From: Schmidtea nova | Lineage: Eukaryota | DNA: 64,000 bases | Assembly (NCBI GenBank): GCA_044892505.1 | Contig: CM097882.1 | Coordinates: forward strand, 384,090,001-384,154,000 | Direction: 5' to 3' | Translations under genes and position numbers: made by a program | Shown here: piece after piece, positions 1-64,000 of the stretch | Numbering within the stretch: position 1 is the first letter of the stretch | Layout of the letters: each line of letters starts with the position of its first letter | The notes under the pieces: model-generated | Database searches by the model: none | The model's input: only the letters and a program-made list of their open reading frames with translations | Told to the model about the DNA's origin: nothing

Positions 1-409
1 CAAGGTTAAAAAAGAATTTAGAAAAGATTTCTGTTTTGAAAACAACTCTTTTTTCAAAACAATTTCAATCAACTCAAGAGGCAAAATAACAATCATTATT
101 GACAGATTAATTGCCTTAAAATTTAGTACATAAACTGACTGATTTTTCAGTCAAATCACCATTAAAATCTTACACAGTTAAGAAGAATTACAAATTCGGT
201 AAACGATTTGTAAATTAAAATCGAGCATACAAAATTTTGAAATCCGAGCTCAGGAAACTGCAAGCACTTACACACACATACATATACACACAAAATAACT
301 AAAAATTATTATCCTTGAGGTAATTTTTTATTTTCATCAAGTTTGTAATTGTTATAAATAAATAAAGTCTTTGAAAAGAACCAGTCTTGTCTTTTATTAA
401 TATAAGAAA

Positions 410-722
410 TATCAAGTTGAGATTCTCGGAACCTCAACAGCATCATTTAATTTCTTCCAATCATTTCCAATTCTCATTATATCAATCTGTTGTTATGCTC
501 TTCTGGCAGCTCCCTTTAAATACAGTGGCAGTCTTTGTACCATTATCGCTTGGCTCCATCCATAGGCGGTAGCATAGATGTAGTAATCTTCCATGAAATC
601 AACGAATTTCACCGGATCGCCTCCATATTGATTTACTGGCAGTTTTTGGCAGCTAGCATAGTCATTGCCATTTACGTTGCTTGTGGAATGTGCGTGTCAT
701 CATGACCGTTTGAGTTACTCAT
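410..722 (-). pseudogene. Gag N-terminal (capsid) fragment of a Ty3/Gypsy element, truncated and with stops
   Basis: Minus strand reads LPVNQYGGDPVKFVDFMEDYYIYATAYGWSQAIMVQRLPLYLKGAARRA*, closely matching the Gag at 37124 (LPVKAFSGDPGEFPEFMSEYYQMAKAYGYPDAIMIQRLPIYLKGMARE). It lies downstream of the PBS at 1153-1170. Confidence 0.85.
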
Positions 723-1152
723 TTTAATTTCTGGTTGTTTGTTACTTCTAAATTCGTAAAATGGTCGGTTTGGTACAACTTTTACTCATCTAAATTTTAA
801 TATATCAATTATAAAATTTATCTTTTATTTTAATTTTCAACCGTAAAAATTTTTCCACAATTTTTCAGCAAACTCTTCTAAATTCTTGGTTCACTTTACC
901 GACTATGCTCATGTCGGAATTTAATTAAATTTTCTTGATCAATTAATTTTCAGTTTTCTACAATATGCCACACACTTTTTACCAATTTCACAATTTTACA
1001 ACTTTTTTAAATTTCACTAATAATTTTAAATTTCTCCTTAAATAACTTTCAATGATTCAGATCTCGTTGGAATTTTACAGCAACTTTTAATTTTTCTTCA
1101 ACAATTGACAATAAGAATATAATTTCTTTTTGAAAATGATTCACCGACTTTG

Positions 1153-1170
1153 ATCACGCCGGGCTCACCA
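1153..1170 (-). promoter_or_regulatory. Primer-binding site complementary to the tRNA-Trp 3' end
   Basis: Minus strand TGGTGAGCCCGGCGTGAT, 4 nt from an LTR end (...CCCAACA). The established tRNA-Trp PBS is TGGTGACCCCGACGTGAT. Confidence 0.85.
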
Positions 1171-1174
1171 AATA

Positions 1175-1998
1175 TGTTGGGTTATTAATGTGAAATATGT
1201 ATGAAGTAAATTAGACCCAACACAGTAATCTTTATTTTTCAACTCAATCAGAAATTTTTAATTCACAGGAAGTTAGAATATTTGTCTGCACTCTTCTGCG
1301 TTAGGGTAGAACACATAATGGATATCTCTTTTTCTGGTACGCAAGAAGATCGAGTAAATTCAAATTCTACCTTTAGTTTTCTCTTAGAGTTTCCTCCTCT
1401 CGCTTCCACTAGTTTGCTCAATTTATTATTCTCAAAATTTATCTTTGACTACTCTGGCCTCGACAAACTGGTTTCGGCCATATGGCAATATCGGCAAATA
1501 GCCATCTGTTTATATATTGCCTTTTCCTGTCATCATGTTGCCCTAATTGGATCTATCAAAATAAAATAATCAAATTGCCTCTGCCACTGCCTAATTGAAT
1601 TTTACTGACAATAGGTTTGCGTCTTTTCCTGGGGCATCTTTTGCTCATCCAATTTATTTGAATAATAAATTATGATTTTGTTTGATGACCCTGGTTTTCC
1701 ACATCGCTCGGGTTTCCCATTAGGCAAATAATTATTTTTAATTAATTTGTATTTTTTTAATATTTCTTTCTAGTAGTCCCCTTTTAATTTTATAAACCCA
1801 TATTTGAATTTGTCTCATCACTTGGCATCCTCCAATACCAGTTTCCCCCGATGAATCTTTATTTTTGAATTTTATAAATTTTTAATTAATGTTTGCACTT
1901 TAATTATTATTTTTCCAATTTTCGTATTTTTATCAAACTTCACATAGTTTTTGTGCTTTTTAATTTTTTATTTCAAGCCTGTTCAGCCATCGCCGACA
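1175..1998 (-). mobile_element. 5' LTR (~824 bp) of a minus-strand Gypsy element, inserted into the hAT relic
   Basis: Termini TGTCGG...CCCAACA, followed by the PBS and gag. Shares motifs (GCGTACCAGAAA, AATAAAGATTACTGTGTTGGGTCT, the GGAAACCCGAGC repeats) with the LTRs at 58027 and 59130. The right boundary is inferred from the TG terminus and the abutting hAT CDS. Confidence 0.7.
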
Positions 1999-2289
1999 GT
2001 ATTAATGCATCCACCAATTCACGAATTGTTGTCATATAGTAGTCGTTAAAATAATTTGTGCAATTTAGGTCTCTTAAAACTTTTTTAATACTGTCGTGTA
2101 GTTTGATGAATCGTTCTAGCATAACCACTATAGTATTCCACCTAACTTTAAAGTCAAGTATTAAATTTAATTCATTTCCATGTTGAATGTTTACATAAGT
2201 TTGTAAAATTGAGTTCTTGACCGATGAGAATCTACTTTTAGACTACTTTTAGAACGCTTTTAAAAGTTTCTTCGAAATCATAACGTAAT
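1999..2289 (-). pseudogene. hAT transposase fragment (3' part, after the 3.2-kb insertion)
   Basis: Minus strand SSVKNSILQTYVNIQHGNELNLILDFKVRWNTIVVMLERFIKLHDSIKKVLRDL, containing the hAT D..(T/V)RWN...ML.R motif. Confidence 0.85.
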
Positions 2290-2694
2290 ACAGGAGTTTT
2301 ATCTGATTCTGATATAAATTGTTGGGCTAGCCAAAACACAGAATAAAAACCCTGAATAAGATAAGTAAAAACATAATAAAAATAGAAAAAATTAACAACA
2401 AACCCACAGTGTTCAGCAATCCGAATCATCGAGATCTGAACAATAATAATAATAACAATAGATGAACAATAAATCATCAGAAAACCTACCCAAGCAAGAC
2501 GCGTGAGTCAACGCGAATAACCAAAAAATGACAGCGCGTAGGTGTACCGCGCGTTAATATAATGAAAATCTAAAATAAATCGGTCAGTACAACTATAAAC
2601 ACAAAGCAATACAAGAAAATACCTGACCAAACACGCAGAAAAATAATACCGTTACAAATAAAATACACAACGCATATGAGAGAAAAGGACGATT

Positions 2695-2862
2695 CTGATT
2701 GGTTGATGACCAATCGAAATTACTATATAAGCAGCAGCCAAAATCAGTACAGAGAGTCATTTTTTACCAAGTATTATTTTCTGTTACGAACTGATAACTT
2801 GCGACAAGTGTAATTCTGTAAAACCTTGTGATCAAGAATTGAAATCGAAATAAAAGGTACGT
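2695..2862 (+). promoter_or_regulatory. Promoter (CCAAT, TATA, Inr), then AATAAA abutting a splice donor
   Basis: CTGATTGG, CCAAT, TATATAA at 2724-2730, TCAGT at ~2744, and GAAATAAAAG|GTACG with donor GT at 2857. The same order recurs at 53284-53435. Confidence 0.6.
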
Positions 2863-3744
2863 TGATTTGAATTATATTATGATTATAAACCCTCATGATT
2901 AAACTTAATAAGGCTGTCCCGAAGGTCATCCGATCTGACGGGATTCTCGGGCCTCTCAGCTCAACACATTTTCATGTGAGGGCTGATGCGGCGACCGAAT
3001 AAGTTTTCTAAACTTAGTAGGGGGGGTACACATAGGCATTGTTATTCTACCCTGTTGACATCGTAGTACAGTACGCAGACAGCCAGGTTTGGGGAATGAT
3101 CATCAAAGTGTAGCGGAGTCATCTCAGTGGAAGGAGACAATGAGTACCCCAGAAAGTCAAGGCCTTGAAACAAGTATACGTACGACATATAAACAAATTG
3201 AATAACGTTTAGATGTAGAGGAGTATCATTTCTACTTCATTAGACATAACATAACTATGAAATATTCCGAGATAAAGATGACCGCAAAGGAGCATTGTGT
3301 CGTAGGGGGTCAATTACCAATAATTAAGGTATCAATCTGAAAAACCCTACGCCCAAAAATATCACTTGTCTTGAGAGTAACGCCTGATATGACCAGTATT
3401 GATTACAATAATAAATGATGCAGCGTGAGATGATGATAACTGAGACGTTGAAGTCGATCACTAGTATGAATGCTACTACGCGACATTGTAAACGGTGAAT
3501 ATTGATGAGCCAACACATAACCAACAAATGTGAGTGGGCCTACCACTGAATATAATAAGATTACGTATTAACTAAACCATTAGTTTAAAAAATGGATAAC
3601 CAAAAGATGAATGAGATGCAAGTAAGCAAAATTTTTACTAATGAAATATGAGATAATGATGTGATAATGGGATGATTTGGATGATGGATGCATGCGGGAT
3701 TGATAACCCAGACAAGACTGAGATAATTTGATACTATAATTCAG

Positions 3745-4290
3745 ATGACGTCGAAAGGAAGAGTACACCCCCGGCGAGGTCAGCCACGGAAGCCAACATT
3801 TTTAGATGCCGATCCAATTCCAGAACTGATTAGGAGGTCCGCAGGACGCATCTTTGGGCGTAGATGCGGCATCACGTGGATGCAAACGTACGATCGGTGA
3901 CATCCTCATTCGATATACGGATTCGGTGGGAAGGAGACCCATCGTGGCCGGTGTTCCCGGGCGTTCTGACCAAGGGACGGAGAAGATGGTTTATTCAATT
4001 TGAGGACGAGCAGGCCAGGCCACGGTGGATACTTTCATTTAGCCCCATATCTGGCCAGGAGCTCCGTCAGTTGGGTTACATCCTATTGGATCAACCGAGG
4101 TGCATCCGCACCGGCGAATTCCAACCCTATCTCAACGCTCCCGGAAATCGGGATATGAATCAACATCAGTAGAGAGATGGAATACGATTGTGGGAGGTGT
4201 TCACCTTCCAGGATGGACTCTGTTGGAATCCGTGCCCAGAGATCTATCAAGAAGATGGAAAAGGATTGGACAATCGGGATTGTGATCAAG
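3745..4290 (+). pseudogene. ORF1 of the 3-kb element (unknown protein; frameshifted, with stops)
   Basis: Acceptor TTCAG|ATG at 3745. Peptides RIRWEGDPSWP and LGYILLDQPRCIRTGEFQPYLNAPGNRD match copy 2 (RIRWEGDPVWP; LGYTFIGPLRCIKTGKVRPYINSPGHRD). Confidence 0.65.
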
Positions 4291-4558
4291 ATCTAGTCGA
4301 ATTCCTATGAATATCTGCAACATTGTCATAATAAAGTGCCTGCGTTTCATATCTAATAAAGAAATGATTTGTCGATTGTGTTATTAATTGAATGCATGTG
4401 GTGAAAATGTGTAACGTCGTTAGACTGATTGGTGACCTTAGGGGTAGAACCTATCTACCGAAAACTGGCAACTATGATGATACATAAAGGGGGAAATGTG
4501 CGACATATGCGGAACCATGGATATAGAGAAAATACTAATCTGCCCACTTTTCCTTTAG

Positions 4559-5119
4559 ATGCATGCAGTAAAGAGTCGTGACTACCAGGAAGAGGCAAGG
4601 GAATCTCGGAAGCGAGCAAAAGCCCTAGAAGCCCGGCTAAGACAGTTGGATACCGAGTTACGGTTAATCAAGACGACTTGGTTTCACCCGGAATGAGTAA
4701 AGGAAATCCAGCAAGCCAGATACCGGGCTGAAAGAACAATAGATGAGCAGGCGCGAGAAACTGCCGCTATCAAGTTAGAATTGAGCAACTACTTGCGAGC
4801 CTCCACCAAAGATTTTATTGAACAACAGTTGAGACCGCTCATCCGCACGAGTACGTTTGATCGATAGGTGAAGGCAACCAGCATCTCAATGGGAGTGCAG
4901 ACCGACGCAAACCCAAACCCGAGTCCAGACACTTTGGAAAAGGTTCGGCAACCAGAAGGATCTAAACGCACCAAAAGAAGGAATCGATTAGGTGCCAAGA
5001 GGCGTCGGGAAAGGCGAGCCTATGCCGAGAAGCTGCGGATAGAAGTCAATTTTTTAAGCGGCTTAACCGAGAGACAATTATTGGATGTGATGAATCCTGA
5101 AGTGTTATTACCCAAATAA
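4559..5119 (+). pseudogene. ORF2 of the 3-kb element: coiled coil + Arg-rich motif + Leu-rich tail (186 aa, two premature stops)
   Basis: CTAAT...CCTTTAG|ATG at 4559; one frame to TAA at 5119 with two internal stops. EGSKRTKRRNRLGAKRRRERRAYAE is identical in copy 2. Confidence 0.75.
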
Positions 5120-5519
5120 ATGTTCTACGTAACAAATTGTGTTTTTATGAATGAATGTGGAACGAATGATGATCTAATTAAACGAATAACTAAATCTAAA
5201 TCATTTATGCCAAAGGACATGGGGAATATCAATCAACCCTAGGCAGTGAATTTAATTAAATGAGAAGGGACCGGAATAAAACGACACATACCTTCTATCG
5301 GTAGTGGTGGACCCGTGAATAAATAAGGGAATAGTAGCCGCAAGGTTGCTCACCTGCCTTATCATTTCACAACGTTGATACAGTTCCAAGATGATGAGTA
5401 GTTAGAGATACATCATGGGTATTAGCGGGGGAAAGCGTTTTTATGTTGGCGAGATCACCCTAACCAATAATATCAAGTATGATCTCGGTTGAAATATTCG
5501 ACCAACAAACCAGCAAAAT

Positions 5520-6250
5520 GAAGAACACAAAAGTTTATCCGAATCAGAACAATTGTTATCACTCACTCCAACTGGAATCACTAGATGATTGAACTTCATT
5601 ATTATTTTCAGTCTTCTTTTTTATAAATAGTATCAAGTACAGCCAAATAAATACCGTGATTGTAACACAGCTGATGATAATATTGTGATATTCGTCCAAA
5701 TTTAAGCAAAAGAGATGCTCCGTCAGTTGATGACGCCACGATATCGTTCGGTGATAGATTAAATTTGGCAAGCCTTTTATCAAATAAGCTAACAGCCACT
5801 TCAGCAGGGCAACTGCTATCAATCTTGATGAGATCTAAATGTATTATATTTCCACTGAAAAAAATTAGGTTAACATTCAGATATCTTTGATTTCTCAAAC
5901 TTGACCACTCATCTAAAGTAAGAGAAAATCGAGTTCCGTTTTTTTGTAGTTTCCCAATTTGTCAATAACTACGTTTCTTGCAAATTCAAAATAATAATGA
6001 AATAAATTCATAACATTTTTCCTATCTTTCGGTAAATCCTAATCTCAGGAACTAAGAGATTGTCGAATTAATTGACTACTACAGATAGCCTTTTTAGTCA
6101 ATCCATCCAATGCAACTAGTCTTGCAACAATTTCCGACGACTCTCTTTTGGCTTAACTAAGAATCGATGGTTGCTGTTGAACTATTTTTTTGGCAAAATT
6201 TCATCTTCTTGATATTTTCTTTTATTAATATTAATGTTTGCAACGAAAGT
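5520..6250 (-). pseudogene. hAT transposase fragment (5'/catalytic part)
   Basis: Reads FSLTLDEWSSLRNQRYLNVN, IVASSTDGASLL and CYNHGIYLAVLD, i.e. the hAT first Asp, TDG and C..H motifs. Confidence 0.9.
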
Positions 6251-6270
6251 AAATTTTTTATGTTTCAAGA

Positions 6271-6666
6271 ATGAACTTCATTGCATTGATTCAAACCAAC
6301 GAAGAAAATGACATCACTGAAATACCAAATGGACATTATGCCCATTTACCTGTCAAAAACGCGGAAAATTTTTTCGATCCAAACAATGGCGAAGGTACGA
6401 TCGGTGACATCCTCATTCGATATACGGATTCGGTGGGAAGGAGACAATGTAGAATGTTGCTAAGCAGAAAAACAAAAAAATGGGAAACTCATCGAAGTCT
6501 TCTAGACTCTTATCTCTGTGAATTCGTATGGAGACAGAAACAAAGGAAATGATTTGTTTGACTGTATATTGCGCGATTTAGTATTGTATAATCCGTCAAA
6601 GTAAATTATGTTTTATATAATATTCAATAAGGGGGGTTTAGAAGAGCCTGTTATTTTCTTCGAACC
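6271..6666 (+). mobile_element. Merlin/IS1016 (ISXO2-like) transposase C-terminal fragment with probable right end
   Basis: H.PV.N.ENFFDP..G and LLDSYLCEFVWR fit the ISXO2-type C-terminal motif. The end at 6666 (GTTATTTTCTTCGAACC) is TIR-like. Confidence 0.65.
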
Positions 6667-7870
6667 AAACAATAACATAATTAGATTTCGCTTGAATGAA
6701 ATTTAAATCAAATGCCACAGGAATTTCGTATAGTCGTACTAATGCCTACGAATAAATTAACGTTTCGTTAAACTAAATTATTGATGATCACCGAACCCAG
6801 TTTCCAATCTACTTGCTTGAATTTATCTATATCCTCGTGGTTCCAAATGAATAGAAAAATATATTTTATTTAATGTACACTTAGTCCTCGATTTACACGG
6901 TAGATTGGTTCTTCAAAAATGCCGTGTAAATTGAAATCATGTAACTTGAAACCCTACAATTAGTAATTAAACCTACTTTATTGAAAAAATGTGTTGAATC
7001 TAATGTACAAAGAATACATTCTTCAAGTTTCTTTTTAATAAAACTAATATATTTTGATATTATAAGCATGTGTTTTCGTATTTCTTCAACAGTGTTAAGC
7101 CGAAACAGTGCAAATCGAGGGCTAAGTGTAATATGATTAGTTATTATGATACATTTATAACTTCAGCATTTTGATTTTAGGATTCTGATCTTATCATTAT
7201 CAATATGTAAGTGCCTATCATTATCATCGTGTTCATTTAGAGATTTTAACCTATATAGTTTAATATAGTTAGTTATTTTCACGATTTTGATTTCATCATG
7301 TTTAATCAAATTGTGAAGCATATACTAATTATTAATCCATTCAATTTTAGTCCCATGAAACATTTATATGCATTTTAACTTTCCATACATTTTTGCCAAT
7401 TCAAAATTTAATTTAAAAATAACTTGTCGAGATTTTGACTGTCGGAAATCAATCAGTTTCTGCTGCCTCATATTCTTATATTAAGATTTATTTACTATAT
7501 CTCAGGTCATATATGTTTTCATTATGAGCTAATTTGATCTCTTCGTGACCTGGGCAGACGCGGCACCCACCTTAAATTTACACTGATTACAGTTAAACTA
7601 AATCTGAAATCTATTAAATGCAACAATTTAAAATTATTCAATGCAAATATTTATTAAAGAAAAATTCAGATCATCGAATAAAACATTTATCTACTTTACA
7701 GAATTTCAGCATACAAAAGTCACACAATGATCAACTATTTATTTATTATCAATTTGACTTAAAAATTATTTTATTAAATAAAGATTCTAAATGAAGCCTT
7801 AAATAAAGAAGTCTTGGCAAAATCAATAGTGCTCAATTATAACAATCTGCTACATTTGTCAAACTCCGAG

Positions 7871-10800
7871 TCAAGAAATATAGGCATATTCTGCCTTATT
7901 ATGCATTATTAACGCATTATTTACAAAATAGAAACTGTCGGATTTAGTTTCATAAGGATTGCTGATCATTTCTTCCACTGTAAACATTAACAATTGTAAT
8001 TCATAATCTAGTCAATAGGCATTTACCTTCTGAATCAGTAAGGGCTGGAAATTCATAAATATGCTCAACAGTATTCTCTGAATCGGGCATAATAAATCCG
8101 AAATCAAAGTCAAAACTTTTCAATAATTTATCTTTGAAATAATGACGCTCAATCATGCGGAAATTCTTTATTTCTTCATTGCCAACTATGAATTCTACAC
8201 TAAATTGGATTTATTAATTACAAATATTTTTAATTTAAAGTGCGTTAAAAATTAATTAAATTTTATAATTACATGAAAAAACTGTGTAAATTAAAAATAT
8301 ACCGTAAATTTATTTCTATTTTCACTGCCGAATTTCTCTTAGGGCAATTTTGCTTGTGGTACTGAATTAATTTCAACTTAGTTATTTTTAGTGTTATTAA
8401 TGTTAATTCGCTTAAATGAGGCATTTATCATAATGGAACATTTGTAATGGACGTTATCTCTCTCAGTACATCCTTTGTGATTTATACCCATCTAAAGCGC
8501 ATCCTTAATTGGTAGCAAATATATTTAATACTATACTTGTTTAAAAAATAAGCGTTTTATGACAGATGTCATTCATTGAAAAAATATTACTTCGTTTTAA
8601 TATTTGATGCTCCATAGTGATCGAAGAATATTAGAATGAAACATAAAAATTAAGCAGACTGAGTATTAAATTGATTCCATAAAAGAGGCGAACAAAAGTT
8701 AGTAGGTTGTAATTTGACCTTATCCAACTGTTGTCTTTGTCATAGCTTATTGGATGCTTCTTAAGAAAAATTGCAGTGAAAAATCTTCGAAAATCACATT
8801 TACAATCGGATCTTTTTTTCATTATTTTATCACATTTTCAATATTTTATTTTATTTTATCAATTTCTAATTTTTTTTACTTAAACGTTTATTAATATTTC
8901 TATGTCGCATATTTCCAAAAGAAAGTTTTAAACTAAAAGCTTTTATAATAAACTTAAATTTCAAAACATTAGTTAGTTATTTTTGTAAAAAATTATTTTG
9001 GCATGAAACCTGCTTCAATGAATGCAAATATTTATAGCGGCGGATTAACTTAATAAATTTTGGTTTATTTATCACAATTGTGAGCATGATTATTATTACG
9101 CTCTGTAGGATAATGTCCACGAGTCATAAAAAATAATATGGAGCATCAATACTCTTTCAAATAAATGGCTCGTCTCTCCACCTATGAATTAGGCTCCCGT
9201 GTTAGGCAGATGTTACACATGGTCCCACTATAACAATGAAACATGAATTCATTTATTTTTAACAACGACAGTAATATGATCAAATGTTTTGATAACCGCC
9301 GCCAGTTTTTCAGTTGCAAATTTTCGAGGCTTACTAAATATGGCAACACGAAACTATCAGTTTACCATTAAAAATGTAAATAATTAATACATGCTGGAAC
9401 AGTTTAAATTTGTATTGAAATTTCAGTATTTCAAACATAATCAGGTGTTGAGAATCGTTCTTACTATCAAATATTTTAAGACATTCATCAATAATGAAAA
9501 TTCGAGAAATAATTGATGAAATTTCTAATAAATTTGCGTCTTCCTTTTATATTGTTTTAATAATAAAATGCAAAATAGTTTTGATTCAAAGAGATACTTA
9601 ATAAATTTTATCGAAAACTGTTCCGTCAACTATCAAAATTGTCAAATCTAGAGATTTCCGATTATGAGTCTGATTCAGCAAAATTGTGTTCCATCTAAAC
9701 TGCCAAAGACTCAAATGAGATAAAAATAAATATTTTTTTTCAAAACCTAAATCACTAACGGATCCCTGTCATTGTTGTGTGTGTGTGTGTGATAGGGCTT
9801 TCCTTAGACTTGAATAGAAATAAAAAAGTTAAAGTTATTTTATATTTGAAATAAGACACATAAAATGTAAAATAGTTTTGATTCAAAGAGACTTAATAAA
9901 TATATCAAAAACTGTTCCGTCAACTATCACAATTGTCAAATTTAGAGATTTTTCAATTATGACTCTCATTCAGCAAAATTGTGTTCCATCTCAATTGCCA
10001 AAGACTCAAATGAGATAAAAAAATAAATATTTTTTTCAAAACCTAAGCCGCTAAANNNNNNNNNNNNNNNNNNNNNNNNNNNNNNNNNNNNNNNNNNNNN
10101 NNNNNNNNNNNNNNNNNNNNNNNNNNNNNNNNNNNNNNNNNNNNNNNNNNNNNNNNNNNNNNNNNNNNNNNNNNNNNNNNNNNNNNNNNNNNNNNNNNNN
10201 NNNNNNNNNNNNNNNNAAAAGTTAGGAGTTATTTTATATTTGAAATAAGATACATAGTTTATTTTAATATATTAATATTTAATTTCAGTTATTCGGAAAT
10301 TTTAATATAAAAAGTTTGTTTCATTGGAATTTAGAAATGTTTTCGGCCTTTACTTTTAAAAAGAGGTAGAAAAGAAAGAAATAATTCAACAGATTAAAGA
10401 AGTATATGAATGAGAGGCTTCTTCAAGCGCAACAATATATAACTGGATTAGGAAGTTTTCGTCCGGCAGAACAACGAATTTTGACAATCAAATAAGTGGA
10501 AAATCAGTCGAGAATGGAGGAGAAAATTGAAGGAAATTGTATCTAAGCATTAGAAAATCACACAAATGGAATTATCTGTAAAACTAAATGTTTGCAAGAG
10601 AATAATAACATAATCAGCATGGAACAAAATTTGAAAAAATAAAAAAGCAGGATTAGGTACTTTAATGGCTAATATAATTTTTAAATTTAAATTAATTTCT
10701 TTTTCGAATTTAAAATTATCAAATGACGTAATTAAATAATGGTAAGTTTTTAAGGTAAATTTTTTATTTCATCAAGCAAATTCAATTATCATACGAATAA

Positions 10801-13800
10801 AATAATAAGAATTTTTCATCATTAAAGTTTAAGAGTTTTAAAGTAAAAATTTCAATTAATTCATTTAAATTAAATAATATTATTTTTGGATATAAAAGTA
10901 CGATTCAAGAAAACCGATTAATAAACGAAAATGTCATATTACGTAGTGTTACAAATTGTCAGTAGTATAATTAAATATTTTTTCTCTCAACAAATGTTCA
11001 AAGTTTTCTGGTACTTAAATTTCGGATGAGCTTTTATTAATATTAATTTTCACACTAGAGAATATTTAATAAGTACCAATACTACATACAAATGAATTAT
11101 TTCCTTAATATCCAATAACAAATCCAATTTAGGAAATCATTTTTTAAATCTAAATTTTCTGTTTAAATATTTCAAATTTTGTGAATAATAATTAATTTAT
11201 AAAGTTGGTGATACTAAATGATTATTAATAACTAGCATGTTTATATGTGGTCGCGCCCGCTCTTAAAATATTTTTAACAATTAATTAAGTAATAATTATT
11301 TGGGTGCTTGATCGCTGTGAGAGATTGTGGAGCGAGCCTGGAAGCCGTAAAAACGGACTTATTGAAATATATATAAATCTTATATGTTCGATAACGTCAA
11401 TGTACGCAAATATTTTGTTGCTCGCAAAAACCGGTATTGTAGAGGAATGACTAAACATTCAAATGAATTCTGTCCTGAGCATTCAATTGATCATCAATCA
11501 ATATCAATCCAAACTCGATGAGATCTGTCGATTTGAATGCTGTAACAAGTTTCAGTTACCAGGTAACAAAGCGCAACCAGCAGTCAAATAGTTAAAGGAA
11601 ATTTAGGGGATGAGACGGTCTGTGTGCGCAGTGGTGGTGTTTCATGGGTGTGCGCACACAGAGACGAGTTACTGAAGTCGCTTAAAGGAATTGGATTTTT
11701 GACTTTTAAAAGTTTATTAAAAAACATTAATTTTGGACATTAATTGATTGATTTTTTAATTGTGTGATTTCGGGGACTTTAAATTGGATTTTGTTTTTTG
11801 GTATGAATGGTTTTATATTGAGCGAACTTTAAATTGGAAAAACTTTTAATTTATTTTCTTATGGATTCTTGTTTTACTTATTCAATTAATGGATTTTGTT
11901 TGAAAATGTTTTGAAAGTTTTTTAAAAGGAATTAATTTTAATTATCTATTTTTATGTTTTTTGTTTAAAAGGGATTTGTTTTAAATTAGTTTAAGGAATG
12001 ATGGTATCGTGGAGACATTTGAATTGAATGATTTTGTAATGGACTCTTTTGGGATTTAGTGAAAGTTTCGGTCAAATTAATGGTTGATTATAATTATGTT
12101 ATGAATGTTAATGAGGAAATTCGAAATGATGAATTGAATGAATTCATAGTCGAAGTGGATATTACGTCTTCGTTTGGAGTTCAAGAGAAGATATTGAATG
12201 GTGGAGAGAGAATGGTTGCATCAATTCAATGGCCAACTCTGATTGAAATAACGGATTCATTGAATCAAAATGTGTTGAAAGATAAAAACATATTAATGTA
12301 TAAAGCGAACAAGAGTGATATTATATATGGCTTACGTAGAATAAATGTTCCCAATGAATATGTGCACCAAGTTGTATTGAATAATAATAGTTGTGAAATA
12401 TATGTTTCATCGCGATTATCGCTCAGCTGTTATCTGAAACAAGATCTCAATAATGTTTTCCCGATAATTCGATGCTTATTTGTTGGTGGAATTTCAAATT
12501 CGAGCATAAAATTGCTTGAGCCGCCAAATCTTTTGGTTGGATTACCGACACAAATATTGACTTACCGTGCATCACACGGATTGAATGAAATTATCAATGC
12601 TGCTTATTTTGTTATGGAAACGAATAAAAATTATATGGATGTTCAATCGATGATTTTCCAGTATGATTAAAACTTCTATTTATCTTTTTGTTACTTTAGG
12701 GTTTCACTTAACACGATACAAGTCAATCATGTTATAAGATTATTGATTCATTTATCTTAAATAAAAGAATAATTAAGTTACTTGTGTGATAAAGGTTTAT
12801 TTATTTAATAAACCTGTTTATTTTATATGCCTGTTTGGTGAAAATGATATAATTAGAATTTCATTTGTTTATTGTCAAAAAATTGCTGGAGATTCTGTTA
12901 TAACGCTATGTTTATCGTACTCCAAGAAACTTTTTAAACTTACTTTAGCTTCATGATGAAATATTATAACAATCAGGTAAATCCTTGACTATCAATGATT
13001 TTATTAAATGGTTTGAAAATAAATCATATTTAGATAATGCACAATCACCTAAAGAAATTTTAAAAACCACTAACTTAATTAATTGATTCTTTTGCATTGA
13101 CCTGAACTGTCAACTTCCTGCCTCTAAAATTTGCGAAATATACTCTCACTACAATATACAGGACATTGGAAAATGAATAAAATATATTCGTACGTTTGAA
13201 ATAAAAAAATTATTTGTAACTGAATGTCAAGAGTTTTCTTTCATAATTTTTATTACAAAAAAAATTAAAAGAACTATAAATTGCAGAAATTAAACAATTT
13301 ACTTAATTTTAAAGTTAATTAGACAAAAATTTTAAAAATATTTCAAAAAAATGAATTTCATTCCAATTAGTAAATTTAGATATTAAGGGCGTTTAATTGA
13401 AAATAAAATGGATTAGGTAAATATAATGACAACATTTGTGGTATTAAATGATTAATTCAATCTGTTTGCATAATTGAAATTAATACTAACAGCAATTTCA
13501 ATATTTTTTTTTGTGTGAATCCTAATTTTTATAAGAAAAGCTGTAAAATTACGTTTTATTTTATTTTAAAATGTAAAATCTTTTATTCACTTCTAGCCAC
13601 TGATCGATTCTTTTTAATTTCTTTTTTTTCAAACCAACAAAAATGTTAAATTATGAACTGGAGTCAGAAATGAAGAAAATAAAAATATATTTCATTTATA
13701 TTTCCAAAAATTGGAATCATTGTATATTGCTTGTCTCCATAAAAATAAAATATGATTAAATAATTCGATAAAATAATTATATAAATTTAACCCTTGAAAA

Positions 13801-16800
13801 AAAAATGAGTCAATTATACATTAAAAAGAAGATAAACGATTTAAATGCTTTTTTCTTGCAGAATTAAATTTTTAAAAATTTATGGAAAATGGAATAAATC
13901 CGAATTTTTATTTGAGAACCGTACAAGGTGATTCGGATTTATTCCCATCTCGCACCAAAAGGGTAAATTGTTTTTATTCACAAAATTGCTACAAATAAAT
14001 TCGTTAATTTATTTCATCTTTCTAATGTTGAATATCAGAAATTTCTATAATGAATATCAAGAAATAACAAATGAAAGAAAGCTAAAATTTTGAAAGTAAT
14101 AAAATATTAATTCATAAGAAAAAAATGAAATATTGTATAAAAATTGTATAGGTTAAAATTTGATTTTAAATATGCATAAAGGCTATTATGTGGGCAGTAT
14201 TGAAGTATTGATTTGCAAATTGCGTGCAATAAAATCAATAACTTTCTAGACCAATGGCAAAACACTTTCCACAATTTCTTTCCTCATACTACCTCAGCTG
14301 TACATACTTCGAAAACTGAATTGCCGAATTTATTCCTCCTTTAAATTGTCTCCTTTTCAAAAAGCAGAAACTCATGCTCTCAGTTTTTGGATTTTTCATT
14401 CAATTTATTCATTTGATTTATTTGAATTAATTATTCGCATATAATTTAATGTTCGAATTGAAACATTTATCTTTTAAGTGTGAAAATTTTCTTGCGCATG
14501 CTACATGATTGTAGTTCAAAGTTCAAAAATACGTGGGAAGAAAAGCGCGTGTGAAAAAAAAAACATGCGAGGAAACGTGCGTGAGTAGCTTTCTTGTAGC
14601 CACAAAAGTACAACTGAAATATAAGCAAATATTAATTTAGAATTGTTTATTTTAATATTATTTATATTTATAATTAATACATTTCTAAATTTCATAAACA
14701 TCAGAATTTGATAAATTATCCTTTAAACTTTATTTTTTATAAACTTCTAATGGGTTCTAGCTGGTAAAACTGTTTATGAAAAATAAGATATTTTACCATA
14801 AAAATTGAGTCAGTGGTTTAAAGTTCATTAATTGTAAAAAGCATTACGAAAATTAAGCCCCGAAATTATTATATGAAAATATATTACACCCTGTCTAATT
14901 TTCAACATCTTTGTGAAAAATTGTTATTATACAAACGTAGATTTAATTTTTTGAAAAATTTTGATCGTTGGAAAACTTTAAAAAATTCAATTTTTCCAAA
15001 AACGATGTAATTTATTCTCATTTTAGGTGAAATTAACAAAAAAAAATTCCAATTAACTTATTCTTTAAATTTATTTTATTGAAAAAAAAATAATATTCCG
15101 AAATAGAATTAAATAAAAATAATCTTCTAATAATAAAAGTGCAGATTACTCTTTCTGAAATAAGATGATTGAATAATTGTGAAATGAGAAAAAAATCACT
15201 TCATTATGACCTAAATAGAAATATAATTTTAAATATAAAAATTTATAATATTTCAATGTGTTTCCTAGAGCAGAAATATCAATAAATCGATAAATATTAA
15301 TAAAATAAAAACTCAATTTTTTACATTTTTTCACTTTTCTTTTAATGTTATGAAATAAACATCAGGGTACTTGATGACTCATTTTGTTTTATTGAATATG
15401 TGATTGAAATGAATATATTCCGTTACTCGAGACAAAGAAATTCCCGAGAAGTAATGTTCAAATTCATTATTATAACTTCAAAAAGTCAAACGATCTGGTA
15501 GGAAAAGGGGCTATAGTTTGTTTGAAATATAAAATGATTTATATATCACTCTTAATTTGTATTTTAAGAAATATTTCCTGAATAATATGACATAAATGTA
15601 ATTCTGTTTTGAGTTTCATTAAATAATAAAAAAATTTTAAAACATTGAAAATTAAATGTTAAATCTGGCATGCTCACCTAGTATCGATCTGGGTTCCGGT
15701 TATGAATTTTGGGATGTTGTCGAGGGTCGCAAAAAACTTAAAGATACATTTTACACATAATATATATATTTAAACAAGATAAAGTTTAATCATATGTAAT
15801 CTAAAAATAAAAAAACCAATTGCTTTCCTACTATATTGTTTAAATTTAGCAAGCTGATAGAAACCATGTCATTTTGATATTCTGACTAATCACAGTTTAA
15901 CTATTATATGTATTGATTAACAAAGATCAATGTACCTCGGGGTGACCAGAGGCTAGTTAAATCAGTTGGGGAGCCACAAGTGGTATATACCTTTACTTGT
16001 GTTAAATTATTCAAATTCCAAGTTAAATATTTATTTCATAATATTTTAGTTAAATGTTTATTTAAGAAAAAGCATTAAATTAAAAAAAACAAAAATAACA
16101 AAATAGTTTTTATTTGAAAATTGAATTTTTTATAAGTCTTTATAGTAAATTTTTCCTATCGTATAATTTTTCACTTTTTTAAATTCTACCAAAACTCGAA
16201 AATTAATCAGGATATATTGTAAGTCAGTTATTCTCAATCCATGTGTCTTCAGAAATTCTTTTTTTTGTAAAAACACAAAATCTATTTATTGTCATATATT
16301 GAGGTGGATTGGGCGAGAGGTCGAGTAGAGACAGGAAGACATGGGATGATTAAATGAAGGAAGATCTCAAAGTGATAAGTCTCAAGAAAAAGGAAATATT
16401 GCATAAAAATCAAAATTTGTAATTCTGTTTAATATTTTTTTTTCTTAAGTAATTAAAATACCATGAAAACCAAATGTTAAATAATTACGTTGCACCAACA
16501 GTTTTCAGCCTTAGAAAATCGGATGTGAATTGATAACGTACAAATCTCGCTGCATTTGGATCGACTTTTTTCGAGGTTTCCATTTCCCCTTTCCATTCTG
16601 AATAAAAACAATAAAATTATATAAAACAACTAAAATTTTAATTCAAAGTTCAACCTGCTATAGTTGGTTTTGCTACTTCAAATAATTTTAGATCATTTTC
16701 TGCATTTCTTAAAGTAAACCTAGTAAATTCAATGCCGTAAATGTTCGAGTCATTAGAACATAGATAATCTGTTATTACTCAATGATATATTTAAACATAT

Positions 16801-16969
16801 TATTTATGATTAAACTTTTAGTGGGCAGTTTCAACTGTAAAACATCATTTGGACTGATAACTTTTTTATTCATTAAGTTTGTTTCTATATCTGTATTTAT
16901 ATCTATTTCTTTTTTAGATTGATAAAGAGAATTTTGCTGCTTAACATACGAATTATTTATATTTGACAT
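7871..16969 (-). CDS. UNC119: UNC119 lipidated-cargo binding protein, 218 aa. Exons 16969-16816, 16768-16655, 16597-16489, 8199-8027, 7977-7871
   Basis: The spliced product contains [76 protein letters not shown] and [28 protein letters not shown]. All four introns are GT-AG and phase-compatible (47, 57, 8289 and 49 nt); the CDS totals 657 nt. Confidence 0.95.
9571..10260 (+). repeat. Diverged ~300-bp tandem duplication running into the assembly gap
   Basis: 9571-9755 is repeated at 9870-10054; 9803-9860 is repeated just after the gap at ~10217. Confidence 0.8.
10056..10216. other. Assembly gap (161 N)
   Basis: Run of N. Confidence 1.
10325..10620 (+). pseudogene. Mariner transposase N-terminal HTH relic
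   Basis: Reads [42 protein letters not shown], matching the mariner VYG..APS..TV..W...F..GR.S..D..RSGRP pattern. Confidence 0.65.
12080..12670 (+). CDS. Intronless ~196-aa ORF of unknown function nested antisense in UNC119 intron 3
   Basis: Long open frame in very AT-rich DNA. Upstream are a TATA (11368), a donor-like AG|GTAACA (11563) and an acceptor-like TTTAG (~12059); AATAAA follows at ~12760 and ~12808. No family recognised. Confidence 0.45.
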   Translation: MVDYNYVMNVNEEIRNDELNEFIVEVDITSSFGVQEKILNGGERMVASIQWPTLIEITDSLNQNVLKDKNILMYKANKSDIIYGLRRINVPNEYVHQVVLNNNSCEIYVSSRLSLSCYLKQDLNNVFPIIRCLFVGGISNSSIKLLEPPNLLVGLPTQILTYRASHGLNEIINAAYFVMETNKNYMDVQSMIFQYD

Positions 16970-17639
16970 TTGTAGTTACATAGAAGAATGAATTTAAACA
17001 AACCTAATCAATGATTGCAAAGTGTACAATTTTTGGTAAATATAAAATTATTATTTAAAAATTTTTGCTTGATAAGAAATTTCAACAATTAAGTTATTAT
17101 TATATTTGTTTTGTTAGACAATCTTTTTTATTGTAAAATTATTTTTATGCGTTAAATTTTTTTTATTTAGATTCGTGTTTTGAAAAAAATAATGAAAGTA
17201 CATTTGTTTAAATTAATATAATGTAATAAGTAACTACCTGAAACCTGTAAAAATCATGGAAACAAATAATATAAATTCAATAACTTTACCTTGATTTACA
17301 TGTTTTACATTTCTGTTGGTGTGGGCTGTTACGAAATTAACATTGGTCTCAATGGGTTACCACAACACACCCATAATACCCCGGTCTATCGAAAGTCTCC
17401 AGTCAGGCAGTTATTTACATATTGCAGTTTATAATGAACATCTGCAGTGCAAATATGAACAGCAATGGGAACAAAGGTCACCAACACCTTCAACATGCGC
17501 ACATGTGCACACACACTCACAGAGAATATGACTACTCACACAACAGTGATAACAGAGAGTCATGTTAATGAAGGATTGTCATTTTCTTAGAATATGGATT
17601 CTTGGAGAAAGCTTACAGACTTTCATAAAGGCATTTTTA

Positions 17640-17975
17640 TGAGTAAGTACCGCCAGAAGCAGACACATGTCAACAAGCAACTTTCAGGATGTCCTAAACT
17701 TATGAGCATCTGTACACAACATCAGCTGAAACGACTTGTGGTGGCTCATCGTCGGTTCCCCTGTCCAAGTTAGTGTCCACATTTAACACTAATCCAATGC
17801 ATGCCTGCATGTCCACCATTCGTAGCGCATTACATTTTCATGGTTTCTATGGTAGATACTGCGCAAGTAAGCTTTTGATTATAGAAACAATTCGTCGTCG
17901 TCGCTTTAATTGGTGCCGGGAGAGAAGGAGTTGAACAGCAGAACAATGGCGCTCAGTCATTTGGAGTGATAAATA
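17640..17975 (+). pseudogene. Tc1-family transposase relic
   Basis: Reads RSALHFHGFYGRYCASKLLIIETIRRRRFNWCRERRS*TAEQWRSVIWSD, matching the Tc1 HTH-to-DDE junction W..EQW..V.WSDE. Confidence 0.8.
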
Positions 17976-18204
17976 TAGTAAAATATAGTAATCACAAAAC
18001 AACTAAATAATTAAATAAAACACGGTTAAAAATCTAAATGAACAAAAGAGCATCTAATATACACGTGAAAAACACATATATAACGTATAAACATCAATTA
18101 TGGAATAAATTCCAAATTAGGAAATATTAACATATTTTGGAAGGAAAACTTAAATTTTTATCTTAAAAACTCATAAAATATGAAATAAAATTGTTTTAGA
18201 TAAA

Positions 18205-18450
18205 AATCTAGTAGTGGGTTGTTGACTGTCATTATGGCCTTGACGTTGTTATGGCTCACACCAACAACTCAGCGCATAAAACATTAGATTAAACATCTTG
18301 TTGCCCATCACAATGTAACGTTGATATTCGCAATCAGTGAGCGTCGAAAATTTGAAACTATGATTGACCGAATATCTCATGGGTCCAAGGGCTACCGATA
18401 GAAGGTTTCGCGCCCATGTTCGTCCTTTACTCAATAATTTACGATGTCTC
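18205..18450 (+). repeat. Repeat X, copy 1 (other copies at 21665-21925 + and 31490-31735 -)
   Basis: Shared core such as CAGTGAGCGTCGAAAAT...TGATTGACCGAATATCTC...GGCTACCGATAGAAGGT in three places. Confidence 0.85.
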
Positions 18451-18635
18451 TGGTTCAACCTTGTGCGGATGAAATCAGTTTTTAGTGTTCTATTTTCAGC
18501 ATCGTTATGGAAATTATATAATCATAATCTCATCATACACTTTAGAGTAAAGAAAACAATTCATAAGTAAGGAAAATTTTAATTTAATATACGCAACAAA
18601 AATTACAACTAAAAAATAACCAACAAATCACAGAG

Positions 18636-19189
18636 TCATAAGATTGTCATATCAATGGTTTTAATTGTCGTTTTGCGCAGCTGCCCCAATAATCGCGCTT
18701 CTTGTCGGCGCTTTCGCCGAGCCTTAACTCCATTGCTGGGCTTCCAGCGCTTGGGTTTTTCAGGCTTAGGTGGTGTCATTATTTCTTCTTCGACCCTCAT
18801 TGGAACGATTCCTGGGTTAGTATGGTCACCTTCGATAAGACGGCCGAAATGATGCCGCTTTCCATCTGAAGTTTGGCGATTGTGGCTTCGTGTTCTCGGA
18901 TAGTCATCCTGCAGGCACGTAATCACATGGAGTCTTCAGCTGCTTGTTGCAGCATCATCTGATTTTGGCGTTTGATCTTATCAACGACTTCTTTGCTTGA
19001 CCACGTTACTTCCATCTCGCGGCAATGGGCTCAAAATTTCTCCATACGCGTTGTCATTGTCTGCAATGCCTCCGCGCTTACTGATTTTTCGGCCTCAAGG
19101 TTGGCTAAACAAATATCCACACGCCGATTGCGTATCTTGATTTCATCGGGTCTGCGCAACAGCTCGTCCGATTTCTGTTTCTGATTCAT
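18636..19189 (-). pseudogene. Acceptor-led coiled-coil ORF ending in an Arg-rich motif (one stop, one frameshift)
   Basis: TTTTAG|AAAAATG at 19189; reads MNQKQKSDELLRR...KIKRQNQMMLQQAAE, then KPSNGVKARRKRRQEARLL. Confidence 0.55.
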
Positions 19190-20274
19190 TTTTCTAAAAT
19201 ATTAATATATTGCATTCAAAACACATATATTCCAGCATCAAAACAATCTATGATAATCAAACAAAACTTCATTTTCATATGGACAATCATAGCACTAACT
19301 TGGAATCCTAATCATCATGCTATCACCACTCAATTCGGCATACATATTGCGTTTATATTCGGGAGATAATTATATTTTTACCCTAATATTTCTAATTAAT
19401 ATTTTCATGCTTTTGGAAGTTTTTATGGTTTGGATATATAAATCTAATAAAACCTTAATTAAGTCCTATTTACTAATGTCTAACTTGCTTCCTAATTTTA
19501 ATAAACTTTTTTGTTATTAAAAAAATATTTTGCAATTATATTTTAAAATTTTGCCGAGTCAGTAGTCATTGACAACGGATTTGGATTTATAAATTTTTGA
19601 ATTATTATTTTCCCTTTTTAAAGTTATGTTACGGGTTTAAATCCTGGTTAACCCCTTTTATTTGTTCGAAGCAGATTTCATTTAATCGTTAGGCATCTAT
19701 ATTCCCATTTTTAGGCGCGATTCAAAAATGAAGAAACCTGATTGGTTGATATTTTATAATATGTAATGTTCTATCTAAATGTGTTATCGATTTACTGATG
19801 TAATTTTAGGAAAAACAAATTCTCTTTTTTATCGTTCATCCTTTGGATTTCAATCCAACTAATTTTGGTAATTTTTATTCTTTATATTTTAGGTAAATAA
19901 ACTGTTTTTAGAAATCGGTAACCAGACTGGATGTTGAACCAAACTTTCCTCGTTATCAGGATAAAATTGCATGTTTTCTAATTTATGTGCCAGTCTTTGG
20001 GAATGAAATTGCTTCTATTGGAAAATTTTCAATCATCTTATTACTTTTTGGAGCCTCATTACATAAGCTATGCGCTGGGAAGATGTCCCCTGAATGGAAA
20101 AAGAAAATTTGCACAATTGAATTTTTTGAACAAAAGAAAATGATGATGCAGCGATAATTTTTTTATAAAAATAAAATTTTCTACTTTTGTTTTTGTCCTT
20201 CTCCTAAAGGGTTGCATTTATGTCAATATGGCGAGTCAAGTTATGGATTTTTATGGGGAATATTTTGATCACTT

Positions 20275-21244
20275 TGTTGGGCCAAAACTGCAAATTGTTT
20301 AAATGAAGCGGTAACACAACAAGTAGATTGAGTGAAAACACACCTAAATATTCAAGTGGACCAGAGTGCATTAACAAGTAGAGAGCGCGCAAGACTCTAA
20401 TCTAAAGTCCTTTAATCAAAACATCAAGGAAAAATCAAAATGGTTAAAAGAAGCACGTCTAAAAAGTTAGAATAGACAAAAAACACATAGAATATGCACG
20501 TAGAGAACGCATTTACGTTATAAAACCTCGGTTGTGGAAATGTAGCCTGTTTGCAGAAGGAAGATTACGATTTTATCTTAAAAATTCGTAAAAATATAAA
20601 AGAAAATGATTTTGATCGAAATTACAACAAATTAGATCAAATTAGAATAAACTTTAATTCAAAAGTAAAATTTTGAATTAAAAAGAAATTATTTAAAGTT
20701 TTATAAAAATTTGATGTAAAATTATTAATTTAGTTTTGCGGAAAATTGTTGAAATTAATTTCAAGAAAATTAAAATCTCCTTCCAGAACGATTTGTTTTA
20801 ATATCTCAATGGAATTAAAAATGCAGAAAATTTTATATAAATACCGCCATCAAAATGGAGAAATTTAATGCTATTTTGCAAAAGATTTGCGGAGGAATTT
20901 TGTTGCTAAAAATTTTGAGGTTTTTAGCAGGGAAGTTTTTACAAAGAATCTCTTACGACTAATATACCAGTATGACTCTACCAGAATATTACGAAAAAAG
21001 ATTATTTGTGATCGGAAATCGAATTATTCGTAAGAAATTTGATTTTGTTTCCTAATTATAAAGGCCCGCGAAATCATGCCCTCGCTACCCGGCCTAGGTA
21101 TTTTTCCTTATTTTAACCTTATTCTATATGTGTACTATATGATATTGTATGTATTCTTTTATGAAAATTATAATATTTTATATTCAAACTTTTATTAAAT
21201 TTCGTCACATTTTCTCAGTTACTAATATCATTTTATTGTTATTT

Positions 21245-21319
<75 letters not shown>

Positions 21320-21600
21320 TTTTTTATGTATTTCATTAAAACCACTTCCGTACCCTCTGTCATCTGTTCAGGCTTTGAGTCGTACGGGTGAAAGTAGTCT
21401 GAGCGGATCGCTGGTTCGATTCGTAATCGATCAGCCCATATTTCCGATTCAGGTGATACGCCCAAACATCCATGATCACTTCATCCCAACTGGGGAACAG
21501 TGGCTTGGCCAAGGGCAAGGTTTTCATATTAATGATCATCAATTTATATTAATATATTTTTATCTGAATTATATTTTACAACATACAATAAATTAAGATT
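20275..21600 (+). mobile_element. TGTTGGGC-terminated LTR-like repeat family Z, copy 1
   Basis: Start TGTTGGGCCAAAACTGC, TATA block TATATAAATACCGCCATCAAAAT (~20835), ATCATGCCCTC plus donor (~21097) and segment W (21330-21525). An inverted homolog lies at 23280-24580. Confidence 0.6.
21247..21312. repeat. (TA)n microsatellite
   Basis: Direct reading. Confidence 0.95.
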
Positions 21601-21664
21601 TTATATCTTGATGAAAATCAACGTCAATTCGTCCAGTGTTATCTTTATTTCCATAAAACTTATT

Positions 21665-21925
21665 AGTATTGGTGGGTTGCTGATCGTCAATATGACCTTG
21701 ACGTTACTATGGCTCTCATCAACAACTCAACACATAAAACATTTGATTTAACCATCTTGTTGCCCGTCACATTGTAACGTTGGTAATGCAACAAATGGGT
21801 GGGTATTCGCAATCAGTGAGCGTCGAAAATTCGAAACTATGATTGACCGAATATCTCCTGGGTCCAAAGGCTACCGATAGAAGGTTTAATGCCCATTTCG
21901 TCCCTTCTTCAACGATTTAACTGCA
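21665..21925 (+). repeat. Repeat X, copy 2
   Basis: Homologous to 18205-18450 and to the reverse complement of 31490-31735. Confidence 0.85.
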
Positions 21926-23279
21926 GATATATGTTTTAAATTAACAAAAATGAAATAATTTTATCAATAAAAATTTATTAATGGGTCGCAATCAATCATT
22001 ATGTACGGTATTATCTAAATTCTCGGAAATTTTCACACATTCACTTTATTCGTAAGCTCATACTCAAGCATATCATCGCAACTCAATTCGGGGATCAAAT
22101 ATTCCTTTAGAATATTCAATTACCATTAGACCTGAATTTTTATCATTCTCGCAATTTTTTCTAAATTATTAACGATATAGTATGTGTGTTGATGTTTGAA
22201 TGAATTTTGTATGGTATTATATATGGGTGTTTCTAATGAATGAAATGGATGTAAGGTTTTTCAAATATTGATGTATTATGATTTTTGCGATATCGGGGGG
22301 GGGTTATATTTTTTAAAATAATATATATATGTTTATACACAATTTTTTAGAATTAAGATAATTATAATAATTTAACAACTTCTTCATCAAATTTTTAATT
22401 TATAAATTTATAAAAGTTATTCAATGATAAAATTTCAAATTTTTATAATATAAATTTTTGAATTCAAATTTTTATATTTTAAGGATATACATATATATTA
22501 ATTGTAAATTTTTCTACGAAATTTCAAATTTCAAATTTTATAAAATGATAAAATTTTTAATATAATAATACATTTTTTTGACTTATAATTTTTCACGATT
22601 GAAATAAGAATTTCTAGGAAAAATTTTAATTTATAATTTTTACATTACAATTTTTTCATAACATAATATCTATAAAAATAAAATTTTATCTTTATAACCA
22701 AATCTAAAAATTTTATAAAATTTATATAATGATAAAATTTTTACCCACAAATTTCACAAATCTAAGTAATAAAAAAATTATATATTAAATTAGCTTTGAA
22801 AATAAAGTATAAATTTTTACAAAATTCTTCGGTTTAATGAAGTTCAAATAGATGGAATCAATTTTTATTCACAAGTTCGAAGCATTTCTGATAATCATTG
22901 AGCTGTTGTTTTTGAACAAATCTTTGTAATTTTAAAATTTTATAATTCAATGAGGTTTGATTTTTTATAAATCGACAATTATTCACTTCTTCGGTCGTGA
23001 TCCAAATAATTATATTGATCTTTGAGCATCTGTTTTTAACAATTTTCATAATTTCAACCTCCATTTGGCTTATAAGTTCTGAGGAGATAAAAAGGTTTTG
23101 CGAAAGCGAAGGCGAATAACGAGCTGTGTGTTTTATGCTAATAAGTTTGATGGAAGTAAAGACAATATTGGACGAATTAACGCTGATTTTCATCAACATA
23201 TAAAATTCTAATTTATTGTATGTTGTAAAATATAATTCAGATAAAAAATACACTACTATAAATTACAAATCATTAATAT

Positions 23280-24580
23280 AACACCTTGCCCTTGGCCAAG
23301 CCATTGTTCCCCAGTTGGGATGAAGTGATCATGGATGTTTGGGCGTATCACCTGAAATCGGAAAAATGGGCTGATCGATTACAAATTGAACCAGCTATCC
23401 GCTCAGGCTACCTCCACCCGCTCGGCACAAGGCCAGAACCGATTTCGGGGGTATGGAAGCAAAAAAAATTAATTATTTTTATCTTTATACAATAATTATT
23501 AGGTAACATAAATTGTTGTTCAATCTGGGAATTTATGACATTGTTGAAATGGTTAAATTAAAATAAAAAAAAATAACATTCATTTAATATTTTGTTCAAT
23601 AAATAAAACCGATGATAATAATATAAAAATAATGACAATAATATAAAATTAACAATAATCAAAATAAACTACTACCAGGTACGAGGTAATTGAAGAGGCA
23701 TGATGTTCAATGACCCCGCACCGAACAAGAAAAAAATGCTTACATTATACAAATTCTTCCGTCAAAATTCTTGTTCAAAATTATTTGATTGATTCGTACT
23801 GGGTGACGCGAGCTCAAATCTTCTTTGATATAGCAGAATAAAATTTTAAATAACGTGTTCCGTAAAAATTCTTCCGCAAAAATTCTGGTTTAAAACAAAA
23901 TTTCAAATTTCAAAATTTTACACAAATTCTGAATAAAATTCTGATTCTTGTCATTTTGATGTCGGTATATATACCATCGATTGTGTGTTACCTTCACTAA
24001 TGCAGTAAAACAAATTGTTCTAGAATGTTCTTTTTAATTTCTCTAAATTAATTCTAATAATTTTCCATAAAATTAAATCAATATTTTTACTTAATAATTT
24101 TTATAAACCATAAATAATTTATTTTTAATCCAAAATTTTTATTTTTCAATCAAAATTTATTCAATTTGATTTAATTTACTATATTTCGATCAGGATTAGT
24201 TCTTTTTATTTTTAAAGTGAAATTTTTGGATAAAATCACAATTTTCTTCTAAAATTTTGTTAATTTTTCTGCACTGAAGTTTTGTGACACAATTCTGTTC
24301 TTTATGGGCATTTTCAATGGGTTTTCCGCCTATTCTAACTTTCGAACGTTCTTCTTTTGACGACTTTTAATTTTTCTTGAGGTTACAGTGAAAGGACTTG
24401 CAAATTCACAGCTAGCGCGTTCTCTACTGGTTGATGTGCTTGAGCCCACTTCACCTTTTTGGTGTTTATCACTTAATCACTTTGGTTTTTAATGGGTGTT
24501 TGGGTTAAAATTGAATCTTGCGCGCTCTCTACTTATGGGGTTACTGTTTCATTAAAACAATTTGCAGTTTTTGCCCAACA
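23280..24580 (-). mobile_element. Family Z copy 2 (possible 3' LTR)
   Basis: Minus strand starts TGTTGGGCAAAAACTGC at 24580, with a TATA block at ~23985 and segment W at 23285-23440. It is preceded by a GGA-loop hairpin like the one before the PPT of the 15-kb element. Confidence 0.6.
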
Positions 24581-24896
24581 TAAAACACTTGGGGCCCGCA
24601 AAAATTGCGTCCCGCAATTTCTCAGAGGGGTTAAGAACCAAGACTAATCAAAGGTCAAAAGGTTGTACATTATACACGAACTACTTGGTTGTGAGCATGC
24701 CGTTCGCGACAATAAAAATAAAAAGTTCATGAAAATTAATAAAAAGTTAATACATATACATTAATATGAGTCTACATCGACTCGCAAGCAAAATAAAATA
24801 TAATGTAACATATGTGCTTACAGCGGCTAATCAAAGTTCGATATGAGTCTACAACGACTAGGATCAAAGTCTTATCAAGTTTATTAAGTTTATTTA

Positions 24897-25734
24897 TCAA
24901 ATTTCTGACTGGACTGGTTGAATCTTTGACTGGGATGGTTTGATTGACTCGGTATTGATCAACTGTTTTTTGTCATCTTCTCTTCTGGATTGTTCGGAGA
25001 TCATGTTATTCATCATTTTTGTGACGGTCAAGCATAACCCTATTATACCACAAATTCCGATTATTAGGAAAAAGTTGAGGATTATCAGGCAGATGTCGAG
25101 AATGTGTTCGGATGATAGGAAGGATATTCCGTACTTGTCTCTGTCTTGATTGTTATCTCGTTTCGATATCTCGTTTCGATATCTCGTTTACATGATCGTG
25201 GATTCTATTCATGAGTGCCAGGTTTTCATAATAAGCCTTTCTCAGTTGTTGTGCTGTTTGGTTTTCTACTTCGGAAATCTGCTGGGACAGGTTATGATGG
25301 ATTTGCTGAATTTGTTTTAGGCATTTCGGACTTGCTGAATTTATTGATGTTCATAAAGGGTTTTTCGTTAGCTGATTGATTAACTTGTCTATTTACATTT
25401 TAAGTTCTTTAGTGAGGCTCTTTATTGCGTCACGGGTTTCTCGATCGTTATCAAAAATATCCTTGTAGATATCTTTGATCGCTAAGTCTGCTAATATTAT
25501 CCTTACAACTCTCTTTAGACCTGAAATTTCATCATTTTGGTTGAAGAGGGTATTTTGAATTTCAATTTTGGCTTGCTCAATCTTTTCGGATAGTTGTTCA
25601 TTGTAATGGATTTCAATTGTTTCTTTATTGCATTGTTGACTTGGGTTTAATTGACTTGATTTCTGGGATTCTTCGAGATGACAATAAATTGTTGTGATCA
25701 TGGCGATTAAGACAACTTTTCGGTACGATTTCAT
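24897..25734 (-). pseudogene. ORF D: signal peptide + coiled coil + TM (type I membrane protein, ~270 aa when restored)
   Basis: Starts MKSYRKVVLIAMITTIYC; two in-frame stops and a 13-bp tandem duplication (~25155-25190) disrupt it; TM is ILDICLIILNFFLIIGICGIIGLCLTV. Confidence 0.65.
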
Positions 25735-25938
25735 TGTTGATTGCTACGTTTCTAATAGGAAGAAATTGAATAATGACGATAAACAATAAGTTTTGCTATT
25801 TACAAGGGCGTTACGATTTTTAAACAGGGTTATGATTTAATGCTGATGAAATATTGTTCAAGATGAGAATACAAATAGATAAATAGATTAAATGAATGAA
25901 AGAAATACATGAATTGTCAAATGAGGAATAGGATTATA

Positions 25939-26751
25939 TTATTGTTTGTAAAAGTAATTCATCTGTACCGAGGTTGTAGATGTCTCAGGATTAGGCTGTT
26001 CTGGAACTGGATCTTCAAATATTGATCTTAGAAAATTTTCTGACGGGTTGTTGTCTTCAAGGGTGATTTGTTTGATTGTATTCAACTGGATTTTTGCTTT
26101 CTCTAATTTCATTTTCTCTAATCCGATTGATGCAACAATGCTGAGGATCATTATGACTGCGAAAAGACTGATGCCTTGTAGAACGACTGTGATGGCTGCT
26201 TCTCGGTCTCTGACGTCTTCGTTTGTTGATCCTTGTTTAGGGATAATCTCTTTTTGCTTTTCGGATAATATCAATTGTTTTATAATTCTCTCGGTTTGAT
26301 GAAGTGGAATTTTCAGTTTTTAATTTAACTCCTCTGTAAAACTTGATCTTTCCTTGTTAACGTCATTTTTATCATTTAGAGATTTTTCTATTAGTTTGCT
26401 CAATTTTTTTAGTTCGGTTGTCAACTGTTTGAAGGATGATTGGTTTTCAAGTTGTCTCTTTAATTGCACATTATTTTTCTTGGTTAGGGAAATTTGTAGT
26501 TGGATAAGTTGTTGGGTTTCGTTTTTCAGTTGTTTAAGAATAGTAATTGAATTGATTGAATCTTCTCTGGATTTGGGACATTGTTGACACTCTTCATTTC
26601 TGGTGATACAAATTTCTTGATAGCTTACACAGATGCTATCGGACCTTCTAAATGGGTGGCTTGCTTGACATTAACTCAATGCTTCTTCGCTTAGGCAGTT
26701 TGGAATTATAAATATCATGATGGTTGCTACGATCCTCATTAGATTGCTCAT
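25939..26751 (-). pseudogene. ORF C: signal peptide + Cys cluster + coiled coil + TM
   Basis: CTATAG|AAAATG, then MSNLMRIVATIMIFIIPNCLS...*CQASH...ICVSYQEICITRNEECQQCP; a frameshift near 26290 leads into the TM AITVVLQGISLFAVIMILSIVASIGL. Confidence 0.6.
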
Positions 26752-26911
26752 TTTCTATAGATTTACAGATTCAAATTTGTTTAATGATTTTTCAAATTTT
26801 CTCTTTTATATTTACAGGGATATTTACACGAGTTTAGATGTATTTTATTCTTTCGTCTCTTCATTTAGCTTTAACGGGTTTTCTGGCTTCCAGTTACCCA
26901 TTTTTGCAATC

Positions 26912-27439
26912 TCATCTGCTTCTTTTCGCCTTTGCTCTTTGAGGACGTAATTTTCTGCCGTTTTGATTTTCAGCTTTCTTTGCTTTGAATTTGTCAAATT
27001 TTGCTTCTATGATTTCACTTTTCAACTTTATTATCTGTTTCTCTCTTTTGATGATCTTTTTCTGTTTGCTCTTCAGGGATCGTTGTAGCGATTCGATCTT
27101 AATTCTCCTTTTGTTACCAGTGTTCTGCTCACTGCTTATTTCCCGTTTGAGTCTGTCAATCTCTTGCTTCTGTCTGTCACAATATTTTTGAGTAAGACCA
27201 TTTTGTTGGCGAAATAGATAATTTTCTCGCTTGATTATTTCCATCGTCTCGCACTCTTGTTCCATTTGTGCGATATATTTTCTATCCTTGCTCATTACTT
27301 CATTCAATTGATCTATTTGGTCTTGATAATATTGCTCTGTTTCTCTCTTACATTTTTGAATCTTTCTTTTGATATCGTTTGTTGTTCTGGTTCTGATCTT
27401 TGCTTCAATAGTCTCATATTCTATAATTTGAATTTTCAT
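26912..27439 (-). CDS. ORF B: 175-aa coiled-coil protein with basic C-terminus
   Basis: Intact ORF preceded by CTAAT...CTGTAG|AAAAAGTTATG; heptad-rich; ends GRKLRPQRAKAKRSR. Confidence 0.6.
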   Translation of the reverse strand: MKIQIIEYETIEAKIRTRTTNDIKRKIQKCKRETEQYYQDQIDQLNEVMSKDRKYIAQMEQECETMEIIKRENYLFRQQNGLTQKYCDRQKQEIDRLKREISSEQNTGNKRRIKIESLQRSLKSKQKKIIKREKQIIKLKSEIIEAKFDKFKAKKAENQNGRKLRPQRAKAKRSR

Positions 27440-27669
27440 AACTTTTTCTACAGTTTTATTAGTTTTGTTTTTGTTTTTATCATTTTTATCATTTTTATCA
27501 TTTTCTAATTTTTATTTGTTTTTCATTTTTTCTATTTTTTATTGAATTTTTCATTTTTTCTGCTTTTTATTTAAATTTTTGGATATATTTTATAACTTTT
27601 CTTTCTACGTTTTCTTTTTACATTTTACATTTCGATTTCTTTTTACACTTTACATTTCACGTTTATTAT

Positions 27670-28245
27670 TCATACAAACGTCTCTTCACTTTCTCCGAAC
27701 CCTTCATCTTCGATTCGAGGATTTTCTTGCTCCAATTGTACAGGTTGTATCGGCGTCGGATATAGTGGCCATAGAATGATTGGAGGTTGATTTTGTAGGC
27801 TCTGAACTCTTTCTCGCAAAGTTCTTGAGATTTCTATCTCTTTATCTAGCAAATATGCCATATAATCGAGTTCTTCACTCAGCTGTTCCTTTACCATTTC
27901 AAGCTCTCTTGTTTTTTCCATATTCTTTAACTGCTCAATTTCTTTTTCATAGTTTTGACGGTTTTCTTCCAAGCTTTGGATCGTCATCTCAATTTCATAT
28001 TGCGATTGCTGGATCGCTTTCTCACATTCGACCTTTGTTTCTTCTATCTGCCGTCGCTGATGTTGAATGACAATATCTTTGTGCGTATTTGTACCTCGAT
28101 AACCGGTGACTTCACTATTTGCAATAGTTAATTCCATTGTCAATTCCTCGATATTTCTATCATCCATGTTTTTCTGCTGCTCATATTGTCTATTTTCAAA
28201 TTCCAGGTATTTAATACGAGCTTCTTGATTCCTGGTAAATTTCAT
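27670..28245 (-). CDS. ORF A: ~191-aa coiled-coil protein with Pro-rich/acidic tail
   Basis: Open frame (243 codons in the ORF track; first plausible ATG at 28245) directly downstream of the family-Z TATA at ~28345. Confidence 0.6.
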   Translation of the reverse strand: MKFTRNQEARIKYLEFENRQYEQQKNMDDRNIEELTMELTIANSEVTGYRGTNTHKDIVIQHQRRQIEETKVECEKAIQQSQYEIEMTIQSLEENRQNYEKEIEQLKNMEKTRELEMVKEQLSEELDYMAYLLDKEIEISRTLRERVQSLQNQPPIILWPLYPTPIQPVQLEQENPRIEDEGFGESEETFV

Positions 28246-28329
28246 TCTCCTTTGATTCCATTCGGTTTCTAGTAATAATTTAAACAAAAATCTTTTCGCA
28301 AGTTCTCTTGCAAATTCTGAATGACTTCC

Positions 28330-28869
28330 ATTTTTATGGTGGTATATATAGAACTTTTTGTGGGTTGTGTTCATTGATGTAGGTAAAACTAATTGTTCCA
28401 AAAGGAATTTTCGACTTTTCCAAAATTAATTTTAACAATTTTACGCAAAATTGAATTATTATTTTTGCATAAAATTTTAATAAAACTTCAAATAATTTAT
28501 TTTCAATCCAAAATTTTACTTTTGAATTAAAGTTTTTCTAATTTAGTTTGATTGGTTACATTTTTAACTAAAACAATTTTCTTTTATATTTCAAAAATAT
28601 TTAGGATAAAATCGAAATCTTCCTTCTGAAAATATGTTAATCTTTCATAATTGATGTTTTTATGTTATATATGTGTTTTTCACGTGTATACTTAATGCAC
28701 TTTTGTTCATTTTAACCTTTAAACGTGTTTTATTTAATTGTTTCGGTGTTTTGTGATTATTGTGTTTTACTTGATGCTTTGCCTCAATGAGTTTTAAATT
28801 AACTTCTTGCGCGTTCTCTAAGTGCTGTGCTACCACTTCATTCAAACAACTCTTAGTTTTAGCCCAACA
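28330..28869 (-). mobile_element. Family Z copy 3 (terminus + promoter) heading the ORF A-D cassette
   Basis: TGTTGGGCTAAAACT at 28869 and TATATATACCACCATAAAAATG. Segment 28570-28760 is also homologous to 18000-18200. Confidence 0.6.
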
Positions 28870-28942
28870 CTAGTACATTAAAGTGTTGGGCAAAAACTCA
28901 GAGTTGTTTGAATGAAGCGGTCACACTGCACGTAGAAAGCGC
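28810..28942. repeat. Head-to-head inverted pair of family-Z termini with a 14-nt spacer
   Basis: CTTCATTCAAACAACTCTTAGTTTTAGCCCAACACT and AGTGTTGGGCAAAAACTCAGAGTTGTTTGAATGAAG pair at 34/36 positions and extend further imperfectly. Confidence 0.9.
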
Positions 28943-31489
28943 GGGAATTTAAATTGAACTATTAGAAAGTGGAGATTATATTTTCAAAATTTTATTATTA
29001 TATAAATTCTTCAAAAAGTTCTATTTAGATTTATCCAAGTTTACGCATAAATATTATAAATCAAAAAAATATTTATTGTTATACGAATTTTATAAAAATT
29101 CCAAATTTAATTTATCTCAATTTATCTAGGAAAATTTATAAATATTAAAATCGGATTATTATTTTAAAAAATTATTTTACATATATCTTATTTCATAAAA
29201 AACTCCACCTAGATGCCAAAAATAATTCATAAAATAATATTTGCAAATTAATACACCCATATCACTCATTAACACCACCCATATCGAATACCACACACAA
29301 AACTGCATTTATCTACAAATACACACAAACTTTCTCATTTCATTCATTAACACCCATTAGCGTGCTACATCCAGGAAATCCACACAAGAACTCATACATT
29401 CACATCTATCATTTAACTACCTATTTCATCCAAAAACATCATCTACATTCAAATTTACCAAATCGAGAATTAACCATTTCATTTATAAAATAACATCCTA
29501 CAGCAATGATAAATTATTTGCAGATCACAACATCCTATATACAATGACCTACAGCAATCAACATCCAACATCGGCAACTAACTCGTAAATTCATAATCAC
29601 CTGCAATATCACTTAGTTTCCTGCAGCTTATAATATCCCATAATATAAATCATTGTTTTGCAATTAATAACACCTTATTATCCTGAGCATTTCAATTCCG
29701 ACTTGCATTACCTGTTGCAAAAATTAGTTTCATTTTTCAATTTACAACCCCTTATAGTATTATTTAATCTTGTTTTTATTCATTAACACCCTAAACGGTA
29801 ATAGTTTACGGTTCCTAATACCCATTAATATCAATTTATCTTAATTGCAATTATTGCCCCATTATACAAAAAAATGAACGATTGAATTACAAGATTCTAT
29901 TGTAAAAATTGGTGAATAGGATTGCACCCCCATCCACAATCCAATCTCTTTCAGAACCTGACTTAGCATTTAAAAATAATTTGAAACATTTAAAAAACCT
30001 AAATCTATTCTAATATGTTATTAAAATCCAATAAGAGTTAATCCCCAAACTATTCGTGTACATTTAACAAACTCCGGCTAAAGGAAGCTTGAAAACTATA
30101 TCCATGGCCAAAAACCTCTAAACCGGTATGACATTTGGGCTAGGGCCATTAATCCATACTATACTATGATAGAACCTGTTCAGACTATCACCAACCCCGG
30201 AAAAATCAAGCATTCGGATGATAGAACAAATAATTAGAAAAAATGAAAATAAACAACATCCAATTCTATTAACATCACAATCAAGTATAAAAATTCGAGC
30301 AACGATAGACGAATACAAGCTTGTATAATCCGAAGAAAATAAATAATTTAAGTATTTTGAATATCTTCGATTTTATAAGTTTGATAATCCAAAAACGCTT
30401 GCTCGTAAAATATTGCAGCAACTTGACTGGCAAAATTTCATTGTTTTTCAATATTAAGCAATACAATGTTAAATATACCAATTCGAGCTACGATATAGTT
30501 CCAACTGTATAAGTTCACTTGAGCTGATGTGGGTTGATTCCACCAAAAATCGCATGAAATAAAATTAGATGGAGAAGTCTTCTATACTGACGAAATAAGA
30601 GAATGAGAGGGAATGAGAGTGAAGAGTCGAAAGGCGATTTGAGTGAAATGAATTTCCAAGGATTTAGATTGGATTCAATCTTATTGTGATTGTATGGATT
30701 GAGAATTTGATAATATTTAAAAGGGAATCTATAACAAGGTTGAAATAGTAATTGCAACTTACCGATCGATTTTGATTTTTCAGATTTCTGAATTTCATTG
30801 TTCATCTAAAAATAAATAATTTCAATCATACCCATAATCAACCAATCGGATTTGAGAATTGAAGTTCTTCTAGTGAAGACCTAAAAATACTATATACTAT
30901 ATAGTATTTTAAATGATACCCATTTCATTAAATTTAAAAAGGGGCTTACAAAAATGCAAACGATAATATATTATTAAATATTAATAAATTTTACGCTATT
31001 AATAGTACTAAAGTATTGTCTAAAGATTATAAAAGAAAATCTGCAATATTATAGCCGTTGCTAAGTACTCGGCGGCAATTTAAAATTTTAAAAATAAAAT
31101 TTTTAGTATAAGTTTTAACATAATTATATAGGATAGGGGGCATAATGAAATTAGCATTAAAAGTAAATTAAATTAAAATTTTAAAATTAAAATCAAATTA
31201 ATCAAAAATCGATAGGAAATAGCCGATGACATCAAATTCACTAACAATTTAACAACACTACGTTTTACAAAGAAAACTTGAATAATTTTATTGATATTGT
31301 TTTGTTTGCTATTGTGCTTTGTGTATTTCAGATTGATTCTCGTATGAACTAGGTTTTGTTAGTATCTTGATGTTGGAATTATCCGTTTTGACGTAGAAAT
31401 AAATTCTTATCAGTACGTACCAATTAAAGTACCAAGTAAAGTACCAATTAAAATGGTATTGAATATTTTTAAATTAATCGTTGAATTTG

Positions 31490-31735
31490 GGACTCAAATG
31501 GGCATTAGACCTTCTATTGGTAGCCCTTGAAACCAGGAGATGTTCGGTCAATCATAGCTTCGACATTTTTGACGCTCACTGTTTGCGGATATCCATCCAT
31601 TTGTTGCATAACCAACGTTACTTTTAGACGGGCAACAAGATGGTTAAACTGATGTTTTGTATATTGAGTTGTTGATAGGAGCCATAACAACGTCAAGGTC
31701 ATATTGAAAGACAAGAACCCACCAAAACTAAATTA
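31490..31735 (-). repeat. Repeat X, copy 3
   Basis: Reverse complement of 21665-21925. Confidence 0.85.
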
Positions 31736-31744
31736 GAAAAAATT

Positions 31745-32310
31745 TTGAACTAAAAGAAAAATTCTAGACTAAAAATAAATTATTTAAAGTTTTAGTAAAG
31801 TTCTATGCAAAAATAATAATTTGATTTTGCTTAAAATTATTAAAATTAATTTTGTAAAAATCTAAAATTCCTTCTAGAACAATCTGTTTTACTGCATCAC
31901 TCAAAACAACACTCAAAACATCCTATATAAACCACCATCAAAATCAAAATCGCCAGAATTTCGTACAACTAACTGGCAAAGATTCCACTTCAGCGAAACC
32001 CTACCAAAAAATCTTATTAATAAAGAGAATTTACGGAACAAAACTTCCACGAAACATCTTTCCATCGACACTGAGAACTATTTCTAGTTGTTTTTCATTT
32101 ACAAAGTCCACAGATTCAAAATCAACCAACCCTTTTGCTTGATACCATCAGGCGGATCTCAACACAAAGTCTCGCTCTATTCTAAAAAACCGTCGATAGA
32201 AAGGAGGAAGCCAACCAAATATTATAAATGTAAGGTTGAACTTATTTTCTCGTGCCTGAGGCCATCGAGATCATGCCCTCGATCGTTTGCCGCCAAGTAT
32301 CTTATTTTTA
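31745..32310 (+). mobile_element. Family Z promoter/leader fragment
   Basis: CCTATATAAACCACCATCAAAAT (~31923) and GAGATCATGCCCTCG plus donor-like GTATCT, collinear with 20660-21100. Confidence 0.55.
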
Positions 32311-32580
32311 TTAGTTTGATTTTGAGGTGTATTATTTGTATGATATTTATTAAATTCTATAAAGATTCTGTCTGATATTTGAAATGATTAATATAATTTT
32401 ATCAATTATCGCTTAAAATTTTCTTTATTTTCAATTTTAATTTTGTTTATACTTAAGTAGGTAGATATGTAGAGCCAGAAACAAAGATACGATAATTCAT
32501 TTTTAAATTTTTAAACAAAGACATACTCCTTGGGGTATTTTTTGCGTAGGCGAGGGGGGTCAAATTTGTTCAAATCTTTT

Positions 32581-32815
32581 ATGACGCATCGAGGATTCAT
32601 CGTATGACTCATCATATGACTCATCAATGACTCATCAAAAAAATTAATTTTAATTATTTTTAAAAAATTTGATTTTCTGACTCATCAATGATTCACCTAT
32701 GACTTATCAAATGTTTTTTAAATTTTAAATATTTTTAAAAATTTTTAAATGATGACTCATCGATGACTAATAATTTTCATGACTCATCGTTACGACTCAT
32801 CGATGACTCATTTCA
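32581..32815 (+). repeat. Cluster of TGACTCAT(C) motifs (about 7 perfect TGACTCA)
   Basis: Direct reading; probably subterminal repeats of an unclassified non-autonomous transposon. Confidence 0.75.
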
Positions 32816-32910
32816 CATTTAAATAAAATAAAACTTTTTAAAAACTTAAAGTACCAAGGTGAAATTTGGTATCATTCGGAAAGGCCTTCGCAAGCTGCAC
32901 ACGATGCTAT

Positions 32911-33751
32911 TGTTGGGTTCTTGGGTTGTTGGTGAAATGGTAAAAGTTACCAATCAAATATCTGACTCCAAAACGTGCCTTTAATTGACCCCAATAACAC
33001 TTTCAATAACACAAACTTTATTGATTATTACACTGATTTACATGATTCAAGTATCACAATCAATTCAATAAATCTTTTGACAATTATACGAGCTTATTAC
33101 GACACTTCGTGAAGAATAGCTCACCTGTATAATGTCTTGGCTCGAACAATCACTCACCACTGATGGATACAACAATTGGTAATTTGGCTGGTTGTTTTCT
33201 TTATTTGACTAAGATTTACGCTGAATTTCACTCGATTATCAACTGGATCAGCTTCTGTGGTCTATCTCTTCGTTTCTCTTTAAGTTCCTTTTACATTTGC
33301 TTCGGGTTTCTGTATAATTCTCTTCACTTCTAATTTAATAAATTCTTCTCCCGCTTTGTCTCTCACAACTTCTAATTCAAATATTCTGTTTCACAACTTT
33401 GGTTCCCAATGCTCCGCTCTCTAAACTTCTCTCTAAAATTCTGTCTAAACTTCTTTCTATAATTCTGCTCTCCAATATTCTTACTGCTTTTGACGTGTCT
33501 CTCCTTTTATATCTCGCCAAATTTTATGGCACTTGAGATAATTCTGCCTTTTTCATTTTGATTCCCGGTCATCTCGTTTTTTCTCCCAATTCCCGTTTTA
33601 TTTAAGACAGCTGTGCAGATAATTTCGGATTTTCTTTTGTGCCGCTCCTGGCTGTTTTATTTCTTTTTCCGTTATCTTCGACAAGCTGTCGAGATAAGAT
33701 TATTGTTATTATTTTGTTTTTCCCTATTTTTGAATTCCTTTCTCTTTTACA
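32911..33751 (-). mobile_element. Probable solo LTR (~840 bp)
   Basis: Minus strand TGTAAAAG...CCCAACA with AATAAA ~100 nt before the end. Flanks CTAT/CTAA give only an imperfect TSD. Confidence 0.45.
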
Positions 33752-33799
33752 CTAATTAATTAGTGCTGACCTTTGTTTTTGTTTTCTTGTCTGATTTGT

Positions 33800-34626
33800 A
33801 ATAATACAGAAGATACTAACATAGCGACCACGCTTTTGATAAATTTTGTCGAACAAGTGAAAAATTTCGAAATGGGCCAAGATATCCATAAGTTCATAGC
33901 AGACATAGAAATTTTCTTCGAGATATTAAATATCCAAGACATATTAAGGAATAACTTTGTGAGAGCATTCTTATCCGGAAAAGCCATCAAATTATACGAT
34001 GAGATAACATCAGAAATGGGATATAAAGAAAAACTTTTTAAGGCGTTTTCAAAACCATCAACGTTAATTGAAGATCTGCAAGAAGCTCTGAATTAGACGA
34101 AAGAAGGAGTTAAAGTTAACGATTATTGGAGGAAACTGGAAATATTTCAAACATAAGATGGATAAAGATACGTTAATGAAGTTTCTATTGTTCCACACAT
34201 TGGATGATAAGGAGATGAAATACGATCTCAAAATCCAAGACATAAAGCCTATCGAAGAAATAAAAGCGAGAATGGAGAAATTAGAAAAGATTAAAGACGA
34301 GTTAAAGGATATAACTATAACAGATATAGTAACAACCAGAAAAGAAAACAATATAAAGATGAAAACGCTGGGCAACCGAGAACATACCAGTGCTGGGCAT
34401 GCAGAAAATGGGCCATAGAAGACATGAATGTCCAAATGTACAATGTACGCCCTGCCATAAACAAGGACATTTCAAACATCAATTTTTTGCGATGAATAAC
34501 TACAGATCCAGAGGACAGGTTGCCGGTATGGAAGAAGACTATGTGGATGACAACTATGAGGAACAGATACCGACCTCAAATGCCAAAGTTTTTGTGATGG
34601 AGGAGAGCACAAAAGCACAGGACTAA
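33800..34626 (+). pseudogene. Gag relic of older Gypsy element B
   Basis: FEMGQDIHKFIADIEIFF...FLSGKAIKLY capsid-like segment and degenerate zinc knuckles (GHRRHEC; CTPCHKQGHF); broken by stops and frameshifts. Confidence 0.7.
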
Positions 34627-35101
34627 AAGTATTTTATATTCTTGGCAGAAATTATTTGATTCTTGTGATTTTAATAGTAAATATTTAAATAATATTTTTT
34701 TTAATATAAATAATATTTGTGAATTAAATAGAAATACTGTGTTTCTCCGAAATCAAGCCCCGGGCTTAAATATATATATTTTTTTAAATTTGGCAAAAAT
34801 ACACTTAGGGCTTAATTTCGGGAGGTTTTCTATTTTTTGGAATAAAAATAAACTTTTAAAAATTATACAAATATTCAAAATAAAAATTTAATCAATTAAA
34901 ATGTTTTTATTCTAGTACAACCATATCATCTTCTTCTAAAACATTGTCTTGATCATTTAAAATTGAAAAATCATCAGGCTTTGTTTGTGATTCTAACTCC
35001 TTTAAAATCAACGAACCAAAACGTTCATGTTTAGCAATTGCTGAAGTCTCGAATGAAAAGGATCTGCCCAAATAACCGTCACGTAAAGAGTTGAAAACGC
35101 A

Positions 35102-35884
35102 TTAATTTAAGATTTTACTCCAAGCTGCTTTTACCCAACCAACAACATCCTGTAATTTAGGTTTGATATAATTACCTTTTACATTACGTTCGCTTTTGGT
35201 TTCAATATAGATGTTAATTTCTTCCCGAAGATAATTCTTAAATGGCTTATTTAATCCAATATCCAAACTTTGTAAATATGCTGTCATGCCGGATGGAATC
35301 ATGACTTGATCAATATTCTGATTCGAGAGATACTCTTTCATTGTATTAGGTCGGTGTGTACTGCCAGAGTCCCACACCAGTAGTTTCTTTTGATTGTGCC
35401 GTAAAACTGGTGGAAACATCAAATTGATCCATTTTTTAAAAACATCTTGGATACACCAAGCTTTTTCAGTTTCTAAGACGTAAATTCTAGAAATACAATT
35501 GATCATTTCCTTTGTTCCTTTCGTAATCAGCACAGGAGTTAATTTCTTGCCATTACAATCAATGGCAAGAATACATGTAACTCTTGTACTTTCATACCCG
35601 GTTGATAGAATACTGATCGACATAGACCCTTTTCGATCAATTGCTGTTTGTACAGCCTGGCCAAAAAATACCGATGTTTCGTCCATAGCAATTATATTTG
35701 ATGGTTGATATTGTTCAAAATTTAAATTATCCATAAATGTTTTAAAATATAATGCTTCTTTGATGATTTCCACGTCATCTAGCTTAAATAATGTCTTTGA
35801 CCTTCTTAAAGACAGTTTGTATCTGGTTAGAAATCCATCAATCCAGTGTTGTGAAGCTTTGAACTTATCTAAAGAGATATTAAA
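35102..35884 (-). pseudogene. pogo transposase, C-terminal part (CENP-B HTH end + DDE_1)
   Basis: Reads FKASQHWIDGFLTRYKLSLRR, IIAMDETSVFF, LLVWDSGSTH and LQSLDIGLNKPFK. It joins in frame with 51000-51320 when the insertion is excised (1,104 nt, 368 codons). Confidence 0.9.
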
Positions 35885-35888
35885 CTGT

Positions 35889-36932
35889 TGTTAGGGTTCG
35901 AGATCAAGGGATCTCGGGTTTTTGTAATTAAATATTATAAGTAAATAAATAAATATAAATAGCAATTAAGAATTACTATAAATAGATAGATAATAATTAT
36001 AGTAATAAATAAATAGATAAATAGTAATAGTAAATAAATAATTACTATAAATAAATATAGATTAAATATAGTAATAATTAAATAGTATATAATAAATATA
36101 GTAATAAATAAATACATGATAAATTTAAATAATAATAATAAGTTATATATAGTAATAATAAATTACTTTCAATAAAAATATAATAATTATAAATATTTTT
36201 AAAGGCAGTGGTAAAACACCACCGCAGTTTTAAGAGATGATGATGAGCGTAGTAGTGTGTAAACCTACTATCGTTCAAATTGTATATATACTGATTACAA
36301 AATCAGTTGAAAAAAACATAATTTTTACAGAAGTGAATTTTAGAACATAAGTGTTTACAGAATAGTGAATTTTAGTTCAAAGTTAAATTTGCGTGGAGAG
36401 AATAATTTTACAGAATTTCATTTGTGATAATTTTCCGAAATTGGAATAACCTTTGAGCAAATTATTAGCTGGTAAATTTTCTAGTTTGATTTAATTCTAT
36501 AAATCGATCACGGGGAAATAGTTATATTACTATTTTTCCTCTTCAGTAAAGTCGTTAAATAATAAATTATTAGAAGGGAAATTATTAGGTCACAGTGACA
36601 ACCATTTCTGGGTTGTCACTATCGCGATTAAACTACCGGGAAACCCCTCATCTTGTGTCCTTTCCTTTAGTCGGAGCTGTTGAGCCTTTTAGGTCCAGCT
36701 TTCGTTCTTAAACTCTGAGGACGGTTTGTATAACCGATTTTCTAACTTTTGCTTTGCAGCTATTTTTATTATATTGTACATTGATATACATATTTCACAA
36801 TACATTTTATTAAAAGGAATTAGTTCTTGTTTTCTTTACACACAACCTAAAACATATATTTTATTTATAACTATATAAGCGGATTATCGTTTGGAGTCCG
36901 ATAATCAAATCAAATCAAATCAAATCAAATCA

Positions 36933-36995
<63 letters not shown>

Positions 36996-37031
36996 CTGTG
37001 TTCGTCGTAAACCACTGATACGAACCGAACA
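35889..37031 (+). repeat. 5' LTR (1,143 bp)
   Basis: Identical to 49867-50999 in a line-by-line comparison except one substitution (GTAAAC/GTAATC) and 10 extra nt of (TA)n. Contains a TATATAAG at ~36872, a 10-bp hairpin at 36595-36621, (TCAAA)n and (TA)n. Confidence 0.97.
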
Positions 37032-37034
37032 TTT

Positions 37035-37052
37035 TGGTGAGCCCGACGTGAT
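37035..37052 (+). promoter_or_regulatory. PBS, tRNA-Trp
   Basis: TGGTGAGCCCGACGTGAT, 3 nt after the LTR; 17/18 match to the established tRNA-Trp PBS. Confidence 0.9.
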
Positions 37053-37123
37053 ACAATTATTATCAGTGGGCATATTGTTATATATACAAAATAGCTCCTA
37101 AAAAGACAAAAGTTGTGGAGGAC

Positions 37124-38002
37124 ATGGCTGAAGAGAATAATGTTTTTGCTAGATATCCCGCTTTACCTGTCAAGGCATTTAGCGGAGATCCAGGGGAATT
37201 TCCGGAGTTTATGTCAGAGTATTATCAGATGGCAAAGGCCTATGGGTATCCAGATGCAATAATGATACAAAGACTGCCAATTTACCTTAAGGGTATGGCA
37301 AGGGAAAACTACAATGATATTATGGCGTTACCAACAGCAGATAAACCAGGTACATGGGAAAAGATGAGAGAATCACTAACAGCTAGAATATTACCGGGAG
37401 ATTCAAGCAGAATTTTCCGACAACAATTTTATCATAGAAAACAGAATGCCAATGAGCATGTAGGAGAATTTTCTTATCAATTATTGTTACTAGCAGAAAG
37501 AGCATTTGGGCTCAGAACTACCTGGAATGATGCAACTAAAGCTATGGTTAAAGACCAATTATTAGCTGGATTCACAAATGTAATGAGAAATGCATTGATT
37601 CTCCACACGGGAGATGATTTTTGGGAATTAACCAGAAAAGCTGTCGTAATCGAAAGCAGCTTAGAAAAGGCTACCTCATTTATGGTAAATAATGAGAAGC
37701 CAGCAATTGAATGTTTTAACTGCCATAAGAAGGGGCATATATCAAAAGATTGCCACAGTAAGAAGGTAGCTGATACTCGTAGGAGTATTCAGTGTACTAA
37801 ATGTGGTATAAATAATCATAGTGTTGAGAACTGTAGAGTCACGAACTTGCAGTGTGATAAATGCAAACGCAGAGGGCATGTGGCTTCCGTTTGTAGAGTT
37901 AGGAATCTCCCCACGAATGGGAATTTTAATATTAAAAGGGATGATGTTAATTCATCAGGAAAGATAAATGCCACGGATGTGGAAAATTCGGGCATATTCT
38001 GA
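37124..38002 (+). CDS. Gag (capsid + three CCHC knuckles; a fourth knuckle lies in the -1 frame at 37969-38010)
   Basis: CFNCHKKGHISKDC, CTKCGINNHSVENC and CDKCKRRGHVASVC; capsid-like helical region. Confidence 0.93.
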   Translation: MAEENNVFARYPALPVKAFSGDPGEFPEFMSEYYQMAKAYGYPDAIMIQRLPIYLKGMARENYNDIMALPTADKPGTWEKMRESLTARILPGDSSRIFRQQFYHRKQNANEHVGEFSYQLLLLAERAFGLRTTWNDATKAMVKDQLLAGFTNVMRNALILHTGDDFWELTRKAVVIESSLEKATSFMVNNEKPAIECFNCHKKGHISKDCHSKKVADTRRSIQCTKCGINNHSVENCRVTNLQCDKCKRRGHVASVCRVRNLPTNGNFNIKRDDVNSSGKINATDVENSGIF

Positions 38003-41000
38003 GGTCGTGTCCTCAAAATCAGAGTAATAATATGAATAGTAGGACTACCAATAGTGGTAATGTCAGCAAGCCAAAAACTACGTTCATGGTCAATCACGAT
38101 AAAGAATTGACGTATTTGCAACAACTGGAAATGGAAATCCAGGAGGAGAAAAATCGATTAGCACGGCTAATGGATCGAGATGATACAGTTTTTATGATTT
38201 CAGCTGAGAAAAATCATGCTCACACAGATGAGCGAGGAACAGTTTTGATGAATACAATTGAAGAAATAAATGAGACTCCCACAGTTGGGCAAGAGACAGT
38301 TTTTATGATTTCAGCTGAGAAAAATCATGCTCACATGGATGGGCGAGGAACAGTTATAATGAATCCCATTGAGGAAAGCGATGATGCTCACACAGTTGGG
38401 CAAGGAACAGTTTTGATGATTTCAGCTGAGAAAAATCATGATGCTTACACAGATGAGCAAGGAAATAGTGAACCCATGGATTCCAGCAGCGAGAATCATG
38501 AGGTAATAGAATCAGAGACAAATTCTGATAATGATGACGAACCCAGTATGAGTACCATACTGAGCGAGTTCGACCAGGCTTTGTTCAAGGAAACAAAGGC
38601 CAAGAAAGGGTCAGATACCCTAGCAAAATGTTTTAAACTGGTGGATTCCAGATATGAGTATCAGCAGAGACTGACTAGAGAATTAGAGAAATTATCACAA
38701 GGTGATATCAAGAACAGTGAAATTGGAAAGATATTACAATTAATATCTCAGGTCGAAGATGATCCAAGGTATCATAGCGACATACATAAAATCCTACGAA
38801 AGATAGGAACTGCAATGGAGCATGAATGGGATCTTCAGGATTCGCATTTAAACATAAAACTTCCTCAGGAGCAGGAGTTTAACATCGACATGAATGTAAG
38901 ATGTCGAACAGACAAGTTGTCAGATACAATGATGAAATTGAAACATAATAGATATGATTTTTATTTATATGGAGAAAAGTTAGTAGTTGGGGAAACACTA
39001 CTACAAAATGGTGTATTACCAGGAAGGGTAACGAAACTCACAACGAAACTGACAGGAATATCGGTCCCAGTAGTGGATCAAGACAGTGTGTTTCTACTCA
39101 CACAAATGGAAATTGCACAGTTGGAGGAAGTCCAACAAATAGAGCAACGCCTGAAGATAGAGTTGCAGAAATCTCCGAGGGATGGAGAAACAATCAAGGA
39201 AATATTAGACTGGATGTTGGTATTGCGCATACCAGTAGAATCATTGGAGAGTATAATTCCTATTCTACTACCTGTAGTAAAGGAAACTAGTTCATTTCAA
39301 ACGGAAATAAAAATGTTAATGAGAAAAAATGGAACAGCAATACGTCATCAAGCACATCGACAAGGCATGATAACTTTAGACATTCGAATATCGGGAAAAG
39401 AACCCATGACGAGGTTATATCGTTGTTTTAGCAAAGTAATAACTTTGAGAAAAGATTTAATAGATACTGGGCAGACTACCGGTATATTCTTGATTATGAT
39501 TCATGGAGGGCAAGTGGATGATGATGAATATTTAGTAGATGTGGGATGTCTACCATTTGAAACGACAACAGTAGCAATCATTCCCGTAGAGCCACCTGAA
39601 TCTCAATGGTCAGCATTACGGTTACCAGATGAAATGGTCACTGGTAATGTTGAAACACAACCATTTAATGTAGATATCGATGCCGATAATCACGGAGAAG
39701 AGGAAATCAGACTCAATAATGAGGAAACTAACGTGGGAGCTTCAACTTCTCGGGCGGTAGAAACTATCAGGCCAGAATGGCAGACAAAGAAAGATAGGCG
39801 AGGAAGGCCTAGGAAAGATCAAATGAAACCTCCACCAACGGAGCAATTAAACCAAGAAACCATTAAACAGGTTCAGATGAAAACCCTGTCAGGAATAGCC
39901 AGGGATGTTGATATGAGAGACGAAGGTGTACATATACCAGAAAAATCTCTGACATGGAAGAGATTAAAACAGATCATAGGAATATTAAAGCCGGAATGGC
40001 AGATTACTCGGATTAAAGGAATTCAAGTGGATAAAGTGACACAGTCAATCGCGAAGACGATGAGGAGATTACCTAGAGGGGTACCGCAAAACGAGATACA
40101 GAGTATGTTAGAGACACTCATACAAGATGGGTTATCTAAAGGAAAAATAGTGACAGCATTATCTATGTTGATTCAAGATGCTTTATCCCGCACAGGCAAT
40201 GAGAAGAAACTTATTAATCGAGAAATAGACCAGATCACGGAGATAACGGAGCATTATCTTGGAACGTGGATGAGTGAAAATAACTTCTGGGAAGAGGAGA
40301 AACATAAACCACGATATGAATTTGTGGAAGAGGCTATGAATAACAACCACCTCGGAAATGGAGAAATGGGGAATATGACGAATATGATATTAATGTTTTT
40401 AGTAATGATGGGGATTATGAAACAGACAAACACAATGACAGCGTTTGATTGCAGTGATCCAAAGTTAGCTCGGATATATTCGCTCGTAGATGCAATTGAG
40501 TGCAAAGAGGCATATCCAGAGAAAGTCCAAACAGGAGAAAAGGTCGAATACTATGTCTACCAAGAAAGTGAATTCTTCAGAACTAAGATAAGAGAATGTA
40601 GAGTCCAAAGAGCGACGTTTGAATATTATTGTGGTTCACACAGCTATACAGCTTTTCTATCAGCCACTCTAATACCTAGACCAGTTAACATATTGCCAGA
40701 AGATTGTCTAGATGCCTTTCGAAAAGGTACTTTAAGAATCGATAACGAGGTAACCATCGCCGCGGAAGTAGTAAAAACACTGGGAGTAACAATTACACGA
40801 GGAGGATCAATCGGATCAGATGGTACCTGTACGGGAAGAAAGAAAACTCGCGGATCGGAGTGTGTAAGTTTTGTCGTAGATATTGAGGACTATTCAATCG
40901 AATTAAGAGAATACGAAGGGACGTTCGATGTATTATCAGGTAGATTAATGGCACACCCTCAGTGCCTTGCGAAATTTGGAAGCTGCAGAACAGGGGTCAT

Positions 41001-43308
41001 TACATTATTATACGATCAAATACTAGACCATTGCGAATTGTCATTACTAAAGAAAATTAATTTCCATAAGTTGAACGGGACAAAGTATCGAGATTTACCC
41101 AAAAGAGAAAGAATTTGGGATAAAGAAAAGACGTTGAAAAGGATCAACAAACAGCAAAAAGAGGATATTAGTGAGGAAATCACACCTCTAGTATTAGTAT
41201 CAGAAGATAAGAAAGATGCAATCAGATTTGTCAGAAAAGATAAGAAGACAAAATGCGGAAAAGTGGTGTACGAGACCAACTATAAAGGATTATATTTGTC
41301 AAAAACATTTATCCAAAAAGCCAAGAATATTCACAGCCAGGATATCAAAATCACGAACTATATAAATAATAAAATAGATTATTTATATCATGATCTGCAA
41401 GGACAAATGCAGGAAATGTATCAGGAAGTAATACTCAATGATTGCAAACTAAATCGCGAAATAGTTCGAAATCGATTAGCGATATCAATCGTGAATCCGG
41501 ATCTAGTGACACCTATGTTGCTAGAAGATGGAATGTTTGGCAGAATTATGGGGGAAGCTATATACAGCTATCAATGTCAACCCATAGAGGTACAATTAAC
41601 ACGGTATAATGAATGTACTCTAGAATTACCAGTGTCATATCAAAACAAAATACGATTTGTAATGCCAGTAACGAGGAGACTTTTGGATGAAAAACAAAAG
41701 CCTCAACCTTCAATTTGCAATCCAGCAATATCGCCGTTATACAAGGTAAATGATAGATGGATCTCATTACCTGACCGAAAACCATCTAATAGAAAGGTGG
41801 AAACATTGGAAGTCACGAAACTCGAGGAAAACATGGAATTTAAATCACTCGATGAATTATCACAAGGAGGAATTTACACTCCAGCAGACATTGAGGAGGC
41901 AAGACAGACATTGCTATTCCCTCAAGTAAGAGAAAGAGGTATCACAGAAATCATAAGAACAATTTACCAAGCAAACGAAATGAGACCAGATTACAATTTA
42001 TTATTTGGTCCAGATCATTATAAAGAAGCAGCTAAAAATGTGATGATGAAAATATGGGGAAGGTTTACCAATTTTGGTATTTTCGTGGCAGGCTGCTCAG
42101 GAATATATGCAATATTCGTAATTCTAAAGTTAATAATAACACAATTAATTTCCACATACAGTATATTCAAAATCGGTGGATGGTCTTGGAAGTTGATACT
42201 AGGATTATGTCCTATGTGTGCGGAATTTGCATTGTTTAAACACCATCGTAAAGAAATAAAGACAATCAAACAGAGAAGCTTGGTAAAACACGAGATTATT
42301 GGAATCGAAATGGAGGGTAATACAAGTTATCGGGACGATAACAATTCGGAAGGAGGAGGTAATGGAGACTCTCTTAATACAGTTCAGAGGCAAAGTAGAA
42401 GTCGAAAAAGAAACTACAATAAAAAACCGAATCATCAATTAAGGAAAATGAAATATCGGGATTATCAACCACCTTACGAAGCGACAAAACAGATTTTCGA
42501 CAAAAGTATGATTTCAGAAGATGAATACGATAGTGCAGACCAGAAATTTGCAATCAATACAGCATCGCCTAGATTGAAAAGAAGCCCAAGATATATGCAA
42601 TTGCCATATCTTAGAAGTTTACCAACAGCGCCAAAGGGGGAATCGCCAGAGTTTCAAAAGACATCAGGAGAAGGCAAGCCAAGTTATGCTTTAACTTTAC
42701 CAAGGAACAAAATTTACACTTCTAAACATCAACAAATTCTCGACAAAGATGCTCGAGAGACAGGTAAAAGCATATCATTATCGTTAGAAAATGAAGGGAA
42801 ACTGTATCCTATCGAGTCGTTAGAAGCAATAAAAGCTAAATTCAAGGAATATAATCCAAAATTGAGTGATACCGAACAAGATGAGGCAGAGAAATTCAGA
42901 GCAAATACCATCGGGATAACGCATGCTACTATTTTGATGGCAAATGGGGTGAACTTGGATAAGAAACCCATGATAAAGATAAAAATAAACAGACACACAG
43001 TTAATGCAGTGATAGATTCAGGAGCCGACGGCACTATCATAGAGGCAACACTATTAAATCAAAAAGAATTGGAATCAATGGAAACCTCTAGAGTTTCGCT
43101 AACAGGTGCTACAGGCACATCATTGAATATTATTGGTACTCTAGCTTGTAACATCAAGCTATGTGACCAAGAATTTCGTCATGATATTATAGTCATGAGA
43201 ATTTGTCCAGTAGAATGTCTACTAGGAATGGATCTTTTAAGAAGATTAAAAGGAGTTGTGTTCGATTGTGCTACCGGATTGTTAGTTAGATCAATCGGTA
43301 AGAAATGA
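37951..43308 (+). CDS. Polyprotein part 2: 4th CCHC - 37-aa repeats - helical/ubiquitin-like modules - signal peptide - gB/chuvirus-type glycoprotein - TM - aspartic protease
   Basis: The frame is open from 37951 (CHGCGKFGHILRSC). Glycoprotein motifs: AFDC, YYCGSHS, YINNKIDYLY, GEAIYSYQC, LPV, P.TR, GGIY. TM at ~42060-42240. Protease AVIDSGADGT (Asp at 43015) with LLGMDLL. Confidence 0.85.
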   Translation, partial: FIRKDKCHGCGKFGHILRSCPQNQSNNMNSRTTNSGNVSKPKTTFMVNHDKELTYLQQLEMEIQEEKNRLARLMDRDDTVFMISAEKNHAHTDERGTVLMNTIEEINETPTVGQETVFMISAEKNHAHMDGRGTVIMNPIEESDDAHTVGQGTVLMISAEKNHDAYTDEQGNSEPMDSSSENHEVIESETNSDNDDEPSMSTILSEFDQALFKETKAKKGSDTLAKCFKLVDSRYEYQQRLTRELEKLSQGDIKNSEIGKILQLISQVEDDPRYHSDIHKILRKIGTAMEHEWDLQDSHLNIKLPQEQEFNIDMNVRCRTDKLSDTMMKLKHNRYDFYLYGEKLVVGETLLQNGVLPGRVTKLTTKLTGISVPVVDQDSVFLLTQMEIAQLEEVQQIEQRLKIELQKSPRDGETIKEILDWMLVLRIPVESLESIIPILLPVVKETSSFQTEIKMLMRKNGTAIRHQAHRQGMITLDIRISGKEPMTRLYRCFSKVITLRKDLIDTGQTTGIFLIMIHGGQVDDDEYLVDVGCLPFETTTVAIIPVEPPESQWSALRLPDEMVTGNVETQPFNVDIDADNHGEEEIRLNNEETNVGASTSRAVETIRPEWQTKKDRRGRPRKDQMKPPPTEQLNQETIKQVQMKTLSGIARDVDMRDEGVHIPEKSLTWKRLKQIIGILKPEWQITRIKGIQVDKVTQSIAKTMRRLPRGVPQNEIQSMLETLIQDGLSKGKIVTALSMLIQDALSRTGNEKKLINREIDQITEITEHYLGTWMSENNFWEEEKHKPRYEFVEEAMNNNHLGNGEMGNMTNMILMFLVMMGIMKQTNTMTAFDCSDPKLARIYSLVDAIECKEAYPEKVQTGEKVEYYVYQESEFFRTKIRECRVQRATFEYYCGSHSYTAFLSATLIPRPVNILPEDCLDAFRKGTLRIDNEVTIAAEVVKTLGVTITRGGSIGSDGTCTGRKKTRGSECVSFVVDIEDYSIELREYEGTFDVLSGRLMAHPQCLAKFGSCRTGVITLLYDQILDHCELSLLKKINFHKLNGTKYRDLPKRERIWDKEKTLKRINKQQKEDISEEITPLVLVSEDKKDAIRFVRKDKKTKCGKVVYETNYKGLYLSKTFIQKAKNIHSQDIKITNYINNKIDYLYHDLQGQMQEMYQEVILNDCKLNREIVRNRLAISIVNPDLVTPMLLEDGMFGRIMGEAIYSYQCQPIEVQLTRYNECTLELPVSYQNKIRFVMPVTRRLLDEKQKPQPSICNPAISPLYKVNDRWISLPDRKPSNRKVETLEVTKLEENMEFKSLDELSQGGIYTPADIEEARQTLLFPQVRERGITEIIRTIYQANEMRPDYNLLFGPDHYKEAAKNVMMKIWGRFTNFGIFVAGCSGIYAIFVILKLIITQLISTYSIFKIGGWSWKLILGLCPMCAEFALFKHHRKEIKTIKQRSLVKHEIIGIEMEGNTSYRDDNNSEGGGNGDSLNTVQRQSRSRKRNYNKKPNHQLRKMKYRDYQPPYEATKQIFDKSMISEDEYDSADQKFAINTASPRLKRSPRYMQLPYLRSLPTAPKGESPEFQKTSGEGKPSYALTLPRNKIYTSKHQQILDKDARETGKSISLSLENEGKLYPIESLEAIKAKFKEYNPKLSDTEQDEAEKFRANTIGITHATILMANGVNLDKKPMIKIKINRHTVNAVIDSGADGTIIEATLLNQKELESMETSRVSLTGATGTSLNIIGTLACNIKLCDQEFRHDIIVMRICPVECLLGMDLLRRLKGVVFDCATGLLVRSIGKK

Positions 43309-46300
43309 AAAGTTTATAATGATGATACAGTTTTCATCGATCATACAATGATAATACCACCCAGAGCAGAAACAGTATGTTTCGTGTCCACTAGCGAACA
43401 GTGGGAAGGAGAAGTTGTATTCGAACCAGATGAAAGGTTCTCAGCAAAATATAATCTACCAATTACGCATAGCGTTGGTAAAGTTGAAAATGGCAGAATA
43501 CCAATTCGGGTAGCCAATTTAGATATAAAACCATTAAAATTGTATCCAGATACAAGAGTAGGGAGAGTATCAAAGTCTGATCAATTACCGAATGGAGGAT
43601 CTGTCCTGACAATAAAGGCAGAAAATAGAGAACCAGACATTGAGTACTATGATGCGCCAACGGCAAATAGTAAAGCTCTTTCACGAAGAGAGAATATCCA
43701 AGTCAACATGTTATTAAGAAAATATGATCAGGTATTCGCCAAGCACGAATATGATTTGGGAAAGACGAACTTGTTGGAACATGAAATTGTTCTTAACAAT
43801 ACGAAACCAATAAAACTGAGACCGTATCGAATTCCGTTTAGCTTGGAAGAACCTGTCGATAAGCAGGTAAAACTGATGTTAAAACATAACATCATCAGGC
43901 ATAGTAAATCACCATACCAGTCACCAATGATAGTAGTGGCAAAAAAGGATGGAACAGTACGACTATGCAACGATTATCGAATGGTAAACGAAGCAACTTG
44001 CAAGGATAGTCACCCATTACCATTACTGGATTACATCTACGGTCGTATGAGAAATTCAAAATATTTCTCAGTATTGGATGCTCAGAAGGGGTTTTACCAA
44101 ATCAAGTTAAAAGAGGAGACAATACCAATTACGGCTTTTTCTACAAGCCTTGGACACTTCGAATATACAGTAATGCCATTTGGTCTCACAGGAGCGCCGG
44201 CAACGTTTCAAAGAGCAATGAATCTAATGTTAATGGATGTTCATCATGCAATGGTATAAATAGATGACATCATAGTATTTTCTCCAGATTTGGAAAAACA
44301 TTTAGAACATTTAGAGGACGTATTCAAAAGGTTAATTAATGCAAATCTTAAGGTAAAACCATCAAAATGTAAATGGGCCGAATCAGAAGTAGTCTATGTC
44401 GGTCACATTATCTCGAAGGATGGAGTAAAACCAGATCCAGCAAATGTTGAGAAAGCAAAGAATTTTCCAGAGCCAAAGACAGTCAAACATATTAAAGGGT
44501 TTTTGGGCTTAGTGGGATATTACAGGAAGTTCATCAGGAACTTTTCGGCAATAGCATTTCCTTTAACACAATTAGAGGGCAAAAATGTCAAATTTGTATG
44601 GGGAAAAGAGAAACAGGAAGCATTTGATATGCTAAAGAGGATGCTCGTGGAACCTCCTATATTACGGTTTCCAGATTTTGAGAAACAATTTTTGGTCATG
44701 ACAGACGCCAGCACTCGGGGTATTGGTGCTGTGTTAGGTCAGAGAGATGACCTAGGAGACGAATACGCCATAGCGTATGCTAGCAGAGGATTAAAACCAC
44801 ATGAAAAGAATTACGCAGTTATCGAATTAGAAGCATTAGCAATTGTGTATGCTATACACCAATTCAGGACATATTTATGGGGTCGAAAGATCATTGTGTA
44901 TACGGATCATAGACCATTACAGTGGTTAACAAAGCATACTATGGATACATCAAAATTGGTTAGATGGGCACTGATCTTGCAGCCATACGACATCGAAATA
45001 CATTACCGAAAAGGACACCAAAATGGGAATGCAGATGCATTTTCTCGAATGGACCAGGGTGATGAAGCAGAAGATGTCAAAGAAGGAAGATTAGAAGGAA
45101 CAATCTTCGCACTTACAAGAGAAGCAAACAGACTCGCGGATTTAATGGCAGCACAACAATCGGATGAAGAGATAAACCAAATCAGACAGGCTTTAGAAGC
45201 AAAGTTCATACCGACGGAATTTAATAAATATTGGGAGAAAAATCGAGACAAATTTATCCTTGAAGAAGGATTAGTCAAATATGTGGATGTAAGGGATAAT
45301 GTCAAAATGGTCCCTAAGAAATATCGCGAAGCTTTGATGTTACAATATCATGATGGAGCACTGGGAGGGCATTTGTCTGCCAGGAAAACATTGTCAAGGT
45401 TGAAGCAGAAATATTTCTGGCCGACAATCAAACAAGACATACAGGAATGGTGTCAGACATGTAAGATCTGTATCACCAGGAGAAATACGGGGAAGAAACC
45501 GCATGTGCCAATGAAACCAATGCCAGTACCATCCACACCGATGGAAATGACGGCAATGGATGTTTTAGGGCCATTCAAAGAATCAAATAGTGGTAACAAA
45601 TACATATTAGTATTTTGCGATTACTTGACAAAATGACCGGAGGCTTATCCGATACCGAATCACAAGGCAGATACGATAGCCAGGATTTTCGTAGAGCAAA
45701 TCGTTTTTAGGTATGGAGTACCTACAAAACTACTAACAGATAGAGGAGCAGATTTCATGAGTAATCTGTTAAAAGGAATAAATGATTATTTCGACATTTT
45801 AAAATTGAATACCTCTCCATACCATCCACAAACAGACGGATTGGTAGAGAGATTTAACGGAACGCTTGCAAATATGCTAGCATCATACGTAAATTCAGGG
45901 CAAACGGATTGGGATATACATATCCCATCATGCCTATTCGCATATAGAAATGCTGTTCATGAGGGTACGGGACAGACGCCGTTCTATCTCATGTATTTAA
46001 GGCAAAGTAAAATGCCTATAGATTTGTTGTTCTTCCCAAAAGCAACACAGTATCTAGACCAAGAAAATTACCTCATGGAAATGAGAGAAAGAATGCAAGA
46101 AGCATGGACAAAAGCCGGTCTTAGTATAAAATTCAGCCAGGAAGCGTCGAAAGATTATCATGATAAGAAAGCCAAAGGACATGGCATGTTAGTTGGAGAC
46201 AAGGTGATGTTGGAAAGCCATTATAATAAAAAGGGCTTATCACCAAAATTAATGAGAAACTTCAAAGGACCGTATGAGGTTTTGAGAACCACAGACACAA

Positions 46301-47391
46301 ATTTAATCTTGCAATTAGTAGCAAATAGAAAAGCTGAACCAATAATGGTACATGCTAACAGATGCAAGAAAGTTGCGGTCACAGAGAAAGATCAGGTTAA
46401 GAAAAGGGAGGATAAAGGGTCAGAACCAGTCTCAGACCGATATCCATTACGATCAAGGGGCGTGCCAAAATCAGTTACATTTTTGGTAATAATAAGTTGC
46501 CTCATATCCTGTGTAAAGACATTTGTTCCCACAGCGGTTCAAATCCAAGATCTCGCATTCAGAAGATCTTTTCAGGAATTTCGGATAATATCATTAGCTG
46601 AAAATGATACCAAATTCAAGTTCTCGTTTTGCGAACGACGTTGTTTCCATTTTACATTGGATTCAAACACAAGAGTGAAAGTCATAAAGGACTTACGAGC
46701 AGAAAAGGAATATTTATTAGATATACTTGTTCAACATTTTATGTTTGGACGATGGTCAGATTTTTCAAAGTCACAATGGAAGCTGAAGACAGCGGATTTC
46801 AAAAGGAAAGTTAGAATAAATATCCAACAAGGTATGATTACCTTCAGCCAACCAAAACAAGGAGTGGATAGGGTAAAGATAGAAATCCATTCCGACAAGG
46901 AAATAGTACAAGAATTGTGGCTAAATGAAGATATTGAGAAACAAAATCTCAAGTGGAACAGCTCAGTGGAGTGGGAAGCTCATATCACTTATATGAATAA
47001 TAAACAAAAGCCCGGAGTCGATGAATGGAATGAGGTATTTTATGAAGTAATCTCTTTGAAATTACCTCAATCATCGACGACAACGAAATCAGTTACATCC
47101 TTGATACGGAAAGAAAGTTACGTCATTCATCCGGCAATATGGCAGAGATTGAAAGGATTGAAAATGGTAAAACCAACAGTATCAACAGAAAGCTATATTA
47201 AAAGTTGTCAGTGTGAAATTAATGAAGTAAACCCCATTACTCACTTGGGAAAATTACCCGTTGGGGTATGGATTATTACGTCAGCAGTATTAGCTATGAT
47301 CACTACATTGATAGCAATGGGAGTTTGGATGAAACTATTCTTCAGCCAGGCTATTGAGTCGGTTGATGGGATTATGATGACGAGATTATGA
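43309..47391 (+). pseudogene. Pol (RT, RNase H, integrase with HHCC and GPY) plus a C-terminal membrane protein; same frame throughout, interrupted by stops at 43306, 44257 and 45634
   Basis: RLCNDYR, LDAQKGFYQI, V*IDD (YIDD), TDASTRGIG, YTDHRPL, HDGALGGH..CQTC, LTDRGADF, NGLVERFN and KGPY. Confidence 0.95.
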
Positions 47392-47577
47392 CAATTACAG
47401 ATAAAATCACATATTTGTATTTATATATATATTAAAATCTATAATCTTGTTGAGCTCCGAGTAGCATTAACTTACAGCATAAGTAGATCCCGTAAATCGA
47501 GATTTATGCATTTCTTTTTAGCCAATATTGGCATATCAGTATATCTGATATTAACGTTAATTATTTTTCTTTCAGAT

Positions 47578-49542
47578 ATGAAGCATCAAGTGTCACAATA
47601 CAAGCAGCGTTATAGCACTATCGATGTGCAAACAGTACAGAAGGAAAAATTGATTTATCGAAACATCGAAAAAGCGATATCCGCAGAAGCACGGAAAGGT
47701 CGTCGCTATTGGTATTACGGGCACTGCACCGGCATCCCGAACAATTTTAAGTTTCTTGGATCACCTAAGAGACAAATGTGCATAGTCACAATTACCAGCC
47801 GGGAGAACACCCGGTTGACTGAACACATGGCGGAATTTAACAGATCAACATTTACTCACCATCTCCTGATTCACGCGATCAACAAACCCTTTACAATCTT
47901 CATGGCAGGTGCCACGGGACCCATCCTACTTCAACCAGAATCAACTCTAGAAATTAGTAACGGAGATGGCAGAGAAAAGAATATCTCCATCCAATGTGAC
48001 GGATATAATACTATTGTGGTATTAGAGATTTTGGAACCCAGCAAGGCAGTGCAATCATTGTGGAAAAATGAACCTGCCTGGACCTATAATGTGAATGAGA
48101 ACGATCTCAAGTCATTCAAATCCTTTGTTCGGATGAATTTGCACCCCAATCAAGAAGATAAATTGTCAATATTTGTTGCAGCGCATTACGCAACCTTGCG
48201 AGATTATTTAAAGCCAGCTTTGGTGGCTGTTTCGATAGCAAACTACTGTGGTGATTTAATACTAAACACGGTGGTTACACCCAGAAACCAGGTCAAACAT
48301 TACCAATCGCACGCGCATGGTATGACCGAAAAAGAAATCATCGGACAATTTGACGGAGAGGATTGCGCAGACCGTATTAGAAAATTATGTGATGGGAAAA
48401 TCCTAATAGTTCTCCAAGTCAACGACTTCTTGGAAGCAGTCCAGTTACATCCTCAACGAGTTTTGGGCATTAGGGAACTAGGAGCAGCAAAATGCCTGGA
48501 AGCGAGAGAACTAAAGAAATGTAACGGACATTATCGACTCGCGTATTTATCAAAGTCAATTCTCGAAAAGGAAGAACTAAACCGTTCAGATCTGAAAACG
48601 GAAAACGACGTGGAAACGACACGTAATATTTACCTTAAACTGAGAGAAGTTTGGGTAGATGACATTACCCCAGGTAATCTTAGTGGGACGATTACATCAG
48701 AAGTCAAAATGGTTCATACAATACAGCCGCAAGAAACGAGTAAAAGGAAAGCTATTGAGAGCTTACCCCAGGAACAGCCATTATCAACCAAATTGCAAAA
48801 GATAGTTAAGGAAGAATCACTATCCCCTCCAGCTATATCCTTAGCTGATGAAGACGATTACGCCACCTGTGAAAGCGAGGGTGAGGAGCAAACAGAGATG
48901 CGTTTAACTTTACACGGAGACAGCCGTACAATTACAAAGATCGTGTCAGAAAATCCACCAAAGAAAGAGAACAAGCTCTTGGAAAAAGTTACTAAGACTT
49001 TTCAAAAACTGACTTCAGTGGAGAAGTCGTCCCCAAAGAAAAGTCAAGAACCTGTTGTAAGGTTACAAGATCTAAAGATCAAAAAGAAAGTACCAAACCC
49101 TATCTCGACGGAAGACAAAGACTTAATCGAAACAGCATTCGTTCCTCCCGATATGGAACAGATTCCTGAGGTTAAGGGCGAACCTATCATTATAAGAGAA
49201 AGGGATTTCGTTGGAACGGGGAATTCAGCAAAGACACCCCAGGATTTGGATAACGAAGACCCTAGTTTTTGGCAGCGACCAGAAAGGAATTGGGTATCTC
49301 GGATAAAAGAATACGACGGGAAACCGGTACACCAATCATCAGTTTCAAACTTCCCTTACTATGGCGTATTGGAGGCCAACGGAAAATCATACGTGATTTC
49401 GTCTTTGGTATATAAGGAAGTCGAAACACGTGAAACATTGGTGGTCAGCTATAGACCAGATATAGTGGAAGACCGTATCAAGAACGAACAAGCGCATATT
49501 CGCAAGAGAGCAGCTCAAAACCTATTCGCAAAGGATAACTAG
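47578..49542 (+). CDS. Accessory ORF3 (~654 aa), probably spliced: degenerate AlkB-like + degenerate ISG20/REX4-like exonuclease + low-complexity tail
   Basis: Strong acceptor TTATTTTTCTTTCAG|ATATG. The exonuclease-like block VAVSIANYCGDLILNTVVTPRNQVKHYQSHAHGMTEKEI...IRKLCDGKILI parallels ISG20. The AlkB-like call is weaker. Confidence 0.65.
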   Translation: MKHQVSQYKQRYSTIDVQTVQKEKLIYRNIEKAISAEARKGRRYWYYGHCTGIPNNFKFLGSPKRQMCIVTITSRENTRLTEHMAEFNRSTFTHHLLIHAINKPFTIFMAGATGPILLQPESTLEISNGDGREKNISIQCDGYNTIVVLEILEPSKAVQSLWKNEPAWTYNVNENDLKSFKSFVRMNLHPNQEDKLSIFVAAHYATLRDYLKPALVAVSIANYCGDLILNTVVTPRNQVKHYQSHAHGMTEKEIIGQFDGEDCADRIRKLCDGKILIVLQVNDFLEAVQLHPQRVLGIRELGAAKCLEARELKKCNGHYRLAYLSKSILEKEELNRSDLKTENDVETTRNIYLKLREVWVDDITPGNLSGTITSEVKMVHTIQPQETSKRKAIESLPQEQPLSTKLQKIVKEESLSPPAISLADEDDYATCESEGEEQTEMRLTLHGDSRTITKIVSENPPKKENKLLEKVTKTFQKLTSVEKSSPKKSQEPVVRLQDLKIKKKVPNPISTEDKDLIETAFVPPDMEQIPEVKGEPIIIRERDFVGTGNSAKTPQDLDNEDPSFWQRPERNWVSRIKEYDGKPVHQSSVSNFPYYGVLEANGKSYVISSLVYKEVETRETLVVSYRPDIVEDRIKNEQAHIRKRAAQNLFAKDN

Positions 49543-49831
49543 CATTTCTGCTACGTTCAATCCAAGGTCTAGCAATAAGCTATGACAACTATCAATCAAA
49601 CAATTAGCATTTCGGCTATGTAATCAACAATCCAACTCTTACAGACAGTTATTATTTGATATCGATTGTGATCAACATTACTTATGTATTATGTGTTTTA
49701 TGAGACTCATTTGTTTTTATGCGATTTATTTTAATTTTTATTGACCACGTGCATTTAATGTATATATATGCATGTGTTGTTATTTTATTTTTATTTTATG
49801 GCTGCGTAACCTTCTTGTCTTTTCCGCTTTA

Positions 49832-49866
49832 ATTTTCGGGACGAAAATCTTGTTAGGGGGAAGACA
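49832..49866 (+). promoter_or_regulatory. GGA-loop hairpin and polypurine tract before the 3' LTR
   Basis: ATTTTCG-GGA-CGAAAAT, then AGGGGGAAGACA immediately before TGTTAGGG. Confidence 0.85.
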
Positions 49867-50910
49867 TGTTAGGGTTCGAGATCAAGGGATCTCGGGTTTT
49901 TGTAATTAAATATTATAAGTAAATAAATAAATATAAATAGCAATTAAGAATTACTATAAATAGATAGATAATAATTATAGTAATAAATAAATAGATAAAT
50001 AGTAATAGTAAATAAATAATTACTATAAATAAATATAGATTAAATATAGTAATAATTAAATAGTATATAATAAATATAGTAATAAATAAATACATGATAA
50101 ATTTAAATAATAATAATAAGTTATATATAGTAATAATAAATTACTTTCAATAAAAATATAATAATTATAAATATTTTTAAAGGCAGTGGTAAAACACCAC
50201 CGCAGTTTTAAGAGATGATGATGAGCGTAGTAGTGTGTAAACCTACTATCGTTCAAATTGTATATATACTGATTACAAAATCAGTTGAAAAAAACATAAT
50301 TTTTACAGAAGTGAATTTTAGAACATAAGTGTTTACAGAATAGTGAATTTTAGTTCAAAGTTAAATTTGCGTGGAGAGAATAATTTTACAGAATTTCATT
50401 TGTGATAATTTTCCGAAATTGGAATAACCTTTGAGCAAATTATTAGCTGGTAAATTTTCTAGTTTGATTTAATTCTATAAATCGATCACGGGGAAATAGT
50501 TATATTACTATTTTTCCTCTTCAGTAAAGTCGTTAAATAATAAATTATTAGAAGGGAAATTATTAGGTCACAGTGACAACCATTTCTGGGTTGTCACTAT
50601 CGCGATTAAACTACCGGGAAACCCCTCATCTTGTGTCCTTTCCTTTAGTCGGAGCTGTTGAGCCTTTTAGGTCCAGCTTTCGTTCTTAAACTCTGAGGAC
50701 GGTTTGTATAACCGATTTTCTAACTTTTGCTTTGCAGCTATTTTTATTATATTGTACATTGATATACATATTTCACAATACATTTTATTAAAAGGAATTA
50801 GTTCTTGTTTTCTTTACACACAACCTAAAACATATATTTTATTTATAACTATATAAGCGGATTATCGTTTGGAGTCCGATAATCAAATCAAATCAAATCA
50901 AATCAAATCA

Positions 50911-50963
<53 letters not shown>

Positions 50964-50999
50964 CTGTGTTCGTCGTAATCCACTGATACGAACCGAACA
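49867..50999 (+). repeat. 3' LTR (1,133 bp)
   Basis: Direct repeat of 35889-37031. Confidence 0.97.
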
Positions 51000-51320
51000 C
51001 TGTGGTGTTAACTGAATTGCAAGTTTTTGAACATCCACTCTTCGAACAACAAAGGTTTCGGCTCATTGTTGTAAAATCCATTCGAAAATCATATCTTCCA
51101 ATTCATTATGTAACGGTTTCCTTCCTGTACCAACACGCCGGACTTTAAAATTTCCAGTATCTCTTTGTTGAATGAGATTGTCATATTCTTCTCTCCATCG
51201 TCGAACCATCTTCTAATCAAGATTATTCTCATTACAAAATGTTGTTAAACATTTTCCCCTTGATTCTTCTACAATATTTATTTTATATTCAACTGAATAG
51301 CTTTGTCTAGTTCCTGCCAT
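51000..51320 (-). pseudogene. pogo transposase N-terminal part (two stops)
   Basis: Reads MAGTRQSYSVEYKINIVEE...MVRRWREE...GTGRKPLHNELEDMIFEWI. Confidence 0.88.
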
Positions 51321-51659
51321 TTTGTATGGATTAATTTTTTAAAAAAATTTATTCAATTTTATCAAATAGTTATTAATATTAATATAACTATGTTTTTAAT
51401 TTTTAACAATATATAACGATCTGAAATTTTATTTAATATATATCAAAAAACAAAATTGCTAGGGCTTAATTTCGGAGTTAGGGCTACAATATAATTTTTT
51501 TTAATTGTGTTAGGGCTTAATTTCGGAGAAACACGGTAGTATATCTGAATATAACTCTCAAAATTGCGAATGTATAAGTTTACTAAATGAAATTAACAGC
51601 CACTATGATGTAAGTGGAAGTAGTAGTGAAGAAAGATGACTACCAATTGATTCAAGTAT

Positions 51660-52927
51660 GTGTTCAATGAATTACAGGGATTCAATTATCAGATATGATG
51701 CTATGGGAGGCAGACCTAGCGTTGATGTTACTATGAATGGTAGATGTTTGGTAGAGCAAATATCAGTGTCAAAGATCGCAATATGATTGATAAATGTTAT
51801 ATGAATAATGACAGAAAGAGTAAGATGAAAGTAAAATGTGTAAATGACAGTCCCCTTAATATTTTTGGAACTATTATGATAAACATTAAAATTCAGGGAA
51901 TAAAAGAAAGTAAAGATACACAATTTTTTATAGCAGATGAAATTAGACCTCAACTAATTGGTGTAATGAACTTCCTAGATAAATTTGGTATCTGGTTGAA
52001 TATAGATGATTGTATAAATGATAGACTGATTCGTAAGACAAAGTTATCGAAATTGTCGGTAAATTTCATAGAAGAAGGAATTACTGAAAGGAAAGTTAAA
52101 GATATAGTAATTAATAATTTAATAAACAATTACGACAATGTTTTTATGAAACACAAGTAGGATGTGGGGAAAACTGACTTAATGAAACACGAAATAATTA
52201 CTGAGAGAAAATCTTTAGCACTCAACCCAAGAAGACAACTGACTCAGCTACTGGATAAAATCGATGAACAAATAAAATAAATGGAAAGGTTTGTCATTAT
52301 CAAGGAATGTGAATCACCATGGAATACACCATTAGTATGTGTGAAGAAAAAAGGAAAGATGATATTAGAATATGCTTAGACTATAGATCACTAAATAACG
52401 TAGCAGAAAGATCGGTGTTCCCAATGTCAAACATGAATGAATTATAAGATGTTTTGAATGGATCAAAGTATTTTTCTATAGTCGATCTGGGAAATGCATA
52501 TTATCAAGTTAACTAGAAGAAGAGTCTAAAATTAAAACAGCATTTTCAACTAAAAATAAGCAGTATTGTTTTAATAGAAACCTTTCGGAATTGCAGCAGC
52601 ATTAGGAACATTTCAAAAACTCATGAATAGAGTACTAGGAGAATTGAATTAGATAGAAGCGGTAGTAAACTTAGATGATATTCTGATTTTCTCAAAAACA
52701 TTAGATGATCATTATAGATCGATAGAAAAAGTATTTCTGAAGATTGAAAAAGCGGGATTAAATATCAGCCCATAAAAGAGCTATTTTAAAAGAAAAGAAA
52801 TTAAATTTGTGAGGTATATAATAAATAAAGAAAGCATTCAAACGGATCCTAATAAAATTAAGGCAATAAAAGAATTTGATAGACCGAAATGCTTAAAATA
52901 TTAGGAAGTTTCTTAGGACTAGCCAAT
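51660..52927 (+). pseudogene. Gypsy element B protease/RT relic
   Basis: GRPSVDVTMNG, CESPWNTPLVCV, DYRSLN, DLGNAYYQV, LDDILIFS and FLGLAN; many stops and frameshifts. Confidence 0.88.
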
Positions 52928-54177
52928 TGTTGGGCCAGGCAAATCAGAGAGAATTTAAAAAGAAAACTAAAATCAATATAATAAATAACATAGAAACAAC
53001 GACCAAATAAATTTACTAAGCACTAAGTATTTAGCAATATGCAGCAGAAGCATAAAGTAATGAAGCATGAATCAAAATAGATAATAACATTAGAAACTCA
53101 CCCATGCGGAATACCAATAACTTGAAAATCTGACAAGGCGGGGGCAGATATCACCGAGAATCTACAATAAAACAAATATTAACAAAAGATTCACGGATGA
53201 TTAAACAACAACTTACCGAATTAGGTACACGAAAAAAAACATTAAAAATGAAATGCAAACAATATCTTCACGCCCACTAAATTCTGATTGGCTAGCCGGC
53301 AACACAATTCAGTTTAAATACTGCAGTCAAATTCAGTAAGTCAGTCATTTATCACCAGTCATTTTTACCAAGTGTAAATTTTCACTGAGAGTCATTTATT
53401 CTACTTTGTGGAATCAAATCGAAATAAAAGGTACGGTTATATTCTTATGTTATTATTATAAACCCTCATGCTTAAAATTCATAAGATTGTCCCGAAGGTC
53501 ATACGATCTGACGGGATCTCGGCCTCTCAGCGCAACACATTCTTATGTGAGGGCTGATGCGGCGAGAGAGATAAGCGACTAAACGGGGGAAGGGTGCACA
53601 TAGACATAAGTAAATTCTGTAGTAACTGAATGATATGAGGATATGTTCAGGGGTAGTAAATACCTATCAGCTCACATGTTAATTATTCCATCTCCGATTT
53701 GCATAGACAGTATTGTAGAGTAAAAGGCTGCATGCACCAGTAATAGGTAAACCCATACTGAAATCAGTCGTATTCCAAGTATATGAGAGAAATGATAGCC
53801 CATAATAAGCCGAAAAAAATTTGCAAATCAGTGTTAGACAAATTTAATCTGTGATCACCGATAAATCGCATAAGTCAAGCAAATCAGCGCACTGAAGTGA
53901 CGTATACTAGTCTAAAAGTATTGACAAAAACATAGTGTGGTACCGTGTAGGCCGACGTACAATCATCTTTAAAGTAATAACTGTTCACAGATCAGCAATT
54001 TAAAAATCATCGGTGCAATGTAATATCAACAACAATAAATTCTGAGTAAGATTCAATTCACTTCTGAATGTATGGATGTATGATAAGTATGAAAAGGAGG
54101 GATGAAAAAAATGAGGATGATTGAGGATTGAATGAAGAATGTCAGCGTTAAATTATATATTACCTAATTTGCAGCTC

Positions 54178-54725
54178 ATGCCGAAAAGAACTCAGACCAA
54201 GTACCACTGCCAGCCGACAGTGATCAACGTCCTAAATGTCACAACGAGTGACGATATTCCAGTAGAAATCTACAACACAGCTGAGAGGCATATGCGAGCT
54301 TGGAGACGCCGACATGTAAATATGAGAGTGTCCGTCGGGGAGACTCTCTACCGATATCGAATCAGATGGGAAGGTGACCCTGTCTGGCCGGAGATGAAAG
54401 AGGACCATGCCAAGGCTTCACGAGGTGGTTCGTCCATGAAAAGGTCCGTTGGATGCTAACCTTCATCAAAATTCCAATTGGTATTTTCCAACGGCTTGGC
54501 TACACCTTTATTGGCCCTCTAAGATGCATTAAGACAGGGAAAGTGCGACCCTACATCAACTCTCCAGGGCATCGCGACCTGCATCAAGACACATGGGATC
54601 CGAAAACAACCCTACGGGAAGTATTCGTATACAGGGACGAATTATGCTGGATTCCCTGTCCATATTTCTATCACCCGGATGGAACCGGCAAAGAAAACCG
54701 AACCTGCGATCAAGACTGGATTTAA
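54178..54725 (+). pseudogene. ORF1 of the 3-kb element, copy 2 (one frameshift)
   Basis: CTAATTTGCAG|CTCATG; homologous to 3745-4290. Confidence 0.7.
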
Positions 54726-54948
54726 ACCTGACAATCGAATGAAATTTTATGAGATAAAAATAAATTAATAAAATTTTGTGTCTCTTGTTGTTAAATGCAT
54801 GAAAGCTGACAAACTGAGGTCGAAGTATGATGAATAAGAAATGTGATTGTAAAGGTCAAGGGTGGGGAGTGAGAAACAAAAATGAATTCGAGGAATTTAT
54901 TACCCTGAACCTTAGAGTGAACCCAATAATCGACCAAATCCTTTTTAG

Positions 54949-55484
54949 ATGGACTCGACTACTAGCCACCCCAACGAGATACGCTCATTGCAACAACGTA
55001 TCAGAGCATTCAAGAGCCTCGTGAAACGACAGGAGGTAGAAATTAACGAATTGCGGACGACCTAGTTCAGCCCGGAACGGGTCAAGGACATCCAGAAAGG
55101 CCGATACCGGGTGGAGCGGGCTCTAGAGGATCAGACCCGGGAAGTTGCAGCCACTAAGCTGGAACTCAATAACTATTTGAGAGCCTCCACTTTGAGAGTC
55201 CATTGATTCGGACGAGTACCTTCAATCGTTGGGTCAAGTCGGTTGGTGTGTCCAACGGGACACAAACCGATGGAGGTACTTACAGCACACGAGAAATACC
55301 AAGACAATTTTCCAAAACCGAGGGCTCGAAACGCACTAAGCGAAGGAACCGCCTGGGCGCTAAGAGGCGTCGAGAAAGACGGGCGTATGCAGAAAGAATT
55401 GGGATCGAAGTGGATCTCCTGAGTGGATTAACGAAAAGCAACTGCTGGATGTCATCAACCCTACTGTATTGTTGGATTAAATAA
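54949..55484 (+). pseudogene. ORF2 of the 3-kb element, copy 2 (stop plus deletion frameshift)
   Basis: CCTTTTTAG|ATG; KLELNNYLRAST, LIRTSTFNRW and EGSKRTKRRNRLGAKRRRERRAYAE are shared with copy 1. Confidence 0.75.
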
Positions 55485-55868
55485 ATGTATTGTTGTTAAC
55501 GTGTATCTTTAAGAATGAATGGGGAATGAATGATAATTTAAATAACTGAATGATTGAGTATATCCAATTCATTCAAAAGCTAACGGACATGAGGAATATA
55601 AATCAACCCTAGACGGTGAATTAATTAAATGAGAGGGGACCGGGATAAAACCACACAGACCTTCTATCGGTAGTGGTGGACCCGTAAATAATTAAGGGAA
55701 TCGTAGCCGCAAGGTTGCTCACTTGCCTTATCATTTCACAACGTTGATACAGTTAGGGATACATCATGGGTATCAGCGGGGCAAGCGTTTTTATGTTGGC
55801 GAGATTACCCTAACTAATAACATCACTATAATCTCTGTTGAAAAATCCGACCAACAAACCAGCACAAT

Positions 55869-57510
55869 TATTACAGGAAATTCATTCAAGATCATACCAA
55901 ACATGCAAAGGTCTTAGAAGGTCTTTGTGGAAGCAATCAAAAAAACTAATATGGACAGAAGATTGTGAAAAAAGTTTTAAAAATTTAAAAGATAAGCTGG
56001 GTACAATGGCAGTACTGGCATATCCAGTTTTCCAAAAGACATTTATATTGGATACAGATGCAAGTTTTGATATAATTGGAGCTGTCCTCTTCCAAAATCA
56101 AGAAAATGGTAAAGAAAAAGTAATAGCGTATGGTTCACATGCAATGAGTAAACATGAAATTGGATATTGTATAACGAGGAAAGAATTGCTTGCCATTTAT
56201 TATTTTACGAATCATTTTTAACAATATTTATATGGTAAACTATTTACATTAAGAACAGATCACAAAGCAATAACGTTCATGATGAAAACCAAGAAACCAT
56301 TAACCCCACAATTCCAAACGTGGATAAATTATTTAAGCAGTCTGGATATCGATTAACAGTAAAGAAAAGGAGATATTGACACAAATGCGGATGCCAATGT
56401 CAAGAAGTGAATGTACAACATACATACAATGCCAAATGATACATGCTGCTCCAAAAATAGGGAAACTTAAGACGAGAATATTTTCGATGTTGGTCAAGGA
56501 CAGTGAAAACGTATGGCAAAACCAGCCAATCGAGATAACAGATAAACTAAATAGAAAAATAAGTAAAATCGGGAATTTCATATTTTGCATGAAAAATGGA
56601 ACTTTGAAAACTGATAATGATAAAATATGGATACCAGAAAACAAAAGAGAAGAATTTATTTTGAATTATCACAAAAGGTTATGTCATGCGGGATATAATA
56701 AAGTAATGAAATACATAGAAAACAACTTTGCGATGAAAGATATGTCAAATATAATAAGAGAGGTAAATCAAAGCTGTGAAAGTTGTCAAAGGAGGAAAGT
56801 TGTTACTGAGAGAACTAAGAAAGACATAAAAACCCCAGAGAAAGTTGAATTATTTGAGACAATCTTTAAAGACTATTGTGGACCTTTCGGAAATAATATA
56901 TACAACAAGAAATATATATTAGTAATAATTGATCAATATGGCAAATATGTTTCATTACATGCCAATAATTCTCAATAGGAAAAAATAACAGCATCAATAT
57001 TAAATAAATGGATATTAAAGTATGGAGCACCTAGAATAATCAATGCAGACAGAGGCAAATCTTTTGAAAGTTCAATGATAAAAGAATTGTGTCAAAAATG
57101 TAAATCAAGGATGAATTTTTCAAGTCCATATCATCATGCTGCAAATGGACAGATTGAACGTCAGTTCAGGACGATGCGTGATGCACTTCACATAACTTTA
57201 AAAGATAAATTACATAAAAATTGGGTAGAAGTACTCCCAGAGGTGGAATTCGTGTTAAATTCGACGTTTCAAAAAACGATTAGTAAAACACCTGCTGAGA
57301 TGAGTTTCGGTAAAAAGATAATGTTAGAATGGAGCTGTGTGGATTCAACAAAAAGAATAAAAGAAAACCATACAAATATCAGAAGGTTTAATATAGTAGA
57401 TATAGTACTAATAAAAAAAGTATATTCGAAATAAAGATGACGATATATACAGAGGTCCGGGTGAAATTATTAATCAAAGACACGATAGAAGAATTGAAGT
57501 AAAAATGTAA
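55869..57510 (+). pseudogene. Gypsy element B RNase H / integrase relic
   Basis: LDTDASFDIIGAVL, LRTDHKAI, HKRLCHAG..CESC, FSSPYHHAANGQIER and GPG. Confidence 0.9.
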
Positions 57511-57555
57511 AATGGGAAAAACGAAATTCGAAACATCGAATGGCTAAAAATTCTT

Positions 57556-57950
57556 AAAAAGAGGGGAATGTGAGATGTTTAAAAATACTCTAAAGATTTT
57601 TATAAAATTATTTTAATAAAAAAGTATTTTGCAAAGAAAAAATCTCATTTAAAATAAAAATAATTATCAAGTAAAGACTTTAATAATTAGAATATTTAAA
57701 ATCAAATTTAAAATTTACAATAAAAAGTTTTATTAAAGTTTTTATTAAATATATAGGTTTATTAAAATATAGCTGAAATTAATTAAAAATCGTATGTTGA
57801 ATATATGTATGAATGTTCCGTATTAGAATTCTGTCAAGAAAAATTACATATTTATTTGAATCTCCTAACATTGTTTAAATAATTTTGGTAAAAATACAGT
57901 TTTCGAAATTTTGTTAATTTAATCATTAATTTAATGATCGATGAGATTAA
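57556..57950 (+). mobile_element. PPT (57556-57568) and start of the 3' LTR of element B
   Basis: AAAAAGAGGGGAA|TGTGAG. The right end is uncertain and no matching 5' LTR was found in the window. Confidence 0.6.
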
Positions 57951-58026
57951 CACCCGAAGTTCGGGGAAAGAAGAAACTTACAGCTATCACAGATTCGAGG
58001 TCGAATCTAAATTAAATGGAGAGGTA

Positions 58027-58922
58027 TGTTGGGGTTTAATAAAATTAGTCAAATACAAAAACAAAAAGCAATAAAACTTAGTAAAAATCAATAAAAAATA
58101 TTAAAATTGTAAAAGTAATAATTAAATCATGAAAATTAATTAAAAATTAAGAAAATTTAAAAATAAAGATTTTGCAAGGGAAATTGGTATGGGTGTATGC
58201 CGAATTGTGAGACAAATCCAAAAATGGTAAATTAAAATCTATGGGGGGTCCCCAGAAGAAAATAATTAAAAATACTAAATTAATTTATTGGCTAATGGGA
58301 AACCCAAGCTAATGGGCAACCCGAGCCAATGGGGAACCCGAGTAGTGCGGGAAATCCGGACGAGATAATTAGTCCTGAGAAAATTGATGTAAAAAAAACC
58401 CAAGAATCATAATTAACGAAGGTATAATCGATGTCCTGTTTTTTAAAGTAATTAGTTAAGAACTAGTGGGAAACACCGCAGAACAGTCTTCTGGGGAAAG
58501 CTCATTAAAAACGAGCAGTATATAAAAATACAAAAATCCCAGAAGTTGCCAAAGTGGTCGAACAAAAACGGTGAGCAAAAATTAATAAAAGAACAGTTAA
58601 CCGAATAATAAAAGAAAAGTAGACGAAGTGAAGAAAAAAGTTGAGAGAGCTAAAAGGGTAAGTTAAAGTTAAATATATTCTTCTCGCGTACCGGAAGGGG
58701 AGATCTTCCATTGGGAGACTTATACCCACGCAAAATCGAAAAACAGTTCAAAGTTATTGTAAATCTTTACAAAGATTTGCTGTTGTCAGAAATTATATCG
58801 AAAAATTGTATTAACTGTAATTTCAAATAAATATTTTTCTGTTTGGTTATTTTTGTGAATCAATCATAAGAACACCAAGAAGTCAAATAAATAGTACCGA
58901 CTTAATTAATGAATACTAAACA
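58027..58922 (+). mobile_element. LTR (same family as 1175-1998), probably a 3' LTR
   Basis: TGTTGGGG start after purine-rich GGAGAGG; collinear with 59130-60003; no TSD. Confidence 0.7.
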
Positions 58923-59129
58923 AATGTTTTTATCATTTAGCTTGATAAATTTTAATTAATTTTTTCACTTTAATTTATTTTGATATTTTTTTGTATTTAA
59001 CATTATTTTCCTTGCTTTTATGATTTTAATATCAACCCGAACTATACTATCCAAAATATTTTTGGAGCAACAGGAGAAGGACATTAGGTCTCGAGAACTA
59101 CGAGAAAATTGATGTGCACTTGAATAAAA

Positions 59130-60003
59130 TGTTGGGGTTAGGCAGAAGCGACTCAAAAGTAAAGTGAAAATTTTAAAAAATTAAGTAGAAATTAATAAAA
59201 ACACAAAAAACTACAAATTAATTAAAATACAAAAACTTTAATTAAAAAATTAAGAAAATTGAAAATCAACATATGGTGGGGGAAATCGGTATGGGTGTAT
59301 GCCGATTGATGAGACGAATTCAAATATATAAAAATAAAATCGATGACGGGTCCCAGAAAGAAATAATTAAAACAATTTAAATATTAATTAAGAATTAATT
59401 GGCTAATGGAAAGCCCAAGCTAACGTAAAGCCCCAGCCAATAGAGAACCCGAGTGATGAGGAAAACCCGAGCCAATGGAGAACACGAGCGATGAGGAGAA
59501 CCTGAGGTGACAAGTTAATTGCCTTGAAAATTAATGTTCCCGGCAGAAGGCAAATGACAATTAGCATCGAAATTGCCTCAAAATGTAAATTAGAATTTCA
59601 AGATTAAAAATTGACGGTTTAATGGCCTTTAACTGGCAATTTACTATTCGAACGAAATAAAACAAATAAATCAACTCTCAAAATTTTATATAAAAAGAGA
59701 GGCAGAATCAGAAAAAGCGCCATATACGGTCGAAGCGTGAAAAGTAAAAAGAACGACTAGATCAGTGAGGTTCTAATTTAAATTCATTTGTTAGTACGCG
59801 TACCAGAAAGGGACATCTGCCGTTGGGAAATATATCCCTGCACCTTTGCGAAAAGACTAAAAAGCAGTTAAATAATTTGTAAAGAAAATTGTGTATAAGA
59901 TTGATTATTAATAAAAGTTACTGTGTTGGGTCTTGTTCATTGATTTTAATAAGAACACTGAGGAGTCAGATAAACACCGACTTAACCAAATAATTTCCCA
60001 ACA
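59130..60003 (+). mobile_element. Solo LTR (874 bp) with AAAA TSD, inserted in a Gypsy pol
   Basis: TGTTGGG...CCCAACA inverted termini with AAAA on both sides; the flanks rejoin as the RH-IN linker. Confidence 0.85.
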
Positions 60004-61100
60004 AAAAGAATTTTTTTCCATTTAACGTAAAAAATACACGAATTGATGGACTATTATTAAAAGTATTAAAAAATAACAAAAATATTTCAATGTTAGTTCC
60101 AGAAACCTTTGCAGGCCTATTACCAACAACCTTACATGAAGAACTATATCAAATTAGAGTTAAGAAACTATTAAATTATATGGAAAAGATTTTTAATGGC
60201 CGAAGATGCAAGAAACAATTCAGATCTGTTAACGGTGTTGTGATATCTGTTCTAAGAGAACGATCGATCAGACAAGAATCAAGGAAATATTTATCCCTAG
60301 ATGTAGCTCTGAATTCCTAGAACAGATTGTTATGGATGTGGCCTACATGGAGAAAACACCTTAAAAATATGTGGTAGTAATGGTGGACCAATTTAGTAAA
60401 TAAATTTCTTTGACCGCAATCACAAAGAAGGACGAAGGAAAAATTTTCAAGACAATACTTAATAGTTGGATTTATCGATTCGGAAAACCAAAGAGCTTTT
60501 TAACAGATAGAGACCTCAATTTCGAAGGGAATTTTCTGAGACAGAGACTACAGAAACTTGGAATCCAATATGAATTCAGCTCACCTTACCAGCACAGATC
60601 AAATGGATTAGTCAAACAAGCCATACGAACAAGAAGACATATTATTACAGCGACATTGGCAGGTGGGTGTGAATAGAGAAACTGGCATGAAATTCTATCT
60701 AGAATAGAATTAAGTTTAAATAACAGCTGAAAAAGTGCTACAGGCTTATCATCTTTTGAGATAATTTATGAAGGAGTGTTAACCAATGTTCAAACCTGAA
60801 ACAATCTGAGATATGAAGAAACGAATGGATGGAAGACGCGAGATATACCTCAAGTAAAGCCGCAGACACTTTAAGAACTATGGATAAGACAAAGAAAAAC
60901 ACTCGTGTTTTTTGAAGGGGGATACTCATACGCAAAGAACCACAGAACAGACACAAGGGTGGTATGAACCACGATGCCTTATATAAAATCGTCAGATTTC
61001 CATCCACTCATCGAGTCGAACTACATTCGCAAGAAGGAACCAAAGAAAGAAAAATAGAGTTGTTAAAGAAGTTGAGAAATTCTTAAGAAGGGAAGAGTTG
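60004..61100 (+). pseudogene. Gypsy integrase relic with PPT-like end
   Basis: WIYRFGKPKSFLTDRD...FSSPYQHRSNGLV; AGAAGGGAAGAG at ~61087. Confidence 0.85.
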
Positions 61101-61515
61101 AATATTTAAATTAACTTGTGTTTATATATGTGATAGTATGGCACTTTTTATTAAAATTTTAATTCAATAAATTTATGTCTGAGTTGAAGACCTTTCAAAC
61201 CGAGTTGGATTTAACTTTTGTAAAAAACAAAAAAATAAAAATATCAACTATTTTATATTTAGCAGTTTTTCAAATTAAAATTTCTCAATAAATTAAAGTA
61301 TTATATTAATTTGATTTTAAATTATAAATTTTATTCAACTAGATTCTTAATCTTTGTTTAAATAAATTTACAAATTGAAAACTTTGAAATTCTGAAATTT
61401 TATATTTAAATAATTATTGAATAAATCAACAAGTATTATAATTTAATAATAGTCGTTAAGTCCTATTAAATAAAAAATTTATCTTTTTATATTTAATTAA
61501 TATTTTTCATTAAAA

Positions 61516-62120
61516 ATGGATGATATAATAAAGTTGACAAAATCCGATGTCTCGTTTCTCAATTTTATATCGAATGGAAAAATTTTAACGAAAAGTGTAT
61601 CATTTTCCGAAGATGGATATTTAGTTATTCATCATGGGAATTCAATTTTTATTGGGGTTATTCTATATAAACATTTGAGTTTGTAATTGAAATTCATTAA
61701 GACAATTGCATTTAAACCAGATAATCAAAATCGAAAATATGTTTTAAATCAAGAAAAGGTGGAAATAAAATTTAATTCGAAATATCATTTGTGCATTAAA
61801 GACTGCAACTTTAAAAACGCGATAAATGAAACTAAATTTTCAGGTAATCAACAATTTGAATTCGTTTAATCATTAACAGTTCTTTCAGATGAGAAAGTCT
61901 ATCAGTTAATCCTATCGGATAATTATAAATTTTATCAAAATAACGATAGTCATGATTTTATCCGTATAGACTGGGGCCCTCTCGATACTCTTGTTTCTAA
62001 GTATTATAACTTATTATATAATATCTATTTAATTAGCGAAGGAGTTATTTAGCATTAATGAACTTCGATGGTAGAATAATTATAATAGGTCAAAATAGAT
62101 GGAAAAATATATGGGAAAAG
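61516..62120 (+). CDS. Possible 5' exons of a GTF3C4/TFIIIC90-like beta-propeller gene (short introns at ~61657-61701, ~61845-61889 and ~62001-62041)
   Basis: Removing 41-45-nt GT-AG introns gives SVSFSEDGYLVIH...FIRIDWGPLDTLVSKSYLALMNFDGRIIII, resembling from memory the GTF3C4 WSED and WSP....LAAL..D.RL motifs. Downstream exons were not resolved. Confidence 0.45.
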
Positions 62121-62930
62121 GTAATTGGTTATTTTTTTTAATGAAATGTATTTATAACAAAATATAAATAAAATGTTAGATAAATAAAAGAATAATAAAA
62201 AGGTGTATGATATAATTCAATTACAATGACGAGGAAGGATAAATTTAATAAATGATTCTTTGAAATTATTGTAAAACTTGGGTTGAATATAGTAGAGTCA
62301 AGTATAAAATATCATAATTTTTATATACGTTAAAAATAATTTATAATTGACTATCGCCCGAAAGAGAATATTTGAAGTTAGAATTATTTTTAGGAACATG
62401 AGGTTTATTCCAATGTTCAATTATCTTATTGTGCAAGGATAAATACGCTGTTAAACGTGCTAATACTGTTAAAATCCATTATAGACCTACATATATTTAT
62501 CTTTAAATACGCCCTTGCTGTGAATTCCTCATTTTACCCAAAATTTGACCTCCCGGATATCTTTAATTATTTAGTGTTATTTAGCATTGATGTATTTCGA
62601 TGGTAGGATAATCATAATGAGACAGAATATATGAGAATTTAATCAATTCATAAAAGATAGAAATTTATTTATTAATATATATTAATCAGAAATGTTTTTA
62701 GTAAATTATTTTAAATTTTGTAATGGTGATAAAATATGCAATTATATAATGACAGTTATGAATATGACAATCCACACAACATCGTTGATATAATTCTTAA
62801 TATTTGGCTCGGATTTAAATAATCGGAGATACTCAAAAATTTACGTATCATTTAAAATGACCAAAAAATCATAAAAAATCAACATTTAAAATTAATGACT
62901 TCAAAAATTAAAAAAATGATATAAAATTGT

Positions 62931-62968
<38 letters not shown>
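62931..62968. repeat. (TA)n microsatellite
   Basis: Direct reading. Confidence 0.95.
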
Positions 62969-62971
<3 letters not shown>

Positions 62972-63640
62972 TGTGTTTTGTCGATATCGAAATCTGACTC
63001 TTCGTACGCTTTATTTAAATTGAACAAAGGCAATATCCAGCACAGTTAAATTTATTGAAATCTGAATCAACACTTTGGCTTACAGTATCAGTCAATAACA
63101 CTTTCAAATTTAATTGCACTCATTTAGATAAAGTAAGGATCCAAAGCGGGACCGTCTTCACGATTATTTTAAAATAATTTGACTTTACATTGCTTCTTTC
63201 GTTCTTGCTCACTATTTTCTATTGCCTTGTTTTATTTTTCAATTTCTTCAACCATTGAATTGTCACTTGTTTTATAAGTAACAGGTAATTCAATTACCAG
63301 TCCATTAAGCCAAATCAAAGAAACCGGACCGCTCAAACTCAAAACTTCATAATTCGATTATTTTTTTGTACGCTCCCTCCGGTATCTCGTCTATGAAATT
63401 CAGGGACTCTGCTTCCTAAATAAAATTATTAAACAAAATTATTAAACTAAAAATTAGGCTCTTATCCCAAGAAAACTGCTAGTTTATTTGATTGTTCTAC
63501 CAAATTTCAATTAATTTGTATTATTTGATTAACTTTGTTTAGGGACACCCATCGATTATATATATATATAATGATAAGACTAGGAATTATTGATATTAAT
63601 ATTAAAAAAAGATCCAAAAGGAAACCAAAAGATAATTATG

Positions 63641-63643
<3 letters not shown>

Positions 63644-63706
<63 letters not shown>
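63644..63706. repeat. (TA)n microsatellite
   Basis: Direct reading. Confidence 0.95.
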
Positions 63707-63707
<1 letters not shown>

Positions 63708-63741
63708 CGTGTCACCAATTAAACTATTTAAGGTTTTTCAT

Positions 63742-64000
63742 CTGATAGAATAACCTTTGCACTAGATAGTGTTAATATTTCCTTTATTAGTGTTTTTTGG
63801 TAATTGTAATAATTTATATATTCCTTAGATGAATTTTAATACAAAATAAAAGTATAAGTGACCAAAAGACAAAGTATAAGGTGCATACATTTATTTTGCA
63901 TTAAAATTCATCTAAAAAATAATTATAAAGTTATCACAATTACCAAAAAACACTAATAAATGAAAAATAACACTATCTAATACTAAGGTCATACTATCAA
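63742..64000. mobile_element. MITE-like foldback (~90-110-bp imperfect inverted arms)
   Basis: TAGATAGTGTTAAT...TTTATTAGTGTTTTTTGGTAATTGT...TTAGATGAATTTTAAT is mirrored at ~63890-63979; it runs to the window edge. Confidence 0.75.

Follow-up and report, generated by a model that had tools for sequence, protein, structure and literature searches.

The window analysed here, a stretch of 64,000 nucleotides of Schmidtea nova contig CM097882.1 (assembly GCA_044892505.1), carries two solo LTRs, A and B, of a giant 29.5-kb gypsy retrotransposon. According to our preferred reading, to which a probability of about 0.72 is assigned, the parent is a Burro-type element whose LTR contains two genes under selection, ORF1 and ORF2, that would be spliced from the LTR's own promoter. 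As a rule, LTRs are taken to be non-coding and solo LTRs to be dead ends. The positions of the features are collected in Table 1.

Table 1 Features of solo LTRs A and B (positions within the window)
Feature	Position	Strand	Remarks
Solo LTR A	2320..5515	+	3196 bp; TGTTGG...CCAGCA; from sequence and homology to paired LTRs
TSD of A	2316-2319 and 5516-5519		AAAT; from sequence
Predicted promoter of A, U3/R border	2695..2748	+	Inverted CCAAT 2695-2702; TATA 2724-2731; initiator-like TCAGT 2744-2748; putative function
AATAAA and predicted donor AG/GT of A	2849..2858	+	AATAAA 2849-2854; intron begins 2857; putative use
Conserved intronic block of A	2887..3035	+	Two covarying hairpins; putative packaging/export role
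LTR ORF1 of A	3745..4310	+	Directly behind AG acceptor; broken (one frameshift, 2 stops)
LTR ORF2 of A	4559..5119	+	Directly behind AG acceptor; broken (2 internal stops)
AATAAA over stop codon of A ORF2	5115-5120		
Conserved structured 3' block of A	5267..5515	+	AATAAA 5318-5323 partly inside stem
Solo LTR B	52928..55864	+	2937 bp; TGTTGG...CCAGCA; in decayed gypsy pol
TSD of B	52924-52927 and 55865-55868		CAAT; from sequence
Predicted promoter and first exon of B	53284..53432	+	Inverted CCAAT 53284-53291; degenerate TATA near 53313; AATAAA and donor 53423-53432
Conserved intronic hairpin block of B	53460..53603	+	
LTR ORF1 of B	54178..54725	+	Acceptor before 54175; broken (one frameshift)
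LTR ORF2 of B	54949..55480	+	Broken (two frameshifts, one stop)
Conserved structured 3' block of B	55636..55864	+	Short deletion

The TGTTGG...CCAGCA ends and the 4-bp TSDs described in the first-pass annotation of this DNA were found at both copies, and the end of A (5515) and the limits of B (52928-55864) were confirmed from the sequence; the start of A, previously placed at 2290, was 30 nt too early and lies at 2320. Because each copy has its own TSD, A and B cannot be the LTR pair of a single element, and this possibility was ruled out. Each is a single LTR with no PBS, PPT or pol next to it, as had also been noted. Copy B sits within a decayed, unrelated gypsy pol, in its RT/RNaseH region, and the pol frame resumes across the insertion. 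When A and B are aligned, the order of their parts is common to both, and identity is high over the final 250 nt and in the block after the predicted donor, moderate in the two ORF regions and low in the intron. With their ORFs broken (Table 1), the window copies themselves are dead.

The DNA search of the genome yielded 57 matches from the 40 candidates scored out of 3077. Nine pairs of same-strand neighbours, 22.7-33.2 kb apart, were followed among the first 100 sites listed; six of these are clean elements of 29.1-29.8 kb, with LTRs of 3.1-3.3 kb that are 98.7-100% identical within a pair, 4-bp TSDs and an internal region of 22.8-23.6 kb. The earlier proposal that A and B are solo LTRs of a giant element was borne out by these six full elements, in which the homologous LTRs form direct repeats around gag-pol, accompanied by a PBS and a PPT-like tract. 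The other three pairs are one nested element, one segmental duplication and one divergent pair, in which the TSDs match but LTR identity is only 77.6% and a further insertion is nested inside. Two loci taken for LTR pairs were discarded: at C2:107.75 Mb, a 15.7-kb insertion divides a single solo LTR, and C1:6.15 Mb is a segmental duplication. Additionally, a 17-mer from the 3' block gave at least 823 exact matches in the genome (control, 0), and at least 160 junctions between an LTR end and the PBS were counted with at most one mismatch; the comparison of these two lower bounds suggests that there are a few solo LTRs for each PBS-bearing element.

The PBS, located six nt after the 5' LTR, comprises 18 nt and is the exact complement of the 3' end of tRNA-Pro(TGG) plus CCA, and this tRNA is encoded in the same genome; the 3' LTR is preceded, at a distance of a few nt, by a short conserved purine run. 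Of the Ty3/gypsy hallmarks, the PR-RT-RH-IN order, the tRNA primer site, the TG...CA LTRs and the 4-bp TSDs are present in the parent. The polyprotein frame spans about 4,970 codons, with at least one break in every copy listed, and its Pfam domains are, in order, CCHC, Monjiviricetes fusion protein (PF24664), protease, RT, RNaseH, integrase and ankyrin, so that an env-like fusion domain stands in frame between gag and protease. A 152-aa RING ORF precedes gag, and a TRAF ORF (RING, zinc finger, MATH) followed by ORFs of 386 and 174 aa is located downstream of pol. Each of the four internal accessory ORFs starts just behind an AG.

No paired full element of the subfamilies of A or B themselves was found among the pairs followed, and the proteins of A share only about 42% (ORF1) and 60-65% (ORF2) identity with those encoded in the paired LTRs. 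At the same time, the same PBS stands behind an LTR with 81-82% identity to A, and the internal sequence that comes next is 81-89% identical to that of a young element; this A-like element is truncated, ending after the integrase with no second LTR. On sequence grounds, the subfamily of A is older than the young paired elements.

The parent is called Burro-type because its anatomy matches that of Burro/GYPSM1 from dugesiid planarians as described in the accessible part of PMC6431247; the likeness is one of described anatomy. According to the same part of that source, those elements have a length of approximately 30 kb, as here, and polyproteins of 4,873 and 5,140 aa, and share with the present element the CCHC gag, a mononegavirus-like fusion protein in frame ahead of the protease, RT-RH-IN, ankyrin repeats, the MATH/TRAF accessory ORF and the RING gene. 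The TRAF ORF follows pol here but is an upstream accessory ORF in the D. tigrina element (PMC6431247, accessible part). The length of the internal region given above is within the Burro range of up to 25 kb. BIR/IAP, BCL2-like and dUTPase-like domains had no Pfam match in the frames scanned here; some of these motifs were found in Burro only by HHpred (PMC6431247, accessible part), and a Burro1 IAP is reported second-hand in the accessible part of PMC13465017. The accessible parts of PMC6431247, PMC8532177, PMC13465017 and PMC11410931 contain no description of genes inside Burro LTRs, which Grohme 2018 and Lee 2026 may show, and PMC8797187 and PMC13238120 hold nothing on Burro LTRs. The element type is already known; the presence of two genes downstream of the TATA box in an LTR is apparently undescribed, as we did not find it in print.

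The LTR genes were studied in a sample of 44 complete units (27 with a PBS, five 3' LTRs, nine solos and three unclassified); 18 of the 40 stretches contained no complete unit as judged by end patterns and were left out. ORF1 encodes 186-211 aa and ORF2 185-193 aa. The frames are intact in 24 (ORF1) and 23 (ORF2) of the 27 PBS-bearing LTRs, and in two of the nine solo LTRs for either ORF. The Nei-Gojobori dN/dS ratio was 0.17-0.25 for ORF1 (28 intact frames) and 0.08-0.12 for ORF2 (26 intact frames) in every dS bin, with saturated pairs left unbinned (124/378 and 112/325, respectively). As judged by these ratios of about 0.2 and 0.1, both ORFs are genuine protein-coding genes under purifying selection, and the first-pass claim that the LTR carries two genes holds.

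Sequence motifs around these genes were counted in 37 non-redundant LTRs. The promoter order of CCAAT, TATA and initiator had been reported for both window copies; the inverted CCAAT is present in 37/37 LTRs, but the TATA box, found in 34/37, is missing from B, one of the three exceptions. The spacing between TATA and TCAGT is shorter than the textbook value. The predicted donor is kept in 35/37 LTRs and an AATAAA touches it in 33/37, in agreement with the earlier observation of a poly(A) signal abutting the donor; another AATAAA overlies the ORF2 stop in 36/37, and a further one lies in the 3' stem in 34/37. An AG acceptor with a pyrimidine tract no more than 14 nt from the ATG was recorded for 24/28 intact ORF1 and 24/26 intact ORF2 frames, against 92/718 ATGs within the intron as a control. 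These splice and poly(A) motifs are conserved while the identity of the surrounding intron is only about 0.35-0.6, and, from the counts given, the motif arrangement in A and B is not due to chance. The splice positions predicted previously are upheld, with predicted first exons ending at 2856 (A) and 53430 (B) and the following exons beginning at 3745 and 4559 (A) and at 54175 and 54949 (B).

Alternative splicing onto ORF1 or ORF2 is thus a prediction from these signals. Reads of four runs from one study, none of them recorded as RNA, mapped to a 10-kb stretch with a young 3' LTR, were DNA-like and gave no evidence either way; among the 15 of 76 joints viewed, none was of the GT..AG type and none was at the predicted sites. 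Two junction patterns, each covering one LTR clade, were used to look for retrocopies of spliced forms, with 0 genome matches for either.

In the preferred reading, recombination between the two LTRs of the element would likely have left the solo LTRs. Transcription would start about 25 nt after the TATA box, and a short non-coding first exon is predicted to be spliced to either ORF1 or ORF2; the single LTR donor could supply the same leader to ORF1, to ORF2 and to the internal accessory AG-ATG genes, with each cassette probably ending at its own poly(A) signal. The simplest picture would be a row of terminal cassettes behind one leader, the first two of which are located within the LTR. With the start placed just after the TATA box, the genes would therefore lie in R/U5, not in U3, and would be kept in every solo LTR. 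The unspliced RNA, retaining the hairpins after the donor, would be the packaged genome. The switch between splicing and polyadenylation that the first-pass annotation suggested for the donor may exist. As regards the end of this RNA, the AATAAA in the 3' block is as plausible a genomic poly(A) site as the AATAAA at the donor: an end at the donor would possibly give a short R, with the genes in U5 and control by U1, and an end in the 3' block a long R, with the genes in R.

Both conserved blocks appear to be RNA structures. The hairpins after the donor have two-sided changes at 7/23 pairs (25/29 extracted sequences aligned), and the 3' block, which adjoins the PBS in 5' LTRs, has them at 5/67 pairs (23/34 sequences aligned). 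The covariation of both structures exceeds that in all or nearly all shuffles and in all slid controls, although the shuffle controls ignore kinship among the sequences and the two-sided changes stem from few events. An Rfam search with copy A returned 0 matches up to E 5, and readings of the LTR as containing hammerhead, HDV, K-turn or SECIS motifs, judged by eye, were dropped. Retroviruses place packaging and export signals in RNA structures that are kept only in unspliced RNA, and for this reason a packaging or export signal is predicted in the hairpins after the donor.

The two proteins lack recognizable relatives in a set of 5.8 billion proteins (restricted to lengths near the query) as well as in Pfam, PDB sequences and viral contigs, with a single bZIP match to Pfam for one of 25 ORF2 members and only weak unnamed matches in the ESM Atlas. 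An ORF1 profile gave two matches among 1.84 billion proteins, both rejected as tandem-repeat proteins with summed weak matches. The ORF1 model (pLDDT 61.5) consists of a basic N-terminal helix followed by a small beta-sheet and had no match in PDB or BFVD at E<=0.001 (best Z 3.5), which is no proof of a new fold. For ORF2, long helices at residues 9-114 (coiled coil), a disordered linker and a basic helix at 143-159 are predicted; an arginine-rich motif and, in the linker, a TQT-type motif were each found in 26/26 sequences. TQT motifs bind dynein light chain, and basic arginine-rich helices recall Rev. The leucine-rich C-terminus of ORF2 matches the export-signal pattern only loosely, proline included. 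It is most likely that ORF1 and ORF2 serve the element's own replication. That ORF2 is a dimeric, Rev/Rex-like RNA-binding regulator of unspliced RNA is a tentative best guess, on balance rather unlikely; arginine-rich helices are common to many proteins, which counts against it.

The diversity of the LTR is distributed unevenly. When six young elements are compared, seven internal segments have a silent divergence of 0.19-0.28, against at least 1.35 in ORF1 and 1.51 in ORF2 (15 pairs each, two and five of them saturated, respectively), so that silent sites have diverged about seven times more in the transcribed LTR part than in the internal genes. For 21 young 5' LTRs (210 pairs, not counting one further LTR with a replaced leader), identity averages 0.91 in U3, 0.90 in the internal leader and 0.97 in the 3' block; it is lower in exon 1 (0.75), the intron (0.62), ORF1 (0.75) and ORF2 (0.78). 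The fall from 0.91 to 0.61 occurs between LTR nt 391-420 and 421-450, just past the TATA box. Exon 1, intron plus ORF1, and ORF2 reassort between haplotypes, as illustrated by L072 and L172, which switch clades between ORF1 and ORF2. GC3 is 0.49-0.56 in the LTR ORFs versus 0.41 in RT.

Donation of old alleles to active elements by solo-LTR transcripts would explain why the border of diversity coincides with the predicted start site; in Onsen, old family members recombine into new insertions (PMC5668417, accessible part). Balancing selection, stronger constraint on U3 and local mutation bias are other possible causes. A broader version, in which the element resembles a complex retrovirus, with a Rev/Rex-like ORF2 and a partner ORF1 as regulators encoded in the transcribed part of the LTR, and unspliced solo-LTR RNAs that retain the packaging hairpins being co-packaged and recombining into active elements, is considered doubtful. 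If true, it would account for ancient LTR haplotypes (silent divergence >1) on a young internal region (0.2) and for diversity starting exactly at the predicted start site, and each solo LTR would be a self-contained two-gene unit.

Three other explanations were weighed. The first-pass alternative of a small parasite of LTR integrases, that is, an independent 3-kb element moved by the integrase of a gypsy element or by a Ginger-type transposase, might draw on the nine of 44 units that are solos with their own 4-bp TSD and on the old subfamilies, such as A and B, seen mostly as solos. It is refuted as a general explanation by the homologous units that are paired LTRs around gag-pol and by the numerous LTR-end/PBS junctions, and is highly improbable; ORF and Pfam scans and self-comparison revealed no transposase ORF and no long inverted ends, the inverted end being only 6 bp and imperfect. 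The genes and the element could also be as described here but with a polycistronic RNA that is separated into its AG-ATG cassettes by spliced-leader (SL) trans-splicing. Both SL trans-splicing and operons have been reported from flatworms, and the internal accessory ORFs, 74-90 nt apart with an acceptor just before each ATG, have operon-like spacing of the kind known from nematodes. Trans-splicing, however, needs no cis donor, and the donor is nearly invariant amid a very variable first exon, so that this route appears unlikely as the main one. The cis-splicing and trans-splicing models can coexist.

An equally unlikely option is that the LTR genes are host-directed or selfish cargo, such as a poison/antidote pair or an anti-silencing factor, with a doubled dose and retention in solos. 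The co-existence of several deep LTR haplotypes, joined to an internal region that hardly varies, is what balancing selection on specificity would give, and Burro elements have other host-manipulating domains (PMC6431247, accessible part; the Burro1 IAP second-hand, accessible part of PMC13465017). Against this, the two ORFs are exchanged between haplotypes, whereas the members of a matched poison/antidote pair would be expected to stay together; the low dN/dS ratios give no hint of positive selection overall, and most solo copies decay, as seen from their few intact frames. The reading of a Burro-type LTR with two selected genes spliced from its own promoter is therefore preferred.

At least 800 LTR copies belong to a family with an LTR promoter, splice sites, two selected orphan genes and poly(A) signals. 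Since the genes and signals all lie within the LTR, solo-LTR formation does not remove the genes, and each of the hundreds of remaining copies could function as a small unit of two genes. Moreover, the tractable model group in which effects of Burro elements on stem cells are reported gains two new protein families with no homologue found and two RNA structures with covariation. The identity switch at the predicted start site hints at solo LTRs feeding old alleles back, or at balancing selection, and either cause bears on the evolution of LTR families and on dating by LTR divergence.

Among known systems, foamy virus likewise has its major splice donor and a poly(A) signal within the LTR, so that they are present in both LTRs, and U1 binding together with RNA structure decides the poly(A) outcome (PMC3694450, accessible part). 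Its donor is upstream of the poly(A) signal, whereas here the AATAAA ends 2 nt before the donor and three further conserved poly(A) candidates follow in the LTR (same part of PMC3694450 for the comparison). Rev, Rex, Rec and Rem are small basic accessory proteins made from spliced mRNA, with an arginine-rich helix and an oligomerisation surface, and act with a structured RNA in the unspliced transcript, a counterpart of which is predicted here; the likeness is a resemblance only, as no sequence or fold similarity was found, and the coiled-coil-like region of about 100 residues in ORF2 is absent from Rev. In MMTV sag and HIV/SIV nef, a protein gene is duplicated in both LTRs, as here. To our knowledge, such LTR-borne genes lie in U3, upstream of the promoter, and it is their 3' LTR copy that is expressed, through splicing from the 5' end. 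Unlike sag and nef, the two genes of the present element are located downstream of the TATA box, and a solo LTR combines promoter, donor, acceptors, genes and poly(A) signals.

A 57-bp piece of ORF1 of the solo LTR copy A (3882-3938) recurs with 96.5% identity at 6389-6445, about 900 bp downstream of this copy, and the repeat resembles a templated repair insertion. The match to the 386-aa accessory ORF of the giant element (Table) is located within a local repeat.

Table. Additional features of the window
Feature	Position	Strand	Details
Weak match to the 386-aa accessory ORF	27673-28263	-	28%, E 2e-11
Tc5/pogo-type DDE transposase fragment	35102-35890	-	
Young gypsy element, separate from the giant element	35889-51007		15 kb

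Elsewhere in the same genome (C1-C3), an element at C1:115234435-115270837, within which another copy is nested, has a young internal region and TSDs that match, and its two LTRs are only 77.6% identical to each other; this suggests LTR replacement. Two large insertions with long inverted ends were detected, one of 15.7 kb splitting a solo LTR at C2:107.75 Mb and the other of about 18.6 kb interrupting an old element in its env region at C3:97.57 Mb, and both are Polinton-like in size and shape only.

The giant element has tRNA-Pro(TGG) as its primer tRNA; its genes form a tandem array with a 308-bp period at C1:459.6 Mb, and the tRNA-Pro(TGG) pattern gave 899 matches genome-wide. About 20 near-identical intronless copies of the dynein light chain (LC8) gene occur in several clusters at C2:5-45 Mb.

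The young gypsy element of the window, bounded by 1.15-kb LTRs with 98.9% identity, abuts into the transposase fragment. No long ORF was seen in its LTR. This element and the giant element are alike in their gag-env-protease order and in the presence of a Monjiviricetes-type fusion domain, with a protein identity of 36-41%.

Follow-up and report, generated by a model that had tools for sequence, protein, structure and literature searches.

A two-gene cassette with conserved splice sites in LTRs of a giant Burro-like Gypsy element of the planarian Schmidtea nova

Protein-coding sequence within an LTR is known from MMTV sag and HIV nef, which lie in the U3 region of the 3' LTR and are expressed by splicing. 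In the element described here, by contrast, two genes (ORF A and ORF B) occupy the part of the LTR between the TATA box and the primer-binding site (PBS). Rev-like proteins, which unite a coiled coil, an Arg-rich motif (ARM) and an NES, are known in lentiviruses, deltaretroviruses and some betaretroviruses (PMC5568270; PMC10746203). As far as the available text of these papers goes, ORF B resembles Rev, Rex, Rec and Rem in being a small protein, predicted to come from a spliced mRNA, with a coiled coil, an Arg-rich motif and a hydrophobic tail, and the candidate RNA stems reported below share the intronic position of the structured RNA in those systems. It differs from them in having no homology, in being encoded wholly within the LTR by a gene that has a polyA signal of its own, in carrying an LC8-type motif and in that its NES is putative. 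The CERV protein of Cer1, a Gypsy element of Caenorhabditis elegans, is required for the export of unspliced genomic RNA (PMC10309623), so that for the LTR elements of invertebrates the idea of Rev-like export is not new. In the available text of that paper CERV is, like ORF B, an accessory protein that an invertebrate Gypsy element encodes and that has a coiled-coil part; its mRNA is spliced, as is predicted for ORF B.

The element as a whole resembles Burro/GYPSM1 of dugesiid planarians. In the available text of a review (PMC6431247), the shared features are the size of ~29 kb, the polyprotein of ~5,000-5,700 aa, the presence of thousands of copies, a CCHC gag, a mononegavirus-type fusion env between gag and protease, and RT, RNase H, integrase, ankyrin, RING and MATH/TRAF domains; the differences are that TRAF is found here in a separate ORF after pol and that BIR and Bcl-2 domains were not detected by Pfam. 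The same text of the review names no gene inside the LTR. The available parts of the literature, including PMC6431247, PMC8532177, PMC11410931 and PMC13524379, gave us no account of genes within Burro LTRs (Grohme 2018 may mention them), and such genes appear not to have been described before.

The window, i.e. the whole stretch of 64,000 nt that was analysed, comes from contig CM097882.1 of Schmidtea nova; all coordinates are those of the window and all LTR features lie on its plus strand. A preliminary description had drawn attention to an Arg-rich motif that occurs twice in it. The motif is ordinary in appearance, but following it up revealed an unusual layout: the LTR of a known giant element harbours a cassette that has two genes and, by its anatomy, is spliced. 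ORF A, the LC8-type motif, the identity with Burro and the CERV precedent had been overlooked.

Solo LTRs and full-length copies

On sequence grounds, both motif-bearing copies in the window are solo LTRs, now dead, that derive from a giant Gypsy element of the Burro-like kind. Copy 1 (2320..5515, 3196 bp, TG..CA) is flanked by the target duplication AAAT (2316-2319 and 5516-5519), and copy 2 (52928..55864, 2937 bp), which is inserted within pol of another Gypsy element, by CAAT (52924-52927 and 55865-55868). The motif-bearing units of ~3 kb start with TGTTGGG, end with CCAGCA and have a 4-bp target duplication, seen in 11 of the 22 such LTR units examined. A search of the S. nova genome itself returned 5321 candidates, and many of the best 150 of these have an open 185-aa frame. 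In one close relative of copy 2 the LTR is followed by a PBS, and the genome contains 777 junctions of LTR end and PBS (control, 0). Complete young elements were present in three of the five regions fetched around LTR-PBS sites or env matches. They measure 29.4-29.7 kb and have LTRs of 3130-3296 bp that are 99.9% identical, 4-bp duplications and a PBS that we take to be of the tRNA-Pro type. The PBS, the PPT and the paired LTRs rule out a DNA-transposon origin. Four close pairs of ORF B matches did not prove to be two-LTR elements, and a search with a guessed PPT pattern gave 0 matches.

The full elements contain a RING ORF (Pfam E 5e-9), a polyprotein of 5,085-5,685 aa, a TRAF-like ORF (MATH, E 3e-27) and two ORFs without a family. 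A polyprotein frame of 5087 aa includes zf-CCHC (396-412), Monjiviricetes_fusion (2035-2374) and protease (2560-2650), followed by RT, RNase H, integrase and ankyrins. There was no Pfam match to BIR or Bcl-2-like domains in the element proteins at E 0.01 or 0.1; a Bcl-2-like stretch before env is a by-eye impression only. Upstream of one 3' LTR (L081:7675-9472) lie two more ORFs, one of 400 aa and then one of 176 aa that includes a hydrophobic stretch; both are kept in both clades and have no Pfam family.

A distant clade has no blastn match to the window LTRs, yet carries both genes in the same places, as recognized by profile (E 4e-30 for ORF B and 9e-5 for ORF A, among 80 ORFs plus reversed decoys). 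This clade is young and numerous: its best 150 copies all scored, and 146 of these 150 are without a stop. An older LTR, of a third clade and with diverged ORF A and ORF B, sits inside the leader of an element of the window type (L049:7486-9761). The window also holds a young Gypsy element of another kind (35889-51007; LTRs of 1151 bp, 98.9% identical) with a single 11.6-kb frame interrupted by four stops, in which a fusion glycoprotein (PF24664, E 2e-89) lies in frame between gag and protease and the final 716 aa have no Pfam family. A gag-env-pol order has been described for flatworms, according to the available text of PMC13524379.

Layout and splicing of the LTR

The order within the LTR is promoter, donor, ORF A (~190-210 aa), ORF B (~185 aa), a conserved block and the LTR end. 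CCAAT and TATA boxes lie near +380 to +410 of each LTR (2697..2731 in copy 1, with CCAAT in reverse) and are conserved in relatives; transcription probably starts ~25-30 nt downstream of TATA. A donor reading AATAAAAG/GT follows ~100 nt after the boxes. In copy 1 it is preceded by AATAAA (2849..2858 with the donor AAG/GT, the GT at 2857-2858), and copy 2 has AATAAA and donor at 53423..53432. ORF A of copy 1 (3745..4310) has a frameshift and a stop and is followed by AATAAA at 4330 and 4355; in copy 2 it is broken as well (54178..54725). ORF B lies at 4559..5119 in copy 1, where AATAAA (5115-5120) overlaps the stop, and at 54949..55480, again broken, in copy 2, with AATAAA at 55480-55485. The acceptor AG abuts the ATG of both genes in copy 1 and, more generally, a pyrimidine-rich YAG lies within a few bases of both ATGs. 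The RING, TRAF and later ORFs likewise have a YAG near the ATG, which suggests that one promoter and one donor serve many acceptors. One LTR copy carries, within its intron 1, an inserted antisense frame of 460 codons (L036:3852-5231).

AATAAA follows the ORF B stop in 49 of 50 copies (within 13 nt in 43 of them) and the ORF A stop in 23 of 40. The donor-proximal AATAAA is present in the main clade and absent in the distant one, where the AATAAA at the ORF B stop is kept. Thus, R may be longer than 2 kb, and the R/U5 border takes a presumed position.

A genome search for the junction of the donor with the ORF A acceptor (acceptor A) gave six matches, compared with four in the control; five of the six were checked (L207 was left out) and one of these five proved to be an LTR. 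This sequence, L211, is a 3' LTR behind the PPT of its element; compared with its closest relative it lacks a 927-nt intron, exactly from GT to AG, whereas intron 2 is kept. Such a precise loss is best explained by reverse transcription of spliced RNA, and the donor and acceptor A are used splice sites. For the ORF B acceptor (acceptor B), three narrow genome searches gave no junction (one in the control), two unrelated matches and none, respectively. The earlier proposal that the ORF B mRNA is spliced has the support of a conserved acceptor and of a donor that was used in L211, but the junction to acceptor B was not found in these searches. Among the joints listed in four sequencing runs, none falls at the predicted introns; the runs are apparently of DNA and hence uninformative on expression.

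Intron 1 is present in all 33 other LTRs with a donor and an intact ORF A. Since introns are normally kept in integrated copies, the packaged RNA is normally unspliced and passes working splice sites and polyA signals. It must evade splicing and early polyadenylation yet exit the nucleus, which is the same problem that Rev, Rex and CERV solve.

ORF A and ORF B: conservation, motifs and predicted structure

The preliminary description took the synonymous differences between the two copies of the 25-aa motif (4955..5029 and 55320..55394) as a sign of selection on the protein. Translation of both copies gives the same residues at both places, with 17 of the 25 codons different, and every one of the 18 base changes between them is indeed synonymous. 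Synonymous changes make up 57 of the 225 single changes possible in the motif, and when 18 random changes were simulated, 0 of 200,000 sets proved wholly synonymous under each of two mutation models. Across genomic copies, the comparison suggested at the time, dN/dS is ~0.09-0.13 for ORF B (45 of 55 sequences, ten being left out) and ~0.17-0.20 for ORF A (35 of 44, with nine frameshifted or distant ones left out); these values are pairwise Nei-Gojobori medians for pairs with pS of 0.1-0.7, and the pairs are non-independent. Low dN/dS and the full elements bear out the earlier view that ORF B is under purifying selection and serves an invertebrate LTR element as an accessory protein. The conservation is not unique to the motif, because the coiled coil and the tail are equally constrained (pN/pS 0.04-0.19 for all three), while the linker is unconstrained (0.40-0.63). 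ORF B of copy 1 is broken by two premature stops, and that of copy 2 by stops and frameshifts that leave its tail out of frame; thus, selection acted in active ancestral lineages and not on these copies.

The coiled coil N-terminal of the motif and the hydrophobic tail C-terminal of it, both noted earlier, are present. The predicted structure of ORF B (pLDDT 74, pTM 0.34) has helices at 9-41, 44-91 and 97-113, a disordered linker at 114-133 (pLDDT <50), a basic helix at 143-158 and a short helix at 171-178. Its residues 9-91 are modelled with pLDDT 86-96, and their best weak sequence matches are coiled coils. The fold search returned generic coiled coils only and barely covered the tail; a Rho_N/HeH-like fold was considered for the tail and had no Pfam support. 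No homologue of ORF B was found by single sequence or alignment among near-length sequences or in metagenome and viral contigs, PDB sequence searches gave none for either ORF, and a search of the ESM Atlas found nothing (best 0.79).

ORF A is predicted to be an alpha/beta protein (pLDDT 71.6, pTM 0.66). Its model had no match in a fold search (best Z 2.7), which does not show a new fold, although ORF A may have an unknown one. A single-sequence search among near-length sequences gave no homologue, and the only match of its profile among 1.84 billion representatives, an Ig-repeat surface protein, was judged spurious. ORF A is likely to be a partner in the ORF B circuit. A 57-bp piece of it (3882-3938) recurs with 96% identity at 6389-6445, 870 bp outside the LTR, in what appears by eye to be a transposase remnant.

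The preliminary description had itself named a bZIP-like DNA binder as the contrary case, and the motif does score better against bZIP_1 than against REV, yet below the cut-off in both. The bZIP_1 profile, the commonest Pfam match, aligns with the motif itself (residues 138-169 on profile positions 10-42) in 8 of 33 members, with a best E of 2.3e-4 and 21.6 bits against a cut-off of 27.6; REV matched 5 of 33, with a best E of 0.087 and, for a re-run member, 12.9 bits against a cut-off of 22. The N-x7-R spacing with Ala at +4 that main-clade ORF B has in common with bZIP (PF00170) is found in 43 of 55 copies, and at this level the likeness is real. ORF B could then be a DNA-binding transactivator of its own LTR, comparable to foamy virus Tas and to SKN-1-type basic regions, in which a zipperless bZIP-type basic helix reads a spaced TGACA repeat in U3 and dimerization takes place via the distant N-terminal coiled coil and LC8 instead of a zipper. 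A candidate DNA site starting with TGACA is present at 2529..2552 (its second half is degenerate in copy 1), and the consensus in most relatives is TGACA-N13-T[GA]TCA with a GGGCGG core; the exact N13 spacing occurs in 33 of 51 U3 regions, that is in 33 of 47 from the main clade and 0 of 4 from the distant clade, whose U3 is without TGAC and whose ORF B has K/Q at the N and A positions. However, the bZIP coiled coil follows the basic region whereas that of ORF B precedes it: no leucine zipper with its heptads comes after the motif, as the helix ends at 158 and a glycine breaks it. Moreover, N and A are not retained in a large intact clade and their loss together with the U3 motif is a single event, which is no correlation; the HIV Rev ARM also has RRNR, and the U3 motif may serve host factors. 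On balance we hold a transactivator to be unlikely, although a serious competitor.

The tails were compared with the known NES class patterns. The Rev-type class 1b fits 1 of 45 tails and classes 1c/1d fit 40 of 45 (they are absent in the distant clade), whereas the reversed 1b pattern, of a sort that is common, fits all 45.

Within the otherwise variable linker, [TVI]QT[DE] is kept by 45 of the 55 copies, and additional old clades have it too (VQTD at 4895-4906 and TQTD at 55260-55271 in the window), with IGTD instead of TQT in the distant clade. By its sequence and its place it is a putative LC8-type motif; TQT within a disordered region is the LC8 anchor but is insufficient alone, and many TQT peptides do not bind (PMC6607443, available text). 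Full-length genes of the LC8 family that have no introns form tandem clusters in the S. nova genome (L159-L173) and number at least 20. The conserved TQT motif and the long coiled coil would also suit a cytoplasmic adaptor that ties genomic RNA or particles to dynein or assembly sites, and the most conserved RNA block of the LTR adjoins the PBS, the usual location of packaging signals. Gag, however, already has CCHC knuckles, and the basic motif of ORF B fits KR-x9-KRRR, which we take to be the pattern of a bipartite NLS. As LC8 is, in addition, mostly a dimerizer unrelated to dynein (PMC6607443, available text), such an adaptor seems quite improbable.

The cassette might instead serve as a counter-defence against host silencing, for example by decoying a piRNA silencing complex that depends on LC8. 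The element has other domains that meddle with the host (RING, TRAF and ankyrin), an LC8-dimerized complex silences transposons in flies (PMC7861614) and Burro is under PIWI control (PMC8532177), in both cases according to the available text. Neither protein has homology to any silencing factor, though, and this explanation, which we rate as very improbable, would leave the RNA stems and the need for intron retention unaccounted for.

Conserved RNA structures and the proposed role of ORF B

The hairpin that had been pointed out at 2917-3000 coincides with a covarying structure within intron 1, consisting of two stem-loops with purine-rich internal loops (2918..2992; ~53490-53565, downstream of the donor, in copy 2), which is a candidate protein-binding RNA element. 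In an alignment of 30 of 46 sequences, 98.6% of the cells are paired, compared with 24-51% in slid controls, and five pairs have two-sided changes; most of the changes separate two subfamilies and so count as few events. The stems were not recognized in the distant clade.

Bulged purine-rich stems so near the inferred start are also what a Tat-like protein might use: ORF B would bind them on nascent RNA, ~170-250 nt past the start, and boost elongation or block the donor-proximal polyA signal, and AATAAA does abut the donor in the main clade; in the available text of PMC3694450, foamy viruses resolve such a conflict between LTR polyA signal and donor by U1 binding and RNA structure. The proximal signal is absent in the distant clade, however, and ORF B has no visible Cys-rich domain of the cyclin T1 type. 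U1 alone can also account for suppression, and we find a Tat-like role improbable.

The second structure is a block at 5268..5435, between the ORF B polyA signal and the LTR end, that adjoins the PBS in full elements. No other part of the LTR is as conserved. In 18 sequences from three to four clades, seven of the 14 pairs in its two helices have two-sided changes, and the slid controls are 25-47% paired. Its position beyond the ORF B polyA signal and beside the PBS means that it could be a response element, a packaging signal or a priming signal. Rfam gave no match in the window, and a hammerhead ribozyme was considered and did not fit. In ORF A, codons 139-149 (L083:5005-5033) form a hairpin of 9 bp whose internal loop consists of purines, and synonymous change is suppressed there. 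Its signal reached ≤5% of recoded controls in 4 of 14 tested sequences, all from the young subfamily, and we regard the hairpin as a feature of that subfamily alone.

By analogy with the known systems, ORF B is likely to be a nuclear, dimeric, RNA-binding regulator of the RNA of its own element. The role that we favour, with a probability a little short of even, is that of an RNA-level switch by which the element would pass from making short, spliced transcripts of the LTR to making unspliced genomic RNA of full length, with the logic of Rev and CERV and without homology to them. With promoter motifs, a single donor, a pair of acceptors and polyA signals all upstream of the PBS, and with splice sites in use at least for the donor and acceptor A, any LTR, solo ones included, would by default make short A and B mRNAs. 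ORF B would dimerize via its coiled coil, aided by host LC8 at the TQT motif, go to the nucleus via its basic motif and bind a stem-loop present only on unspliced or read-through RNA, either the intron-1 stems or the block before the PBS. Binding would promote read-through and export, and so let the genomic RNA of integrated copies, which normally retain their introns, dodge splicing and early polyadenylation. Of the Rev-like reading in the preliminary description, the conserved accessory gene, the splice anatomy and the covarying intronic hairpin have held; RNA binding, shuttling, export and the NES, whose Rev-type class fits a single tail, are putative. Against an RNA-level switch stands the lack of homology to Rev, Rex, Rec or CERV, and the conserved stems could act in packaging or priming or serve a host factor (CTE-like), none of which calls for a viral protein. 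More tentatively, and with the balance of probability against it, the two regulatory genes may form a complete early unit in an R/U5 of ~2.8 kb, in which ORF B is an independently evolved ARM-type analogue of Rev that activates genome-length RNA.

Such a layout would amount to an LTR with an unusually long R/U5, and because both genes lie between TATA and PBS, we predict that a solo LTR forms a complete unit on its own. Solo LTRs, usually deemed non-coding remnants, may thus express proteins, and those of ORF A and ORF B have no detected relatives; if this is true, thousands of solo LTRs would supply regulators in trans genome-wide. They would do so in a planarian, a stem-cell model in which Burro is a main PIWI target. 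CERV is the one tested case of complex-retrovirus regulation in an invertebrate LTR element, and a second, unrelated Arg-rich solution within the LTR would show repeated invention of that logic.

Follow-up and report, generated by a model that had tools for sequence, protein, structure and literature searches.

Two domains encoded within the polyprotein of a Ty3/gypsy retroelement of Schmidtea nova fold, according to structure prediction, as beta-grasp ubiquitin-like domains (UBLs), and each of them makes up the latter half of a unit that is duplicated and in which a helical bundle precedes the UBL. We are highly confident of the anatomy of this cassette. A one-line HHpred note on the giant planarian element Burro is turned here into a defined, foldable unit of 165 amino acids. 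The unit is common throughout a clade of envelope-bearing gypsy elements, some of them compact and recently active, and is relevant to the way in which these elements deal with death and defence pathways of the host.

The element and its gene order

The UBLs belong to a 15.1-kb element at positions 35889-50999 of the window, i.e. of the whole 64,000-nucleotide stretch of DNA that was analysed. It has the following traits of Ty3/gypsy elements (Metaviridae): LTRs of the form TG...CA, a target-site duplication, and the order protease (PR), reverse transcriptase (RT), RNase H, integrase (IN). The following features were located.

35889..37031 (+), 5′ LTR, TG...CA, with the target-site duplication CTGT just before it (98.9% identity to the 3′ LTR over 1,151 columns)
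37035..37052 (+), primer-binding-site-like 18-mer, presumably a candidate tRNA-Trp primer binding site (sequence)
37124..38002 (+), Gag, with a capsid-like part and CCHC knuckles (Pfam Retrotrans_gag E 0.016, zf-CCHC E 6e-6; ORF layout)
38182..38460 (+), 111-nt in-frame tandem repeat (family D5), a linker between the knuckles and helical bundle 1
38614..38814 (+), helical bundle 1, three predicted helices (AlphaFold model; weak TFIIS-N-like signal)
38836..39057 (+), UBL 1, predicted beta-grasp without di-Gly (profile, AlphaFold, Foldseek, VIA)
39103..39348 (+), helical bundle 2, four predicted helices, modelled jointly with UBL 2 (AlphaFold, pTM 0.81 with the UBL)
39364..39591 (+), UBL 2, predicted beta-grasp with a conserved DDDEYLxDxGC motif, without di-Gly (profile, AlphaFold, VIA)
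39790..39816 (+), AT-hook-like RGRP motif (motif; Pfam AT_hook E 0.027 in homolog P0015)
39847..40299 (+), likely Bcl-2-like domain, which contains the claimed third UBL at 39865-39894 (Pfam, PDB profile, relatives)
40375..40434 (+), putative internal signal/anchor sequence ahead of Env (hydrophobic segment)
40435..42270 (+), Env, a Monjiviricetes-type fusion glycoprotein with a C-terminal membrane span at 42079-42135 (PF24664 E 2e-89; hydropathy)
42958..47391 (+), Pol: protease, spacer, RT, RNase H, integrase and hydrophobic tail (Pfam, ORF layout, hydropathy)
47392..49542 (+), second ORF (716 aa) with a membrane span and an ISG20L2-like exonuclease stretch (E 9.5e-4; hydropathy)
49867..50999 (+), 3′ LTR, with CTGT just after it (LTR ends read; empty-site comparison)

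Read by Pfam and by models, the gene order is Gag, two bundle+UBL units, AT-hook, Bcl-2-like domain, signal sequence, Env and Pol, and the UBLs thus stand between the Gag and the Env of a retroelement, as the earlier note had stated. The peptides quoted there were also found where it had placed them, all in one frame of a 1,785-aa ORF (37951-43308). In the window copy the frame is broken after Gag, near 37,950-38,000, and Pol carries three in-frame stops. A search of the genome with the element gave at least 122 scored matches, all counts being lower bounds; at least 107 of these belong to the window element's own family (68-100% identity), at least 26 of the 107 lie in open frames of at least 3,400 aa, and at least 15 matches represent sister families (42-45% identity). 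The ORF of the open copies comprises about 3,450 aa (3,446-3,453 aa).

Contigs from two of two sequencing runs, both of a single study, join the flanks 35883 and 50999 without the element, which indicates that an empty allele exists and that the insertion is young. On the reverse strand, a 262-aa ORF (35102-35890) that by eye resembles a pogo/Tigger DDE transposase ends at the LTR boundary; the element may therefore have inserted into a pogo/Tigger-like ORF. A hydrophobic 11-mer (KD 2.5-3.3) precedes Env in all seven sequences in which the start of Env was located. The spacer between PR and RT has a size fitting a dUTPase-like domain, and no Pfam or PDB match to such a domain was found in it. 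Downstream of integrase, the stretch 46459-47343 (+) possibly encodes a second small membrane protein within the polyprotein, as it has a hydrophobic segment and, C-terminally, a membrane span. As for the exonuclease stretch of the second ORF, DEDDy exonuclease ORFs are known from LTR elements of rotifers (PMC5408684).

The earlier note knew of no comparable module in Metaviridae. However, the position of a UBL between Gag and Bcl-2/Env is not new, since a SUMO-like domain has been reported for the planarian Burro elements, in which a Ubi2/SUMO-like domain (PF11976) lies between MATH and BCL-2 and env lies in frame between gag and pol (PMC6431247). The likeness to Burro/GYPSM1, a giant planarian gypsy, covers Gag with CCHC knuckles, the Ubi2/SUMO-like and BCL2-like domains, an in-frame mononegavirus-type env and Pol, all in one polyprotein. 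The differences lie in size (15.1 kb and an ORF of about 3,450 aa, against more than 30 kb and 4,873 aa for Burro), in cargo, as the ORFs of the window element gave no BIR, MATH or ankyrin Pfam match whereas Burro has such cargo, and in the cassette itself: the window element has two UBLs, each with a bundle, and an AT-hook-like motif, whereas the available passages of the Burro account give one Ubi2/SUMO-like motif and none of these (PMC6431247). Because the giant size and the BIR/MATH/ankyrin cargo are absent, and because Burro was compared by its published description only, the window element is filed as a compact Burro-like relative and not as Burro. Envelope-bearing gypsy and BEL/Pao elements with a chuvirus-like glycoprotein resemble it in having the same class of captured fusion glycoprotein beside gypsy Pol; the accessible parts of that paper make no mention of ubiquitin, planarian or Burro (PMC13524379). 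Expression of BURRO1 after PIWI knockdown has also been addressed (PMC8532177). The literature search yielded no account of the fused bundle, its duplication or its occurrence in several families, which Grohme et al. 2018, supplements or Repbase may cover.

Two ubiquitin-like domains and the unit they belong to

Up to three UBLs had been claimed, with fold prediction and profile searches as the proposed check, and by this check the first two are confirmed. For UBL 1, an AlphaFold model built on nine natural copies has a pLDDT of 72-90 at 38836-39057; the Foldseek matches listed for it are all ubiquitin, SUMO, UBL or UBX, the VIA Z score is 10.0 (rmsd 1.3-2.3 Å across 71-76 residues), and a seven-sequence profile ranks a redesigned ubiquitin first (E 0.002), followed by ubiquilin-2 and Rad23B. 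The joint model of bundle 2 and UBL 2, consisting of four helices and a beta-grasp, has a mean pLDDT of 89 and a pTM of 0.81. UBL 2 itself reaches a pLDDT of 93-98 and a VIA Z of 11.9 (rmsd 1.5 Å across 74 residues), and its 26-sequence profile matches ISG15 at E 3.7e-5. Six rows of this alignment are related families of the same genome (G000), and the other 20 were taken from 29 proteins returned by a search of protein representatives, of which six have a Pfam match to Env or to a Gag knuckle and three others look like generic proteins with several UBLs.

In the structural alignments the UBLs are 10-14% identical to ubiquitin. Searches with single sequences gave no Pfam family for either UBL, no phmmer match in the PDB, and none among 3,225 candidates when longer proteins were sought. 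The pairwise matches to ubiquitin on which the earlier note had relied are at chance level: against host ubiquitin, 489, 630 and 495 of 2000 shuffles scored equally well for the three quoted matches, and such similarity was dropped as evidence for this reason.

The third UBL (KQVQMKTLSG, 39865-39894) is rejected, as it lies in the leading helix of the Bcl-2-like domain. The best matches to a profile of the region are Bcl-2 proteins and not UBLs, the peptide is modelled as a helix with low confidence, and in sister families it is replaced. Of 300 shuffled ORFs, three contain a match of this quality to ubiquitin residues 1-10; when any sampled ubiquitin 10-mer is allowed, 45 of 100 do.

The domain at 39847..40299 is, judging from sequence profiles, likely of Bcl-2 type. 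The window copy matches Pfam Bcl-2 (PF00452) at E 0.028 and 15.4 bits, under the cut-off of 31.4, which one relative (L120) passes at 32.2 bits, and a profile of the region finds related elements with a Bcl-2 domain at or near the Pfam cut-off. In a PDB profile search the region matched CNPV058 (E 0.077) and Bcl-xL (E 0.12). The Trp residues of BH2 align in the window copy, the BH1-like segment is altered and reads SKGK, and the model of the region has a pLDDT below 60.

That the two bundle+UBL units arose by tandem duplication follows from the profile of unit 2, which recovers the first unit of the window (iE 2.9e-5; the search set was small) and finds two units in each of the public homologs P0005, P0015, P0019 and P0040. 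In a tree of 27 units, the first and the second units of families A-D form separate groups; the deep branches and bootstrap values are unsettled, so that one as well as several duplications would fit the tree. Families E and F have one unit, families G and H two, and a 25-kb element has one weak copy.

The earlier note had also suggested looking at presence and dN/dS in sibling elements, and both speak for a maintained unit. It is present in all nine related element families examined in the genome, and in all five of those found independently of it, by searching the genome for Bcl-2, Env or BIR. For the two bundles and the two UBLs, dN/dS lies at 0.07-0.19 between families C and D, with 0.19 for UBL 1 and 0.10 for UBL 2; the corresponding UBL values within family B are 0.18 and 0.08. 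These ratios indicate that the unit is under purifying selection. Values among family-A copies (0.01-0.03) were set aside, since the copies had been chosen as best protein matches on the same region, and family A compared with other families is saturated.

The bundle matches no Pfam family. PDB profiles gave no family for it, the top rows being leucine-rich repeats and designed helices, an Atlas search gave no usable match, and the fold-search lists for the bundle+UBL model are filled by matches of the UBL.

Two 25-kb elements with the unit (L146-L150 and L151-L155, G000:C1) have LTRs of 4.1-4.4 kb that are 99.96-99.98% identical. Their ORFs encode bundle+UBL-protease-ankyrin, RING-TRAF-MATH and BIR-RING, and their UBL matches PF11976 at E 0.0025. 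No RT or Env ORF of at least 250 aa was found in them, and for this reason they are probably non-autonomous. A BIR search of the genome gave 150 scored matches, mostly 399-aa ORFs, and a MATH search gave four.

Possible roles of the cassette

Of the readings weighed here, the likeliest is that the cassette is a cytosolic host-binding scaffold damping ubiquitin-dependent death or defence signalling in the particle-making cell. We regard it as possible and hold it tentatively; it is ranked first because Bcl-2 accompanies the unit, as do genes of TRAF and IAP type in the giant element. A single ORF would yield the cassette in a 1:1 ratio with Gag and Env. Its position ahead of the Env signal sequence suggests that it would stay cytosolic, tethered to the membrane in the manner of tail-anchored Bcl-2, until the protease of the element releases it. 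Partners would dock on the family-specific acidic DDDEY surface and not on a ubiquitin-type I44 patch: D, E and Y of the DDDEYLxDxGC motif are each retained in 24 of 25 rows of UBL 2, and most of the acidic DDDEYL motif is lost in UBL 1 of the window. Motif positions matching ubiquitin L50, D52, L56 and D58 may be structural in any UBL. The pathway targeted would be the one hinted at by what else these elements carry (Bcl-2, TRAF-MATH, BIR-RING, ankyrin); the link of the cassette to death signalling is one of guilt by association, and the same theme of apoptosis and ubiquitination has been drawn for Burro (PMC6431247). An AT-hook suggests a place in the nucleus and not at a membrane, which counts against the scaffold, as do the loss of the motif in UBL 1, the weak Bcl-2 assignment of this copy and a bundle that matches no family.

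Alternatively, the cassette could be a structural assembly linker that joins the capsid to the membrane-anchored Env precursor, with the acidic UBL binding basic nucleocapsid or RNA, much as Ubl1 of coronavirus nsp3 binds N. The cassette has a fixed place, after the knuckles and ahead of the Env signal sequence, in each of families A, B, E, G and H, the acidic motif is conserved, and Gag starts without an obvious matrix part, all of which would suit such a linker. We nevertheless consider it unlikely, as the unit is retained in the 25-kb element, where no Env or RT ORF of at least 250 aa was found, and its copy number varies between one and two.

The AT-hook raises another, rather unlikely, alternative, in which the bundle would be of TFIIS-N/LEDGF-IBD type and would act jointly with the AT-hook to anchor the pre-integration complex on AT-rich, transcribed chromatin. 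The RGRP motif follows the UBL in 10 of the 16 sequences examined, and among these it was not found in families F, G and H or in the giant ORF, which weakens the case. Against the TFIIS-N profile of the host, window bundle 1 scores 15.9 bits, a value equalled by none of 500 shuffles, and for 6 of 23 bundles at most 1% of shuffles score as high, although shuffling destroys helical periodicity and is a weak control. The profile-profile score of 16.8 exceeds that of unrelated helical controls (13.7-14.2), but the hhalign probability is just 0.4-3.4%, no Pfam match to Med26 was found in the bundles, and no TFIIS-N structure appears among the PDB profile matches. The fullest form of this proposal, an element-encoded LEDGF-like integration-targeting factor (TFIIS-N/IBD bundle, UBL and AT-hook) fused to a membrane-anchored Bcl-2 within a Gag-Env-Pol polyprotein, is considered quite improbable. 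Elsewhere in the genome (G000:C1:216.19-216.25 Mb), a tandem array of short TFIIS-N-domain ORFs accounts for 28 of the 52 Med26 matches.

The role proposed in the earlier note, a decoy or adaptor that engages ubiquitin receptors of the proteasome or of ESCRT during budding, fits true UBL folds whose shape is near that of the Rad23, Dsk2, ubiquilin and midnolin UBLs, and an element that is enveloped. More generally, the element UBLs resemble integral (type II) UBLs such as those of Rad23, Dsk2/ubiquilin, Rad60/NIP45 and UHRF1, which are beta-grasp domains within larger proteins and have no conjugatable end. They differ from these in their DDDEYLxDxGC motif, in being fused behind a helix bundle without a match, and in their surface. 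The position of UBL 2 equivalent to I44 is occupied by nine residue types in 25 rows (M 10, S 3, I 3, L 2, W 2, V 2, and Q, E and P), and that equivalent to L8 is Leu in none of 22 rows, ubiquitin numbering being assigned by ungapped register from the conserved Gly, without superposition. The alignment thus suggests that the conserved L8/I44 hydrophobic patch of Rad23/Dsk2-type proteasome-binding UBLs is absent from UBL 2. Since these positions vary freely, and identity to ubiquitin is as low as given above, the decoy is judged a doubtful explanation.

Finally, a pestivirus-type processing signal cut by host deubiquitinases, for which the location of the UBLs inside a polyprotein and the BVDV precedent speak (PMC8310069), is very improbable: as the earlier note had observed, di-Gly is missing, both after the last strand of UBL 2 (none of 26 rows, 23 of which extend to that point) and at the variable ends of UBL 1 (none of seven rows), and the reading as a cleavable ubiquitin tag is therefore rejected.

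A BEL/Pao family with ubiquitin before Gag

Pestivirus ubiquitin insertions resemble the window UBLs in placing a ubiquitin fold inside a viral polyprotein, but they are near-identical copies of host ubiquitin cleaved by host hydrolases (PMC8310069), whereas the element UBLs are 10-14% identical and have no GG. The pestivirus analogy drawn in the earlier note fails here, as it needs a cleavable C-terminus. The real analogue of the pestivirus insertions is a different, high-copy BEL/Pao family outside the window, in which ubiquitin lies directly before Gag (L073:5729-10000 with L074, L076:6176-10000 with L077, L078:5160-9998, and L057-L072).

A ubiquitin search of the genome gave 150 scored matches, the top 14 being host ubiquitin genes. 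Sixteen of the remaining 136 were inspected, and 12 of them consist of an Hsp70 fragment, ubiquitin, and then sequence that in three longer loci starts a BEL/Pao Gag-Pol. This ubiquitin is identical to that of the host at 69-72 of 76 positions, with GG intact in 11 of the 12, and paired LTRs flank the copies. By analogy, it is likely a pestivirus-style processing signal; cleavage after GG would release Gag regardless of the upstream cargo, as in cytopathic pestiviruses. The literature search found no paper on this ubiquitin-Gag family, which, with its captured host mRNA upstream, may be the more surprising lead. Related chimeras (L059, L066, L067; L163-L165) join an Hsp90-like fragment, recognised by eye, to ubiquitin and a short Gag-like start, and have no Pol or LTR pair in the 10-kb stretches examined. 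In the BEL/Pao family, the host mRNA pieces are captured in frame upstream of ubiquitin and start inside the LTR, and the cargo varies between copies, comprising Hsp70, a HECT fragment (Pfam) and the start of calmodulin (by eye).

What the first reader, a model, noticed from the sequence alone, without database searches (positions are those of the whole stretch)
40375..43308. Env placed between Gag and protease: a membrane-threaded Gag-Env-Pol polyprotein with a gB/chuvirus-type fusogen
Seen: in one uninterrupted frame, an internal signal-like stretch (MTNMILMFLVMMGIMKQTNT) precedes a ~540-aa Cys-patterned ectodomain (AFDC, CRVQRATFEYYCGSHS, C..KFGSC, YINNKIDY, DC, GE.IY.YQC, C..ELPV, P.TR, GGIY). 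A TM region at ~42060-42240, a ~240-aa tail and the aspartic protease follow, then same-frame RT-RH-IN. Established: this motif series characterises class III (herpes gB-like) glycoproteins of chuviruses and of env-bearing BEL/Pao and some Gypsy elements, where env normally lies 3' of pol. Inference: the polyprotein crosses the ER membrane like a flavivirus or togavirus polyprotein, with Gag cytosolic, the glycoprotein luminal and PR-Pol cytosolic and membrane-anchored. Pol and Env would be made 1:1 with Gag and co-packaged by topology. This could be an undescribed infectious retrovirus-like architecture.
Basis: partly seen in the sequence, partly recalled or inferred. Interest (0 to 1): 0.92.

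Follow-up and report, generated by a model that had tools for sequence, protein, structure and literature searches.

The report
Retroelement with envelope gene before polymerase
This is a young but defective copy of a Ty3/gypsy-type retrovirus-like element whose herpes-gB/chuvirus-type envelope gene sits between gag and protease, a real and conserved gene order that was already published in 2022-2026.

Summary
A 1,758-codon ORF contains the whole finding. A signal-like stretch opens a 622-aa region that matches Pfam PF24664 (Monjiviricetes_fusion) at E 4.5e-89. Its model (pLDDT 88.6) matches herpesvirus gB (E 5e-14) and chuvirus glycoproteins (E 6e-42, TM 0.65). A membrane anchor, a basic tail and a retroviral protease follow, then Ty3-like RT, RNase H and integrase in the same frame.

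It lies in a 15.1-kb LTR element (35889-50999) with a 4-bp target duplication. The LTRs differ by one substitution and one indel.

The order gag, linker, signal, env, anchor, protease, pol is family-wide. At least twelve distant relatives (27-42% identity in env) carry env upstream of protease or pol in one open ORF. Some also have gag in that ORF.

Two corrections apply. In this copy gag is in another frame, and pro-pol holds three in-frame stops. The GAG-ENV-POL order with gB-type env is also already described (Sacco et al. 2022; Chary and Hayashi, eLife 2026).

The membrane-threaded polyprotein remains an inference. The conserved internal signal, usually without its own start codon, favours it. 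I found no published treatment of it.

Verdict: new member of a known kind, moderate interest.

The parts
35885..35888 (+). Target-site duplication, left copy (CTGT)
   Evidence: Same 4 bases flank both ends of the element.
35889..37031 (+). 5' LTR, 1,143 nt, TG...CA ends, with an internal (AT)n run
   Evidence: Aligns to the 3' LTR with 1 mismatch and one 10-nt indel.
37034..37053 (+). Primer-binding-site-like sequence starting TGG, 2 nt after the LTR
   Evidence: Read from the sequence. The matching tRNA was not identified, and the window holds no tRNA gene.
37115..38002 (+). gag ORF (first ATG at 37124): capsid-like N-terminal part and three CCHC zinc knuckles, in a different frame from the long ORF
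   Evidence: zf-CCHC E 5e-6. PDB hits are retroviral nucleocapsids. 28-29% identity to the gag part of P0008 and to the gag ORF of L001.
37951..40374 (+). Start of the long frame: a fourth CCHC knuckle, 37-aa tandem repeats (38182-38460) and a ~780-aa linker of unknown function. First ATG at 38032.
   Evidence: No Pfam family. Residues 373-549 resemble the pre-env part of P0003 and P0002.
40375..40434 (+). Internal signal-peptide-like stretch (20 aa), with a predicted signal-peptidase site just before the conserved (A/G)(Y/F)DC motif
   Evidence: Hydropathy 2.7 over 12 aa. The same n-h-c pattern sits at the env start of all 13 relatives.
40435..42072 (+). Env ectodomain, a class III (gB/chuvirus G-type) fusion glycoprotein
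   Evidence: PF24664 E 4.5e-89. AF2 pLDDT 88.6. Foldseek to gB E 5e-14 and to chuvirus G E 6e-42. The family profile hits only gB in the PDB.
42073..42147 (+). Membrane anchor (stop-transfer helix)
   Evidence: KD up to 2.35. A weaker 17-aa Cys-containing stretch and a basic cluster follow. A long helix is modelled here.
42148..42957 (+). Basic, polar tail of ~270 aa linking the anchor to the protease
   Evidence: No Pfam family, no likeness between relatives, 45 K+R against 33 D+E.
42958..46458 (+). pro-pol: aspartic protease, RT, RNase H, integrase zinc finger and core. Broken gene with three in-frame stops and no frameshift.
   Evidence: Pfam RVP, RVT_1, RT_RNaseH, Integrase_H2C2. Best solved relative is Ty3 RT, 4ol8, E 7e-34. 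Collinear in one frame with intact relatives.
46459..47391 (+). Post-integrase extension of ~310 aa bracketed by two hydrophobic segments. Function unknown.
   Evidence: No Pfam family. AF2 model unusable, pLDDT 46.
47506..49542 (+). Downstream ORF of 678 aa. Function unknown.
   Evidence: No Pfam family. 23% identity over 427 aa to the ORF downstream of pol in L002.
49855..49866 (+). Polypurine tract abutting the 3' LTR
   Evidence: Read from the sequence.
49867..50999 (+). 3' LTR, 1,133 nt
51000..51003 (+). Target-site duplication, right copy (CTGT)

Best explanation
The finding is the env gene of a 15.1-kb endogenous LTR retroelement of the Ty3/gypsy (Metaviridae) type. Its gene order is gag, linker, env, protease, RT, RNase H, integrase, followed by two further coding stretches.

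Shown:
- Env is a class III fusion glycoprotein of the herpes gB / chuvirus G kind.
- Its position upstream of protease, in the same ORF, is conserved across distant relatives.
- This copy inserted very recently: its LTRs are almost identical.
- This copy is defective. Pro-pol has three in-frame stops, and gag is in a different frame from the rest.

Inferred for the intact family:
- The long ORF is translated as one chain.
- The internal signal sequence directs the emerging Env into the ER, and signal peptidase frees its N-terminus.
- The anchor helix stops transfer, so the tail and protease-RT-integrase stay on the cytosolic face, tethered to Env.
- The element's own protease then cuts them off.

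Gag is either part of the same chain, as in some relatives, or made from a separate upstream ORF, as here and in one relative.

My confidence by step: identity of the element and Env about 0.95, family-wide order about 0.9, threading mechanism about 0.5.
For: Element:
- LTR pair, TG..CA ends, CTGT duplication, polypurine tract.
- Pol domain order and Ty3 as the best solved relative.

Env:
- Pfam PF24664 E 4.5e-89.
- A 74-sequence alignment with 13 conserved cysteines, all present.
- The family profile finds only gB in the PDB.
- AF2 pLDDT 88.6.
- The Foldseek top 50 are all gB, E about 5e-14 over ~640 columns.
- BFVD top hits are chuvirus glycoproteins, E 6e-42 to 1e-36, TM 0.54-0.65.

Order:
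- P0001, P0002, P0003, P0004, P0005/P0152, P0007, P0012, P0016 and P0017 have env, then protease and, where the ORF is long enough, RT-RH-IN in one ORF.
- P0008 has a gag homologue plus env in one ORF.
- P0003 has CCHC knuckles, linker, env and protease in one ORF.

Threading:
- A signal-like n-h-c stretch sits exactly at the env start in all 13 relatives.
- Seven of them have no Met within 15 aa upstream.
- A strong anchor sits at the env end in all.
- A basic cluster follows the anchor.
- Composition is uniform across 38-50 kb.

Precedent: the single Gag-Pol-Env polyprotein of Atlas virus (PMC9094657).
Against: - No expression, splicing or protein data exist for this element.
- In this copy and in L001 the gag ORF is not continuous with the long ORF. 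Here the frames differ and the overlap has no canonical slippery heptamer. In L001 several stops intervene. How ribosomes reach the long ORF is therefore unclear.
- Signal and topology calls rest on hydropathy alone, because SignalP and DeepTMHMM were not available.
- A second weak hydrophobic stretch after the anchor could in principle be a second pass, which would put pol on the wrong side.
- Only one N-glycosylation sequon is present.
- This copy itself cannot make pol.
Confidence: 0.6

Rival explanations
1. Env is not made from the genome-length message. A spliced subgenomic RNA removes gag and the linker and joins an upstream start codon to the signal sequence, as in avian retrovirus env and the Cer1 CERV protein. 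Continuity with the protease frame would then be tolerated rather than used.
For: - Spliced env messages are the rule in retroviruses, and Cer1 makes CERV from a spliced RNA (PMC10309623).
- In the window and in L001, gag is not continuous with the long ORF, so some other route into it is needed.
- The missing Met before the signal in most relatives is also what a borrowed start codon would leave.
Against: - No stop separates env from protease in at least 9 divergent relatives, so even a spliced message would yield an Env-Pol chain.
- Pol has no other visible route to translation.
- Five relatives keep CCHC knuckles and env in one ORF.
- No splice evidence is at hand.
Confidence: 0.3
2. The arrangement is an accident of this locus: a chuvirus-derived endogenous viral element or a nested insertion landed inside a gypsy element, or the assembly joined two things.
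For: Chuvirus glycoprotein fragments are common as endogenous viral elements and have been captured by other retroelements (PMC7642597, PMC10084718).
Against: - The same order, in frame, recurs in at least 12 relatives at 27-42% env identity from independent contigs.
- Base composition is uniform across the element.
- There is one LTR pair with a matching target duplication and no inner LTRs.
- No N run lies inside the element.
Confidence: 0.02
3. The env ORF is kept open because the host has co-opted it, as a fusogen or an antiviral decoy, while the rest of the element decays.
For: The env-containing ORF is intact over 5.3 kb while pro-pol has three stops. Envelope co-option is known elsewhere.
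Against: - The LTRs differ by one substitution, so the insertion is too young for differential decay to say anything.
- With three stops spread at random over 11.5 kb, the chance that none falls in the first 5.3 kb is about 0.16 (my estimate).
- Env has no start codon context or promoter of its own that I could show.
Confidence: 0.05

Closest known systems
GAG-ENV-POL 'errantivirus-like' Ty3/gypsy elements with HSV/gB-type ENV (Chary and Hayashi, eLife 2026, PMC13524379), and the nematode endogenous retroviruses of Sacco et al. 2022 (J Gen Virol 103:1739, cited there; not held in the library)
   Same: Ty3/gypsy pol, gB-type class III env, env placed between gag and pol, LTR-flanked, and an ectodomain flanked by a signal or TM and a TM.
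   Different: - Host unknown, and the nearest relatives are unnamed metagenome proteins at no more than 42% env identity.
- Placement in their tree was not tested.
- The paper treats GAG, ENV and POL as ORFs and does not mention polyprotein, frameshift or splicing.
- Here env and protease share one ORF.
- From my own memory, unverified: Sacco et al. describe a continuous gag-env-pro-pol ORF.
Glycoproteins of Jingchuvirales (chuviruses) and related Monjiviricetes; Pfam PF24664
   Same: Family membership by sequence, the same fold and the same conserved cysteines.
   Different: Those are ~650-aa stand-alone proteins of negative-strand RNA viruses with their own start codon. Here the domain is embedded 780 aa into a retroelement ORF and is continuous with protease. 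Identity to the ~650-aa stand-alone proteins found in the protein search is 19-26%; identity to named chuvirus glycoproteins in the fold search is 18-21%.
Herpesvirus glycoprotein B
   Same: Fold: Foldseek probability 1.00, E 5e-14, alignment over the whole ectodomain. The family profile hits only gB in the PDB.
   Different: 10-13% sequence identity and TM-score about 0.4 as a monomer. This is a structural relative, not a gB orthologue.
Anakin and other mosquito BEL/Pao elements with a captured chuvirus glycoprotein (Dezordi et al. 2020, PMC7642597)
   Same: An LTR retroelement that carries a chuvirus-type glycoprotein.
   Different: Pol here is Ty3/gypsy-type, not BEL/Pao. Env there is reported as a captured gene in a BEL/Pao element; from my own knowledge, not checked in that paper, it lies 3' of pol.
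Atlas virus, a hookworm belpaovirus (Merchant et al. 2022, PMC9094657)
   Same: Env is translated as part of a single retroelement polyprotein with no stop codon or intron, so it must rely on internal membrane-targeting signals.
   Different: There the order is Gag-Pol-Env, with a class II phlebovirus-like Gn-Gc at the C-terminal end. Here a class III Env sits in the middle, so the chain would have to return to the cytosol.
Flavivirus, pestivirus and togavirus structural polyproteins (works-like comparison only)
   Same: Internal signal and stop-transfer sequences would place alternating parts of one chain in the lumen and the cytosol, with processing by signal peptidase plus a viral protease (established knowledge; applied here by inference).
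   Different: No homology. The protease here is a retroviral aspartic protease. Nothing about the processing is shown.

Membership tests
Class III viral fusion glycoproteins (gB / chuvirus G; Pfam PF24664) | Sequence match to the family model above its curated cut-off | tested here: met
   299.6 bits against a cut-off of 27, E 4.5e-89.
Class III viral fusion glycoproteins (gB / chuvirus G; Pfam PF24664) | gB-like multi-domain fold with a long central helix | tested here: met
   AF2 pLDDT 88.6 with a 48-residue helix at 326-373. Foldseek top 50 are all gB. Chuvirus G TM 0.65.
Class III viral fusion glycoproteins (gB / chuvirus G; Pfam PF24664) | Conserved cysteine framework of the family | tested here: met
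   All 13 cysteine columns that are at least 90% conserved in alignment A1 are present.
Class III viral fusion glycoproteins (gB / chuvirus G; Pfam PF24664) | Type I topology: cleavable signal before the ectodomain and a single anchor after it | tested here: inconclusive
   Hydropathy and motif pattern fit. No dedicated signal or topology predictor was available, and a weak second hydrophobic stretch follows the anchor.
Class III viral fusion glycoproteins (gB / chuvirus G; Pfam PF24664) | Bipartite fusion loops at the tip of domain I, trimer formation and fusion activity | not tested
   Only a monomer was modelled, and the loops were not mapped. Activity cannot be tested with these tools.
Metaviridae (Ty3/gypsy) LTR retroelements | LTRs with TG..CA ends, a short target duplication and a polypurine tract | tested here: met
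Metaviridae (Ty3/gypsy) LTR retroelements | Primer-binding site complementary to a tRNA 3' end | tested here: inconclusive
   A TGG-initiated sequence lies 2 nt after the LTR. The tRNA was not identified.
Metaviridae (Ty3/gypsy) LTR retroelements | Pol order protease-RT-RNase H-integrase, with RT closest to Ty3 | tested here: met
   Pfam order. Ty3 RT 4ol8 E 7e-34 is the best solved match.
Metaviridae (Ty3/gypsy) LTR retroelements | Gag with CCHC nucleocapsid knuckles | tested here: met
   Three knuckles in the gag ORF and a fourth at the start of the long frame.
Published GAG-ENV-POL gB-type Ty3/gypsy elements (Sacco 2022; Chary and Hayashi 2026) | gB-type env located between gag and pol of a Ty3/gypsy element | tested here: met
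   compared with the description in PMC13524379.
Published GAG-ENV-POL gB-type Ty3/gypsy elements (Sacco 2022; Chary and Hayashi 2026) | Host in Nematoda, Bryozoa or Platyhelminthes, and placement within their pol clades | not testable with these tools
   Host not identifiable: no Rfam or tRNA hits, no host genes recognised, and relatives are unnamed metagenome proteins. Their sequences were not on hand.
BEL/Pao elements with chuvirus glycoprotein (Anakin type) | BEL/Pao-type pol | tested here: not met
   No BEL/Pao Pfam families appear. The RT_RNaseH and Integrase_H2C2 families and the Ty3 RT as best solved match point to Ty3/gypsy.
Membrane-threaded viral polyprotein (works-like, flavivirus/togavirus style) | Internal signal sequence without its own start codon, followed by a stop-transfer anchor, inside one ORF | tested here: met
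   All 13 relatives have the signal-like stretch at the env start. Seven have no Met within 15 aa upstream. All have an anchor at the env end.
Membrane-threaded viral polyprotein (works-like, flavivirus/togavirus style) | Co-translational translocation and cleavage by signal peptidase and the viral protease | not testable with these tools
   Needs expression and protein data.

The most novel reading that the evidence does not exclude
In the intact family, one chain crosses the ER membrane at least twice. Env is luminal in the middle, and protease-RT-integrase hang from Env's cytoplasmic tail. In most relatives a second membrane-bracketed domain follows integrase. The replication enzymes would then be delivered to budding sites by physical tethering to the glycoprotein rather than by a Gag-Pol fusion. 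As far as I could find, this expression and packaging strategy has not been analysed for any reverse-transcribing element. The published surveys record the gene order only.
Probability: 0.35. Interest if true: 0.7.

Novelty: new member of a known kind. Interest (0 to 1): 0.4.

Why it matters
The gene order is not new, so the finding does not reveal an undescribed retrovirus-like architecture.

It still adds three things:
- An independent, well-delimited example with LTRs, a target duplication and a high-confidence gB-type Env model.
- Evidence from more than ten unnamed environmental relatives that env and protease-pol share a single ORF.
- Evidence that the Env signal sequence usually lacks its own start codon.

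This last point bears on how such elements express an envelope protein placed upstream of their enzymes, and on how those enzymes reach particles. The papers I could read do not address either question.

If the threading model holds, it would be a second, independent solution to Env expression from a retroelement polyprotein, after the Gag-Pol-Env chain of Atlas virus.

Tried and rejected
- Direct sequence search of Env against the PDB gave nothing meaningful (one chance hit at E 0.44). Only the family profile reached gB.
- Word-indexed protein searches were insensitive, giving 2 and 3 hits. The exhaustive HMMER search was needed.
- None of the window's ORF products is in the protein collection, so copy number in the host could not be judged.
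- Host identification failed. There were no Rfam families, no tRNA genes, and no Pfam hits in ten flanking ORFs. The flanks hold only transposon remnants.
- The linker, tail, post-integrase stretch and downstream ORF have no Pfam family even at E 1. Except for part of the linker, they show no detectable likeness to relatives.
- A single-sequence AF2 model of the post-integrase stretch was too poor to use (pLDDT 46), so no fold search was run on it.
- I looked for a canonical -1 slippery heptamer in the gag/long-ORF overlap and found none. In L001 simple stop read-through is excluded by several intervening stops.
- Sacco et al. 2022 is not held in the library, and the supplements of the eLife paper are not held.
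- I rejected nested insertion or assembly artefact, and BEL/Pao membership (see rivals and membership tests).
Full report
**1. What is at the coordinates**

The window has one long run of ORFs in a single frame from 38032 to 49542. The first ORF has 1,758 codons and contains the whole finding. Its translation reads as follows:
- a CCHC knuckle at the very start of the open frame;
- about 780 aa with no known domain, including 37-aa tandem repeats at 38182-38460;
- a short hydrophobic signal-like stretch starting at 40375;
- a cysteine-rich region of about 550 aa;
- a strongly hydrophobic helix at 42073-42147;
- a basic, polar tail of about 270 aa;
- a retroviral aspartic protease.

Pfam scores the 40375-42240 piece at 299.6 bits (E 4.5e-89) against PF24664, Monjiviricetes_fusion 'viral fusion glycoprotein'. 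It scores the piece after it as RVP and related protease families. The following pieces of the same frame are RT, RNase H, the integrase zinc finger and the integrase core.

**2. The element around it**

Two direct repeats, 35889-37031 and 49867-50999, begin TG and end CA. They differ by a single substitution and one 10-nt length change in an (AT)n run. They are flanked by the same four bases, CTGT. A TGG-initiated primer-binding-like sequence lies 2 nt inside the 5' LTR, and a polypurine tract abuts the 3' LTR.

The element is 15,111 bp long. Base composition is even across its interior and differs from the AT-rich flanks. The best solved relative of its RT is yeast Ty3 (4ol8, E 7e-34). Together with the order protease-RT-RNase H-integrase, this makes it a Ty3/gypsy (Metaviridae) type element, not BEL/Pao.

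**3. State of this copy**

The gag ORF (37115-38002) has a capsid-like part homologous to the gag of relatives and three CCHC knuckles. It is in a different frame from the long ORF and overlaps it by about 50 nt. I found no canonical slippery heptamer in the overlap. This is either an unusual programmed shift or one frameshift defect.

Pro-pol holds three in-frame stops, two TGA and one TAA. There is no frameshift inside pol, because the pieces align end to end, in one frame, with intact relatives.

The LTRs differ by only one substitution in 1,133 aligned bases. Three nonsense changes arising after insertion would therefore be unlikely. By my estimate about 0.25 would be expected. The defects were probably already in the template that was copied. 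This is inference.

**4. Is Env a class III fusogen?**

Yes, by four independent lines of evidence:
- The Pfam match.
- A 74-sequence alignment of the window Env with natural relatives has 27 columns conserved in at least 90% of sequences. All are present here, 13 of them cysteines. A profile of that alignment finds 38 distinct PDB sequences, every one a herpesvirus gB, at marginal E-values of 0.004-0.4, over the central-helix region.
- An AlphaFold2 model built on that alignment has mean pLDDT 88.6. Its 50 best Foldseek matches in the PDB are all gB, at E 5e-14 to 2e-11, probability 1.00, over ~640 columns. TM-scores are about 0.4 to post-fusion forms and about 0.2 to pre-fusion forms.
- Against predicted viral structures, the best matches are chuvirus and chu-like glycoproteins (E 6e-42 to 1e-36, TM 0.54-0.65). 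Qin-, xinmo-, nya- and rhabdo-like glycoproteins and gB follow.

**5. Is the position of env a family trait?**

An exhaustive HMMER search with the Env piece gave 1,434 proteins at E <= 0.001. Most are ~650-aa stand-alone glycoproteins at 19-26% identity. The closest (27-42% identity) are long ORFs with Env inside them.

Pfam scans and BLAST against the window's pieces show the following:
- P0001, P0002, P0007, P0016, P0017 and P0152 have env, then protease, RT, RNase H and integrase in one ORF of 2,146-4,844 aa.
- P0003, P0004, P0005 and P0012 have env then protease in ORFs cut by contig ends.
- P0008 has a gag homologue (28% identity, E 1e-21) and env in one ORF.
- P0003 has CCHC knuckles, the conserved part of the linker, env and two protease domains in one ORF.

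Five relatives have a CCHC knuckle upstream of env in the same ORF. The insert is thus neither a one-off nor out of frame in relatives.

**6. Evidence bearing on the mechanism**

- In all 13 relatives a hydrophobic 12-mer (KD 1.9-3.5) sits exactly where the Env homology starts, 130 to 1,350 residues into the ORF. A strong anchor sits where it ends.
- The stretch has the shape of a cleavable signal: usually one to three basic residues, a 10-14-residue core, then small residues at -1 and -3 just before a conserved (A/G)(Y/F)DC motif.
- Seven of the 13 have no methionine within 15 residues upstream. The signal is conserved as an internal signal, not as the start of a separate protein.
- In the window the anchor is followed by a short Cys-containing hydrophobic stretch (KD about 1.5 over 15 aa) and a basic cluster. 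By the positive-inside rule this favours a single pass with the tail and protease-pol in the cytosol, where they must be to work.
It remains an inference.
- The main rival is a spliced message that lends a start codon to the signal, as in avian retrovirus env or Cer1 CERV (PMC10309623). Even then, the absence of a stop before protease predicts an Env-Pol chain.
- That gag is a separate ORF here and in L001 argues against a fixed 1:1 Gag:Env:Pol ratio.

**7. Comparison with what is known**

[quoted passage not shown] They find this in several non-monophyletic clades and note ENV-GAG-POL in two mites.
- They credit Sacco et al. [quoted passage not shown] I could not read that paper. My recollection that it describes a continuous gag-env-pro-pol ORF is unverified.
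- The eLife text does not mention polyprotein, frameshift or splicing.
- A retroelement Env translated within a single polyprotein has a precedent in Atlas virus, a 2,828-residue Gag-Pol-Env chain with a class II Env at the C-terminal end (PMC9094657).
- Chuvirus-type glycoproteins captured by BEL/Pao elements are also known (PMC7642597; PMC12440569).
- The gene order is therefore already known and this element is a new member. The host could not be determined, so I cannot say whether it extends the known host range.

**8. Verdict**

- Observation: confirmed.
- Class III identity and family-wide position: supported.
- 'Undescribed architecture': not supported.
- Membrane-threaded polyprotein: plausible, about 0.5, and not treated in the papers I could read.
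- Interest: 0.4.

Noticed in passing
window 46459-47391 (+): After the integrase homology, the same frame carries about 310 aa bracketed by two hydrophobic segments 264 aa apart, like a second signal/anchor-bounded domain. A similar pair, 238-347 aa apart, follows integrase in P0001, P0007, P0016 and P0152 but not P0002. It has no Pfam family and no sequence likeness between relatives.
   Followed up: partly
window 47506-49542 (+): [quoted passage not shown] It has no Pfam family. It is 23% identical over 427 aa (E 3e-14) to the ORF downstream of pol in L002, whose product has a precomputed RNase_T (PF00929) hit.
   Followed up: partly
relatives P0001, P0002, P0003, P0005, P0012, P0152: These relatives carry two to six aspartic-protease-like domains in one ORF, and P0152 is a single 4,844-aa ORF. 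The window copy has one protease domain.
   Followed up: no
window 38182-38460 (+): There are about 2.5 tandem copies of a 111-nt (37-aa) unit inside the gag-to-env linker, 86% identical between the first two copies.
   Followed up: no
window 35889-37031 and 49867-50999: The LTRs differ by one substitution and a 10-nt (AT)n length change, yet pro-pol has three in-frame stops. The defects probably predate this insertion, so the copy was made from an already defective template.
   Followed up: partly
window 35102-35773 (-): A remnant of a pogo/Tigger-like DDE_1 transposase (E 2e-17) ends about 115 bp upstream of the 5' LTR.
   Followed up: no
window 52098-57293 (+) and 436-666 (-): A second, decayed Ty3/gypsy-type pol (RT, RNase H, integrase zinc finger; 25-40% identity to this element) is spread over more than one frame. 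A gag-like fragment near the window start is 41% identical to this element's gag.
   Followed up: no
L001 16500-24948; protein P0007: L001 is a chimeric metagenome contig: an AT-rich eukaryotic part joined to a 70-77% G+C part with bacterial genes. P0007 is filed in NCBI under a Flavobacteriaceae MAG (HBK71150.1). Both look like binning or assembly contamination by eukaryotic retroelement DNA.
   Followed up: partly
protein P0015: A 791-aa metaclust protein combines a PF24664 glycoprotein match with a precomputed Ion_trans (PF00520) hit. This may be a gene-model fusion.
   Followed up: no
window 10056-10216: A run of 161 N, either an assembly gap or masked sequence. It was left as it is.
   Followed up: no
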